A stretch of 63,616 nt of DNA, the filler included, from Hausera hauseri (lineage: Eukaryota): NCBI GenBank assembly GCA_046269625.1. It is 12 parts of 12 records of this genome, joined end to end, with 100 filler letters (N's around TTAATTAATTAA, not from the genome) between each part and the next. Parts side by side here need not be neighbours in the genome. Positions count along the whole stretch, not along the records: positions 25,452 to 29,572 come from JBJURY010748320.1; 11 more parts are not named here. One strand, written 5' to 3'. This document shows positions 1 through 63,616 of this stretch, in pieces. Made by a program: the position numbers and the translations under genes. Under the pieces are notes generated by a model, which had not been told where the DNA came from, did no database searches, and was given only the letters and a program-made list of their open reading frames with translations. Numbering within the stretch: the first letter of the stretch is position 1; each line of letters opens with the position of its first letter.

Positions 1-145
1 TGGGTTAGCTAGAAAAGCTGCAAGAAGGGTACCTAAAGAAATAAAATGGACTAAATTATTTGAAAAAGAGGAAAATGAAAAGGGAACTAATAGGATAGAG
101 GACATTATACGAAATATCTCCCCGAACAAAGGAAACGAATCCAAT

Positions 146-1900
146 TGGTTAATCAACTTGCTGACGATAACGATGCTAGTAAAGCAGATAGGAGCAGTCA
201 CTATATACGACTGTGACAAATTCAAGGTGGATCAGAAATATTCGTTGATGGATTTAGAAACATGTGAAGACGAGAGGCAGAAAAGAAATATATACTATAC
301 CAACAACGTGAATTAATCGCAATGGATGCGACAGAATGCATGATACGGAGATCCCGCAGCGTATTTCATTGTAGTAACATGTACGGGCATTCGTCAATAA
401 TTAAACCAACCACACCATTAATCCCAATGAACGTGGATAGACAACACTGTTTAGGAGCCCGGTTAACCGGTAAAGTAGTTTGGGACGGCATGGAATTAGA
501 AGCCCAAGAAGGAAAGATTATTAGAGCCTACAAAGTGGCAATAGGAAAATTAAACATGCACACCGGTTATTGTGTCGGAGCAGAATATGACACTGGAAAG
601 GGAAAGGAAGGAGGAATAGTAGTCGTGGATTTTTACGAAACTGAAAATCAAAAATGTCACATCCAAAATGGTGCTTGTACGTTCCGAAGTTCAGTCATTG
701 TATGGAACCCACCTTCCAAGAGAGATTGCAATTTCATCAAAATCAAAGAATTAAAGTTTAACGAGACAACCGAAAAACGTTATTCAAATAAATTACACCA
801 ATACCAGATCAAGGGAAGACGTAATAGAACATTCCACACCAACGACATTGATATCAGATGCGCATGGGTTAAAATTTATTAGAAAGGATATGCTAACACG
901 CTGCGATGTAGTTATGTATGCCACTAATTACAAAGCGTTCTTCGTAGAAGAAAACCGAAATTAACATGGAGACGTACGATTTGAAGACACAAGGTGTGCG
1001 GATCGAGGATTACCTGAAAAATCGAGACGAATATTTCTATTATAACGGAAAGACCGGAATAGCAGAGCTATACCACAAAATGATAACGAATGACTGCAGA
1101 TTAGACACTGAAGTCATGAGAACCAAACTAGCCTTAATTTATGCCAACCCAGAATTGGTATCATAAATTATACCGATGAAGGAAGATGTTTTTGGGCGAG
1201 TTACCGAAGAAGTCCTATTAACTTACGAATGCGAAAAAAGGAACGTACCGATCAACGTGGAAGAAAAGAGATGCATGCAAGAATTACCGGTCATCTATGA
1301 GAATATGCCGAGACTAGCGATGCCACTCACCAGGGTATTACTTGCAAACTCGACTGAACCAACTATACTGAAGGAATGCAAAACGAGCCTAGGTGAACCA
1401 ATGTTTCGACGTAGCGAAACCGACTGGATAAGTTTACTTAATGGAGGCGCAGCCGTAGCCCCTAGTAAACTAACTGGGACAAATCTAATCAAAGGATTAT
1501 CAGAAGATAAGTTTGAGAACACGGCCAATAAAGGAATTTATAGACCAAAAGACATAGAAGCTTTTAGACAATTCTTAGCATTTCCGCGACAAAGAACTTA
1601 TGAACTGAACAGGGCTATGTCGATGGTAATAGAAGACACAGGCTTTAAAGCAAAATGGAAATCGTTACTTGGCGCTAATCACTATCAAAGAGTAACTTCA
1701 GAAATATTGTATAAGATTTGAGGAAGGTTTCTGATTTTCGGATAAGCTGCATCCGTATTCCTAGCCATTTACTTTTTAGTACAGTTAATTAAAGCAGTAA
1801 TTCAAGCCGTCATAAATGAATATGAAATTTTCAGTTTTAACTGGATTTTCCTGCAAAATTTTGACTGCAATTATAACACCTTTTGGAAAAATACTTAAGG
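146..1900 (+). pseudogene. Chuvirus-like (class III/gB-type) envelope glycoprotein domain, copy 1
   Basis: Signal-like WLINLLTITMLVKQIGA|V (146-196), then YDC..YSLMDLETC..QQ..ECMIRRSRSVFHC..GHSSII, a Cys-rich ectodomain, C..ELPV and C-terminal KI(W)GRFLIFG.AAS.FLAIYFLVQLIKAVI TM. This is the motif pattern of chuvirus-type glycoproteins, recognised by eye. Confidence 0.8.
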
Positions 1901-2495
1901 CCTACGAGGAAAATCGGTGGAAAAATGACGTAGAACGCCACGTCGGGTATTATAATCGCAAACGACGAGAGAGGCCCTCGATTTCGTATAGACGTAAAAA
2001 TAAGAAAACAATAATGAGGAAGGATGATTCATATGATGATCAACGCACCATTGCCCATCATGCCACCAACTGCACCAATATGCGAAGACTGCGACCGGAA
2101 ATCAGTCATGTCATATAAGTCCGAAATCTACCGCAAGCCCATTGATTATGAAGACCCTTATGAGAAAACCAAACAATATGGAGTACTACAAAAAATGAAT
2201 GTCATTAACCAAGGCTTAACAGAAAACGACCACGGGATATTGCACTCGAAAAGGATACCTCGTAACATAGAGTCAAAATCCACGATCTGGGAGAACCCAA
2301 AACTGCGTTCGATCCCAGGTCCACTACCTCAAGAATCGCTCATTGTCAGTTGTGTCAACGAAATAACGAATAATAATTTATACCCAAACGAGGAATTAAG
2401 GCAATTAAGGGAAAACATCATTTCATCACCAGAAATAACGATAAATGGACACAGTCTCGACTATAAAATAGTCAAAGAAGGTAGTAGAAGGGAGG

Positions 2496-4521
2496 CCTTT
2501 CGCTAAAATATACATCGAAGACTGGGAAGTATACGCCTTAATCTACACGGGATCAGAAAAGTCGTTTATAAAATATGAACCTATACCAACCACATTGCGG
2601 AACCAGCTATGCCCACCATTATCATCAGACCCAGGTAGCGTAGGAGCGTTCGGACAAATATCGAAACCAAAATTTAAGTGGACCCCTACCATTTATATGA
2701 TGGGCCAAGCACTTCAACACGAATTTGCGATAATGGACTAGCTAACAGATGATGTAGTAGTGGGTTGTGACATTAAAACAGATACCAGGCATGGCAATTG
2801 ATGTGCATGACGGAAAGTTAATTGAGCTCGAACCAATTAAAGGGACAAAAATAAAAAAGGAAAGGAAATCGAGCGAAGTATGGATACCGGTAGACGAAGA
2901 CATTCCCCCAAGAAACGAAATGATAATTTTCGCACAGCTTCGTCAAGACGAAGATCTGCCAGTATATTTTGGACCTCAAGAGAATATTGATCCAAATCTC
3001 ATTTAGCAATATCCTATGTAGAGTAGAGACGGAACGCATACCTATCAGATTGGTGAACACTGCACCAATCCCCGCACGATTGCACGCTAATACTACTTTG
3101 GGTCACACCTGCAGAGTATCGGCAATAACAATAGAGGAAAAACCATATAAATACGCTGAATTTCCACCCCACGTTAAAACCAAATTTTCTCCTGAGGCGT
3201 ATTGCAAGTTCTACGAATTATTATGCAAATACAGTTCGATAATCGCACAAAATGAGGAAGACATAGGTAGAGCAAAAGCCCTGAGATTAACAATCCCATT
3301 AAGAAAGAAACCTGGCTCAAATGACGAAATCGATCTAGAACAGAAAATGCCCAAGTGGTACCCACCTCCTCATTCATTGAGACCAGAAATAACTAGAGGT
3401 AGAGCGGATGTTAAAGGCCGATATAATTCGACCAAGCTACCGATCATGTTACTCACCTCTACTTATGGTCAAAAAGAAAAAAAAGCGAACCAGTTCTAAG
3501 ATACCCTGATTTTAACCTACCATTCATCATCAAAACAGATGCGAGTAAAGAAGGTATAGGATATGAATTAGCTCAGAAACGAGAAGATGAAGAATTAGAA
3601 CATCCAATAGCCTATGGGGGACGCTCATTAAAGAAAGCAGAAAAGAATTATTCGGTTACTGAATTAGAAACGTTAGCCGTAAAGGAAGCACTACGACACT
3701 TTAATGTATATGTCTATGGACAAGATTATAATAGTGACCGATCACAAAGCAGTTACGACGTTGAAAGGACGAGCTAATAAACCAACATGTAGATTAAACC
3801 GTTGGAGAGGAAATCTCGCGATATAACATTGAATTCCAATACAAACCATGTATTAAACACGTCGACGCCGACGCATTATCGAAGTTAAAGACAAAAACCA
3901 GTGGGATTATCACAGGGAAGAAAACGCAACTCGAACAAATAATTGAACGTCAAAGAATCTTAACCTTGGATAAAACAATCAGAATCACCGCAGAACAAGC
4001 TAAAAATAAGGTTATTCAGCAAATTGTTGAATTTGCACAAAACGGCAAAATGTCCAAAGGACGACAATTGAAGAAGCATCTACAGAGACACGGACATAAA
4101 TATCGCGCATCGGACCAAGACAATATCCTATATTACGAACGAAATGGAAGACTAATAGTTATTCCAAAAGGATTACGCATCGAAGTATTCATGGCCGAAC
4201 ATGATTCATACTTAGCCGGACACATGTCTTGGAAAAAGACATTGGAGAGGATATTAAAAAAATACTATTGGCCAAGCATTTATATCGATGTAAAGAATTG
4301 GGTAGGTGCTTGCAAAGTTTGCGCGACAAAGTAAAAGAAAACGAAAGGCTGCGTAGCAGAATTAAAACCCATAAACGTGCCAGATAGGCCCATGCAAGCT
4401 ATGTCTATGGATATAGTGGGACCTTTACCTAAAACTCACAAAAGTAACAGATATATTCTAACATGCGTGGATCGGTTAACGCATTTCGTTGAACTGGTGG
4501 CACTATTAGATCAAAAGGCAG
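2496..4521 (+). pseudogene. pol: pol remnant: aspartic protease, RNase H, integrase; RT core deleted near 3485
   Basis: SPLLMVKKK (RT N-terminus) is joined directly to EPVLRYPDF (start of the RNase H linker), with no YxDD between them. Integrase is cut by the contig end. Confidence 0.88.
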
Positions 4522-4621
4522 NNNNNNNNNNNNNNNNNNNNNNNNNNNNNNNNNNNNNNNNNNNNTTAATTAATTAANNNNNNNNNNNNNNNNNNNNNNN
4601 NNNNNNNNNNNNNNNNNNNNN
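4522..4621. other. Artificial contig linker (N44-TTAATTAATTAA-N44); first of 11
   Basis: Identical 100-nt spacers with stops in all six frames at 4522-4621, 11207-11306, 15721-15820, 20142-20241, 25352-25451, 29573-29672, 34620-34719, 39932-40031, 44091-44190, 54677-54776 and 59516-59615. Adjacency across them has no biological meaning. Confidence 0.98.
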
Positions 4622-4730
4622 GATCTCATTTACTCCAAACTGGAAACTAATAACTTTTGTGAACCTCTGAAGGGAGTACAGGATTACATTGGAGTTTAAC
4701 TCAACAGCGCCACCTAGAATAGATAAGCAA

Positions 4731-7700
4731 CCCAGACAGCAGTGGACTCCGGGGGGGATCCGCCCTCAAGCCGCCAGGTCCGCCGTAGAAAATGACATGC
4801 GCATGAAAGACGGCCCACCTCCAGATAGAGTACAGTAGAACTGCGGATCCGCTGATCAGTCTGGGCGGAGGTTCACATCGTACGCGCTCTTTTCAAATTG
4901 CTACAGCCGCTTTCACAGACGGACACAGTGAGATCGAGCTCGTTTCCAGAGACAGACAGCATCATCTTACATCGTAAGTAAACTGCAAAAACTGTTATTT
5001 TCAAGTGTGTGCATGTGTGTAATATACTTTTTCGCTGTTTTTATCTTGATAATAATGCATACTAGCGAGCCTGGTCATATTAAGACGATAGCTGCAACAA
5101 TATTCAAACCTGAGCACATTTCTTGGTTGATTGAGATTTGATGTCATGGATTGTGTGCGAAATTAGTTGAAACTCTCTTTGTGTAAAGCACATGTTTACG
5201 GAGGATCTGCAGTAATCCCTGATGTAAACTGTGACCATACGCCTTTTTTATACAACTGGTGCTGGACGGATAAGTGAAATTCCATGTGTTCGATGTGTTT
5301 AACTGGAATAATGATGTTCAGGAATCTGTAATTTTAACAAGGAATTATTTATCCTCGTGCAGGGTAGGTGCGTGTGTGTGAGTGTGTAGGCGGGGGGGGG
5401 GGGGGTGCAGAAGTAGGATGAAAGCAGGAACTGCAAACTACTTTCTAGTGGCAGAGCGGGTCAGAAGATAGTATACATTTTAATGCCTTACAGGCTCTGA
5501 GACGTCAAATATATTTAAAGCTGAGTTATTGAGGTAAAATATGGCGAATAAATTTTCTATTTAGAATAGTTACAAATACGCATGCGCCCAGCACCCTATA
5601 CCTCCTATCTTGCAAATGAGAATTGCGGTTGCTGTGGAAACGCCATCTCGTCACGTAACAATATTTAGCACCTCACAATAGAAACAATAGGGTTGCTGTG
5701 GAAACGCTATCTCATCACATTCCAACACTTAACACCTTCTCTGTTCTTCTCTGATTACCTGCCTTTAGACTCAAACTGCCCTGAAGATTCATCAACTGTT
5801 GTTGAGAAAGTGTGCGTGTGTATATATATATATATATATGGACCAATCAAGAAATTTATAGATTTAAAATCTTTAAATGCACCAAACCTTAAGATTTATT
5901 TTTACAGCTTAGTTCCAATAATTTATATATTTAAAAAATATGTGTATTTATTGTTTCATGTATTTGATCATTGGTGCATTTCTGCTTTTGCTTGTTGTTA
6001 TGTTACTTTCAGCCCTCCTTGTTGTAAATATGTGATACAAAGAAAGGCATTGGCATCTTTAAAGGACTATGTGTGTTGAAGGTCAATTAAAAAAACTACA
6101 AACACTGGTACATTTTAGAGGTTTGTGTGTGTCTGAAACAACATTAAAAACATAGTTATTGTAGAAATATTATAACAAGTTCAACTGATAACCTCAAATG
6201 TGTTTTATTACTTTTTTGGTATTTTCAAAACTGTTTAAGTATACATGATAAAACTGATGACCATGTTCATTTTGGTAACTGTTCTGTTATGATGAATGAT
6301 TTATTCTGATTGAAATATATTTGGAAACAAATTATGAAAAGTTTTCTTCACTGAGTGCAATTTATGTTTTGTTTCTGAAAACTTTATTTTAGATGAATAG
6401 AAAGACTGTGCCTGTCTCCAACTCCACCATAAGATGGAGGACCCGTGCAGATATAGAAAAACGACTTCAACAGATTCGAGATGGACAACCTGTTCCCCAA
6501 ACCCCTTCTGCAAGCTACATGCACACACCTACCTGGCGAAGGGGACAGTTTGATTCAAACAACATTCCCCACTCTAGTAAGTAATACTCACACAATTTTG
6601 GGAATTGAATTAACCATTTGAGCATTCCCCTTATACAACCTATATACAGCTGTTGTTTGTTCCTATTCTTGGTACTGACTAGCCTTTTATAAAATTAAAA
6701 ACACATTGTTTTGGGCCTGTTTAAAAAAAAAGAAAATCTTGTTTATCTGCTTCAGTGTGTTGCCCAAGTTTTACTGAAGTTGACTAAATTATATTTTTTT
6801 CTAACAGCCCTAACAGCTATAGAAGTCAAGATTCAACAGCTTCTCATCCTAATGGAGAACATGAAAAACCAGCAAAATCAACTAGTTCCCAGGTGAACTA
6901 CATTACCAACAAGCTACAGCCAACTGCCCAGGACAACGACATGTCAATTCCAGTACAGTTACCACTGACATCGTTGGAAGAAGTGGAAAGTTTGGAGGAC
7001 TGGCTTAAAGATCCTGCAAATTCTCAACTAAAACAGAATTTGGTAAGTTTTGTTTGTTTTTCCATTTGAAATCCACTTTACACAATGAAATTTTAATCTT
7101 TCTATCCACTGATAAGAACAGTTTCTGAACAAAATGTCAGACAAGAACACCATGTTCTTTTGTTTGATAATTTATGTCCTGTTCAGAATCACTCAGATGT
7201 GAATTTACCACTATTGCTGCCACTACTATTACCACCACAAATTATAATAATAATAACAATAATATTGCATTAGTCTTATATAGCACTTTTCTGGACTCAT
7301 TATTCATTCAAACACTGATTATGGTAAGCTACATTGCAGCCACAGCTGCTCTGGGGCTTGCTCCCCTCCTCTGCAGAGTCAGTGATTGAAACACTAAAAC
7401 TGACCAAACTAAAGACTAAATACACAAAGCTACATCCTATCTATAAAATCTAAACACTAAGGCTTACAAATTTTTCCAATTAATTTTTCCAGATTTCACC
7501 TCCAAACTTTATTCAATTTTTGCATGTTTTTTTATTCTTCCTGTAGATTTTTTAAATGCTTGACTAACAATTTTTAGGCCATGGCCAGAAAGGAGGTAGG
7601 GGACGGTTTAATGTTGGTTTGATAGGACAATAATTACATCGTTCTCCATATCTCCATTTTAACTTGAACTTTCAACATGATAAAAAAACTAGTTTAAAGT

Positions 7701-8976
7701 TTGTAGTCTTTTTTTGACACTAATTAAGAGTCGGGGAGATTAAATCTTTTCAGCTAGAGCAATTTAAACTGATCATGTGAGTAGGGGCATGACCCTATAG
7801 CTTCAGAGGGTTAAAATGGATGTATAATAGATTGAGTTGATTGATATTTGAACTGTTATTTTTTTCCCTTTGTTCCATTTTAGAGTTCCTCCCTGGCAGC
7901 TATTGGGGGCCATGACACCAAACGTGTTACATGGAACATCCTGGCCCACATGTTCCATGATGACGTTGGGAAGCTGATTAATTGGAAAGGTGTCAATGGG
8001 AAGAAGTCTTTCAGCCAGATGGCATCAAAGACATTGGTACTGAGTAAGTATTTGTGATAAAAAAACAATTATATGGTCTTAGCAAGTATTTAAACAGACA
8101 TTATTGATATGTGTATAGAAAATTGTGGTTGTGATGGTAATGTGAACATTTGAATGAAAAGTGTTTTGTGATTCCAGATTCTGTAAGAAAGAACGCTGTC
8201 GCCCGTGCTGCAACTGAACACGATGTTTCCAAGCATGCAATCAGATGGTTCAACCTGGCAGCAGATAGGGGCAGCTCCAGAAGACGTACACAGGAAGTTC
8301 AACCTGCTGACCACAACACATCCTCCTAATATCACAGAACATTGTTTTTTTTTGTTAGTACATTTTTATGAAGTTTTTCTCTTTTGACTTTACATGTAAT
8401 TGTTGTTCTTTTTACTAAATCCATTTGATTTACATCACAGTTGTCATGTTTTTTGTATAATTGCCTTTTCCTTGACCACCTATAGTGGTGTTTGTCAATT
8501 TGGTGCATGTGCCAGAACTTTTAACTGAACTTAATTCCATCTTAATACACAACAGCAGCAGTACTAACTGCTTCACAGTGCAGCCTAAGAAACTAGTTTA
8601 CTGCTAATAATAACAACCCATTATTAGTAATTTTGCAGCATCACTACAAAAATATTTTTTGTGTTTAAAGTTAAACTGGAAGTTTTCTGATTTTTATATA
8701 GCAATCTGGTTGGGTTATGAACGGATCCGGATAGGGTCCGGGCCGGATGGTGTGGGTTATGAACGGGTCCGGATAGGGTCCGGGCCGGATGGTGTGCATT
8801 TTGACCGGATCCGGATAGGGTCCGGGCCAGATCTGATCTACATACGTTATCATCATCTGTTCCGGATCCGTTCCGCTGTGCAAGTGGACTCCGATTCGGG
8901 TCCATTTTACGGACTCATTCCAAAGCCTAAGGTACATCCAGATCGGATCCGGCCAGGAGTCTGTTTGCTATCTGGG
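4731..8976 (+). mobile_element. Non-autonomous CMC/EnSpm-like DNA transposon (teleost type) carrying a DUF4806-like spliced gene
   Basis: TIRs CCCAGACAGCA (4731-4741) and TGCTATCTGGG (8966-8976), 10/11 match, flanked by a 2-bp AA duplication. Subterminal GGATCCG-rich repeats. Internal exons such as WNILAHMFHDDVGKLINWKGVNGKKSF resemble the DUF4806/BEN-like accessory protein. No transposase seen. Confidence 0.72.
8712..8832. repeat. 42-bp subterminal tandem repeat, about 3 copies
   Basis: Unit GGGTTATGAACGG(A/G)TCCGGATAGGGTCCGGGCCGGATGGTGT starting at 8712, 8754 and about 8796. Confidence 0.9.
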
Positions 8977-9439
8977 AAAACAGCAGGCAGTCCTGAACCA
9001 CTTCATCAGTTATAGTCTGAGTTTACTCATTCTATACGTAACATCAGTCACATCTAGTGGCGAAATGGGAAACAGAAAAGCTGTGAATTACTGAATAGTT
9101 TGTAAGGATTGATTAATTAGTCAGTTGATTCTGTAAATAGATACAGTCACTTAGTTGGGTTAAGTTGTCCTTGGGGTTACTGATTATGTTACTGGGATGG
9201 TAGGTTGGGCTACTAAGCATCTTACAGCATCAAACCTGTACCGACTGTTTAAAACGGGTCACGTGAATCCCTCAGGATTCAAGCAGCGGAATGTCATCAC
9301 TCTTTTTCTCCACTAAAGTAACCAGAATTTGAATCTAGTATCAGACAGCATCACTGTAGCAGCATAACCATAGGATAAATCAGGAAACCCAAAGTCAAAC
9401 CTAACTAAAGAATATGTCAAAATTCATAAAAAACTCACA

Positions 9440-9590
9440 AGCCTTGTCTAAATGTAGAAAGGTTATGACAAACAGAAACTGGAAACTCATCCATAAGAGG
9501 TGCCTGATAACGGGAAGCTCTGCCTCCCATTATACATTTAGAAACTCCAGGAATCACAAGTGAACCTGCAGTCTGAGAGCAAAGTGCTCT
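9440..9590 (-). mobile_element. L2-like LINE ORF2 C-terminal fragment
   Basis: LCSQTAGSLVIPGVSKCIMGGRASRYQAPL matches the typical fish L2 ORF2 tail (LRSQ.AGLLV.PR.SK..MGGRAFSYQAP.LWN). Confidence 0.65.
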
Positions 9591-9899
9591 TAATGTGCTG
9601 TTGTAAATGGTGAATTTAGACAATATTTTGAGCATGTTTTCTTTATTAGTTCTTGCAGTGTCCATTTATCTTACAGGCAAAGTTGAAACCCTTCCTGTCA
9701 TTTTTGACTCTGATATAAAATATGTAATTTTAGTTTCACAGTTTGTTCAGAAACAATCATAATTTGCTCCATGTATGAATATGAAGTTACCGAAACTCTA
9801 GTTCCATTTCCTGTTCTGTTACTTACACAGTAAAAAAAACCCTGAAATTTCATCTTCTTTCCCACTAATTTTCTCAGTCCTCTCCTGGTGTGTTTGCAG

Positions 9900-10038
9900 C
9901 CGTTTGGTTGTGCTCGCTGCCACTACTCCTGTAACTTCACTGGTGCTTTAAAGCGACACTACAAAATGAAGCACCCAGATGAGACGTACGAGAACGCTGC
10001 TCCTGAAGCGCCGGACTCCGACTCTCTGGAACAACAAG
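9900..10038 (+). CDS. zfat: ZFAT zinc-finger exon (vertebrate, fish-like)
   Basis: AG acceptor at 9898-9899. PFGCARCHYSCNFTGALKRHYKMKHPDETYEN...QQG matches ZFAT PFRCAHCHYSCNISGSLKRHYNRKHPNEEY...QQG. GT at 10039. Confidence 0.75.
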
Positions 10039-11136
10039 GTCCTGCCTCTCCTCTCTGCTCTCCCCCTGCAGTGTCAGAGCACTGGTCGGTCTGTTTAATG
10101 AACATTTTCCTGCACAAGTCCAGGATAAGCTTGGTTCCCAGGCAGAGGTTGTAGAATCCCAGGAGAAGACAGGATGGATTCTTTCACTGGATTTCACAAT
10201 CCTCAGATTCTGGTTGGATTTGCCAGCTTGTTTTTGGCACATTCAGCTGTAAACTACTAGACTGGCCCTTGCCTTCCTACACACTTCTGCTCAATTTTAG
10301 TTTCCCCTTCACTGCTCCGTCTGGCATTTCTCCCATTGACAAGGATTTCGCTGGCAGATTTTTAGCTGAACCAATCAGAGAACAGAACGTCGATTTTCTG
10401 TGCGAGGTCTGCTTGTAGTTTATTTTACGTGGGCCAATCAGCAAACAGAAGGCGGAGTTTTGAACAACGTTGATTTTCTCCGCAGTGTCTGCTAGTTAGT
10501 TTAGCAGTGCCAGCGGAGAAAGTGAATGAAGCCAGTCGGTGTTTAGGCTTCCAAATTAAATTAAAATTGTCTGACAAAGCCTGCAGCCCTTATTTTCAGC
10601 CATCTTGTTCGGCTCAGTACTTTTCTCCTCTCAGTAGGGTCGTTTAGAGCGCACGCGATTTCCAGTTAGCTTCTTAGCTTAGCCTCCTTTACAGTGGAGC
10701 TGGCATACATACGTCACGGCCAACCAATCCAATCATTTTAAACTTCAGCAGAGGCCACACCTCCAACAAGAAACCCTTCTCTATACAGAGTCCAGACCCT
10801 TGTACGAAGCAAAGCGAAGGACAGGTTTCTACCAGTCTAGTAAACTCCATCTGTTGTGGTAACATGAGGTTACTGTTGTCCATAACATCTGTTAATTTAC
10901 TCACAAACACGCCCACAAGTGTGTGTAACCCACCGGAGAGGATACACCCCAACGGCTGAAACATCCTGAAGTCTGTATGAAACTAGGGGTAGCGTTCCAT
11001 GTCAGGATTGAGTTTTTGAAGCTTTTCGAGCTAAAGGAATTGGGCTGGCGTTATACTCAGAGTGGATTTACACGTGAATAAATATTACCAAGTCTAACAT
11101 AGTTTGTGTGTGTGTGTGTTTTCTGCCTGTGTTTAG

Positions 11137-11195
11137 GTGCTCTGAAGTGTCCTGAGTGGCACTTTGTTTATGGAACAAAGTGGGAGTTGAACATT
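11137..11195 (+). pseudogene. zfat: Next ZFAT exon, apparently degenerate
   Basis: After TTTAG: GALKCPEWHFVYGTKWELN, versus ZFAT GGLKCPVCSFVYGTKWEFN. The second zinc-binding Cys is changed to Trp. Confidence 0.65.
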
Positions 11196-11306
11196 TTTCT
11201 GATGAGNNNNNNNNNNNNNNNNNNNNNNNNNNNNNNNNNNNNNNNNNNNNTTAATTAATTAANNNNNNNNNNNNNNNNNNNNNNNNNNNNNNNNNNNNNN
11301 NNNNNN

Positions 11307-14236
11307 GTTTCTATTTCTTGTATGGAGATTTCCTTTAACGGCTTTTGTACTAGGTTCTGTATTCCTTCCCAACGGATGTTTACCAAACTTCGTTGAAGAT
11401 CACTTAACTTGTTTCTTTTTCTGTAGAAGTCTTTCTCTTCTATCATATTATATATGTCTGTCAATGTTGTTTGATCTTGTTCTCGGCTCATAAACTCAAG
11501 TTCTCGAAATGATTCGAATTTAATCCGCAGTTTCGCTTCCTCCTCCATCGTACTGATATCTAGTAACATTTCTTCCAATTGGTGGCGCATTATAGGCTCG
11601 GCTATTGCGAATTCTCTTAGTCTTTCGTTTATTACTCCTGCTATCGAAGGTAACAGATCTATCCACTTCCTTAACTGTTTAATTATTATTGGTTTCGCGT
11701 ATATTATTTCGTCTAATTCTACAGAGGCTTCCTTCAGTTTGTGGTCCGGTCCTCGTACGAACTCTATTATTTGTTTCATGTAGTTAAATTCTTCCTTATA
11801 TTCATCTAACTCGAGCAGGCAAGCGCGTATTATCCTCTGTACTTCTACATTTTCCGAGTGGACTACACCGATCCTGAGGTCACTAATTTTAGCTCGTACT
11901 GTGTTTTCTCTTTCTATACGTGTTTTTAAATCTGAGTCCTTCCGCGTATCGTTGTTTATTAAGCTACACATTTCCAATAGAAAGAAACTATCAGTTTGGT
12001 CTATACTCAGTATCTCTAAATCGATTTCGGTCAGTTCGTATACCGGCTTATTCCGGAGATAAGAAGTTATCGCTTCCTCCATTTCCTGCATCAATCCTTC
12101 TAAGTTACGTCTTACGCGTTTTAATTTTGGGTTTTTCTTAAGTGTATCTAACAATCTTTGTACTTGTTTAACTTGGTCGAGAAACGGTTCGTTTTTACTC
12201 CACCATATTTTCGTAAAATTGATATCATTCCTTGTCCACAGGTCCAATTTATTTTGCCAACTTTTTATCAAATCCTGCGACATTTCTTGCATTTCCTCTG
12301 GTATGCCTTCTTCTTCTTTCTGGATACCAGTTTTAAGCTCCTTATATAACTTTTCTATAAATTGTTGTTCTTTTCCTGAGATATCCAGCTGCTTGCTCAT
12401 TTGCTGGAATTTTTGCAACCTCTCGGGTAATCTTTCAGAATTGTCCAAAGTATCTCTTATTTCCGTTAGCTCATTCGCATTTCTCCAAGATTTTCTAATT
12501 TTCCAAATTCTAATGGATTTCTCTCCTTTTGGTTCTTCTTCACTAAGTGGTAACGGACATATTTCATTAATCTCTCCCATATTCGTAATACTTGTTGTTT
12601 CCGACATGCTTGGGGCTATTTCAGGAGTATCTAACTCTGTTTCATCTCTTAAAGTGATGGTGAAATCTTCCTCCTTGTTTATATCCTTTTTAATAGGGGA
12701 TCGTGAACGAGTTTTTGACCTTCTCCTAAGAGAAGGGCTTCTACCTCTATTTTTAGTTATCTTTAGTATTAATGGCCCAATAAATTCGCTCTCAACTTCG
12801 TCTGTTGTTTTGTCTTTGTTTGGAAGTACGGCTTCGGCATCCGCATCCAAGTCTATGTTTGAAGGCGTAGTCGGTTTTTCTTCCTTCTCTTCTTTTGTTG
12901 CTTGATTTAGATTTTTCTTCCTGGCCATGTTAGTATTCTTAGGCGCTATAGCCTTTTCGTATTCCGTTTTTGGTTCTCTTAATCCGTGATAAACTTCCAA
13001 TTGATGTAACTTCTCTTCATACTCCTGTCTGGCCTTGATTACTTGTGGATTATTAGATTCACCCATGTTCCTTACGTACCTTCGTAAGTCCTGCATCTCA
13101 ATAATCATACTTATATCACCTCGTTTTCCGTAGATTCCTTCCAGATTTTCTTTTATCATACTAGCTTTACTAGTCTCTGCAAATGACACACTCCGTGGAT
13201 TAGGGCACGATCTAGCTATATGTCCTTCCTTACCGCATGAATAACAAATCAAATTCCCGTCTCGACCGATTCTTTGTCGTCCATCTTCATTTACAGGTGA
13301 CTTAGGTCTACCTGTTGTTTTATTTTGAGCTTGTTTATCAATTCCATTATTTCGATTTTCGAAACTCCGATTTTCCGTATATCGATTTTTATTGTTTCGG
13401 TCATTATTTAGGTTTCTGTCCTGATTGTAACCTGTTTTGCCATAAGGGTTATAGATATTTCGATTATCATTCCTGTTGTCATATCTCGTATTGCGATTGA
13501 AGGCATTTTGAGCTCTATTCTCGTAGCCTCGATCCCTGTTATTGTCGTTAAATCTTCTATTACTTCGGTTTCTATCCCGATTGTCACGGTCATTATTTCG
13601 GTCATATCTATCATTCTGTTTGGCATATCTATCTAATGCCATTTCTAAATTCTGAGCTAGTTGCAGTGCCGTTTCAAAGTTATCTGGTCGAGCTAAAATT
13701 AGTTGCTTTACTAAATCTCTAGACCATATACCGTTTATTAATTGCGTTGTCATCATGACATCTAAATCTGGTGGGCTAGCCTTTTCTGCCGCTTCGCGTT
13801 CTGCATCTGTTTTTGCCTTTGCTGCATTAGCTATCCTTAACGTGCTCACGTAGCTATTAGCAAGTTTCTTAAGTGCGAATGCAAATTGAGTAACCGATTC
13901 ACCTTTCTGTTGCGTTCTATTTTGGAAAGCCATAAGCTTCTGTTGTGGCGTAACTGTCGGCAATAATTTACGATTCAGGGCTCCTACTACAGAGGACCAC
14001 GATTTCTTCTCGTCGTTAGTTAGTTCACTATACGCATCTGCAGCGAGGTTTTTCAAGTATAAAGATAGTCGCTTAATCATAACCTCTGGCGCAAGACTGG
14101 CACCTTCTGCATGCAATTTGTAAGTCCGTAAAAAGTCGTTTAATCCATTCGGATCTCCGTCGTATGCGGGTAAATTTAGCGAGTCAAACGTAAATATATC
14201 GAGTTTCTGAGCTACCGTAGGGTTATCTGTTGCCAT
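11307..14236 (-). CDS. gag: Very long Ty3/gypsy Gag-like polyprotein N-terminus (capsid, CCHC knuckle, more than 600 aa extension), open at the contig end
   Basis: Uninterrupted frame 14386 to 11307, first ATG at 14236. LPAYDGDP..LSLYLKNLAADAY..SWSSV..QQKGESVTQFAFALKKLA capsid/MHR. N/R/D-rich linker. CYSCGKEGHIARSC at 13205-13246. Then an RS-rich motif and predicted coiled coil with no protease motif. Confidence 0.88.
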
Positions 14237-14588
14237 TTTAGTTTTATTCGTTTTATCTATCTTAGATCTATGAAGAACCTTAAATTCTTTAACTGCGTTC
14301 AATTCGGTGTCGGACAGATAGTTTTTATCTATTATTTTGTCTTCGGTGTAAAACTTGTTACGAGTTTCTCTTTCACTACCGTTCACTAATACGTTTTGAT
14401 GAGAATTAACTCTGTCAATATTCGCTTTCAGCTTGATTTAATTTATTTCCCTCTAACAACTTATAAACCAAATTTTAATTTTTAATTCTTACAATATCGA
14501 TTACTTGATGTAATGGGCGCTATTCGCCGGTATGTCGTTACTTGGTTTCTCAATAGTAAAGTCTAACAAGGCACAAACTGTTCTGTTA

Positions 14589-14597
14589 GGGTCGCCA
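14589..14597 (-). promoter_or_regulatory. Primer-binding site TGGCGACCC
   Basis: Lies 4 nt after the LTR end ...TGTAACA and upstream of gag. Complementary to a tRNA 3' end ...GGGUCGCCA (tRNA-Arg-like; identity is inference). Confidence 0.65.
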
Positions 14598-14601
14598 AGT
14601 A

Positions 14602-15330
14602 TGTTACAGTTGGGGTGGCCCTAAACGTCTCCCACTATAACAACGTTATTGCTAATTTTATATTGCTTCTTGAGCAGGTTATGATTACCCGTTCTCGAGT
14701 AATCTGCTTGTGCCTTAATAATTTTAAAAGAATTTACTATGTGTTGCTGGTACTGCGTGTGAATAATGCTTGCTTAGGTTACAAAAATCTCGTCTTAACT
14801 ATACGATTTTAAGTAGTATTTTAACCTTAGGGTAGTACAAATCGTCCTTAAGGGACGATGGAAAACTATGAGAGTTTAGCAACAGTCAAATAAAAATCAC
14901 CTTTATTTGTCACACCAGTATTACAACGTATTCGGAAAAACAATTCACAGCAAATAATGTCAATAATAAACACGGATTCGATTTGAAGAAATGTTTCTCT
15001 CTGTCGTTAGGTATCTGGTTGTCCGACTCTAAGTCGTACACGATTCGTTCTAGTTCTTCTCATTTTGACTTCGGTTTATATATTACTACTTTTTCTAACC
15101 GCTGGTATTTATGAGCCATTTATTTCTATATCTGCTCCTTTTCTTCTCATAAATAAAATATGACACATTATTTTATTATTTAGAGTTTGTAGATCATTCG
15201 TAATAATTACCTTAATAAATAATACTCCAGTAATAATATTTACAATTGTGGAGTTTTCTCGCACTATTTTATTTCTTTGATAGCTGCTACATTTTCATCT
15301 GTTTCTCTTTGTGGACTCTCTTTTATTACA
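14602..15330 (-). repeat. LTR (729 bp, TGTAATA...TGTAACA)
   Basis: On the minus strand it is preceded directly by a polypurine tract and followed by the PBS. Contains TATATAAA (about 15075-15082) and a downstream AATAAA (14902-14907). Confidence 0.75.
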
Positions 15331-15720
15331 TTTCTCCTCCCTGAGCGGCATCCTCGGAGGAGCCCATTGCGTCAGAAGAGGTGGCGCCAAACGTTTCAGA
15401 TCGTCTTAGTCGATTCATCCTTTCATCCAAATCCGATAATGAGTCCTGACGTTCTTGACGGATTACGGGGTTTGTTTCTAGGTTGTAACTGTGATAAGGT
15501 TTAATTCGGACGATGCGGGTATAGCTTCCATTGGAATAATATTTTAACTCGGTGGCTTCTGCTCTGAATACTGGACAGGTCGTTTTTCCATTGTCGAGCG
15601 TCCACTTCTCCAGACAGTCTAGACAGTATTTATGACGACAGTTTTTATTGTCCAAAACCGTATATCCTTGTTTCAAATTTGCCTCACGCACGGGACATTC
15701 ACTATCTTCTTTGTTCCAAT
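15326..15720 (-). CDS. RING-HC (C3HC4)-like ORF at the 3' end of an LTR element (partial; two ligands mutated)
   Basis: Frame open from the contig edge: ECPVR...CRHKYCLDCLEKW...TTCPVFR. Second and eighth Cys appear as R and F. Its stop codon TAA falls inside the LTR start (ATG TAA). Confidence 0.72.
15331..15342 (-). promoter_or_regulatory. Polypurine tract AGGGAGGAGAAA
   Basis: Abuts the TGTAA LTR start on the minus strand. Confidence 0.75.
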
Positions 15721-16324
15721 NNNNNNNNNNNNNNNNNNNNNNNNNNNNNNNNNNNNNNNNNNNNTTAATTAATTAANNNNNNNNNNNNNNNNNNNNNNNN
15801 NNNNNNNNNNNNNNNNNNNNTAATCCGAAATAAGATCAATTAAATTTAAAAAGGTAAATTAATATGACAATTGAGTACAAAAAGAAAAACAAATAGTACC
15901 CATTTATTTTGTGAGCGATGATCAAGATGTTCGCAGAAGCTCGATTATTAATGGCTCCTCCAACAGAACCAATTCACGCAAAATGTCAAGCACAAACGAG
16001 ACAGGGTAAACTTTATTTTATGCAAACAGTGATAAACTTATGCAAAACAAAATTATTGTGTGAATTTTTATATCATGAGCATGAAAAAATAAAAATTAAT
16101 CATGCACAAAGGGAATTTAATTATCTTTAGCAACGTAATCATACGGAAGCAGCAAATCTATAAATTCTACTCAGCAGTTGAAACAACATCATAATCTTTA
16201 TACAATTCTCTAAAACAATGGAAAATTAAAAAGACCTAATGCCTACATTGTTTAAATGGTATGTTGATTAAATTTCACCAATAACATTATGGAGTATTAG
16301 AAGAAAATCTATTTTCGTCATGAC

Positions 16325-19300
16325 TGTTGTGGAGGAGTTAATTTCCCGAAATTTATTTTGTAGAGCATTAAATCATTAAATCGCCCATTCGAGTTAAATT
16401 GGAGGAGTCGCAAAGGCGAGAAACAAATGAAATTTCATGGATCCACTAAGCAAGGCTAAGAGGTGTCAATATCAGTCGTACCTATCGAACTTTCCGCCGT
16501 TCCTCCCGTCTTACAATCGTTCATTGTCACAAATTGCCCGAATACACTACATAGTCCAAGTCCTTTAAGCCTGCTGCTTCAATATTTCACAATATTTTTA
16601 CGAGTTCACACGCTCCAGTTGCATAACCCCATCGTGAACTCCAACCAGAATGCCGCAACATGGTCGAAGCTGAACTTTTGCGGCTTGAACAAGAGGATAC
16701 AATCTGACAGCCTATCTCTCTCTGGGCTTCAGCATTTCACGTAGTACCAAAAAGATGGCACGTTTCGGCTTTTGCGGAGATTATTGTAGGCTTAACGTCT
16801 TAACTACACAAGACAGTTATCCTCTCCATATGATGTTTGACATTATCCGGAAATTAAATGGTAGCAACATATTTTGCACCGCGAACTTGCACAAAGCTTA
16901 TTATCAGATTCCAGTCGCTGTGGAAGATATTCAGAAAACCGCGATAACAACGCCATTTGGTCTCTTCTAGTATCTCTACATGCCCTTTGGATTACGCAAT
17001 GCTGCCCAAACATTCCAGCGGCATATAAACTCTGTGGTTGCAGATTTTGCTTTTGAATTCCCGTATATCGACGACATACTGATAGCTTCCGGAGGCGAAG
17101 ATCAACGCACGGAAAACAAACGACCATAATCTCCAAGTGAATTGGAGTAAATCTCATTTCTTCTCGCAGTCTGTCACATTCTTGGGATATGTCATTTAAG
17201 CACAAGAGCACGCACCACTTCCTGAGCGATTACATTCATTTCGCAACATTGCTTGTCCATCGACCGTGATAGAACTGCGCAGCTTCCTAGGAATGGTAAC
17301 TTTTGCCACAAGTACATTCCTAACTGTTCACATTTCACCGCGAATCTCTCTGCCCTAGCTTCTGGCCGAAAACAACATAACATTCAAAAGACGGATTCCT
17401 CAACGAGTGATTTTAACACTCTAAAGTCACAACTACAGGATCTTAGAATCACCCATACAAAAAAGGACACACCAATGTATGTATCCATTGACGCATCTAA
17501 AATAGCTGCAGGTGCAGTTGTACATCAGATGAACAACGAAATTCAAAAGCCATTAGAATTCTGGAGCTATAAGTTCTCTAAAACCGAAACGCGTTACTCG
17601 ACTCTTGATAGAGAGTTGATTCCAATTTTTCTAGCCATCAAACATTTTCAACACTTGCTGATTGGCCGTTCTTTCACAATCCAAACAGGCCATAAGCCAT
17701 TGACATATATGTTTCAAATGCGTAACCCTTCTCCACGCCAAAAGGGCAGATTTCCCTTATCTCTCAATTTACTTTTAATATTCTACATATCCCAGGCGAT
17801 AAAACCTTATGGCCAATCTCTGTGTCGTCAATCGATTTCCATTGGCACTTCTCCAAAATCCATTGTCTCCATCCGACATTTCACATTTTAAGAATACGGA
17901 AAACATAGAAGGTATTTTCTTTGATACTACACTGTCGGGAACTATATGGTCATATGTTTTACGCGAGCAAGTCTTTGATCACATCCAAAATCTTCACCAT
18001 CACGGTAGTTCTTCTTCGCACCAAAATAATCTGGCCGGCCATGCGTAGAGACGTAAAACACTGGGTTTCTCATTGCTCTGAATGCCAAAATCCCAAACTT
18101 AGCAACATATTAAGCCGCCGTTATATCATTTCTTAACAACGTCGCGTTTCGACACTGTCTATATTGACCTCGTTGGCTGTCGGCCACCTAACTGAGGATT
18201 CACTTATTTTCTCACCATGCTTGACATATCAGCAAGATGGCCAGATGTCATATCACTCCCTAATATCGAAGCAGATACCGCAGCTAATGCCTTCATCCTC
18301 ACATAAGTCAGCTGTTTCGGAACACCAAAATATACTTCCGATCAAAGAAGCCAATTTGAATTTACACTATTTAAAGCGCTAGGCACTCGTTTGGGGATTG
18401 AACACATCCACACGTCGTCATATCATCTTCAGGCCAACGGAGCTTTAGAACGGTTTCACAATACCTTTAAAGCTTCGTTAAAGATTCTCGCAGACAATAA
18501 CCATAAGTGACTTGACATAATCCCATACGTTTTACTTCGTTGGAAAAATACATCAAGTTCATAGATCAGTCACACTCCAGCTCGGGTTCTATTCGGTACT
18601 TTACTTTGTCTTGACAAGGTTGAAACACCAAATAACACAACGGAGCGTGACATAGAGGCAGCAAGACAACTTTTAGAATCACTGGACAAAGATAAATTTT
18701 TCCTTACAACAAACAATCGTAAAGAATTCATAACACTGAATCTGTTCACAGTGAAACTTGTTTTTCTAAAAAGCCGAACAAAGAGGGGTTTACAGCCAAC
18801 GTATACTGGACCATATAGAGTTTTAGAATGGCAGTGACATACCGTCAAAATACTGAAAGTAATGAAANNNNNNNNNNAAATAACTTTGGTTCAATTAACT
18901 AATATAAAACCAGCCTTCATAATACATGACGAACCCGAAACTATAGAGCAGCCAATCAACGAGCTCTCATTCCACAAACGTTTGTTAAATTTAAACATAC
19001 CATCCCCATCAGGCATAAACACCCGCGAAATTATCAATCAGTATAGTCATAAGCAAAACTTACCGGCGACCCACACAATTTTCATTCCAACATCCTTTTT
19101 CTCTTCTTCGCCTTTAAATACACCTTATGTTTTAGGCTTCACATCATTCACATCCTTCGCCACAGTCGTTGACGAAATGTCCACAAACCCACTAATTGTC
19201 CACGTGGATACATTGGAACAATTTTCACAACTTACACATGACAGTCACCAACCATACCACTTCTTCTCATCCAACAGACTTAACTTGCGACTGGCAGAAA

Positions 19301-19680
19301 ACTTCTCGCTCACCCTACTTTTTACTTTCTTCTTTGAATAATGCGCATGCGTAACATCAACACATGACACAATTCCAGTCCCGTATCCCTGTTCGAGCAC
19401 AGTCTTCCACTACACGAAACAACTCAGAATATGCACGCAGACACTACATCTGAGAAAATCATTAAAACTTCTTACAAAAAGTATTATCCAATGTACAACA
19501 CAATTTGTAAATATCGCTTAAAATCAATGCCTTTTGGGCGTTTTTTCGGCGGGGGCTGTGTTGCGGTAGCGTACATTTTCCGAAATTTATTTTGTACAAC
19601 ATTAAATTATTAAATTGCATATTCGAATTAAATTAGAGGAGTCGCAAAGGCGAGAAAAAATGAAATTTTACGGATCGACA
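16325..19680 (+). mobile_element. Decayed Ty3/gypsy element (gag deleted) with two LTR remnants
   Basis: RT (KAYYQIPVA..KTAITTPFGLF, YIDDILIA), RNase H (DASKIAAGAV..YSTLDREL) and INT (HIDLVG, QANGALERFH). Diverged direct repeats at 16325-16443 and 19559-19676, the second preceded by GGCGGGGGC. Confidence 0.88.
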
Positions 19681-21779
19681 AACTCGATGTTTAAAAATAT
19701 TAAAATGTAACGTTTGGAAAGTACAACAATTTGTTTTAAAAAACGATTGTAATCCTTTTTAACGGAATCTTCTAGAAACATGTTTTTTTTAAATGTCTCA
19801 AGACTTATCTCACCGCTTGAATTCAACACATCAATCAAGTGAAATTGAAGCAGTCAAAGAGAATTATTATTTCAAAAGCAAGAATTCAGCAATTTCGCCA
19901 GAACAATCGCACGAACTATCCGTAATGTATGCACATAAAATGTAAAATATTCTTCCAAAATCACAATTTTATTTCCGAAAATGATCAAGTTTACACCCTA
20001 AAACATGTCTTCTTGGGCACCTCTTTATAGACTTTACTCAGCAATGCAGTGATGATGAACGAAATAAAATAAATATATTTCATCCTAAATACATCTATAA
20101 ACAAACACAATAACATAGTACTAGTATTCATGAATTTTCGTNNNNNNNNNNNNNNNNNNNNNNNNNNNNNNNNNNNNNNNNNNNNTTAATTAATTAANNN
20201 NNNNNNNNNNNNNNNNNNNNNNNNNNNNNNNNNNNNNNNNNACCCACATTTCACTACGATTGCTTGAATAAGAGCAGAGCAGTTTGCCGTTTCTTCCCAT
20301 TGGCAATAAGTCGTCGATAACAATCTGAAGGCAATTTTCCAATTAACATTTTCCTTTTTAACAAAAAATAAATGGATTGTCAGTTGAATTTTCGACAAAT
20401 TGAGAGTTTGGACAATTAGTATTGACTAGCAACGATTGCTTCAACGATATTCAGTGGAATGAATTAATTTTTCTTATCATAATTTGTATAATTAACTGAC
20501 AAATTAAGGACGTTTTAATTGAGAAAAAAATCAAACGAAATTCCGATTTGAACGAAACACGGAAATTTTCAAAATCAAGTAACATGCAGACGTATGGGAT
20601 CTCGGAGTAATTTTATATTTTCACCATATAAATAAATTAATAAAAATTCCACTAATATATCACACGAAATAATTAAATATGATCCCATTGATAATTATCT
20701 CAAAATTTTACGTTCTTGAATTACCACCTATATTCTTCACGACGACATACGCATGAGAACGGAAACATTGAAATACAGTAGAATGGGTGTATTAGCAATT
20801 CGTCGAACTGCAACGTTCGGATTCATTTGCCCTCGTCATGGGTCGTTCGAAAGAAAGTGTGGAGGGTGATAAAATAATAAATATGACCAAGTTTTACTAT
20901 CCTAAGAAAATGATAAACAACGGATTTAAACAAAAACAAATATTAACGAATGAAATTTAAATAATTAATAGAGAAAAAATTAAGGAATTACATATACCAA
21001 GATGTGCGGAATCGAATTTCCGGTCGAATCACACCACTTCTGATTCAATTGGCGTAACTTTCGATTGAATTTTGCGTATTTCCGGTTCATTTTTCGCAAT
21101 TGTGAGCACAAGACACGTGACTTTAGGTTATTTTAGTGGTGAAAATTGTGCGGTCAATCATGTGCTCACATGACCATTTTAAAAATATCGAAAATCTGCT
21201 AAGGACACTGAGAAATAGACCTTAAAGGAAAATGTTTTTTGGGAATTTCACCGAAACCAAGAAACATTGCATTTTTTTCTTCACCGTCGACAAAAGTGTG
21301 TCAGCGCGGTTCTAACGGTATATAGCAAGATTGGATAACTTTACGCACGGGTCGACAAAAGGGTATGCCGGTTCTGACTCTGTTACGGTTTTTAAATGAA
21401 ATTTGCCGGATGTGCGATATCTCAGCTCCCCAGAGTCCGACGGAGTTGATTGAGGTGTCGTTCGATGCATGCCAATGAGACTAGTTGAATGAATCTAATA
21501 TGAACGCGCATGAAAAGTGCTGGAGACCGAAAATGATCATTTAAGCTTCACTTGTGGCAGTTTATTGTTGTCGACGTTTAACAACCAATTCTAGGCTCAG
21601 ACTTTCTTCAAGCCTTTGACTTGCTCCTTTGCTAAAGCAGAATGCTGTTGCTTCGCAAAACTTATGATAGGCTGACAACTAATTTAAAATATTCTGTTAA
21701 CACAAGCCTTAAATCAGCCGAAAGCAATAAAATGGGAAACATGTTTCATGGCAAATGCCCTTAGTGGAACAAACGAACG

Positions 21780-24205
21780 AAGAAGGCAAAAAAGTATCAT
21801 CATCAGTCATACCTACCGTACTTTCCACCGGCCCTTCTGCCTTACAATCTTTTATCCCCACAAAATGCGCGAATACACTCCAAAAGTCCAAAACCTTTGA
21901 GCCTACAGCTTCAACATTCCAGAACATCCGTACGAGTTCACACGCTCCAGTAGTACAACGCCGTCGCGAACTCCAACCAGAACGTCGCAACATGGTCGAA
22001 GATGAATTCTTGCAATTCGAACGAGAAGGCACAAGCTGACGTTCTACCTCCGCTTGGGCTTCACCACTTCATATGGTACCAAAAATACGGCACACTTCGG
22101 CCGTGCGGAGATTATCGTTGACTTAACGCTGTAACTACACCAGACAGTTACCTCCTTCGCATGATCTCTTACATTTTCCGTATATTAGATGGTAGCAACT
22201 TATTTTCCACCGTGGACCTGTTGAAAGCTTACTATCAAATTCAAGTCGCTCCGGAAGATATTCGGAAGACCGCTATAAAAACGCCATTTGGCCTCTTCGA
22301 ATATTTCTACATGCCGTTTGGACTGCGCAACGCTGCCCTAATATTCCAGCGTCATATAGACTCTGCTACTAAATCTGCCTTTCGCATTCCCACATATCGA
22401 CGACACACTGATAGCTTCCGGAGACGAAGACCAACACAGGGAACACATGTGCACTCTTTATAAGCGCCTCCACGACCACAATCTCCAAGCAAATTGGAGT
22501 AAATCTCGTTTCTGTGCTCACTCCATCACATTCTCAGGACATGTCATTTCAGCGCAAGGACACTCCATTGCTTGAGTAATTACATTCAATTTGCAACATT
22601 GCTTGTCCATCGACCGTGACAAAACTGCGCAGCTTCCTAGGAATGGTTATCTTTTTCCACAAGTACATTCCTAACTATTGACATTTTACCGCAAATCTTT
22701 CTGCCCTAGCTTCTGGCTTAAATCGACATAAAATTCAGTGGACGGATTTCTTAACGACTGATTTTAACCCACTGAAGTCACAACTCAGAATCTTAGAATT
22801 CTCGCATGCCCAAAAAGGGTGCACCATTGTACTTGTCAACAGACGCATCTACAATAGCGGCAGGCGCAGTTCTACATCAACTGAACAACGAAACACTTGA
22901 GCCACTAGAATTCTGGAGCTAAGTTCTTTAAAACCGAAACGCGTTGCTCGACTTTTGATAGAAAGACACTTTCAATTTTTCTCACCATCAAACATTTTCA
23001 GCACATGCTGATAGGAAATTCTTTCACAATCCAAACCCACCATAGGCAATTGGTATATATTCTACAAATGCGTAACCCTTTCCCGCACCAAAAGAATCAA
23101 ACTTCGTTTATCTCCAAATTCAATTTTAATATTCTGCATACGTCAGGTCAAAAAATGTTGTAGGCGATTTTATGTCACATTATGTGTCGTCAATCGATTT
23201 TCTCCCGGTAATCTCTCAGGAAATTCTTCGTCAAAATCCGCCGTCCTCATCCGATATCGCACATTTCAAGAATATTGATACCACACTGTCGGGAACTTTA
23301 CGGCCTATATTGTCAGAAGCTTTATGAAAACAGTCCTTTGATCACATCAATAATCTTCACCATCCCGGTAGTTCAAACACTACCGTCTTCTTCACACCAA
23401 AATAATCTGGTCAGCCATGTGTCGAGACGTAAAACACTGGGTTTCTCATTGTATCCCATGCCAAAAATTCAAAACTTCATGGCACATTAAACCACCGTTA
23501 TATCATTTCCCAACGACGTCACGTTTCGACACTGTCCATATCGATCTCGTCGGTCCCCTGCCACGTAACCGAGGATTCACTTACTTACCATGCTTGACAG
23601 ATCAACAAGATGGCCAGAAGTCATACCACTTTATAATATCGAAACTGATACCATAGCTAAAGCTTTCATCCTCACATGGATCAGCCGCTTCGGAACACCA
23701 AAACATCTTATCTTCGATCAAGGAAGTCAATTTGAATCCTCCCTTTTCAAAGCGCTAGCCATTCGTTTAGGGATCGAACACATCCACACCTCGCCATATT
23801 ATTCCCAAGTCAACGGAGCCTTGGAACGATTTCACCACACCTTCAAAGCTTTATTAAAGATTCTCGCAGACAATAACGATCAGTTGTTAGACGTAATGCC
23901 ATACGTTTTACTCGGAGAAATACGCCAGGTTCATCGACTAATCACACCCCAACCCAAGCTTTATTCGGAACGTCACTCCGACTGCTTTCAGACCTGGTGG
24001 AAATGACAAGCGTTACGACGAAGCACGAAATAGAAGCAGCGAGAAACCATTTTGAATCATTGAACGAAGATAAATTTTGCCGTACAACAAACAATCATAA
24101 AGAATTTGTACTACAGCACCTGTTCACATCGAAATTCGTTTTTCTAAATAATCAAACAAAAACGGGTTTACAACCAACTTACACGGGGCCATATAAAGTT
24201 TCCTG
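21780..24205 (+). mobile_element. Decayed Ty3/gypsy pol, same family as 16325-19680
   Basis: Colinear with 16465-18825: STVDLLKAYYQI..TPFGLFEYFYMPFGLRNAA, HIDLVGPLP, DQGSQFES, NGALERFHHT, LQPTYTGPYKV. Confidence 0.9.
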
Positions 24206-25451
24206 ATGAAAGCCTCATTGTTGGTGTGTATGTTTCTTTGCATGTTAAATTTTTTGAATGTTACTTGGTCCCTATGACAAACGGTGGGCGTGTCTCCCCG
24301 GAGAGGGACATCCCGAAAATAATGGTCATACATGATGTCAAGATGAGCATAAATGTTTTTTCGTTATGTAAATATTTTAATTTTGTTGAATATTCGATCG
24401 AAGGAAATTGCCGGTTACAGAATGATAATTTCATAGAAAAATTAGGAACGATCAATGGAAAACTATTCGATGTACATATATAGTATGGTGGTTAGTATCA
24501 ATGCATTTTTATCTCGTAGTCGTTGTATGAATATTTTCAATCACATTTAACATCAGAATCAAGTTCATTTTTCGTAATGTAAGAGTTGACTAATACTATC
24601 AATACAAAGATTTGGAGATGTTGATGATCAAGCTGCGTGCGTCATGGTTATATGTCGTTCCATAAATTCAAGTTTTTTTCGCATTCTCTGAAACAAAAAC
24701 TCCGGTGATAAACCAATTTCTCCAATGTTAAAAGGAGAATTTAGCTCACTCCAATTGTTTCTAACTTTTTAGTAATAATTAAATAACGACGAATAAAACA
24801 TTAATTAAAAATAATAATAAATTACCGATATATCTTAAATTAAAAGTTTTGTCAGATTAAGTCGTACTGAAATAAAACGTGAAAGAAACTAGTGAGCATG
24901 TTGTTTTATAACATATTAAATGAACAATAGATTTAATTTGATTCTATGACAGTGTTTGATATTCGAAACCACTTATACCTGGTATCAATAGACGTAGTTC
25001 AGTGAGACGCCTCGAATCATAGTCAAAATAGGTCGTTTTGGTGAATTTGAGAATTTTGAGTCTACTCATAAATTGATTTACATGTTTTTAATTAAACAAC
25101 TAACATTTTCTACATGTACATACTATGCTCCATTCATAGCATATAATCTGGACTGGATATCCATTTCGATTACTCCATTTATGTGTATATGTAAAATTTT
25201 CTTTGATTACTCATTCCTGAACAACTATTGACATAGATTCGGATACGTTGAAGCATGGCCTGTTGTTTGCACCATAACTCGACTCTGTACGATGTGTGGT
25301 TGTGTGTCTATGCTTCTTAACATACTAGATAACTCAATTTCTCATTTCTCANNNNNNNNNNNNNNNNNNNNNNNNNNNNNNNNNNNNNNNNNNNNTTAAT
25401 TAATTAANNNNNNNNNNNNNNNNNNNNNNNNNNNNNNNNNNNNNNNNNNNN

Positions 25452-28400
25452 GTCAATTGTTCCATGATTGCAAATTCGTATCGAAATGTTTGCCCAACTA
25501 ATTGGACTTCTGGGTTCCATTTAAACATTGGTTTTAACATTTGGCCAACAGCTCCTGTACTACCTGGATCCTTCGTAGACGGCGGGTATAACTGTCCTCT
25601 TAGCGTTTGAGGTATTGAATCATTTTTATGTAAGATATCTCGGAACCCGTATCGACTAACGCATAAACTTCCCAATTCTCGATAATGATTTTGACGAAGG
25701 GTCTTCCTTCTACCACGGTTCCAAAACAGTTTGATGCTACTTTCGAACGTTTAGTCACTGATATTTTGTGTTCGTTTATTTGCACTTCTGGGGCGGATAC
25801 TGTTTTTCGATAACTGTCTCAACTCTTCGTTTGGATATAATTCGTTGTTTTCTACGTGCAATTCTTCCATTTCATGAGTGCTAATTAGCTGCTCCCGATT
25901 GTTAGTATGCAGTTCAGTGTGTTGGAAGGTTTTTAGTCTTGCGTTGTCCCAAACCGTCGATCTGGTTTCTATATTTTTAGGTTCTGTTGGTGGATACAAT
26001 ATTTTGGGATCATCCGCAGACTGTTGATAACACATTTTCCGTAAAATTCCGTATCGTTTCGTTCCTTCTTAAGGATCCTCTAGATTAATTGTTCTTTTGT
26101 AGATTTCCGTTTGGTATGAACTCATGGATCGTCTGTCACAATCTTCATAGAATAGAGCGGTATGAGGTAACATGGGCAATGGGTACTTAACGATAGAGTA
26201 CATCTTATGTCTATTTATTCCTGAAAGTACTTCTCCTCATTTAGGCTCATCATTATCTGAATTATTTCTTTTTGTAATAGATTTTGTAAATTTTCGCTTT
26301 CGTAAGAATATAGGCCTTTTCCTTCGTTTACGATTATGATATCCGACATGACGTTCTAAGTCCGATTTCCACCTACTCTCTTCGTATGCCTTTAAGAATT
26401 TCCCAAAGGGCGTTATGACTGCAGTCAGTATTCTGCATAAAAATCCGGTTAGTGTAAATATTTCGTATTTGTTTATTACTGCTTAGATGACTGCCTTAAC
26501 CATTTGTATCAGAAAATATATCGCTAAAAATCCTGACGCGGCTTGTCCAAAAATTAAAAATCTTCCCCAAATTTTGTAGAGTATTTCTGTTGTTACTCTC
26601 TAATAGTTGTTCACTCCAAGTAATGATTCCCATTTAGCCTGATATCGTGTATCATCTACTACAAACGCCATAGCTCGGTTTAGCTTATGTGTTCATTGTC
26701 GTGGGAAAGCGAGAAATTGTCGGAAGGCCACAATTTCCTTCGGCCTGTATATACCTTTAGACGAGATGTCTTGAAATTTATCGTCTGTAATCCATTTCGC
26801 GAGATTCGTTCCTATCAACTTGTTGGGAGCGGCGGTAATATCTCCATTAGATAAACTAACCCAGTCTGTTTCACTACGCCTGAACATTGGCTCTCCTAAA
26901 CTTGCTTTACAATCCTTAAGAATGGTCGGTTGTGTCGCATTATCCAACAACACTCTCGTCAATGGTGTAGCTAATCTTGGAGTATTCTGATAAATAACAG
27001 GAAGTTCCTGGATACAACGTTTCTCTTCTACGTTAATGGGAATTTCTCTTTTTTCACATTCATAGGTTAGTAATACTTCGCCCGTAACTCGACCGAAAAT
27101 TCCTTCTCTCATGGGAATTATTGGAGAAGCTAATTCCGGGTTTGCATATATACGAGCCATTTTAGTTCTCATGATTTCTGTATCCAATTTGCAGTCATTC
27201 ATTATCATTTTGTGATATAATTCCGTTATTCCGACTTGCCCTTTGTAGTAAAAGTAATAGTCTCGATTCTTCAGGTTATCTTCAATGCGGACATCCTGTG
27301 TTTCCAGCTTATAGGTTTTCGCACTTATTTTCGTTTCTGCGGCAAAAAACGCCTCATCGTTCGTAGCAAACATCACTACATCACAGCGAGACATCATCTC
27401 TTTTTTAATAAATTTCAATCCATGCTGATCCGAAATTAATATAGTAGGTGTAGAGTGTTCTGATACATCCTTGCGTGTCCTCGAGTTAGTTTTTGATTTG
27501 TCCACATATCGTTTTCCTGTAGTCTCATTGAACTTTAGTTCTTTAATTTTAATAAAATTACAATTTCTACCAGAGGAAGGTTCCCTAATTATAACCGAGC
27601 TTCTTAAAGCACAGGTTCCGTCTTTTAAATGGCATTTCTGATTCTCAGTATATAACTTAGTGACACTGTGGAAGATTACCACTTGTGATCGCATTTCTGA
27701 TTCGTAGAAATCCACAACCACCACGTTTGATTCCAATCCTTTTCCGGTATAGTATTCTGCTCAATTACAATGTCCGCTATGCATATCTAATCTTCCGGTT
27801 ACTACTTTGTATGCCCTGATTATCTTTCCTGGCTGAATCTCCAATTGCACACTGTCCCATTGTATTCCCCCAGTTTCCTTGGCTTGCTTGCAGTGTTGAC
27901 GTTCTAAGTTCATTGGAATTAATGGAGTTGTTGGTTTAATTATAGATGAGCGTCCATGAACCAACCCACAGTGAAAAATACTACGCGATCGTCTCAGCAT
28001 ACATTCCATTCCATCTAGCGATGTCAATTCTTGCTGCTGATATAGGAAATAATTTTTCTTTTGTCTCCAACTTGTGTGGTCTGGCATCTTCGCATACTTC
28101 TAGATCCATAAAAGAATATCTCTGTCCTAGCTTAAACTTATCGCAATCGTAGACAGTTACAGCGCCTATATGCTTAGTTATCATCATCAAGGTGAGTAAG
28201 CTAATTAGCCAATTCGATTTGTTCTTCCGGCATCCAACTTCCGCCGTTGTTAAATTACGTAACACGTCGTCGAGTTTATTGCTGTTTCGTTTGTCTTCTT
28301 CTTTATCAAATAGTATGGACCAATTTACTTCGCAGGGCAATCTTTTTGCAGCTTTTCGTGCTATGCTTATAGCTCTATTGATTTCGCTCTCTCGATTAGG

Positions 28401-29300
28401 GTTTTGCTTGATAGCTAAGAATAATAGCACTTTTCTCAGTACTTCATTGATGTTTTCTACCATGATTTTATCAATTACTGCTTCACCATTTAAGGTACTT
28501 TTTGACCGCTTCAAACTTGAGCTTCTCATCCTTTTTGGCTGCATCGAAAATTATCTTTTCTTTATCGTCTAATACATCACCTCGTAGGCTTGAATAATTT
28601 ACAATTCGTATTAGATTCTTCATTAAATCGTTTAATTCTTCATTATTTGTGCTAAAAGTCGGGATAGACATTTGTCTCAATTCTCTAATCAATTCTCCGT
28701 TGTAGTGTGCCTCTTCTCGCGTTTTCTTAGGCCTTCCTACTGGACGTTTCGGCTTTTGGCCTCTGGCGGTTATTTCACTCAGTGGTACTAAATTTATATC
28801 ATATTGTTCCTTATCTTCATCCGTTTGTAAGTACTCAAAATACATTGCAGCATCTCAAACTCCCATAATTTGTCCTACGCATTGTTCCGTTTTAGCCTTA
28901 CATGTGGCTTTTTCTTTTGTCTGTTCGTTAGCTATTATTGCTAATATCCGGTTTGTTTCGTGGGAAATAATCCCGACATCTATTAGCTGTTCTAGGTCCT
29001 TCCACCATTGTTTAACAACCATTCTCTTACATCTTTTACATAGGAATATGTAGTTAATTCACATTCTTTTTCATCCATCCACTCGGATGATACCATTACT
29101 TTCATCGCTACCTCAGGTGTAGTCCTTAAACTTTTAGCGTATTTCCTTATCAAAAGTTTCGGCACCGTGCTATAAATTGTGTTCTCACTAGATAATTTAG
29201 TTAAGGTTGGAATAAGCTGTCTTAATTTATTTTCAGTAATATTTTCGTTAATTAGTTCAATCAAATCTTTATCAGTTAGCGCTGAATCTAGGAGCATCTC
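25452..29300 (-). mobile_element. Env-bearing Ty3/gypsy element, copy 2 (AT-hook region, glycoprotein, linker, protease)
   Basis: Colinear with 1-2750. KRPVGRPKK at 28723-28749, signal WLISLLTLMMITKHIGA from 28211, 347-aa open glycoprotein stretch 26693-27736, TM at about 26480-26570, ALVDTGSE with DTGS at 25642-25653. Confidence 0.88.
26390..28211 (-). pseudogene. Chuvirus-like envelope glycoprotein domain, copy 2 (best preserved)
   Basis: AVTVYDCDK..YSFMDLEVC..ECMLRRSRSIFHCGLVHGRSSII..C..RCIQELPV..KIWGRFLIFGQAASGFLAIYFLIQMVKAVI.AVINKYEIFTLTGFLCRILTAVI. Few lesions. Confidence 0.8.
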
Positions 29301-29571
29301 TGTGGTGCCGCGGATATAGGCATCACCACAATCCTTGGAAATTTATTCGTCACTCGTTCAATCAATAGTTTTGCCCTTCGTTAAACCACCGTCTTCTGCA
29401 AACGTCAGCACACTTCAGTTTACACCGGGAGTACAAAAGACTTCACGAAATAAAAGCCTAATCACGAATTAAATTGTATTTCCTGCCGAAATTACCCCCA
29501 GTTCATACGATTTCAAGAATCCAACAAATTGAAAATACCAACTATCAACTAACGACATACAGACCCGTACA
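29301..29571 (+). repeat. Candidate LTR of an unrelated element inserted into copy 2
   Basis: Homology to copy 3 stops here. Segment starts TGTGG, contains AATAAA near 29449 and ends GTACA at the contig edge. Confidence 0.35.
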
Positions 29572-29672
29572 ANNNNNNNNNNNNNNNNNNNNNNNNNNNN
29601 NNNNNNNNNNNNNNNNTTAATTAATTAANNNNNNNNNNNNNNNNNNNNNNNNNNNNNNNNNNNNNNNNNNNN

Positions 29673-30276
29673 TGCTGTGGATAGCAATGATGATTTGATT
29701 AAATTGTTTTTAAAGAAAAATGGTTTCAGTAAAATGAAGTTGTTTGAATTTCTAACAACCAAACACAACCGGATGCTTCATAAGTATGAATTTCATTTGT
29801 GACATTTTATTTAAAGTGTAATTTTTATCTAGATGTTTTTGTGAACGTTTTGATGATTTGTGTAAAATAATCGTATTTTCGTCGACTCATGGTCATGACA
29901 AACCAATTGTGCATGAATGAATTGACTCTACGGTTCAAATTCGTTAAAGTCAAATCAATTTTCAATTATCATGACCTATCGATCATCATGTTTCTGATAA
30001 TTTAAAAGTCGAACTGCTGGAAGACCTTGAAGGGTCGAGCATCTTTTCAGAATTCCTATCATATTATACTGTAAAGGTTTGTAAGTCATTTTCTTTATTA
30101 AATTTAACTTTTTGCTATGTCAGAGTGATTTATCACAGTCGATAAGTCAGTTGAACATTCCAAAACTACCAGATGATGAAAGTGACTTCAGTCGGACAAG
30201 TATATTGGATCTTGAAAATGTTGAAGAAATGATGAATCTTGAAGAGATTATTTCACGAATAATGACGGCGTCTTAA
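29673..30276 (+). CDS. Probable 3' exons of an unidentified host gene with mini-introns
   Basis: GT-AG introns at 29784-29832 (49 nt) and 30077-30123 (47 nt). Last exon SDLSQSISQL...RIMTAS* ends at 30276. The middle exon has an unresolved frame problem. Confidence 0.35.
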
Positions 30277-30883
30277 TTACATGCAAATTTAAGATTATTA
30301 CGGGAATATTAATGATGATTGTACAGAAATAATGCCGTCGAATGTTTTTTACGAGTCTTACATAGTTTTGATTACTTTTTTTGAAATCTCCAACGTTCAC
30401 TTTTGCTAATATTTATACAATTTGTTTATAACATTTCTTGCTCATATCAAAAATGTGACGGTTATAAGTAATAAGTGCCAAGTCCGATTCACCCCTTTTA
30501 AATTGATTTTTGTTTTAACGCATAAATTTAATTAAAATAGGTGGGCTAGGGACTTTGTTCCAGAATGCCCATTTTTCCACAACTTCTGAATATTATTGTT
30601 ATTTTTATTATTATTAATCATTATTTAATTGAAATACGTATGATTTCTATATACTATATCGTACTTTGTAATATTTAAATTCAAATGCACACATTCATTA
30701 TTACATTACATACAGACATTTACTTTATAAATAAAGTAGGTCATTTTCTGAGAACTGTACACAAACAAAACATACTCTATGGACTTATTTGCCAAACTAT
30801 GTATTCAAAAAGAATCAATGGATCTGAAATGTGTCCCAAAACCATGCTGAATAAAATAAAAGGACATGCAACAACATCATTAG

Positions 30884-32488
30884 TCAACAATTACTATTTT
30901 CTTTATTGTCGACTACATCTTTATTTTTTGACAGATTTCTCTTGGCCTCCATTATCATAAATTCCTTCCATTCGTTTTCCTTTCCCTTTTTCAATGTTAC
31001 AGGCTGCTGTAGAGTTTGACAAAGAGGCATACCTTTAGTTTCAGGAAAAAGCACCATTATTAAAACAACAGTAATTATAAACCACACTGAATAGATAATA
31101 AATGGCAGTGCGGCGTGGACAACCAATGTTGCTTCATGAATTTGTGGTGCAACAATACCGACTACACCAACGACGAGATACACAATCGTACCTCCAGAAT
31201 TTCTATCCGACGTTGGAATCAACTCGTTCATCAATAGATCTAAAATACACCATGCAGTTACATATCCGAGTTTTGCGCCCATTGCCAGAATTACTTTTAA
31301 CCATGTTTGCCATACTGATTTTTCAATGTTTCCTTCTAGAAATGGGGTAATAACCAAACAAACCATTCCTGCTAAAGAAAGTGACGATATTGATTTTTTT
31401 CGTCCCATTTTTTCGGCTAAGAATGACGCCAGGGGGCCAGTTGGGAATTCTACTAAACCCATGGAGCAAGTTGTAATAAAAATGTTATCACTGGCAAAAG
31501 TCAAATCCGTGGAGCAGCCAATGTACGCAAAAGTAAAACTACAAGCCGCAGTATTAAGAATAATCAATCGACCGAGCATTGTTTTGTTTCTGAGTAAATT
31601 CCAAAATCGTCCAGTTGGCGATTTAATCGGTGTCCAATTATCAACTATATCTTTATCCAAAGTTGTTCGGTTTATTTTTGCAATAAAACGCAAACTATCA
31701 TAAGCCTGTTTCCTTCGACCTTTCAGCATTAACCATCGTGGAGTTTCGGGAATCATAAAAAAGTAAAACGTATAAGTCACTGATGGAATTAGTGACAAAC
31801 CTAATATCATTCGCCAAGACCCAGACAAATAAGCAAACAATCCTGTGCACATGTAACCAACAGAGTAAAAAAACCAATAGTTCGGAGCAACTAAATATAG
31901 TTTCGGTTCGGGAGTGAATTCCAACAACATAGCGAATGTTAACGAATTAAGTATAGACCGAATAAATCCATGGAGAAAGAAATACACGTACTGAAAAATC
32001 AGACTACTTGTGAACACTTGAGCAAATGTCGTAGCAACACTTGAATACAAAGATATTAAAACTAACGTTCGCCGGCCAACAGAATCTGCAGCCATTACCA
32101 CCGGATAGGAGCACAATGATCCAGCAAAGAACATAACGTAAATCAAATTCCTAACATATTTCCTACCGCACACCAAATCGAATTCCGATACCATTGTATG
32201 ACGAATATATTTCGTATCAAACACCCAACGAACGCACGGATTCCACGAGCTGTTCTGTGACAATCGAAACTGACATTGGTCACTAGAAATTTCATACGCA
32301 AATAAATCAGAGTAATTTCCTGTGGATGAGTCATTCACGATGCATGTGCAATTTTCCTCGTACAACGCAAACGACAAACTTTGAAAATCGACGGCCGGTT
32401 TGAATGTTGTAATAGAGAGTAGGAAAAATGCGATATAATGAAATCGTCCGCAACCACCGATATTCACATTAACAGCTTCAAAATCCAT
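30884..32488 (-). CDS. SLC22/MFS organic cation/anion transporter, intronless, 534 aa
   Basis: MDFE..IGGCGRFH start, Cys-containing loop, TMVSEFDLVC, ADSVGRR, IPETPRWL, AEKMGRK, ELIPTSDR, FPETKGMPL. About 12 hydrophobic segments. Confidence 0.93.
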   Translation of the reverse strand: MDFEAVNVNIGGCGRFHYIAFFLLSITTFKPAVDFQSLSFALYEENCTCIVNDSSTGNYSDLFAYEISSDQCQFRLSQNSSWNPCVRWVFDTKYIRHTMVSEFDLVCGRKYVRNLIYVMFFAGSLCSYPVVMAADSVGRRTLVLISLYSSVATTFAQVFTSSLIFQYVYFFLHGFIRSILNSLTFAMLLEFTPEPKLYLVAPNYWFFYSVGYMCTGLFAYLSGSWRMILGLSLIPSVTYTFYFFMIPETPRWLMLKGRRKQAYDSLRFIAKINRTTLDKDIVDNWTPIKSPTGRFWNLLRNKTMLGRLIILNTAACSFTFAYIGCSTDLTFASDNIFITTCSMGLVEFPTGPLASFLAEKMGRKKSISSLSLAGMVCLVITPFLEGNIEKSVWQTWLKVILAMGAKLGYVTAWCILDLLMNELIPTSDRNSGGTIVYLVVGVVGIVAPQIHEATLVVHAALPFIIYSVWFIITVVLIMVLFPETKGMPLCQTLQQPVTLKKGKENEWKEFMIMEAKRNLSKNKDVVDNKENSNC

Positions 32489-34719
32489 AATTATAGTACA
32501 GTAACTAGTTTTGCCACTGTCAAACAATACTGGCTTCACAATGCGCGTGATAGCAATTTATAATGCGGTATTATAAAGTGCCAAATGATGGACGTAGTAG
32601 TGTGTCGTTAACAAGCATAATATGACGTTAGTATGGACAGTGTCTAGTTTGATTCAGTAGAAAATAAAGGACATTTAAATTAATTTGGTGTCGTAATTAA
32701 CAATTCAAATGCTTCTTTGAATTTTAAATATGCTTGGAAAACATTTGAGAAATTCTAGTTAATTATACATCAAATTATGCCTATGTACGTTGTGATATAA
32801 TTTAGACATAAGAATCGTAACTACACAATATGTCCAATTTCAGAACATTTTTGAATCGGCAAGAATAAAAGTAAAAGTAAGCCAATATTGAAGGATGAAC
32901 CGAATAAATGCTGGTTGAAAAAGATCGCTGAATCTGATAGAATGTGTTAGATGATACCAATATAGATAAAATTGATATAAAATGACTGAAAGTAAAACTC
33001 CAAATGGTTATCAAAATTTTCAATAGAATTATAAAATAGTTTTGAAATTATTGAATTAAATAGACTCGAACTTTTAAATGGTTCTAGAAACAATAATTAG
33101 TCATAAAATCAATTGTAACAATTCAAATTCTCAGAGAATATTTCAAAAATTAAAAAATCAATCAGACAAATATAATATTCAAATTCATTAAAAACATCAA
33201 TTGCTTTATTGATCAATGTTTTCCAACAGTGAATTCAAATGATGTTATTCAAAACAGCTTTAAATAAGAAATCAATAGGTAGTTGAACAAAGAGAGCTAA
33301 CAATGCAAGTACTAAATAAAAAAATCAATAATAACCACCAAATCAGCACTAAAAATCAAAGAGATAATATCAAAACGCGAGGAAAATTATAAACAGATTT
33401 AACGAATGATCCTTATGTTGTGAGATAGTAACAATTGTTTCGGGATTGTAACAACAAAATAGAATTCGTGTCAGACGATGGATTTTTTTTGTATATATCC
33501 AGCGAATTCATTATAAGCGACTATTTTTCAGTTGACTTCTTATTATCGGATCCCTGAATGAGAAATAATTACGAATAGCAAGTAACACGGTGAAATATGA
33601 TTGTGACAAGATGTTACGGTTCCCAGTGTTAACAATTCGTTTCTGCATAATCTCGACTGAATAGATCGTGAAAATTGTCATACGTGATAATGATTGTTGT
33701 GAGGATTAATGAATCTTTCTTTGTATGTTCACAATTAGATTTTTTTGCACATAATTAGATTTTTGTCTAATATATAAATTCTTCATCAAAGAGACAGTTT
33801 CAGAAATAAGAAAAGTGTTGTAAAGGTGTTATAAAATAGATTCGCTACTATCACCGATTTTTGGTTTCGAACACTCGGTCTAACTCTTACGCGCTGTGGA
33901 GGAAACGTCTATCTATGTGGGTTCATTTTATTTATTTTCTTGCTTATTTTAGACCTTAATTGTCAGTTTAGCAAGTGTTTTTTTGTGTAATTTTATTAAC
34001 CGGATCTTTTCTTGTGAGCTCTAAAATAGTCTGAATGACAAAATCAGTTTGCATGTTCGAGGTTACTTGCGGACTATTCGTTGAATTGCCGCGGTAGCTC
34101 GAATTCCTCAAATAAATAAATTTGTTGGTAAACTACATTTGATTGAATCTTAATTTTGTTTAACGAGCTCATTTTAATTTATTGTTTTGTTGGCAATACC
34201 GTTGCTCTCGAGAATAACAAGTTGAGATTGGTTTGGAAGTAACATAGAATAACCTTTTTGTAAACATTTATATTTAGATATAAAATAGTCGAGCCCTAAT
34301 ATTAGCTTAAGGGTTAATCGTTCTTTTAATTCATTCGAACAAATAGTTATCGCCGGGGGAAATAAAGGAACATTGATCAATAAGAGTGAACCACTCTCAT
34401 AAAACAAAAACTGTAAAATTGCTTGGGGTGTTCTCTGGTTGACAATTAAATTAGTAAATTTTCAATTAAAATTTATTTATACTTGCATTAACATTAATAA
34501 TAATAACTTATTGATAAAAAATTACGTTACAATCTGTTTTTACGTTTTATCTAACCAACAGAATAATCGTAATTGTCTCACAAAAATTCAGTCAATTTTG
34601 GTAATTTACTCTAACAACANNNNNNNNNNNNNNNNNNNNNNNNNNNNNNNNNNNNNNNNNNNNTTAATTAATTAANNNNNNNNNNNNNNNNNNNNNNNNN
34701 NNNNNNNNNNNNNNNNNNN

Positions 34720-37545
34720 GTGGTTAAGACGTTGGAATATTGCGCGAAGGTGTTCCTCGTGTTGTTTGGCCGAAGATGAAACGACTAGAATATCATCGAC
34801 AAAAGGGTGTGCAAACGGGAAATCTGAAAGAATTGAATCAATGTGCCGCTGAAAAGTTTGTGCGGCATTCCGCACACCGAATGGCATAAACAGGTATTCA
34901 TAGAGACCAAAAGGGGTAGTGACAGCAGTTTTTTCTATGTCTTCGGGTGCCACCGGTATTTGGTGGTGTGCTTTAGCTAAATCAATGGTCGAATAAATGG
35001 TGGTTGAATTAAGATGATGCAAGATATCCTTGATGAGTGGTATAGGGTACACATCCATGATAGTCAAGTTGTTCAGCTGTCGGTAGTCACCGCATGGTCT
35101 AAAATAACCGTCCTTTTTTGTACAACGTGTAAAGGTGATGACCAAGGAGATTTGGAACGGCGTACTATGCTGGAACGTTCTAGTTCAAGAAATTCGGCTT
35201 CTACGGCATGCCTACGATGAAGTGACAGAGGTCATACCTTTTGGTGTATTGATCGTTGATGCTGTGTAACTATATGGTGTAAAGTACTGTTTGCGGGAAT
35301 AAACGCACGATCTTTTTTAAGTACGAGTGGACATGAGGAGTTGACGAATTATTGTAAAGTTGTAGGTAACTGTGAGAGATTCGGTGAAAGTGGTAAAACG
35401 GCGTGAGTAGTAGCGGATGCAATGTGTGAGTTGTTTGGTAATGTGCAGTCAAGTGGTATTTGGTGTAAGATGGTCGAATTTAAAATGGTGTTGGGTGAAG
35501 TGATTTCGTCGAATGGATTAACATTGGTGGCCGTGCCACAGTTATCGACATCGAACCTCAATCGAATATCAATATTATTATTTAAAAATTTACGAATTGA
35601 ATTATTGTTATGAAAATTCGAATTATTCATTGATTATTTCAAGATTGAGCTCCGCGCCCCTGTTTACTGCGCTGTAGTCAAAATGCTATTGACATGTCCA
35701 GAAATGTCGCCAGTAGTGCCGTTCCTCAAACATCGCTGACTGCCGTCAACCAATAAATTATAATGTGATAAAAAATCGGATCCAAGAATTGCAGTCTTGA
35801 CGTTAGCGACTGTGAACGTCCAGTGGAAAGGTGAAGGAAATTTTTGTAATATGAAAGATAATTTAGCCATTCTAGAAATGTGCAGCGGTTGATCTGAAGC
35901 GGTGTATAAAGACTTCATTCTAAATGGTGAATTTTGTACTGGAAAAGTTTGTGGTAATAAGGAAATCGCTGCACCTGTATCAATGAGGAAATCAACAGAT
36001 AGTGTTGTAGGAGCGGTGATTGCAGCCTTTACAGTAGAGACAGCAAAAGAGGCATGTTGGCGTGCAGAAAGTGAAGTAGTGCCTTTGCCAGTGTTTGCTG
36101 TGACTTCTGGAGGCGAACTTAGTTTTTTTAAAATGGTGAATTAGGACGACTATTATAAGGAAAGGTAGTACGTCCGTCGTTCGCACCTGATTTGAAAGTG
36201 CAGCCTGGAATGCATTTACGAGCTTAGTTTTTGAACCTTGCGTGGTACATGCAAACAACGGTGTCCAAGGAAAAACTCTCGTTATAAAATTTGCAACCTA
36301 GGCAGCACTTCTGAGCACCAGTGTTAAATCTGCTGTGGTAATAGGAGATTGACGAACGCGCAGGCGATGGTGAGCGGTTTCTAGACGCAGAACGAACGCG
36401 GTCAGCGACAAAACCCCCTCGTCGGGACAGAGACAATTCGTTTAATTTAGTATTAATATTGTTGATTGTTGCATGTATTGCAATATCTTCAGCACGTAGC
36501 TGATTAAGCTGTTGTTCTATAGATGTATTATTGGTTTGAATATCGTTAGCGGCAACTGCTGCTGAAACAACTGGTGCAGAATTTACGTGTAGGATGTCAT
36601 GTGTCCTATCATCTGATTCGGCCAATTTCTCAAGAGGCGTGGAGTCCCCCACCACGGTAAGTAAGGCCCGTGAGGAAATAGTGGGGCAGTAGTCTGGATT
36701 GCGTTCTTTAGTGACGCCGAGTGTGTGTAGATGTGCTAAAGAGGTGAGTAAGAATTCTGATGGTCGCTGAGTGCCTATAACGTTGTCGTGGACGAAACAT
36801 TGTATGATTGTGTCCATGGAAGGTTCTGTGATCTTAAGGACTGCGTTGAAAAGTTGGGAATATGGGTCAGGAAGTTCAAAGATTTCGATGATGTTATGAA
36901 TGCGTGTTTTGATATTATTAGGCAGTAAAAGGAGAAGGTTATGTGCTTTAGTTAAGGAGTCAGTAATGTTATTTGTTTGTAGCCATAGTTGATCGAATTG
37001 TAACCAAGTTTTTTAGAGCCTTGGTTGTCAATAAAGAATTCGGCGCAGTTAGGAAAAGAAGCGGAAGAGGTAATGGATGGGAGGTTGCTAGCATGGGTAG
37101 AAATGGGTTTTTGAAGAAATATGACAGATTTTGGTTTTGTGGTGGTTTTATCCATGGTGTCTATGGTTGGCGAAGAGTTCATGCCACCACGGTTATGGAA
37201 ATTTATGTGGAGACAATTGTGGTTTAAAAAAGATGGCAGGGTTCCGATGAGGTGTATTATAGAACCGTTATGTGTGAGATAAAAATCGGAAGAGGTAAGT
37301 AAGAAAGAAATAAAGGTATGAAGGGTTGAAATATGTAAATGTGATGTAATGAGTGTGTATTTGTGTGTATTATTTAGGAAAACAAAAATAGAAAGAGGGG
37401 AAGTAGTGTGTCTGGGGTCGTGCTGCAGGGCCCACGTGAAAGGTGCCGTCTGACCGACCAGTGCAGGGCTGACGGTCGAGACCTCAGCCCCGTAGCGGCG
37501 GGCCCCAAATTGCAGGGTGACTGAGTTTCCCCTCAAAGGTGCGGC
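34720..37545 (-). mobile_element. Decayed Ty3/gypsy element, 5' half (gag, PR, RT)
   Basis: Gag-like QRPSEFL..PLEKLAE..C.YH.RF..A.KC, protease FLIDTGAAISL, ILGSDFLSHY, RT RPCGDYRQLN..TPFGLYEY..FVDDILV. Confidence 0.88.
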
Positions 37546-37549
37546 CATT

Positions 37550-39199
37550 TTTGATCGGCATTTCTGAATTGTCATCATGACATCTCTAGGCTTAACTGCT
37601 CCGCGATAGTTCATAACAATCGATATGAATTTCCTTTTATTTAAGTCGGGTTTAGTCATTTGGTGATCTTTTGAGGAGACACTTTTTATAAGTTGTTCGA
37701 CCTATGGACTGGCACGCGTAAATTGTTTTTCGTGCAGAAGTGGAGAATGTCTCATTATTGTGTGGTGTATCCTTGGATACGATATTGAATTTGTATGTAC
37801 TTCTTTCAAACCAGAATTCGTCGTTGTTTCAAATCGCGCAGATGCTGTAGATGAGCTAATCATTAGAGACATTATTCGATTGAAACTAGAATAATATGGT
37901 AAATTCCTGAACAATAGATATTTACAAACGTCATAAAGAGCTTCATTCTTAAAAGGTATAGACNNNNNNNNNNGTATAGACAAATCACGCGTACCTAGTG
38001 TTGTATGACTATGGAATACGCTATTGTATGCTTTAACAATCGCCGTAGACATTATCGGGCTGGGTAATAATGCCAATTGTATTCGGTCTGTTTTGGGGTA
38101 ATCAACGGCTAATTGCAGCATTATTAACACACCAACTCTAGACCCCGTACCACCATCCATATTGCTAATGACGATAAATGCATCCAAATTATTCGTCATT
38201 TCAGCTAGTTTAAATATCGGCGGTGGAAACAATCTTATTAATCGTACACCAGAATTGAGACTTCGTCGAGCAAAATTGTTACCAGAATCTTCACAGTTAG
38301 TAATCATCGACTCTCCACTAGAAATATTTCTACATGCACCAGTCTTAACATTATTTATGCATGTGGGCTCTGAATCGACACGTATCGCTCTTGGATTCAA
38401 CTTACAGTGGTTTATTGTTTGGGATAATACTGTCGTTCAATCAGGTTCTTCAGCTAAATCATTATCTGTTAATATTTTTAGTCCATGTGGATCAATAGTG
38501 TGTTCAAGACATAATGATTTCCACAGTGCACTGGCGCACTGCACACCAAACCGACCGATATATATAAAAACGACTTTAGACGGCATGCATTTATAAAGCA
38601 ATGGTTGTGTAATGACAGTTGAAGGAAATGTTACCTGGCACCAAGTGTGTATCCTTCGACCACCAATTTCGCAGCGTTCTGGACTCAACGAAGCAATGGC
38701 TGCCAATAAATCGTAATTAATCACCGGTGAAGCTTCCAATTTTGGTTGCCAATCATCCTGCGGAGATGCCGGTAGTGAAATTAGAAATTGCTTTTCTTTT
38801 TTAGGCAACTCCATATAATCTATTGGCTGGGTTCGGTTAGCAAACATACATTGCATCGATTCTTTTGGATCACCCTCTGACGATGGAATTGAATATTTCG
38901 GGAAAACATCATTTGCTTTTATGCAAGCCAACAAGGCAGCTGCACTTGATTTCAATAGAACTTGAACTCCACAAAAACCTGGTAGGTAAATAAATTTAGC
39001 TTCTTTGTCAAACTCTGAAAAGATTTTCCAACTTTAATTTGTATGTAATGTCATCATGAATTCGTTTAGGCATGTTTAATACAATCAGTGAATTTGGAAT
39101 AGCTTGTAACGTGTCGGTTCCCTCTACAACGTCTTCAAGCGTGTATGTTGATCCTTCACGCATAAGACTTTGATGGATTTTACGTGAGTCTTTTAACAT
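37550..39199 (-). pseudogene. Highly divergent alpha-tubulin-like gene with about 200-aa N-terminal extension, disrupted and truncated by the gypsy element
   Basis: From 38586: KVVFIYIGRFGVQCASALWKSLCLEHTIDPHG, PRAIRVDSEPT, EDSGNNFAR, DGGTGS, LAVDYPK, STAIVKAYNSV..HTTL, NEALYDVC, SSTASARF, SYPRIH, YRGAVKPRDV. Colinear with alpha-tubulin to about residue 335. In-frame stops at 38437-38439 and 37702-37704; frameshift near 39010. Confidence 0.82.
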
Positions 39200-39716
39200 A
39201 TTCGAGATACAAATGATATTAGGAAAACGTTTAATAAACGATTCTGCAATTAGTTGAATAAATCACTTGAATAATTTTCACTAAATATTTGAAAAACTTC
39301 TGACACCAATTTATTATTTATCTGGTCGATGAATATCCGAATGTATCTATGATATAAATTCCAAAAAGTAGATTTGAAAACTGAAAGAACAAAATAATTG
39401 ATAAAATTCCAATTTCGAACACGATAAAACTAATCGGTAATATAAAGAAATTTCCAACTTTAAGATGGCTAATAAATTCAAAACTCAGTGTAAAGATTTA
39501 TTTCTTTTCTTATCAATAAAACAAATGTTATTTATATATACATATATAGCACAAAATCAAACATCAGATAAAATGTACTAAAGGTAATATTCAAGTAACT
39601 AGAAGTAGAGATTAAATACAAGTTTTCAATAGGTCTTACAAAAAAATCGATTGGTGAAATTATACAAAAGCACATTTCCAGATTCACGCATACATACATG
39701 CATACACACAAACAAA

Positions 39717-39923
39717 CTAGTATGGTTTGATGGAATTTGATTTTAATCTTTTCAGTTGGACTTTAAGACATTTTAAGCCTATTTGAAAGCCATTTAGGGC
39801 TTGGATTGCTGTTTGGGCACTAGCAGCACAGTTAAAGGTGACAAAACCGAAATATTTGCTTTGGTTAGTAGCTTTGTCTATGTACACTTTGGCGCTAGTG
39901 ATGACTCCAAAGGGATTGAACAT
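39717..39923 (-). CDS. CELF/Bruno-like RNA-binding protein, C-terminal RRM3 exon
   Basis: [30 protein letters not shown]...[21 protein letters not shown]...KPY* matches the CELF3-6 C-terminus. Confidence 0.88.
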
Positions 39924-41419
39924 CTGTAATANNNNNNNNNNNNNNNNNNNNNNNNNNNNNNNNNNNNNNNNNNNNTTAATTAATTAANNNNNNNNNNNNN
40001 NNNNNNNNNNNNNNNNNNNNNNNNNNNNNNNAAAAAAAATCACTCATACAAAATGTTTGGATGCTAAACCTTTCATTCATCTCAATTTGTTAGACTGGGC
40101 CTTATTTATGTAACAGTGTACCATTATCTACACAATAATCAAGGCCATTTTTAAGAGGGTCACAAAATTTACTACTGACTATCCATCTGCTCTGACAGAA
40201 GACACAACACACCTTGCATTTTGAAAAGTATTCCTCCTCATGTACGATGCTGTTAAACATTCTTCCCACAGTCAATCGATTACCAAATCCATAAAACATA
40301 TAAACAAACCCTTTAACTTTGAGTTTCTTTATGTATTCATGGTGGTTAAGCCATTGACAGAGCAGTAATGTTATTGTATTCGGAAACTGTACTCTGTATT
40401 GGTAAGTACTCATACTTGATATGACAAAAGTGGTATTTGTGCATCCTTAGTTAAAATACTTGGTGCCCCATTTTTATACTCATTGCTATATTACACCCCA
40501 CAAACAGTCCTAATTCATTAAAATTTCAAATTTGCAACAGAACTTAACACATTATTGTATAGCAATAATAAGAAAGATGTGCAGATATAAAAGGTAAATT
40601 AAATTTTGTCGAAATACAAGCCATAACTGTAATATCACGATTTTATGAATCATAATGTAATGCAATTCGAACTTACCAGTTTCCTCATTAAACGGATTTG
40701 CGCGTAAAAAGGGAAGTTTTTGATAAATTAGTGTACTCTTTTTGACCAAAAGACCATGCAAGTTTCAATGTTTATCTTCCCCTCCTGATCTACTACTCCG
40801 TGCTTTGCAGGTGATTGACGTAACAGATGCAATGCAGATTCCAATGGGAAATGATGGAAAGACGAAACATGGCAGGAATGACTAAGCAACTCGGGAATGA
40901 AAAAATTCGCAACCTGAGAGAGAATTAAAAGAGAAAAATATGAACATAGATAAATAAAAGTAAATGAAAACCACTCAATTTAAACACGCCAGTGACACGT
41001 AAGACTATAAGAGGCTTAAGGTATTGTTGAAATGTTTATGTGAGAAAGCTTTCTTTTCTGGGAAGTCTTCCACAAACATCTGCCCACACCAGGCCAAGAG
41101 GAACAACTAAGCCGCCGCGCGTGTGTACTCACATGTGCGGTGCACGCGCTCACGCACAAGCATGACCCCTGACGAACCCGCGACACGGGCACAGGTAAGT
41201 GTTCGTGCACAAACACACCGCTCGCACAATCCCCCGGCCGCGCTCCGGCACATTGTCGCAGGGCCTCGTATATTCATTTTTCAATTTTATTTCCAAAAAG
41301 CGATTTATTTTTAGTTATCTTTCATTCAATCAAAATTGGGCCAATAAAAATCAGGTATATAGTGAAAAAGTATTACTCAAGTCATATTATTGCTCACACA
41401 CACACGCATAAGAATATAG

Positions 41420-41580
41420 CACTCAAATTGCAAAACCATTGCATAATGACAAAATATTGCACGTGCAAAACTATTGCATAATGACAAAAGTATTGCACAA
41501 GGACAAAACTATTGCAAAAATATATTGCACAAAATATTGCAAAAAAATATTGCAAATTACTGTTGCCAAAGTGCAATATT
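41420..41580. repeat. Array of (TA)TTGCA(A/C/T) motifs in imperfect short tandem units
   Basis: About ten ATTGCA cores, including two ATTGCATAATGACAAAA copies. Confidence 0.7.
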
Positions 41581-41596
41581 TTGTTGAACAAAATAT

Positions 41597-41704
41597 TTAA
41601 TATACCGCAACGTAATATATGTCATTAGTTAATATATCACATTTAAAATACCGCAACGTAGAATATATATTCTACGTTGCGGTATATTAAGAATAGTATA
41701 TAAA
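41597..41704 (+). promoter_or_regulatory. Perfect 38-bp palindrome, extra arm copy and TATA box
   Basis: ATACCGCAACGTAGAATAT|ATATTCTACGTTGCGGTAT at 41648-41685, third arm copy at 41602-41614, TATATAAA at 41697-41704, about 60 nt before ATG 41763. Confidence 0.7.
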
Positions 41705-41762
41705 GCAATCATTGTCATTATTTTGTCATTTACAATCGCACAAAATGCCAGGGAAATTTCAA

Positions 41763-42786
41763 ATGTCAGAGGCGACAAAACAACAATTGATTGTCGCAGC
41801 AAAGGAGCAGGAACATCAGCAACAGTTACCGGACAAACCCGAATATTGTCCAGTGGCCAGTCCGTTAAACAGTTTAATGGACCCACCAGTGGACGATTTC
41901 ATTCCGCTGTACCAACCGGAGGGTACAACTACCATGGAAGTAGTTGAGGCAGCAAAGGCAATTGGTTTGTTATTATTTATTTTGTATAACAATAATAAAT
42001 GTGTTTTTAGATTTGCCTGTTGATCTTGACCAGCTCCGGCTGGATATTCAATTATCATCTGATGATGACTTTGTAATGGATATGCAACCGGCAGCGGACA
42101 AACCGGTTGTCAACAAGCTGGTGACCAAAGCAGTCAAAAGGCCGCATCCAGATGTTGCTCATTCACGGATGAGCAAGCAGCGCAAGCTGCAATTGGAGCA
42201 GGCCACTGGAAAAGCCCGCAATACAATGGAGCGGCGCGACGTTGCCGACAAATTATTCCGTAAATGGGACGCGGAATATGAACGTCGCAAGAGAAGGCGG
42301 GACAAAGTGTCACTGGATGACCCGAAGGATCCGAAGTGGCACCGCAATCTGGACAAGCGGTTCGAAATCCGCACGAAAGACACGAAGAAAAGCAGTGTCA
42401 GAGATGAGGAGGCCAGGAGGAAACAAAAGGAGATTGACCGGCTTCAGATGCAGATTCAGCATCTGCAAGGCCGGATTGAGGAGCAGGCGAAAATCATTTT
42501 TCGCCTGCGGAAAGATAAAGTGCTGAGAAATATCAGCACTCAAACAGATCAGTTGCCAGTCCCAGCCCCAGTGTCAGTCCCCATGGCAGTCCCAGTATCA
42601 GTCCCAGTGTCCATAGCAGTTGTTCCGGTTGCTGCTGATGCTGTCTCCGCTGTTGTCTGTACTGCCGATGCTGCAGTACAGCTGGATATCCCCGATCAGA
42701 TGGATGGGGAAACGCAGACTGAACAACAACAGTCTGCGTATAATAGTAAGATCGTCTATAAGACGTATAATTACTATTATAAATAA
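41763..42786 (+). CDS. Orphan two-exon protein (325 aa; acidic N-terminus, basic region, coiled coil, V/P/A-rich tail)
   Basis: Exon 41763-41964, 46-nt AT-rich GT-AG intron 41965-42010 and exon 42011-42786 join in frame (AI G|AT L). AATAAA overlaps the stop. Confidence 0.7.
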
Positions 42787-42998
42787 AAACTAAATGTTGG
42801 AGCATGAAAAACCGGTCCTCTTTAGGACCACAATTTTTGATTGATTTTGTCTTTGAGTTTTATTTGTCTTTGCGTTTTATTTGAGTTTTATTTGTCTTAG
42901 TGTTTTTTGAGTTAAATGTGTTTTAATAAAATTTCACAACATATTTGACAAATGTGTTAAAAATAAGACAAACAATTTAACACCAAAATTTATTAAAT

Positions 42999-43346
42999 TT
43001 ACATAACATATCGCAAACTTCCAACTCTGCATCCAATTTTCGTATCCAACTTATTGCACTGTCCTACATCATTTGTCTCCATAGTCATTACAATTTCTTC
43101 AATATCCAAATCATAATAAGCATATAATATCTTCATACCGCTGAAATAACGTTTATTTAAAACGATTTGATAGTTTTGGTTATGTTCCCACATGCATATT
43201 TTGAGATATATCGTAATGCCAAAATCTGACATTGTCCAACGGATTAATTTCAGTGCTTCCCCAATAATAATATCTAGGCTAATGATAGGAAATCTGAATT
43301 TACCATCATTTAAATTTCTGTTAATGTCTTGGATCATTTTTGTCAC
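42999..43346 (-). CDS. Hypothetical protein convergent with 41763-42786 (5' end probably lost at a chimeric junction)
   Basis: 115-codon open frame in very AT-rich DNA, followed by AATAAA on the minus strand. No family recognised. Confidence 0.35.
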   Translation of the reverse strand: MTKMIQDINRNLNDGKFRFPIISLDIIIGEALKLIRWTMSDFGITIYLKICMWEHNQNYQIVLNKRYFSGMKILYAYYDLDIEEIVMTMETNDVGQCNKLDTKIGCRVGSLRYVM

Positions 43347-43370
43347 TGTTGTTAGTTTAAGTTTGATTAA

Positions 43371-43724
<354 letters not shown>

Positions 43725-44190
43725 TGACAATTTTCATTGTATATCAACAACCTGAATACTCAACCACCAAGACACTCACCAACCGCCTATCATTGGAAAC
43801 AACACACTTAGTCATGGAGGTATTAGTAGGTCTTGCTCACTAATATCCCTAAAGGTAAAATTCTTTTACGACAGGTACATGATGATGATGCCTAGACATA
43901 ACACGCCACCACAACCCCACACCACACAACACCCACCCTCTGACCTCTATACCCTACTGTTTCTAACACCCCAGTCCTGCTACACCTATACATAAGAAAC
44001 CCACCTTTGCTCACTTGATGATGATGATGCCTTATCTGCTTCATATATCTACACCCTGAATAACCACCAAGATGCTAAAAGAACATGGAGNNNNNNNNNN
44101 NNNNNNNNNNNNNNNNNNNNNNNNNNNNNNNNNNTTAATTAATTAANNNNNNNNNNNNNNNNNNNNNNNNNNNNNNNNNNNNNNNNNNNN

Positions 44191-44800
44191 CCAACCGCCA
44201 CTTCCCGCACAAAGGCAAAGCTTCCACGGACCTTGCCGAATGGCGAACGACCCACCGATCGAATGGCTGATCAGGGTTTCACGGTTTGAAGTCGCCCTGC
44301 CCTGAAATACAGGTAGCAAACTGTAGCCGTCTTCCCCGCCGACAGATTGTTTTTCCTGTCCGGTAACTGCTTCCAGCGTTGCATAGATATCGGTCAAGCA
44401 CGTCATGGCGTCCGTTTTCATTCCGCCGGCGATCTTGCCGGGCCAGCGGACCATGGCCGGTACCCGCCAACCCCCCTCCCAGTTGGTGTTCTTCTCGCCG
44501 AAGAACGGCGTCGCGGCGGCATCCGGCCAGGTGTTGTAGTGGGGGCCGTTGTCGGTGCTGTAGAAGACGATCGTGTCGTCGGCGATCCCGAGCTCGTCCA
44601 GCACGTCGAGGAACATCCCGATGTGCATGTCGTGCTCGATCATGCCGCACTGATACTCGTCGGCACCGGCGACCGCCTCCTTGCAGGCCGCCATCTTCTC
44701 GTCGCTGACGTGCGTGCGGAAGTGCATGCGCGTGCCGCTCCACCAGACGAAGAAGGGCTTGCCGGCCTTGTGCGCCCGGTCCACGGCGGTGAGGATCTGG
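44191..44800 (-). CDS. Bacterial arylsulfatase fragment(s), GC-rich, fused to AT-rich DNA
   Basis: KPFFVWW..RMH, DDTIVFYSTDNGP, GEKNTNWEGGWRVPAMVRWPGKI, DGYSLLP, AIRQGPWKL..GSGGW. Abrupt GC drop near 44800. Confidence 0.88.
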
Positions 44801-45899
44801 AAGGGTTTAAAGCTTACCCCGTCTTCAAGGAGATTGAGAACCATCTGCTGCAGGTTTTTATTGGTTTTGTGTATTTTTCTACATAGAAAATTGAAATTAA
44901 GTTCGTCAAAATTAGCGGTGTAAATCTTTAATGTCGTCTTTTTATTTCGTTTATAACTTATTCGCACGGCTACGTGGCGTATACGTTTTTTATTTCTAAT
45001 GGAGAATTACTGATACAAGCAGTGAATTACACACTACTATCAAATCTATCAGTAGTAGTAAAATATGAAGTGTTTGGTAATATTTTTATAAATTTGTCAG
45101 TAATACAAATTTTTCCCATTGATTTTCGAATTTTATTAATATTTGTTGCTCTCGTCTGTTAAATATTCGTGTTCGTTTATCAATCATTTCTCATTATGTA
45201 TTTGAATGTGTCGCTAATTAAATTCTCAAATGATGTTTGATTTTCATTGATAAACTGAAAGAAAACGTCAGATTTTTTATAGAAATATTTTGGTTGCAGG
45301 TTTTAATGTGTTGCGTTCGGGCTATTTAAACTGGATATTCGTTCAATGTTGATCGCTGTAGGAATTTGTGTACCAATGTATTACAAATTATGATTTTGAC
45401 CTAAGTTACCTTACAAAGCGATGTTCAGGTGCTGAAAAGGTAACAATATTTCGCACTTGTTAAATATCTTGCGTTGTTGAAGTTTTAGTTATATCTAGTG
45501 GAACGGCCGGTTGATTTAATCAAGAATGGCAGACCATGATTAAGTTTTTGTTTAATTTTCATCATTTGAATAATTATTTATAAACTGAGACAGCGTAGAT
45601 GAAATTTCGCTCGAGTGCTCGATAGGTTTTGTGTGTTAATAGTTTAACGACGAAATGTGACCACAAGGGAGTTGTGCATAATGCAAATTCCGTAGTAGGT
45701 CAACGACTTTGAAACAACTTGCCAACTGTGTCAAACCGAGAATTGTTGGGTGTCTCAACGAGCTTCGAATGCTCCATGGCATTTTACACTCGACAGTACA
45801 TGGGAAACATGTTTTTCCGTAAATTGTTTTAAGGAATGGTGTTTGCCGATTTTGCACTTGCTTTAAGTTGTATTGCGCGTTGCCTGGTTGCATGCAGTG

Positions 45900-48800
45900 T
45901 ACTCCTTACCTATTAAAAACGGCATGAGCGAGTGTCGGTTCTGGCACTGGATTTGATTCCCACTTGTTTTGGTGCGGCGTTTGCGCTGCATGTAACCAAG
46001 CATTTGCTTTTTGGTTACTGTAGGGTTTCAATGAAGTCGGGGTATCTTGGATGCGCTCCTAATGCGACTCGATACCGGTGCTGCAGGGGTTTGGTTGCGT
46101 ATTATCGTACGTTCCGTTTCTGGAAGCACGAGCGTTGGGGTAATATGTATTTCAGTTTGGACCGGGGTTGGGTCATATGCTACGGACGTGTCCATATTGA
46201 ATGGGTCAATTTTCTCGTAGTTTTTTCGACGCTTGTCTGCTTCTGATACGCTGAGTACGTCTTGTTAGATAGGATCTTCCGTATCGGAATTATGATAGCC
46301 GAATGCTGGCTTTATGTTCGACAAGTAGACTATATGTTCATCATTGTCGCGTAATATTTTGGCGTTGTGCTCAGTAATTTCTATGAGCTTTTAGGGGCCC
46401 GTGTTTTATGATTCAAAACCGTGTCTTTGTTGGTTTTTGAGATATACAAAGGACGCATCTTGTATCTTCTTTGGCATGACTGGTTTTTTGTGATTATCGC
46501 GGAATGCAGGTTTTGTGTCTCTATTGACAGGAAATGCTTCCGAGCTACGTTGAGAGCAGGAATGGAAGTTACTTCCTCGTTGTCCACCAGATCTTGCGGG
46601 AATGTAAGGTAAGCACCGAATAATAGTTGTGCCGGAGAGGTATCAGTGCTAGTGTTAGGAGTGTTTCTCCACCCTAATAGAACCATGGGTAATGCGTCTA
46701 ACCAGTTCTTGTTATAGTGGCATAGGATTCGTAGGGATGATTTGAGTGTACGATGAAATCGTTTAATCAAGCCATTCGCCTGCGGGTGGTAGGGTGATGT
46801 ATGTATGCTCTTTGAACCAAGCGACTTGGTTAATTGGTTAAACATGGCTGATTCGAATAGGGTATCTTGATTTGTTATAATGGTTTTAGGTACTCTGAAC
46901 CGAGAAATCCACGTATTTAGCAATACAGCCACAACGCTTTGCATTGTTATTTGGCAAATTTGAATGGCTTATGGCCATCTTGTTTTCCGGTCGAGAATAG
47001 TTAGGATGTACGTCTATCCGTTACATTCTGGAAGTGGTCCTACTATGTCCATATGGATGGTTTCAAACCGTGAGCCAGTAAAATTGGTGGTTGTATGGTC
47101 TTGTTGACTTCATACTGTTGGCAAAGTGAACATTCTTTTGTCCACCGCTTTATGTCGCTTATGATGCGAGGCCAGCAAACTCTACTGCTTAATAGGCGAG
47201 CTGTGGCTTTTGATCCAGGGTGATGGATATTGTGAATGGTGTCAAATGCCTGTTTCCGCAGGTTTGCTGCCGGAATTGGGCATGGACAACCATTGAGGAT
47301 GGTACTGTAGTGAATTCCATCCTTTTTGTCGACTATTTTGAAGAACGTAACATTGTCTTTATGTGGAGGGTTCGATCGGAGAACCTCTGCAGTGAAAATT
47401 GGGTCAAAGGATATTGTCGATATCCCATTTATGGAAAAGAAATCAGCAACTGTTATCTTTTCCTGTTATGTGTTCTATCTAGAATGATAACTTCGACAGA
47501 AATGAGACGTGTCGCTCTTGACGAGGCGATGGGTTTTTCATGCTAATCATGTGAATGAGTGGTTTGTGATTCGTGCGGATTGTGAATACATTTCCTTCGA
47601 GGAAATGTCTGAAGTGTTTGACACTGAGAACTATGGCTAGTAATTCTCGGTCGAAAGTTGAATAGCGTTGCTCAGCCGAATTGAATTTGTGGGAAAAGAA
47701 TTCAATTTAAGCATTTTTGTCCATGATTGACTTGCAAGCAGGGCACCTGCAGCGATGGTGGATGCATCTGTTGTGAAAATTAACGGTTATTATCGTTTAG
47801 GATAGTGTAGTGTAGGTATGTGAAGAAGCGCCGTTTTTGCATTGACAGATGCCTGTTCAACTTCATCCGTCCAGTTTACCTGGAATTTCTTGGGTCCTTG
47901 GCTTAGAGCAGATAGAGGTGACAGGATTTCCTAGCAGTGCGGAATGTAGCGATGGCAGAAATTGATCGTACCAAGGAAGCTGCGAAGTCCAGTCACTGTA
48001 GATGGTTTCGGTATTTGTTTGATGGTTTCCAGTCGCTCAGGAAATGGACTATGACCATGTGGTGTTAACCGAAGTCCGAGAAATACGGCTTCAGTTTTAA
48101 AGAATGAACATTTGTTTATGTATAACTGTAGGTTGTTTTCATTCAACCTATGAAACTCATGTTCGAAATGTGTCTTGTGAGTCGCTTTGTCAGATGATGA
48201 AATCAATAAGTCATCTATATATGGGATTGTGTAAGGCATGTCGATGAGGATTTGGTCTATGTGGCGTTGGAATGTTTGACTTGAATTCCGTAAGCCAAAT
48301 GGCATGCGCAGATATTCAAACAAGCCAAAAGGCGTTATTACGGCCGTTTTGAAATATCCTTGGTAGCCACTGAAATCTGGTGGTATGCCATCTCCAGATC
48401 GATTGTGCTGAATATTGCGGCACCATGTAGGCGATACAATATGTCGGTTACCAATAGTGTTGGATATGAATCGTGGATGGTGACATTCTTTAACATTCTA
48501 TAGTCATCACCAGGCCGGTATGAACCATCCTTTTTGAGAACCATGTACAATGGTGATGCCCATGGTAATGTTGCCGAATTTGTCGGTCACATGATGTGAC
48601 GAGAAAGTGTGATGTTTTCACCTCGTTCTGTGTTGGTTGTGTTGAGAGTTTCAACAAATTAGGGTATTGCGCTTGAAGCAATGGTGCGATGTCAATGGGA
48701 TTTGCGATTTTTATACCCGTGACTGTGTTTATGGTTAGCGTGAATGCGGGTGGAGGTAATGGATTGCTCCCACTGGTGAGTTGTTGATTTCAGCAATCAA

Positions 48801-50646
48801 ATGTCAGATCGTAGTAATCTATAAAATCAGAACCAAGGATTGGTTGCATGACATCGGCCTATATGAATGACCAAGCGTATTGTCGGCTTTGTAGATGAAA
48901 TTGTAGGTACAGTGTACCTGTGGTTGCTATTCATGTGCCATTGGCAGCTTTGAGCGATGCGTGTGAGACCAGCGTAGGTCTAGCATATTCGCTAGGTATC
49001 AGCAATAAAGTTGCACCAGTGTTGATTAGAAAATCGAGTGGTTTCGATATGTCAGAGTGTAGTGGCTCCGCCTTCAGAGTGAAAATAGCATCGACAATGC
49101 GTTCGCTATTTGTATACGGCAGTTGTGGTGGTGGGGTTTCCAGTCGACGTGCCGTTGGTCGTCTGGGCCCATTTAGTTTTTTGATGGATTGTGAAATTTG
49201 CAGCCGGGTCGACAGATTTTTGCATCTGGACCAAAATGATTGTTATAAATGCAAGTGTCTTGCATTTTTATATTTGCGGATGGTTTGTCGAATTGACAAC
49301 CATGGTAACATTTATAGGCGGATTCGCCAAATCGTTTGTGGAAATGGCAAATTTTGGAAAATTTGCCTTTCTTTCTCTTGGTGGATTGGTTTCGAGATGA
49401 CGGTTTTTCTCTTGCTGTCGGATTCTTGTGCGTTACAAGTGCCTGCAGTGTGGCAATAATTGTGTCCAGGTGATTTTGCAGGGTCGCTGTGACGGAGTTA
49501 ATGTTTTCCGCCAGTGCGGATACTACGGCGCCTTTAGTGCACTCATATATTTTGCCGGCTTTTGATGCTATATCGTCCAATGTCGTGTCGGGCGGAAATA
49601 GTACAAGGGCCGCTTGAATTTGGTTTGGCAAACTACTCAGGAAGTAGCGCCGTAGTATGTGATGGTTGCTGTGGAGGCCCAACTCAGCATTGCTGAAGTC
49701 TTAGCGTAACTTTTGAAGCAGAGCAGAAGGTTTTATATTCCCTGTCTGTCAATTGGTAAAAACCAGGTTGAATAGGTCTTGTTGGGATGGCAGATATGAT
49801 TTGCATATGGCTGCTTTCATTTTGTCAGACAACTCCTCATCTTACAGTAACGTGTCCAGATCCGTTATTGCTGCAAGTGTTGTTGGCTGCAGGTATTGTA
49901 TTAATGTTAAGGCCTTGTTTAGTTGACCGGTGATGCTGCATTGAATAGCCCTTGTTTCAAACACATGGAACCACTTCAATAGAGCTCTGCCCGAACTTAT
50001 GAAGAAGGTGGGACACGTTAATTTGGGAGGTTTGGCCGGTGCTTATGATATAGTTTCGGTTTTTTCGTAGTGCGTAATTGTGTCAACGCCTCCTTTCATT
50101 TTAGGTATTGCCAGCAGTGTCTCATTGTGTGTTGGGAAATAGTCCAAAATGGGATTATTCCATGGTCGCAAGATGCTTGCGTTATGTGAGAAAGAGTGGT
50201 CCGGATAGGAGCTCGCGAGTTGTTGTAGCATCGGTTTCACGGACATATTAGACGATAAACGATGTGCTCTCGTGTTGTGTAGGCCACGCATAAGAAGTTG
50301 GATTTCTCGCCGTGTCGTTGCTTTATCGGTTTTGTGCGTCGAGTTCGCGTTATCATCGTGCGTGTTAGTGCTAGTATAGTTTAGCACTTGTTCAGAATTG
50401 CTCATTGTGATTTTCTTGTTGATGGTCGTAGTATGGCGGGTCTCATGTCATCACATTTAGTCATGTGGGTATTTGTGGCCGGGTTGTTATCGACTGCATT
50501 AGTGAGTGTATTTACCGGATTCATTTCCATGGTGTTTCTGTAAGTTTGAGCCGGATTACTATCATCGGCTGTGTTTGTCGAAATGCCCGGACCAGTATGT
50601 ACGGTTCTGTGCGAAAGAGACGTGTGTGTGGTATTCGCTGCCACCA
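45900..50646 (-). mobile_element. Decayed near-full-length Ty3/gypsy internal region (PBS, gag, PR, RT, RNase H, INT)
   Basis: Gag FLSSLPNQIQAAL..CHFHKRFG..A.KC, PR FLINTGA, RT FEYLRMPFGLRNSSQTFQR..YIDD, RNase H TDAS..YSTFDRELLA, INT HMDIVGPLP..HPQANGLIKRFHRTLK. Confidence 0.9.
50636..50646 (-). promoter_or_regulatory. Primer-binding site TGGTGGCAGCG (tRNA-Leu type)
   Basis: Complement of the tRNA-Leu 3' end CGCUGCCACCA, at the 5' end of the gypsy internal region. Confidence 0.65.
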
Positions 50647-52049
50647 TTTTAGAGTAACTAGATCTTATAAACGGTCGAATAAAATCATAGGATACAATGC
50701 AAAACAAAAAATGAAGAACAAGTAAGATTTAAAAAATTTATTTTGTTCCTCCATTGGTTCGTCAGCCGAGGCGTATGATGCGGCCATCGACAACAGTTCC
50801 GGATCATTCTGGAGATTTCGGTGTGTGCAAGTCGAAGTGTCGTCCGAGCTTGAATCCAACGGTGCAGGTTTCCTTCGTACCGGGTCAGGACGGCGCCTGA
50901 GACGCAGGTTTGGTAAGTCGTCGGGGATCGACATCTTAACTTGCCGTTGTTAGGAGTGTCAGTGTAACGGGATCAGCTTGCTCTCCGAGGGAGCTAATGA
51001 TTCATAGAGGCGGTCGGCTGCCGTCATCAATCTCAGGAAGACTGGCAGGAAAACCGACGAGTTAAAGATACGTCGATTCTCCCCGTCCTCATAGAACCGA
51101 TGGAGTGTTTTCACGGGTAAGGAGTAGGGGTCATGTCGCCCCAATCTGACTAGATGTCGTATAAAGCGGCTCCGCTGCAATAGCTCCAGCACCGTCAGAA
51201 AGTCCCAGTAGGACCGGTCGGGCATGGCTGCTCTGGCTGGAGAGTTGAGACTGGCGTGTTATACGGGCCCTGTGTTCGCGCCAGTTCTGATTGGGACCGT
51301 TTAGGGATCCGGTATCTTGATGTTAAATTAATGAATTTGTTGACTTCCGATTTCGAAGTGATTGCCGTTCCTGGTTTTCAGGTGATAGGTTCATTGATTT
51401 TCGGTTTGACTGGAGGCGGCACAGACATGATTGACTTCTCCGTCGTGCGACCCTTTCCAACTGTATTCGACGTTTCCGACATTAATGTAGAGATGTTTTT
51501 TAAATAATTCTGTTCTTTTTTAAACTGTGGATTCAAACAAATGGATTTAAATCTACAGATTTTAATTGTTAGTTTTTTATTTATTACAAGTGCTGGTTAT
51601 TTCGGCACTTGTGATCCCGATTTTTAATTTTTCTATTTTGTATTTTTATATGTGGAAAATTTGATTTTGATATATTTTATTTGACCGAATCCGTGATTTG
51701 TTTATTTTTGTACTTATTATTTTTGTTTGTAAAGCAAATCTTTACAATGTCAATAATGATTATGCAGTTTGTTTATTATCGATCTTGACGATGTCGAAAA
51801 TGTAACGTCAAATGTGTCGTTGACCCGAACAAAAATTTAATGGGTTCCCAAAATTCATCAAGCATATACACGAAAATACTGTACACAATATTTTGAGACA
51901 ATGATAAGTACATTGTGTGGTGCCCACATTCACCCAATCGGTGATTTGTATATAAAACATTTTTCTTGTTTTAATATTCAATACATGATTTTGTATTTTG
52001 AAAATTATTGAACCTTCTTAATTCCGATTATTTCATCATTCATCAAGAA

Positions 52050-52986
52050 AACAAAATGACAGATTTTTACGCATGAATCTGAACATAATAACACGAACAG
52101 TTTTATCCGATGTTTTGTACGTGTCAGAATCCAGTTCGATAGAAGCCAGCAGTTATTTACGTTCTCCACCAACGAGTACGGATTCGGTTAAGTCCGTTAA
52201 AATGTTGATTCTATGAAATGCTCCAGAGTTGTGGTTGCTATTTGGCAACAATAGATCGTCCAACAATGTTTTGATAGAATTCGCGTTCTGAAAAACTCAG
52301 ATTACGAGCCAATAATTCATCAAAGGCAAAATATATTACATTGTCATGTAGTGTAAAAGAAATATGACCATCTGCGTTTATTTCACATATCTTTGCAGTT
52401 AATGTAGCCATTTTCTTGACGTATTCACACAATTCCAATTCCAATTCCATTAATAAATCGTGTGGTATAATATATGAACCGAAGACGGATTCTGACTTAA
52501 TCCACCTTATTATAATATCAGATTCCGCATTGGATGAAAGGTCCAATTTTTCACCACTTATAACATGGCCACCTAACCGTAGACGTTTTAAGTGTACATT
52601 GATTGAAAACCCCATGCCTGAGCCTCAGTTATAGATTTAAACGGCATTTCAATGGGGTTTCGATGTATTAGTTTCATACGGTAGTTTGAAAAGTAAGCAT
52701 AAACCGAGAAATTTCGCGAATAATTGCGAAGAGTATATCGGTTAGTGTCGGATTGTCCGGAAACGACTTGAAATAGAGTACATTTTTTGTCGGGTAAAAT
52801 ACCACTGTTCTGACGAATTGACATTGGTGAAAATGTAAATGTGAGTTTCGTTAAAGCCACTTCCTAGGATCCTTGGCGTAAATCGACTGGTTGGTCCAAG
52901 TGCATAATAAACTGTTTAGCGGTATTGTCATTGTCGTCATGTGATAATGATGTGTTACTATTAAGTACCAAGTAAATGCTGCTCAT
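52050..52986 (-). pseudogene. Polinton minor capsid (penton)-like protein
   Basis: MSSIYLVLNSNTS...NTAKQFIMHLDQPVDL...(W)EVALTKL N-terminal signature and C-terminal INILTDLTESVLVGG..LL motif. ATG overlaps the integrase stop (ATGA). Confidence 0.65.
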
Positions 52987-54024
52987 TGAACCTGTAATGC
53001 AAAAATCCAACTCGGTGCAGTGTATCGGTGCCAGTTGACGAGATATTGTTTATTCGAACCTTTGCCGCGTGAACGTAAAATTTCCTGAATACGACATACA
53101 TCGGGTTTCTCGGGCATTACCTGCAGTTCCTGTTAGTAGAATTTACCGCGTATTTCTTCACCGTTTTATCTTCTAAAACGTACATGACAGGTGTTTGTTT
53201 TATGTTGATTGCCGAAATGCGGAAAACCTCGTCGCTCCAGTTCTGATAGAAATTCTTAATAAACGGCGTCGTACTTATTTTCGAAATACGTACGTAAGCA
53301 CCGATTTTATATTTTGGACGTTTAATTGCCTGTCGTTGTCGTTTTGTTCGGTTTTGATAAAGCCACATGTTCAAATCATCGATTACGTCAACCGAGCGCA
53401 TTCGGTTGATTCCACGGTGCGTCGAATGGTTGTATGCATGAATATCTGGCAGTACATCGACCCAGCGTTTGCTGCCTTGCTTCGTAAAGAATTTGTTTAG
53501 GCGACCGCGCAATATTCGATTAAATGGTTCAACGAGTGCAGCCTTGTATTCGGAAAACACCGAGTAGTGGTTTACGCCGAACCGTTTCAAGACCACTGCA
53601 ACGTGGGCGTTATAGAATTCCTTACCCAAATCTGTTTGTAAATGCTTCGGTCGTCGTTGTTGTTTGTTCAGTGTCTGAACAGCGTCGGCAATCTCTTTAC
53701 CGAATTTAGATTTAACAGCAATTGCACGCGCAAAACGACGAAACACATCAATACATGTCAGCACATGCCGATACCCATCGATGATTCTGACGTACGGAAT
53801 CATTTCCATCAGGTCCAGTTGCAATACATTACACTTGCAGAACAGTATGCACGAGTTGGAAACCGCCTTCTTATCGGTTTGTTTAAGCTGTATGCTAACT
53901 GTTTCTCCAACCAACTCTGTTTGGATTTGTCGCCGACTCTGACAGTCATTTCCAGTTTGGCGACGGCAGTATACCCGACGGGATGACGCGGGTCGAACCA
54001 CACGCCGCCCATCGTTGCCGTCAT
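52983..54024 (-). pseudogene. Polinton-type retroviral-like integrase with C-terminal chromodomain
   Basis: WFDPRHPVGY..KL, RRFPTR, QLDLMEM, LTCIDVF, LQTDLGKEFYN, KAALVE.FNR, KYKIG..VRIS, NWSDEVF, QEILRSR..KQYLVNW..Y..SWI. Frameshifted. Confidence 0.88.
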
Positions 54025-54159
54025 TGTCGATAATGTCGTTTTTGTTAGCATTACAGCAAATAGAACGAAACGTAAATAAAAGATTCGGTAAACTGGGACA
54101 AAATGATGAAAACCATGCACACATCGCAAATCATCATATACATACCGTCATTGTTTATA

Positions 54160-54552
54160 CTATGCTGCAGAACGAATGATTCCACCTAGTAATGACGTGA
54201 CAATCAGTAGAATTGCTCCAAGGAATCCGCCATCTTGCTGATACATGACCTCTCGTTTCAGTCGTTTACTACGAGCGTTGGCAAAACCAATGACTCGTTT
54301 TCGATACTTTAGTAAATTCGGCTTTCCACTACCAATGTCAAAGTGACCCACAACGATACTGTACAAAATTTCCATCAAATCGTCTACTACAAACTGTGGG
54401 AATAATCGTAGCATGTTTCGCTTATGTCGCGTAGATGCCTTGAACAAAGCAATAAAGTACGGCTGATTACGTTTGAATCGCATTTTTGGACGTATTGATG
54501 CTGATGAGATGTAGTTGTTTATAACCGTTGCCACTGAGACGGTAATTTGCAT
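54160..54552 (-). CDS. Polinton/adintovirus small basic protein ending in a Q..GG|FL amphipathic peptide
   Basis: VVDDLMEILYSIV.G...KR....QQDGGFLGAILLIVTSLLGGII resembles the conserved small ORF next to Polinton integrases, with an adenain-type GG cleavage site. Confidence 0.55.
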   Translation of the reverse strand: MQITVSVATVINNYISSASIRPKMRFKRNQPYFIALFKASTRHKRNMLRLFPQFVVDDLMEILYSIVVGHFDIGSGKPNLLKYRKRVIGFANARSKRLKREVMYQQDGGFLGAILLIVTSLLGGIIRSAA

Positions 54553-54776
54553 CTAGTTGCTGTCGTTGCTGTTGTTCGAAGCACAGAATTGATTAATCGT
54601 TTGACTATAGCGGTTGGTTTTGATACACGTTTCTAGCCGGGCACCCGCTTGGTAGGTTTACGTTTAACAACTGTTTNNNNNNNNNNNNNNNNNNNNNNNN
54701 NNNNNNNNNNNNNNNNNNNNTTAATTAATTAANNNNNNNNNNNNNNNNNNNNNNNNNNNNNNNNNNNNNNNNNNNN

Positions 54777-57700
54777 TGCTTCCGGGATCCTTAATAGATG
54801 GTAGATATAACTGTCCCTTTAACGTTTGAGGAATTGAGTCGTTTTTGATGTAAGGCATCTCGGAACCGGTGTCGATTATGGCATAAACTTCCCAATCTTC
54901 ATTAGTAATTTTGGCGAAGGGTCTCCCTTCAATTACTGTTCCAAAACAATTTGATGCAACTTTTGGGCGCTTCGCTGCCAATATCTTGTGACCGTTTATC
55001 CTGATTTCTGGAGAGGATACTATGTTTTCTATTAGTTGTCTTCCCAATTATGGATATAATTTATTGTTTTCGACGTTTGATTCTTCATGAGTACTAATTT
55101 CATGAGTACAAATTAATGGTTCTCGTTTGTTTGTATACGTTTCTATATCTTGGATTCCCCCAGACAGGTGGTCCGGTTTCTATGTTTAGAGGTTCTCTTG
55201 AAGAATATAGAATTCTAGGATCATTCATAGGCTGTCGGTAGCACAGTTTCCGTAGTATTCCATATCGTTTTGTCCCTTCATAAGTGTCTTCCATTTTAAC
55301 TGTTCTCTTGTAGATTTCTGTCTGATATGAACTCATTGATCGCTTGTCCCCGTCTTTGTAGACTAGAGGAAAGGGGGTAGCATGGGCAATGGTGCTTTGA
55401 CGATGGAATATGTCTTATGTCGATTTGTTTTTAAGGGGGCTTCTCCTCCCTTAGGCTCGTCCTTGTCCAAATTATTTCTTCGCGTCTTAGATTTCGAGAG
55501 ATTCTGAGTGTACAAAAATAGTTCACCCTTTCCGTTTTCAATTATGGTAACCAACTTGACGTTCTACGTCCGATTTCCATCTGCTTTCTTCGTATGCCTT
55601 TAAAATCTTTCCAAAGGGTGTGATGATTGCAGTCAAAATCTTACATGAAAATTCAGTCAATGCATTTATTACTGCTTGGATGACTACCTTAATTAGTTGG
55701 ATTAAGAAATATGTCGATAAAATTCCGGATGCAGCTTGTCCGAAAATTAAAAATCTTCCCCAAATTTTATAGAGTATTTCCGTGGTTACTCGTTGGTAAT
55801 GGTTTACTCAGAGCAAGTATTCCCATTTAGCTTGATATCGAGTACCGTCTACTACTGAGGCCATGGCTCGATTCAATTCGTGCATTCACAGACGCGGGAA
55901 GGCAATCAATTTTCTGAAAGCTTCCATTTCCTTTGGTCTTTAAATTCCTTTTGACGAAATGTCCTGGAATTTATCATCCGTGATTCCTTTTACGAGATTG
56001 TTTCCCGTTAACTTAATTAAAGCTGCAGTAATGCTTCCGTTTGGCAAACTTACCCAATCTGTTTCGCTACGTCTAAACATCGGTTCTCCTAAGCTTGCCT
56101 AACAATTCTTAAGGATCGTTAACTGGGTCGCGTTATCTAACAGTACTCTAGTATGTGGCATGGCTAGCCGGAGAATATTTTGGTATATAACCTGAAGTTC
56201 TTGTATACACCATTTTTCTTCGACATTTATCGATACATCCTTTTTTTCACATTCGTAAGTCAATAAAACCTTACCGGTAACTTGCCCGAAAATTCCTTCT
56301 CTCATAGGAATTATTGGTGATGATAAGTCCGGATTAGCATAAATAAGAGCTAGTTTTGTTCTCATAATTTCCATGTCTAACTTACAATCATTCGTTATAA
56401 TTTTGTGGTATAGTTCGGTTACTCCAACTTGTCTTTTGTAGTAAAAATAATCGTCTCGATTTTTCAAGTAATCTTCAATACGAATATCCTGCGTTTCGAG
56501 TTGATAAGTCTTTGCATTTATTTCCGTTTCTGCGACGAAGAATGCTTCATAATTGGTGGCAAACATCACGACCTCGCAACGTGAAATCATTTCCTTTTTA
56601 ATAAATTTCAGCCCGTGTGTATTAGAAATCAGTATCGTGGGGGTAGAATGCTCCGCCATGTCTTCGCATGTTCTTTAGTTACCGTCGAATTTATCCATAT
56701 ACCGCTTCCCGGTGGTTTCATTGAATTTCAGTACCTTAATTTTGATAAAATTACAGTTTCTTCGGAAGGGAAGTTCCCATATTATAAGAAAACTTCTAAA
56801 AGCACACATTCCATATTGTAAGTGGCATTTTTATTTACAGTATATAGTTTAGTTACACTGTGAAACATAACTTTCTGTACTCGAATCTCTGATTCATAGA
56901 AATCTACGACTACGACGTTCGATTCCAGTGCCTTTCCGGTGTCCTACTCTGCTCCATTACAGTTCTCGTTATACATATCTAGCATCCCAGCTACTACTTT
57001 ATAATCTGTATTTATCTTTTCTGGTTGCATTTCCAGTTTCAAACTATCCCATTCTAATCTCCCTGTTTCTTTTACCTATTTGCAGTGCTGACGTTCTAAG
57101 CTCATAGGAATTAAGGGAATCATTGGTTTGATTATTTACGAATGTCCATTCATTAGTCCGCAGTGGAAAACGCTATGTGATCGCCGTAAAATACACTCCA
57201 TTCCATCACGTAATATCAATTCGTGTTGTTGGCATAGGAAATAACTTTATTCTTTTGTTTCTAGTTTATGCAATCTAGTATTTTCACACGCCTCTAGATC
57301 CATTAAAGAGCATATCTGTTTAAGTTTAAATCTATCGTAGTCACCCATCTGTTTTATCAACGTCATCAATGTTAGCAACCTAATTAACCAATTCGATTCA
57401 TGTCTCCGGTTACTGTTATTCGTTGTCGTCAGATTTCGTAACATGTCTTCGAATCGGCTACCATTATGGGATTGTTTATGTTGTTCCTTATCGAACAATT
57501 TTGACCAGTTTACTTCTTGGGGCAATTTCTTAGCCGCTCTTCGTGCCAAGCTTGTAGCTCTGTTAAATTTATTTTCTCGACTGGAATTCGTTTTGATAGC
57601 TAAGTACAGAAGTACTTTTTGCAGTTCTTCTATCGTGTTTTCCACCATAATTTTCTCGGTCACTGTTTTATCGGTTAGATTAATTTTTGATAGCTTAAAA

Positions 57701-58410
57701 CGCGAATTTCTTATTCTTCTAGCTGCGTTAAATGTCGCTTTCTCTTTTTCGTCTAATACGTAACCATGGAGGTTTGACTAATTTATGATGCGTATTAGAT
57801 TTTTCTTGTCTTCGTCTGTTTGTAAATATTCAAAATACATTGCGGCGTCTCGGACTCCCATGATTTATCCTATGCATTGTTTTCCCTTAGCCTTACGTGT
57901 GGCTTCTTCTTTAGTCTGATCAATAGCTATTGTTACCACTATTCGGTTTGTTTCGCCGGGTGTAATCCCAACGTCTATTAACTTCTCTAAACCATCTAGT
58001 ATTCTACCTCTAAAGTAGAAAGTAGTTTAGTATATTTGTTCCATAATTATTTATCAACCATTTTTTGCATCCCTCACATAGGAATATGTGGTTAACTCAC
58101 ATTCTTTCTTATCCATCCACTCGCACAATACTTTTACTTTCGTCGTTAACTCAGGTTTAGCTTTTAAGATTTTAGCATATTTCCTTATCAAAAGTTTCGG
58201 CACCGCGCTGTAAAGTGTGTTCTCACAAGATAATTTTGTTAGAGTCGGAATAAGTTGTTTTAACTTATTTTCACGAATATTTGCGCTAATTAGTTTAATT
58301 AAATCTTTTTCAGTTAACGCTGAATCCAGGAGCATCTCTGTTAGTTTTATGGTCTTAACCGACATTTCCTGTCTACTGTGGATTCTCAGCAGTGGTTCGG
58401 TGACATTTCT
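54777..58410 (-). mobile_element. Env-bearing Ty3/gypsy element, copy 3
   Basis: Colinear with copy 2 (MLLDSALT..., signal WLIRLLTLMTLIKQMG from 57390, glycoprotein, TM, linker). Open frame RQLIENIVSSPEI...AIIDTGSE with DTGS at 54862-54873. AT-hook segment deleted near 57805. Confidence 0.88.
55600..57390 (-). pseudogene. Chuvirus-like envelope glycoprotein domain, copy 3
   Basis: ECILRRSHSVFHCGLMNGHS, RCEVVMFATNY, LTYECEK..CIQELQV, GEPMFRRSETDW, KIWGRFLIFGQAASG. Confidence 0.78.
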
Positions 58411-58906
58411 GTGATCACCTGCACCTACAACGTATTAATCTTCCAAGGTCGATAAAACTATACTACACATTCACGTTAATAAAACAATTACTTAACAAAA
58501 GAAAAATGATCATCTAGTCAACACCCAAAATAATTTTAATAAGAAAAATTTATTCTGATAAATATTTACAAAAATGGAGACGGCATTAATAAGGTAATCA
58601 TTACAATAAATAACAACATTTTACCTATTTCCTCCTGTTCAATACCGAACGCATTTACTTCCTGTTAGTCCATAGTTTCCGTCTCGTGGAGAAGGTCCTT
58701 GCAATTATTGCAGTCGAAGACGAGTTTGAAAAAACGTTAAAAGTTGTTTCCAATGCTGTCGAAGAAGTCGAAATCACGAAACAGTTTTTCTTCAATTAAT
58801 TGTAGGTTTCATACAAGCATGAATCAGACATGTTCATAAGACATGAATCAGATATATCCGAAGACAAGACATTTGATGAAGTCATCATTATGTTCTTTCT
58901 GTTTAG

Positions 58907-59089
58907 GAAACAAACTCTGCAGGGGCATCGATTGATACAAGCGTGATTGAATGGATCAGAATGGGCACAACAGTTGCAACTAATGCGTTACTTGAGAGAA
59001 AAGGAGAGCCAATGGCTTTGGTTATAACCAAAGGTTTCCGAGACCTTCTGCACATTGGAAACCAGTCTCGTCCAAATATATTTGATTTG
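58907..59089 (+). CDS. oplah: 5-oxoprolinase exon (animal)
   Basis: AG at 58905-58906 and GT at 59090. [48 protein letters not shown]. Confidence 0.92.
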
Positions 59090-59699
59090 GTTGGTAATTG
59101 TTTTCAGCACATTATAACATCTGTATAAAATATTAACCAACTTTTTGCCACAGTTTGAGAGACCTTGTGGATGATTATCTCAGCACACAAAGTAAGGTTA
59201 CTGTAGAAACAGTACCAGTACAAGATTTTACTCTCCCTCAGCACATTTAGAAAAGTTTGAAAGGTCATTATTTCAGTCGAACGTATTAGATGGGTATTAG
59301 AACAAAGACATTTCTACAGAATAAACTCAGACACTTATACTGAGGGAAACAAAGAAGTCTTTGATTTCTTTTCTCAGACACTGAATCATTAACTGAAAAC
59401 TCAATCTTATTATAATTTACGGTTTGGTGGGGAATAATACATACTTTGATATATTAGAAAGTTTCTTTAAAACTGTTATCTATAAAGTCACTGTTGGAAG
59501 TTACTGAGGAAGAAANNNNNNNNNNNNNNNNNNNNNNNNNNNNNNNNNNNNNNNNNNNNTTAATTAATTAANNNNNNNNNNNNNNNNNNNNNNNNNNNNN
59601 NNNNNNNNNNNNNNNGTTATTCTTCAAATTCTCACATCATAAAGATTTGAACAGTACTATTGCATTTTAACTAACATATCAAAATGAGTACATTTTTAA

Positions 59700-61250
59700 A
59701 ATGTGACTTTGGATGAGTGTGCAAGGCATGGTTTGAATTGGTTAGACATCTCATTACGTATAACGATGAAACGTGAATCCGTTCGAAAAACATAATCTGA
59801 CGAGACAATCATATCTACCTCTTTGTTATCTACCAATTTGTTCAGTATATGATCGTGTTCAAATATGTAAACTCTGTGAGTATTGGGAAAGATCAGCATT
59901 TTACTTTTATTTCCACTGCAAATATAACTGTCGATTTTTAAACCTTTACATTCCTTATTTTCCAAGTCTCCAGTATTGTCCACGAGTGCAAATCTAGATT
60001 ATTTTGTCACAACGTTTTCACTACCAAAGATGTATACATATTTTTATTTTAAATGGTTCCATTTTTTTGAAATTATTAACATTGCTGGATACTGCAATTT
60101 ATTTTGCTTGTTGATTGTTCTTAGTTTCATTGTGAATAAGCAGTTCATCAGAAAGTATGTCAGAATTGCACAGTCCATCAAGTCCCAGTGATTATGCCAT
60201 CCAGATGCTCACGAACGGAAGACAGATAATCTGAAAACGAAACGATTTTTTTTCGACTCAAAGAGATCATGTAATCACCGATCCCGATAGGCTGCACGAC
60301 TTTTTCAATAAGTTGCGAATCCAGCAGTCAGTCTGAAACAATATACAGCACCAATTCACGTAATTCAGCAAAGATTCACAGAAGTATTGATGAATTAAAT
60401 GTCTGTCAGTCCGCTGCCAAATGTAGTTAATGTTGATAATATCTCAGACAAAGCAGTTAAATTGTGGGGATTGAAAGCCAAATCTTCTATTCATAAGTAC
60501 AAGAAAACGGACATGTCATGGTGATTATATTGAACCTCTGTAAAATAAGCTTGTGGTGTTTCGTCTCAATTTTCTGAACATATGTACAGCATCCTGATAC
60601 CAGACAAGATGACCGATTTATTCTTTTAATTTGTTCGAAGATATCACTAACTCTTTTTGATTTATTGTTCAGATGGTGAATACATGTCTCAGGGTTGATT
60701 TTAGGTAAAAAAAATTGAAAATTGATTGTAAATAAGAATAATAGATGTTTTAAAGTTCAATTTGTTCATTTGTGTTCATTCTATGAAATTATCACTGGAA
60801 TTATGGAATTATCAGTCGAAATTAAAGTCTCCTTCATATTTCTCTCATATTTTTGCAAATCCAAAGTGCATTACTTTTTTCACGAAACCTTCTACTAACA
60901 ACAGTCATATTATATATACATCATAACGGATGCCCAAAATTGTGGACCAAGTGTCCAGGCACTATTGTACATCAGCCAATGATCTAAAACATCAATTATG
61001 ACAATAGGCAGGGGACGTAACTCCGGAATATTGCCAGATATTGGATCCAATGCATTTGTAAACATTACTTTTCATTGAGATATTTTTTCAAAGCTACATC
61101 CGTTTATGCAACATTCATGGGGTGTTTCAAAACTCTCGAAAATGTTGTTAGCAGCTGCCAAATTGGGGAATTTGTAAATTCAGATACAAAACAACGTTCA
61201 TAAAACCAAATTCACTTGTGTTTACATTATTCTTCAAATTCTATATCGAA
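59700..61250 (-). pseudogene. Heavily decayed MULE-like transposase (tentative)
   Basis: Minus-strand fragments WLMYNSAWTLGPQFW (compare W.MDGTF..P..F.Q) near 60920-60970 and GWHNHW (compare EGWHN) near 60185-60205. Confidence 0.3.
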
Positions 61251-61725
61251 ATTCTCACAGCCCTATCTATATAATGATTGAAATGAAGCATAGTTGATTG
61301 TTTTCTGATCTTTGAATGTTCTACTAATGCTTATCGACTAGTAGAATAGTATAAATTTGACCGATTCTCATTCGATGCATCATATATTTTGAAAAAAGTT
61401 CATATTTTCAAACTCCTTACAACGAACATTTTATAATCATTGGTGGAAGGTTCAATTTTATCAAACGTTCACCCAATTATTGAAAAATCGTTTCCTTTTC
61501 TTCTGTTCATTAATTAACATATTATTGTTCAATTCTCACTAATTCAACAGTTGAGGCGATGTTTCATTTCGTACTTTAACATTTAATGAGAAGAACAATT
61601 TTTATGTAATTCGATGTGATGGGGTATGGCTTTCCTTACATAACTATAAGTCGGTAATGTGTTTCAAGAAAGGTGGTTGAATTAATTTCAGTTACTTACT
61701 TATTGGTTACTATCTTACTATTTAG

Positions 61726-62267
61726 TGAAGATTACTTTGGCCGTCGTCAGGTAGGTTTGACCTGGACGACGAATTGATCCAAATTAATTACGGTTTTATT
61801 TAATTACTTTGCTTACTGAGTAAAACACAACGATGACTCTTATGAGAGATATGGGTATTCTCTACAAGTATACAACAATAACAAAACAAATTATCAATCA
61901 AAAGCCAAAGCAATTTAGTACTCACTTTAAATTATAATATACGAAAATCTTTGAAAGTAAAATTTACTTCTTGTGAGTGTACGAAAAATTACCCTTTATA
62001 TACCAATTTTCATCATGATCAATGTGAGAAAAATTTCATCACACGATAAAAATTCTATCATACATACATAAAATCCATGGATTTTATGTTTTAATAAATC
62101 GGCATAACATTATAATCAAATAAAGAATTCAGATTGTACATAACGTAAACTTAAATGATAAACAGTTATCAAAAGTTTGATCTTTGGATCATTTATTTGA
62201 ACATCACATAAACACATAGTAATTAAGTGATCAACGTTTATCGAAAGTTTGGTCTTTGGTCTTTACA
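61726..62267 (-). repeat. Candidate 3' LTR (542 bp, TGTAAAGA...TCTTCA)
   Basis: TG...CA ends with an imperfect inverted repeat, TATATAAAG near 61995-62002 and AATAAA near 61795-61800 on the minus strand, directly downstream of the decayed ORF. No canonical PPT and no second copy in the window. Confidence 0.5.
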
Positions 62268-62309
62268 ATCGACAGGGGTTTGAAGAAATTGCCCCGAATT
62301 TATCATTGT

Positions 62310-63616
62310 TCGAGCATTAAAGGCATGCGGATATATTCGCCGGTAGTTCTGGATTTATATCGAATTGCCTCGGGCTCATAGATTTCATCGTCCAATATGA
62401 CTGTTTCATCCAGCTGGACTTTTTGTTTTCTACCACACTGCGACGCCGTTGGTGTTGTTCGCACCGTATCGGAGGCCGAACTCTGAGTAATGTACTTGTC
62501 TGTCCACTTTAATTGCTTATAAATCGAGTGATAACACTGAACTAGGGCTGTGCTTCGAAGAGAGAAGCCCTTTGTATCATAAAACTTCCGAACTAACTCT
62601 TTATAAGTGTTGGTTTATAGTTGATACCGACGGATTACATCCTCATGATTAAAATATTACGAACTCCAGCTATCCGTCTGATTGGACACTTGAAATGGTT
62701 TATAACCATTTCAATCACGTCGGCTCTAATTACAATCTTGTCAGTTATAGCTTCGGTCACTCTTCGGTAAAAGTCCACTGGATCCATTTGGTTATTTATG
62801 TTAGATTCGGTGAGGCCTGTTATGTGCGTATCAAAGTTATTAATACGCTGCCTTGGGGTGATGATTCCGTAAAGTAGAGTATCTCCATTCAATGTCATGA
62901 TTGAAGCTTCAATAGGTTGAATCTGATTCCACTGGTCATAGGCCAAGTTGACGGCTGCAATGACCATGTCTTTATCCGTGACTTTGTCTAGTCTTCTGAA
63001 AGGGATGCTTTTATACTTAACGTAATCCGGTTCTGGAAGATTAAACCATCTTCCTTCTGGAAGGCTTGGGTAGAACTTTTCATTTTTAATTATTTCTAAC
63101 GCCAATATCACACGATTAGTGCAGGAGTGAATTTTGAATACATTGTCTTTGAGAAATGTGTGGTCAAAAGCAAGACCATGCTCTGGATCAACGTTGATTA
63201 AGTCTCCTCTAATAGATGTCTTTATATCTGTCGTTTTAGTGGGATTTGACCCACAATACCATACAAGTTTATCGGGTGGAGTCGGTCAGGCAGAATTATT
63301 ATATCGGTCAAAACAAATGAGGTGGCTTTGGTGATTTGCATTAAGACAATGGATCGGTTTGCCCTACTATACCCTTTCAGATTGTTTGGGATCTGTTGAG
63401 TTTGAGTGTAGTTAAGGCTGGTCATATAGTCATTGTGAGATACGTAGTATTGGTTGGATAGATTGGTATTTATCATGTGATTCTTTACATTACTGTCCCA
63501 GTGTTTGGACCGACTGATAGTCTGAATTTGATGAAAAGTTGCTGCTGAGACTGCAAAAATGAAAGTCGATACGTCATTTATCACTATGCTTAAACACAAC
63601 ACAACGGTTATCAGAC
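62310..63616 (-). pseudogene. Decayed long ORF containing a DEDDh (REX4/ISG20-like) exonuclease fold
   Basis: EASIMTLNGDTLLYGIITPRQRINNFDTHITGLTESNINNQ....FYRRVTEAITDKIVI matches SIV...G.VL.D.YVKP...I.DY.T..SGIT...L..A..F..V...V...L..KILVG. Motif I reads NLA instead of DxE. Frameshift-linked to upstream frames. Confidence 0.6.

Follow-up and report, generated by a model that had tools for sequence, protein, structure and literature searches.

A putative Ty3/gypsy-type LTR junction in the Hausera hauseri assembly with a 3' accessory ORF that probably couples a degenerate nuclease-like domain to a RING finger

A 4.4 kb contig of the Hausera hauseri assembly (contig c3, positions 11307-15720 of the window, by which we mean the whole 63,616-nucleotide stretch of DNA analysed) is best explained as the LTR junction of a Ty3/gypsy-type family whose members have a long additional ORF placed after pol and before the 3' LTR. 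We consider it probable (roughly 0.6, a figure that excludes the identity of any target) that this 3' accessory ORF encodes a pseudo-nuclease joined to a RING finger and has an E3-type role. Only the RING-containing end of the ORF lies on the contig; the layout of its closest relative, an 870-residue protein referred to here as P0001, is a degenerate DEDDh-like (DnaQ/RNase T-like) domain, then a linker of low complexity, then a C3HC4 RING at the C-terminus. A 3' ORF of this kind is apparently undescribed in the open-access literature, DEDD-type ORF3s and ubiquitin-related domains in gypsy elements being already known.

Results

A probable LTR junction on contig c3

The window consists of 12 short contigs of 4-10 kb each with N44-spacer-N44 linkers between them, such that the DNA is discontinuous, and retroelement fragments make up the majority of the 12. 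The element described here spans the whole of contig c3 and both contig ends fall inside it. Its minus strand reads, in order, a RING ORF (130 codons), a polypurine tract (PPT), a 729-bp segment, 4 nt, a primer binding site (PBS), a 352-nt leader and ORF1 (Table 1), and the series of RING ORF, PPT, LTR, PBS and gag reported in a first-pass annotation of this DNA is thus found complete. The hallmarks of an LTR retrotransposon present at this site are TG..CA ends with a PPT before and a PBS after them, followed downstream of the PBS by a gag with a capsid domain and a CCHC knuckle. Within the LTR-like segment a TATA-like box at 15082 and an AATAAA at 14907 suggest a U3-R-U5 layout. A comparison by eye with the tRNA table in the PMC13524379 supplement (30 of 32 places listed) gives a 9/9 nt match of the PBS to the 3' end of Arg-CCG and a 10/12 match to that of Arg-ACG. 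No tRNA genes were found, and contig c3 gave no Rfam match. The PPT-TG...CA-PBS configuration, a pattern defined after it had been seen, has one occurrence in the whole window, and none of 2000 shuffled versions of contig c3 contains it.

Table 1. Positions of the features discussed in the text, counted along the window.
Feature	Start..end	Strand	Description
PBS	14589..14597	-	tRNA-Arg type; 4-nt spacer from LTR-like segment
LTR-like segment	14602..15330	-	single; 729 bp, TGT..ACA
PPT	15331..15342	-	12 purines; abuts TG; in frame, forms last codons of RING ORF
Accessory ORF, 3' end	15326..15718	-	130 codons + stop; homologous to P0001 residues 744-869
RING-HC domain (C3HC4-type)	15566..15697	-	ligand positions 2 and 8 not Cys; core 30/44 identical to P0001
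Conserved extension after RING	15464..15565	-	15/34 identical to P0001
ORF1 from first Met	11309..14236	-	open to contig end
Charged ORF1 region	11309..12562	-	~420 aa; no family match
Broken accessory ORF (contig c12)	62306..63285	-	degenerate DEDDh-like; homologous to P0001 242-348 and 394-421
Artificial spacer	15721..15820	.	N44 + 12-mer with stops in all frames + N44; non-biological; cuts RING ORF on 5' side
Artificial spacer	11207..11306	.	cuts ORF1 short

There is no second copy of 14602-15330 within the window, and no target site duplication (TSD) is present. A single LTR between a 3' end and a 5' end is by itself an ordinary layout, and collapsed LTRs are a frequent assembly artefact. 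Because the contig is unplaced and has both ends internal to the element, an assembly join is no less probable than a real tandem: we lean slightly towards an assembler join through identical LTRs, regard a real tandem sharing the LTR as a serious possibility at somewhat below even odds, and consider a one-LTR circle very improbable. Recombination between LTRs can indeed generate tandems that share an LTR (PMC5932611).

Starting at 14437, the gag frame stays open for 1043 codons, as far as the contig end. No other contig has a frame as long as the 976 stop-free codons that run from the Met at 14236; the next longest has 557. The N-terminal part of ORF1 comprises a capsid-like gag, an Asn/Arg-rich linker and a CCHC motif at 13246-13199, for which the knuckle match lies above the cut-off (E 1e-6) and the Retrotrans_gag match below it (E 0.014). 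No protease motif, TM segment or credible Pfam match was found in the ~630 aa after the CCHC; there, an Arg/Ser-rich basic stretch precedes the charged region, for which a single-sequence model of low confidence (pLDDT 42) predicts helices. The 1043 codons present contain no detected env or TM segment, and show no match to MATH, BIR, ankyrin or BCL2-like domains. A word-index search with gag residues 60-430 matched 0 of 5191 candidates of comparable length, and a scan of prokaryotic genomes found gag in 0 of 101 stretches. Because the gag is without detected relatives and pol is not on the contig, the whole of the assignment to Ty3/gypsy is made from gag, the PBS and the PPT.

A degenerate RING with one intact relative

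The Pfam zf-C3HC4 profile, proposed earlier as a check, matches the RING ORF at 23.8 bits against a cut-off of 21 bits. Six of the eight zinc ligands in c3 are Cys or His, with Arg at position 2 and Phe at position 8, in agreement with the earlier observation that two are mutated; the full eight-ligand C3HC4 spacing is lost and the RING is degenerate. The two substituted codons lie 33 and 153 bp from the contig edge. In the cross-brace arrangement we take these two positions to belong one to each zinc site, and the c3 copy is probably non-functional. The conserved extension that follows the RING may form a beta-hairpin.

Scanned in full with HMMER, 1,835,955,588 representative proteins gave 23 hits to the RING ORF, of which P0001 is the only one at E<=1e-10 (E 2e-26), the remaining 22 being generic RINGs with E values of 6e-9 or weaker; a word-index search among proteins of near length matched 0 of 1 candidate. 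Two RING-bearing sequences underlie our reading, the c3 ORF and P0001. P0001 is an open frame of 870 aa encoded on one 16,242-bp contig, and its C-terminal RING is a complete C3HC4 with all eight ligands, providing an intact C3HC4 outside c3, of the sort that the first-pass annotation had advised looking for in other copies. Two further points emerge from P0001. The RING is there no small stand-alone ORF but the C-terminal domain of a much longer one, and a fusion to integrase, which the first-pass annotation had advised checking, is not seen in this single full-length relative, whose Pfam matches are to RING families with none to integrase (rve) or RT.

The alignment of P0001 with residues 5-130 of the RING ORF (62/130 identical) continues past the RING to the C-terminus. 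Identity is high in the RING core (30/44) and low in the 36 residues that precede the last 10 (3/36), and rises again in those last 10 (8/10), the tail being aligned ungapped. In c3 it is the PPT together with the first bases of the LTR that codes for these conserved last residues; the P0001 stop falls one residue later. Because conservation of the PPT peptide reads most simply as a constraint on the PPT at the DNA level, P0001 would also be the last ORF of an LTR element, and from this peptide we think it very likely that P0001 is itself LTR-encoded. The same shared PPT/LTR-edge peptide upholds the proposal that RING and gag are parts of a single LTR-element family, and supports the RING being element-borne, not flanking host DNA.

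Among proteins of similar length, a word-index search with P0001 recovered only itself from 7295 candidates, making it a singleton. The match to a PHRF1-like protein (P0003) is confined to the RING core and we assign no donor gene, and a similarity to P0001 at 54546-54334 of the window (E 0.026) was taken as chance. The whole of P0001 gave no usable hit in the Atlas feature search, and a fold search with its single-sequence model (pLDDT 31) returned noise (TM <= 0.1).

The RING of P0001 carries, on inspection, a loop-1 hydrophobic residue, a helix Trp, a Pro and a following Arg, which are features of E2-binding RING E3s, and these interface residues make it likely that it binds an E2-ubiquitin conjugate. 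Consistent with this, P0001 aligns with the RINGs of RLIM and listerin (solved-structure matches, best 60 of 87).

A probable DEDDh-like domain shared with contig c12

P0001 residues ~245-415 match DnaQ (E 1e-4), PolC exonuclease (E 5e-4), the NCBIfam dnaQ/polC models (E 0.004-0.01) and RNase_T (E 0.013), each weakly and below curated cut-offs, yet concordantly. In Atlas, 21 of 30 feature hits fall in the RNase_T set (top score 0.92), and an arenavirus nucleoprotein cluster comes next. The ExoI Asp, the ExoII Asp and the apparent ExoIII positions (register placed by eye) are replaced, so that the acidic catalytic residues are mostly lost and the four acidic residues plus His of a DEDDh exonuclease are not retained. 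As judged from these substitutions the domain is a probable pseudo-nuclease.

A broken ORF on contig c12 is homologous to this region (23/107 identical to P0001, pairwise E 4e-9), and the DEDDh-like domain thus recurs in the assembly. A second c12 piece scores above 300/300 shuffles; the score of a possible upstream piece is reached by 8/300, and one further comparison is without signal (282/300 shuffles reach its score). The c12 ORF is shorter than P0001 and no RING was found after it. Near 62267, beyond its end, a TGT-starting AT-rich stretch with no clear purine tract may be the start of an LTR. The RING is broken in c3 and absent from c12, and because of this we regard it as dispensable.

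The broken RING lies on the same contig as the long open ORF1. If the two are modelled as one neutrally decaying copy, the two ligand losses and a stop-free ORF1 are expected together with a probability of ~1.2%, or 0.3% with indels, in a post hoc calculation with a flat prior and equal rates. Because this figure is low, the RING and ORF1 halves may be of different age, the RING may already have been released in the lineage, or there may be errors at the contig edge.

Other contigs of the window

Three decayed gypsy-like copies with 67-75% nucleotide identity lie at 1-4521 (+), 25452-29572 (-) and 54777-59515 (-). They have a gB/Monjiviricetes-type env upstream of protease and fit GAG-ENV-POL errantiviruses; the copy on c1 extends to RNase H and integrase, seemingly without the RT core. 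Kinship between ORF1 and these env-bearing contigs was sought and not found (best E 1.2). Further decayed gypsy elements, with a DUF7041-type gag and a CHCC-like motif, are found at 15821-25351 (+), 34720-37012 (-) and 45900-50050 (-), and presumably resemble the CsRn1 clade. By the distribution given in PMC13524379, the env-before-pol elements suggest that the host is a flatworm, nematode or bryozoan, and together with the CsRn1-like gag motifs they would favour a flatworm. A region at 54130-53120 (-) and its neighbours contains an rve-type integrase with small adjoining ORFs, which we take to resemble a Polinton/Maverick remnant.

The contig at 4622-11206 is CpG-depleted (o/e 0.48) and includes three tandem 42-bp units (8711-8836), and ~43371-43727 is a dynein-heavy-chain-like exon. 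To us this contig and the exon look vertebrate, possibly fish, which suggests that host and parasite DNA are mixed in one assembly. A sulfatase fragment at 45006-44191 (-) includes, at a contig edge, a GC-rich part of bacterial appearance and is a possible contaminant or chimera. Intronless degenerate tubulin, calcipressin and RRM-like pieces adjoin a gypsy gag at 36952-39983 (-) and are probably processed pseudogenes. An intact intronless MFS/sugar transporter ORF of 557 codons lies at 32557-30884 (-), and a 43-bp perfect-spaced inverted repeat without a loop at 41624-41709.

Discussion

Extra ORFs are known in gypsy elements, DEDD exonucleases included, as in Juno and Vesta of bdelloid rotifers, whose ORF3 is of DEDDy type (PMC5408684). 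Those elements, too, are gypsy-like LTR elements in which pol is followed by an additional ORF, one that derives from an enzyme of the DnaQ-like superfamily. However, the Juno/Vesta ORF3 is RNase D-like with its catalytic residues kept, and RING has 0 occurrences in the accessible text of PMC5408684, whereas P0001 matches DnaQ/PolC/RNase T-like domains, is degenerate at the catalytic residues and ends in a RING.

The giant planarian gypsy elements Burro/GYPSM1 contain MATH, Ubl and BIR accessory domains tied to ubiquitination, for which meddling with the host has been proposed, and because of Burro there is precedent for ubiquitin-related accessory domains in gypsy elements (PMC6431247). The c3 element also resembles Burro in having a very long ORF1 in which gag is followed by extra sequence before protease; Burro ORF1, of ~4,900 aa, includes MATH, BIR, ankyrin and BCL2-like domains. 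The extra domains of Burro lie in or upstream of ORF1, and the available text of PMC6431247 mentions no 3' DEDDh-RING ORF; the label 'AIR1 RING Zn-finger' used there probably refers to gag CCHC knuckles. A long region between gag and protease is also described for the GAG-ENV-POL errantiviruses of flatworms, nematodes and bryozoans (PMC13524379). These share a long stretch after gag with the c3 element, which has no sequence link to the env contigs of the window and whose own env and pol would lie past the contig end.

We found no description in the open-access literature of a 3' ORF joining a pseudo-DEDDh domain to a C3HC4 RING; subscription journals, Repbase reports or the sequence data of PMC13524379 could hold one. 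The main text of PMC13524379 makes no mention of an exonuclease, and RING, DEDD and exonuclease gave 0 matches in seven of its supplement files, although the same search missed two element names present there. For 8 of the 9 flatworm elements in that paper, no LTR is called within 3 kb. A RING report is likewise absent from the accessible parts of PMC6338049, PMC9289625, PMC4408406, PMC10799480, PMC3248453 and PMC7998251.

How might such a protein act? The extra ORF runs through the PPT and stops at the LTR edge; the RING of its product would recruit an E2, and the dead nuclease would provide RNA or partner recognition. The dead nuclease might grip the element's RNA or a host RNA-surveillance factor, the RING would then ubiquitinate that factor, and this could ease silencing or RNA decay of the element. 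We hold this grip and its consequence only tentatively, as the less likely outcome, and the anti-silencing role of the RING ORF is one that we infer. Viral RING E3s such as herpes ICP0 and baculovirus IE2/PE38 are well known, and RING-HC domains redirect ubiquitination; in PML-type proteins a RING and a domain derived from DEDDh occur together, and PML restricts retrotransposons instead of travelling on one. These are analogies only, as neither the viral RING E3s nor PML are among the best 60 of the 87 solved-structure matches of P0001.

The strongest competing explanation, which we nevertheless consider unlikely, is that the accessory ORF serves the RNA cycle of the element (export, packaging or 3'-end protection), the pseudo-nuclease binding genomic RNA and the RING being a dimerisation or scaffold module. 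CERV offers a parallel from the gypsy element Cer1 of C. elegans: this accessory protein has a pseudo-enzyme domain, and export of genomic RNA depends on it (PMC10309623). The rotifer DEDD ORF3s have been proposed to act in 3'-end handling (PMC5408684), and it is the DEDDh part, not the RING, that P0001 and c12 have in common. However, the characteristic residues of RINGs that bind an E2 are retained in P0001, which aligns with the RINGs of RLIM and listerin (within the best 60 of 87 matches). CERV, unlike P0001, is spliced from the gag region, has a G-protein-like fold and no RING, and exonuclease and DEDD have 0 occurrences in the accessible text of PMC10309623.

It is more doubtful that the RING is a recently captured passenger, functionless for the element and decaying, so that the element would depend at most on the stretch of the ORF upstream of it. 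The loss of 2/8 ligands in c3 and of the whole RING in c12 would fit, and a lineage-wide loss of constraint is one way out of the neutral-decay figure of ~1% (0.3% with indels); against this, the contrast between the RING core (30/44) and the tail (3/36) indicates past purifying selection across a deep split, and none of the eight ligands is missing from P0001, whose 870-codon frame is open. That the 390 bp upstream of the LTR are merely an insertion site, with an ordinary element in a host RING gene of which P0001 is a relative, is highly improbable: a second LTR, a TSD and pol are indeed all absent from the window, but the element would need to have hit the final two codons of the gene, at a point immediately following 12 purines (~1e-3 for each by rough estimate), the purine-tract peptide would need to have stayed conserved in P0001 despite drift in the 36 residues before it, and no P0001 orthologues appear among the 7295 candidates.

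An E3-type role for the pseudo-nuclease-RING ORF remains our preferred reading, with good support for the architecture, ligase activity likely and any target speculative. In its most far-reaching and distinctly speculative form, an invertebrate (probably flatworm) gypsy/errantivirus-like lineage would encode its own E3, in which the dead DEDDh domain recognises RNA or mimics a piRNA or RNA-decay factor and the RING sends host silencing proteins to degradation, the module being gained and lost. If true, such a lineage would extend counter-defence of the ICP0 or Vif type to retrotransposons; and should the intact P0001 prove to have ligase activity, a retrotransposon would be carrying its own ubiquitin-based means of countering host control, in a form open to direct test.

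Follow-up and report, generated by a model that had tools for sequence, protein, structure and literature searches.

The window, that is the whole stretch of 63,616 nucleotides of Hausera hauseri DNA that was analysed, contains three dead, truncated copies of what is probably a high-copy Ty3/gypsy family, likely a Burro-like family of the gag-env-pol type. In this family, the reading frame of a class III fusogen of the chuvirus/gB type continues that of accessory domains ahead of it and runs on into the protease (PR), and an intact element would give a single polyprotein.

Three diverged copies of one Ty3/gypsy family

The window consists of short contigs strung together with N spacers between them, and each copy resides on a truncated contig of its own (1-4521, 25452-29572 and 54777-59515; copies 1, 2 and 3, respectively). 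The earlier note had described three copies with a common order of domains; they are indeed homologous at 67.3-75.3% nucleotide identity, with the motifs where they had been placed. Copy 1 aligns to copy 2 at 134-1976 versus 28223-26313 (67.3%), and copy 2 to copy 3 at 25560-28621 versus 54779-57805 (72.0%) and at 28797-29303 versus 57793-58341 (75.3%). Common to all copies is the order of a signal-like stretch, a PF24664 glycoprotein, a transmembrane segment (TM), a linker and the protease. The signal-like NWLI.LLT is found at 143, 28214 and 57393, and GRFLIFG at the TM at 1722, 26566 and 55759 (copies 1, 2 and 3). Synonymous divergence among the copies is near saturation (pS 0.61-0.94), which indicates that they are old subfamilies and not recent copies of one element. 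All three are dead, diverged and broken.

Copy 1 (plus strand) carries the signal, ectodomain, TM, linker and protease at 1..2760 and continues into RNase H and integrase (3472..4521), with the H2C2 finger (Integrase_H2C2, E 1.9e-18) and the start of the core, where it is cut by the contig end. These gypsy-type pol domains uphold the assignment to Ty3/gypsy and the previously noted extension of copy 1 into RNase H and integrase. The RNase H motif TDAS is at 3535 and the start of RT is also present, while the RT core is absent: in tblastn the alignment to the relative P0152 jumps from residue 2506 to residue 2740 between 3470 and 3472. Copy 1 thus shows PR, RT start, RNase H and integrase of the Ty3/gypsy order PR-RT-RH-IN, which is complete in relatives. 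A D(T)GS protease motif had been reported for all three copies; copies 2 and 3 have DTGS (25642-25653 and 54862-54873), and copy 1 has YTGS (2544-2555) without the catalytic Asp.

No intact copy and no Gag, LTR or RT linked to the three copies was found in the window contigs. The contigs end inside the element, and a search of the gag contig and of those with copies 2 and 3 revealed no long direct repeat. A gag ORF at 11307-14437 matches the Gag of relatives but not the upstream pieces of the copies, and is for this reason not counted in the family. Elsewhere in the window there is a transporter, with Schmidtea slc22a-2 as its best named match (51%; one named match of four), which hints at a flatworm as the probable host. 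In sequencing run X1, 14,556 contigs match copy 2 and together cover each of its 30 bins, and related contigs in four sequencing runs cover 27-30 of 30 bins. The joints in run X1 consist of single contigs and are uninformative.

The glycoprotein is a class III fusogen

The ectodomain of copy 2 (26567..28160, minus strand) matches Pfam family PF24664 with an E-value of 4.9e-48. Its AlphaFold (AF2) model has a pLDDT of 86.6 and retrieves chu-like virus glycoproteins from BFVD, with 6.3e-26 as the lowest E-value and TM-scores that reach 0.55. In the PDB its best match is HSV-1 gB (E 1.1e-7), with TM-scores to gB of only about 0.3, and a profile of the glycoprotein matches herpes gB with an E-value of 5e-5. 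Sequence identity is 15-19% to the top viral G matches and about 10% to gB. The initial description as a chuvirus-like glycoprotein and class III fusogen agrees with these results.

Membrane topology was judged by Kyte-Doolittle hydropathy. The internal signal-peptide-like stretch of copy 2 (28161..28214, minus strand) has a predicted cleavage site after the Ala at 28161-28163. Hydropathy of this stretch is modest in the copies (1.2-1.55), and the residue at the predicted -1 position is small (A/G/S) in 16 of 22 relatives, or in 21 of 22 if Thr is counted. The TM anchor of copy 2 (26474..26566, minus strand) reaches 2.23 over 19 residues, coincides with helix 482-517 of the model and is interrupted by a stop at 26485. 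In 19 of the 20 relatives scored, the segment following the TM has a lower score than the TM itself (with a tie in P0158), which favours a single pass. In copy 2 this segment reaches 1.71, and a second pass is thus possible.

One reading frame from env to protease

A single codon phase runs from a Bcl-2-like segment ahead of the signal through to the protease. From signal to TM (584 codons), the three copies have 3/4/9 stops in the shared phase versus 36-65 in the other two phases. The corresponding values are 2/2/3 versus 14-21 for the linker (250 codons) and 0/0/0 versus 3-7 for the protease. No stop in the shared phase is common to all three copies, while one within the ectodomain is common to copies 2 and 3 (26695/55942). 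A conserved stop between glycoprotein and protease was looked for in the three copies and none was found, nor was there a conserved frameshift; the frameshifts between TM and catalytic motif are at different places in each copy. All copies are broken about 30 codons into the ectodomain, within about 20 nt, by different lesions, and relatives read through at this point.

The individual stretches on which the earlier note had based the continuity of the frame were recovered. In copy 2, positions 27736 and 26035 share a frame, with 6 point stops in the 733 codons of 28039-25841. The region upstream reads through the signal into YDC in copies 1 and 2 (AVT.YDC at 194 and 28163; absent from copy 3). 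Copy 1 is open from APLPIMP to ENIISSPEI (ORF 2018-2506), and copy 3 from ENIVSSPEI to DTGS. The breaks in copy 2 are a frameshift near 28060 and stops at 27763, 26695 and 26602 in the ectodomain, and stops at 26239 and 26071 and a frameshift near 25800 in the tail and linker.

This linker comprises about 250 codons in the env/PR phase (25720..26470 in copy 2, minus strand). Its dN/dS is 0.12 between copies 2 and 3 and 0.18 between copies 1 and 3, and differences at codon positions 1/2/3 are 0.22/0.16/0.43 (copy 2 versus 3). In this phase, the linker between env and PR has evolved under purifying selection. The protease of copy 2 (25452..25719, minus strand), which is cut by the contig end, has no in-phase stop and a dN/dS of 0.09 versus copy 3.

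Remnants of accessory domains upstream of env

In copy 2, homology to copy 3 stops at 29303. The helical domain (28995..29300, minus strand), which bounds the element on the left within its contig, matches the post-Gag region of P0161 (residues 540-615, E 1e-6), P0156 and P0159 in BLASTP. Such matches of the upstream helical domain of the copies to the post-Gag region were found for P0158, P0159 and P0161, and no gag is present on the three contigs. Copy 3 (54777..58341, minus strand) has a helical domain, a Ubl remnant, a Bcl-2-like segment, signal, ectodomain, TM, linker and PR. A helical/AT-hook region had been proposed for all three copies, and the AT-hook part of this applies to copy 2 only. 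It consists of GRPKK (28723..28737, minus strand), which we take to be an AT-hook-like motif and which is absent from copies 1 and 3. GRPKK-like motifs occur upstream of env in P0004, P0005, P0012, P0129, P0152, P0155 and P0156.

An HMM for the Ubl-like domain, hand-built from four hand-picked slices of relatives, was run against 1531 window peptides. The best match, although weak, is the piece from copy 3 (E 0.0012), followed by a putative C-terminal remnant in copy 2 (28924..29001, minus strand; E 0.029). One relative, P0157, matches Pfam ubiquitin at residues 845-900 (E 0.018). The candidate Bcl-2-like helical segment of copy 2 (28320..28502, minus strand) is degenerate and lacks the GGW motif. 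It is the best of the 1531 window peptides, but with an E-value of only 0.63 against a profile that again comes from hand-picked slices. It has no Pfam match and is 14-21% identical to the Bcl-2-like segments of five relatives. Relatives show the Bcl-2-like domain more distinctly, with Pfam E-values of 0.00096 in P0006 and 0.0015 in P0155 and a match to Bcl-xL at E 0.01. In the copies, the weak remnants stand in the order Ubl-like, then Bcl-2-like. WLLNNGG near 29000, which borders the Ubl remnant, was considered as a BH2 motif and rejected upon poor alignment.

Relatives with env and protease in one protein

Long env relatives were found by a full HMMER search; a word-based search with the window ORF yielded none among 2641 candidates. 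Their env identity to the copies is only 26-33%, and the longest has 4844 aa. In 21 of the 24 relatives longer than 1100 aa, PR motifs follow env in the same protein, with the single ORFs being those of public gene calls, not of DNA (for P0003, of a prokaryotic-type annotation). Of these env-PR proteins, 12 also contain RT according to the script, or 13 if P0152 is included on the basis of Pfam. Seven complete proteins combine CCHC, env, PR, RT and IN, with the signal internal and behind Gag. P0155 has the order Ty3 capsid, CCHC, Bcl-2, env, PR and ankyrin. For the DNA around the relatives, a metagenome scan confirmed 0 of 192 stretches and a viral scan gave no match.

The glycoprotein might instead be a separate endogenous viral element or a nested insertion in a gypsy element, or the joint might be an assembly artefact. 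The assembly is fragmented and contains no intact copy, and endogenous chuvirus-like glycoproteins are reportedly common in animals. We nevertheless consider this highly improbable: order and phase are the same in all three copies although their synonymous sites are close to saturation, the order recurs in the 21 relatives, and the coverage of 27-30 bins is found in four runs. The three concordant copies, together with the relatives, thus largely refute a nested element, as the earlier note had anticipated.

In an RH-IN tree, built without named reference elements, copy 1 clusters with the env-carrying proteins and is separated from the other three gypsy elements of the window (100/100). It has a long branch (2.1) and no supported sister, and two proteins with env after pol are further members of its 16-row group.

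Most full-length relatives end with a second module of signal, ectodomain and TM (FN3- or Ig-like) after the integrase. In the window copies its place lies beyond the contig ends. Whole-protein Pfam scans at an E-value of 0.5 revealed no fn3 family in nine relatives. The module was not found in the passages of PMC6431247 and PMC13524379, from a literature not searched for it specifically.

Comparison with known systems

An env gene in frame ahead of PR, for which novelty had been implied, has been published for the planarian element Burro/GYPSM1, and gB-type GAG-ENV-POL elements have been catalogued (PMC13524379). According to passages of Arkhipova & Yushenova 2019 (PMC6431247), a single Burro ORF encodes Ubl and BCL2-like domains followed by env, which is in frame, and PR, with a dUTPase-like domain between PR and RT and with MATH, BIR and ankyrin accessory domains; its ORF1 has about 5000 aa and the element exceeds 25 kb. 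The copies resemble Burro in having env in frame with pol, and P0155 has the Burro order. At the place of the dUTPase-like domain, copy 1 carries a segment (2996..3301, plus strand) that is shared with 11 relatives in BLASTP (best E 3e-12) and has no Pfam match. In contrast to Burro, no MATH, BIR or ankyrin was found by Pfam in the partial fragments of the copies, whereas ankyrin occurs in P0152 and P0155; moreover, the linker between env and PR has only about 250 codons, the Bcl-2 motif is degenerate and the contigs are under 5 kb.

It is conceivable, at about one chance in a few, that the copies represent a separate gag-env-pol lineage which is convergent with Burro and not related to it. 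The likeness to Burro is one of domain layout; neither BIR nor ankyrin lies between env and PR in the copies; the tree provides no supported sister for copy 1; and GAG-ENV-POL elements are not monophyletic according to passages of PMC13524379. Against convergence, the weak Ubl-like and Bcl-2-like remnants, env and PR follow each other as in Burro, the host is probably a flatworm, and Bcl-2 and ankyrin domains occur in relatives with a similar env. Convergence would alter the family label but leave the mechanism unchanged.

Passages of Chary & Hayashi 2026 (PMC13524379) report elements of nematodes, bryozoans and flatworms in which a gB-type ENV precedes POL, including nine flatworm GAG-ENV-POL elements with copy numbers of 1-215 in Schmidtea, and cite Sacco et al. 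2022 for a flipped ENV-POL order in endogenous retroviruses of nematodes. The three copies share with these errantiviruses the gB-type class III ENV, with its ectodomain placed between a signal-like stretch and the TM, and env upstream of pol. The published elements, however, are intact and in those passages described by ORF order, not by a shared ENV/POL frame, while the copies reported here are dead. In mosquitoes, BEL/Pao elements carry a chuvirus glycoprotein (Dezordi et al. 2020, as cited in passages of PMC13524379). The glycoprotein of these LTR retrotransposons belongs to the same family, but their backbone is BEL/Pao. In the mosquito elements env reportedly lies downstream of pol, and non-canonical nematode endogenous retroviruses are said to have a continuous gag-env-pro-pol ORF. 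In the three copies env is upstream, and no BEL/Pao-specific Pfam family was detected in the copies or in the relatives scanned. Chu-like glycoproteins and gB belong to the same fold class, but they are encoded by free genes while the fusogen described here is part of a polyprotein.

A putative polyprotein spanning the membrane

In the polyprotein of an intact element, Gag and the Ubl/Bcl-2-like part would remain cytosolic, while the ectodomain would enter the ER, guided by the internal signal. The N-terminus of the fusogen would be released by signal peptidase, and the signal helix would keep the Bcl-2-like part anchored. The TM would halt transfer and leave PR-RT-RH-IN in the cytosol, where Pol would stay linked to the tail of the fusogen until cleavage by the protease that the element itself encodes. 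Capsid, enzymes and fusogen may in this way be gathered at one membrane, with budding of an enveloped particle. We infer signal-peptidase cleavage and the tethering of Pol from the motifs, with which both are consistent.

A single polyprotein would supply Gag, Env and Pol at a 1:1:1 ratio, which is a point against this reading. Retroelements require Gag in excess of Pol, and this need would be served if env and pol, despite one open frame, were expressed apart, by splicing, from a promoter inside the element or by early termination, with Pol not normally tethered. The variable linker length among relatives (134 to 377 residues) also fits separate expression. We regard it as unlikely, given the purifying selection on the linker in the env/PR phase, the presence of env and PR in one protein in nearly all long relatives, and the internal position of the signal behind Gag in the seven complete proteins.

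To the published systems the present analysis adds a selection-based test of translation of the env-PR linker in one frame, the assignment to the class III fold and a set of single-protein relatives. The copies probably add one more family, likely from a flatworm, to the Burro-like gag-env-pol elements. A tentative further step, which we hold to be possible but less probable than not, is that such elements are enveloped, retrovirus-like agents passing from cell to cell or from host to host, with all components of the particle released from one multi-pass polyprotein. This would comprise Gag, a Bcl-2-like survival factor that stays anchored, a class III fusogen, at least one and up to several proteases, RT-RH-IN and, behind the integrase, a second type I membrane protein with FN3- or Ig-like domains for attachment. 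Such a pair of glycoproteins is seen in relatives. If the membrane protein after the integrase is an attachment factor, attachment and fusion would be divided between two proteins of one retroelement.

Reading frame from glycoprotein to protease

The window consists of short contigs and N spacers, and each of the three decayed Ty3/gypsy copies lies on its own contig (copy 1, 1-4521; copy 2, 25452-29572; copy 3, 54777-59515), which is in each case cut within the element. In pairwise comparison the copies share 67-75% DNA identity. The motifs that an earlier note had located in them were recovered in place. Of the shared order proposed there, the AT-hook-like motif holds for copy 2 while copies 1 and 3 have no such motif, the AVT.YDC junction after the signal is absent from copy 3, and copy 1 has neither the catalytic Asp nor the RT core in the protease and pol region assigned to it.

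The proposal of a single frame from the glycoprotein (env) to the protease (PR) is borne out by the three-way alignment, where one codon phase runs from the pre-signal segment to the protease. From signal to TM, this phase has 3, 4 and 9 stops in 584 codons (36-65 in the other phases). The linker has 2, 2 and 3 stops in 250 codons (14-21 in the other phases), some of which are alignment artefacts beside indels, and the protease has none in any copy (3-7 in the other phases). No stop in this alignment is common to all three copies, and one, within the ectodomain, is common to copies 2 and 3 only. The copy 2 read-through (28039 to 25841; 733 codons) is interrupted by 6 point stops. In the stretch that joins TM and catalytic motif, copy 1 is frameshifted near 1832, 2039 and 2457, copy 2 near 25800, and copy 3 near 55510, 55369 and 55155; no position is common among the three copies. 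Codon differences in the linker show a third-position bias, with dN/dS of 0.12 and 0.18 for the two correctable copy pairs, the third pair being saturated. Counter-evidence to the one-frame reading is that each of the three copies has a break near codon 30 of the ectodomain, and these breaks lie close to one another; they are different lesions in each copy, in an A-rich tract, and relatives read through the same place. We consider it very improbable that the glycoprotein is a nested or artefactual join in the element.

Just past copy 2, the segment 29301-29572 shows 0-2 differences to contigs of three further runs, which does not hold for the element, and is read as either a conserved repeat of its own or host sequence.

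Glycoprotein fold

Four window ORFs match Pfam PF24664 (Monjiviricetes_fusion), the copy 2 read-through with E 4.9e-48. A 75-sequence glycoprotein profile matches herpesvirus gB (E 5e-5), gB accounting for 38 of the 39 PDB sequences listed. The class III fusogen check suggested earlier was run with AlphaFold2 on 543 residues of copy 2 (X at stops, first ~40 ectodomain residues missing). The model (pLDDT 86.6, pTM 0.62) has a central helix of 48 residues. Foldseek places chu-like virus glycoproteins at the top in BFVD (E 6.3e-26), the first six with TM-scores of 0.43-0.55, and HSV-1 gB at the top in PDB (E 1.1e-7), with a TM-score of 0.32 and an rmsd of 16 A; the low TM-scores indicate that domain placement differs between model and matches. 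The predicted fold class, chu-like virus glycoprotein or gB type, is secure.

Relatives and family size

HMMER searches against 1.84 billion representatives (E 0.001) gave 233 matches, the best 150 of which were listed, and further searches added more. Among the 24 examined relatives exceeding 1100 aa (public proteins, numbered P), protease motifs follow env in 21. An RT motif is also present in 12, or 13 if P0152 is counted, whose bounds the script set wrongly and which Pfam places correctly. The order CCHC-env-PR-RT-IN is found in seven (script; Pfam). P0023 and P0129 stop within env or shortly past it, and in P0091 env is located after the integrase. That env and PR share one ORF in relatives rests on public gene calls, read at the protein level.

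An RH-IN tree with 19 rows places copy 1 among env-carrying proteins and not among the other gypsy elements of the window (100/100), on a long branch without a supported sister. Those other decayed elements, in which env was not detected, lie at 16325-18823, 21783-24201, 34672-37012 and 46381-49700; three of them were tested and cluster on their own (100/100). Sequencing run X1, possibly the source sample, has 14,556 contigs on copy 2, 791 at >=99% and 6057 at <90% identity, which points to a large and diverged family.

P0003 (HBK71150.1), an env-PR-RT-RH-IN polyprotein filed under a Flavobacteriaceae MAG, is likely mis-binned animal DNA. Several aspartic protease motifs per polyprotein, some after the integrase, occur in P0002, P0004, P0012 (up to 4 after env), P0152, P0156 and P0158-P0160; such tandem copies might pair up as dimers within a single chain.

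Regions flanking the env-pol core

Directly before the signal, five relatives carry a W/Y-I/V-x-x-x-GGW motif. P0006 and P0155 match Pfam Bcl-2 (E ~0.001), and P0006 aligns to Bcl-xL (E 0.01). The Bcl-2-like segment of copy 2 is alignable and degenerate, and ranks first among 1531 peptides of the window (E 0.63); in a joint profile with relatives, the PDB matches are driven by the relatives. With a ubiquitin-like profile, copies 3 and 2 are the top two matches. Both similarities are leads, since the profiles were built from hand-chosen slices.

On another contig, an intact ORF of >1040 codons (11307-14437, minus strand) runs off the contig; it encodes a Gag that carries a CCHC knuckle (E 3.4e-6) as well as a long helical extension. 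Its best match is the Gag of P0158 (E 1e-22), and a RING-finger ORF (15326-15720, minus strand) lies upstream. A related giant element may be represented here by its 5' half.

Eleven relatives extend past the integrase (P0003, P0004, P0014, P0152, P0156-P0160, P0162, P0163), and all except P0160 have a second signal-like hydrophobic stretch there; in most of them a Cys-containing ectodomain comes next, then a Thr-rich stretch and finally a TM. The profile built from 7 hand-picked segments matches neogenin (best E 0.0018), IGF1R and DCC, which are FN3-bearing proteins; whole-protein Pfam scans of relatives gave no fn3 and, in P0162, an Ig domain (E 1.5e-5). The module was not found in the consulted parts of the Burro and GAG-ENV-POL literature. 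This membrane module of the relatives may be new; the window copies end before it.

Other window contents

An intronless 557-aa SLC22-like transporter ORF (30884-32557, minus strand) lies on a contig other than those of the copies. Its best named match, the only one named among 4 (8000 candidates scored), is Schmidtea mediterranea slc22a-2 (51%), a hint of a flatworm-type host. The GC-rich stretch 44191-45006, whose translation resembles a bacterial sulfatase, is perhaps contamination. An integrase-like ORF with its neighbours (53117-54552) resembles a Maverick/Polinton fragment, and the fragments at 37702-39033 (minus strand) an alpha-tubulin gene or pseudogene.

Relation to known elements and proposed expression

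The element layout is real and well supported, and is already described in kind; the novelty implied by the earlier note does not stand. A continuous gag-env-pro-pol ORF was reportedly described by Sacco et al. in 2022. The window family works like Burro, the planarian giant Ty3/gypsy elements with Ubl and BCL2-like domains, an in-frame env and PR in one ORF (Arkhipova & Yushenova 2019, PMC6431247). Judged by description, it is a likely member of Burro in the formal sense. No LTR, Gag or RT core is linked to the window copies. Chary & Hayashi 2026 (PMC13524379) describe GAG-ENV-POL elements whose ENV is of the gB type; their hosts are Nematoda, Bryozoa and Platyhelminthes, and the elements are not monophyletic.

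Domain order, phase, selection, fold and single-protein relatives argue that an intact element would probably make a single polyprotein with a membrane-tethered Pol that PR would cut free. Expression of env and pol separately from the same frame is rather unlikely. The predicted -1 site for signal peptidase is A, G or S in 16 of 22 relatives and Thr in 5, and the post-TM segment has a lower hydropathy score than the TM in 19 of the 20 relatives scored. The proposed topology of the tethered polyprotein follows established signal-peptide and stop-transfer rules. Gag and the accessory domains would remain cytosolic, the ectodomain would be threaded into the ER lumen and signal peptidase would release the fusogen, while PR-RT-RH-IN would stay cytosolic, held on the fusogen tail until PR cuts. 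If this mechanism holds, capsid, enzymes and fusogen would gather at one membrane.
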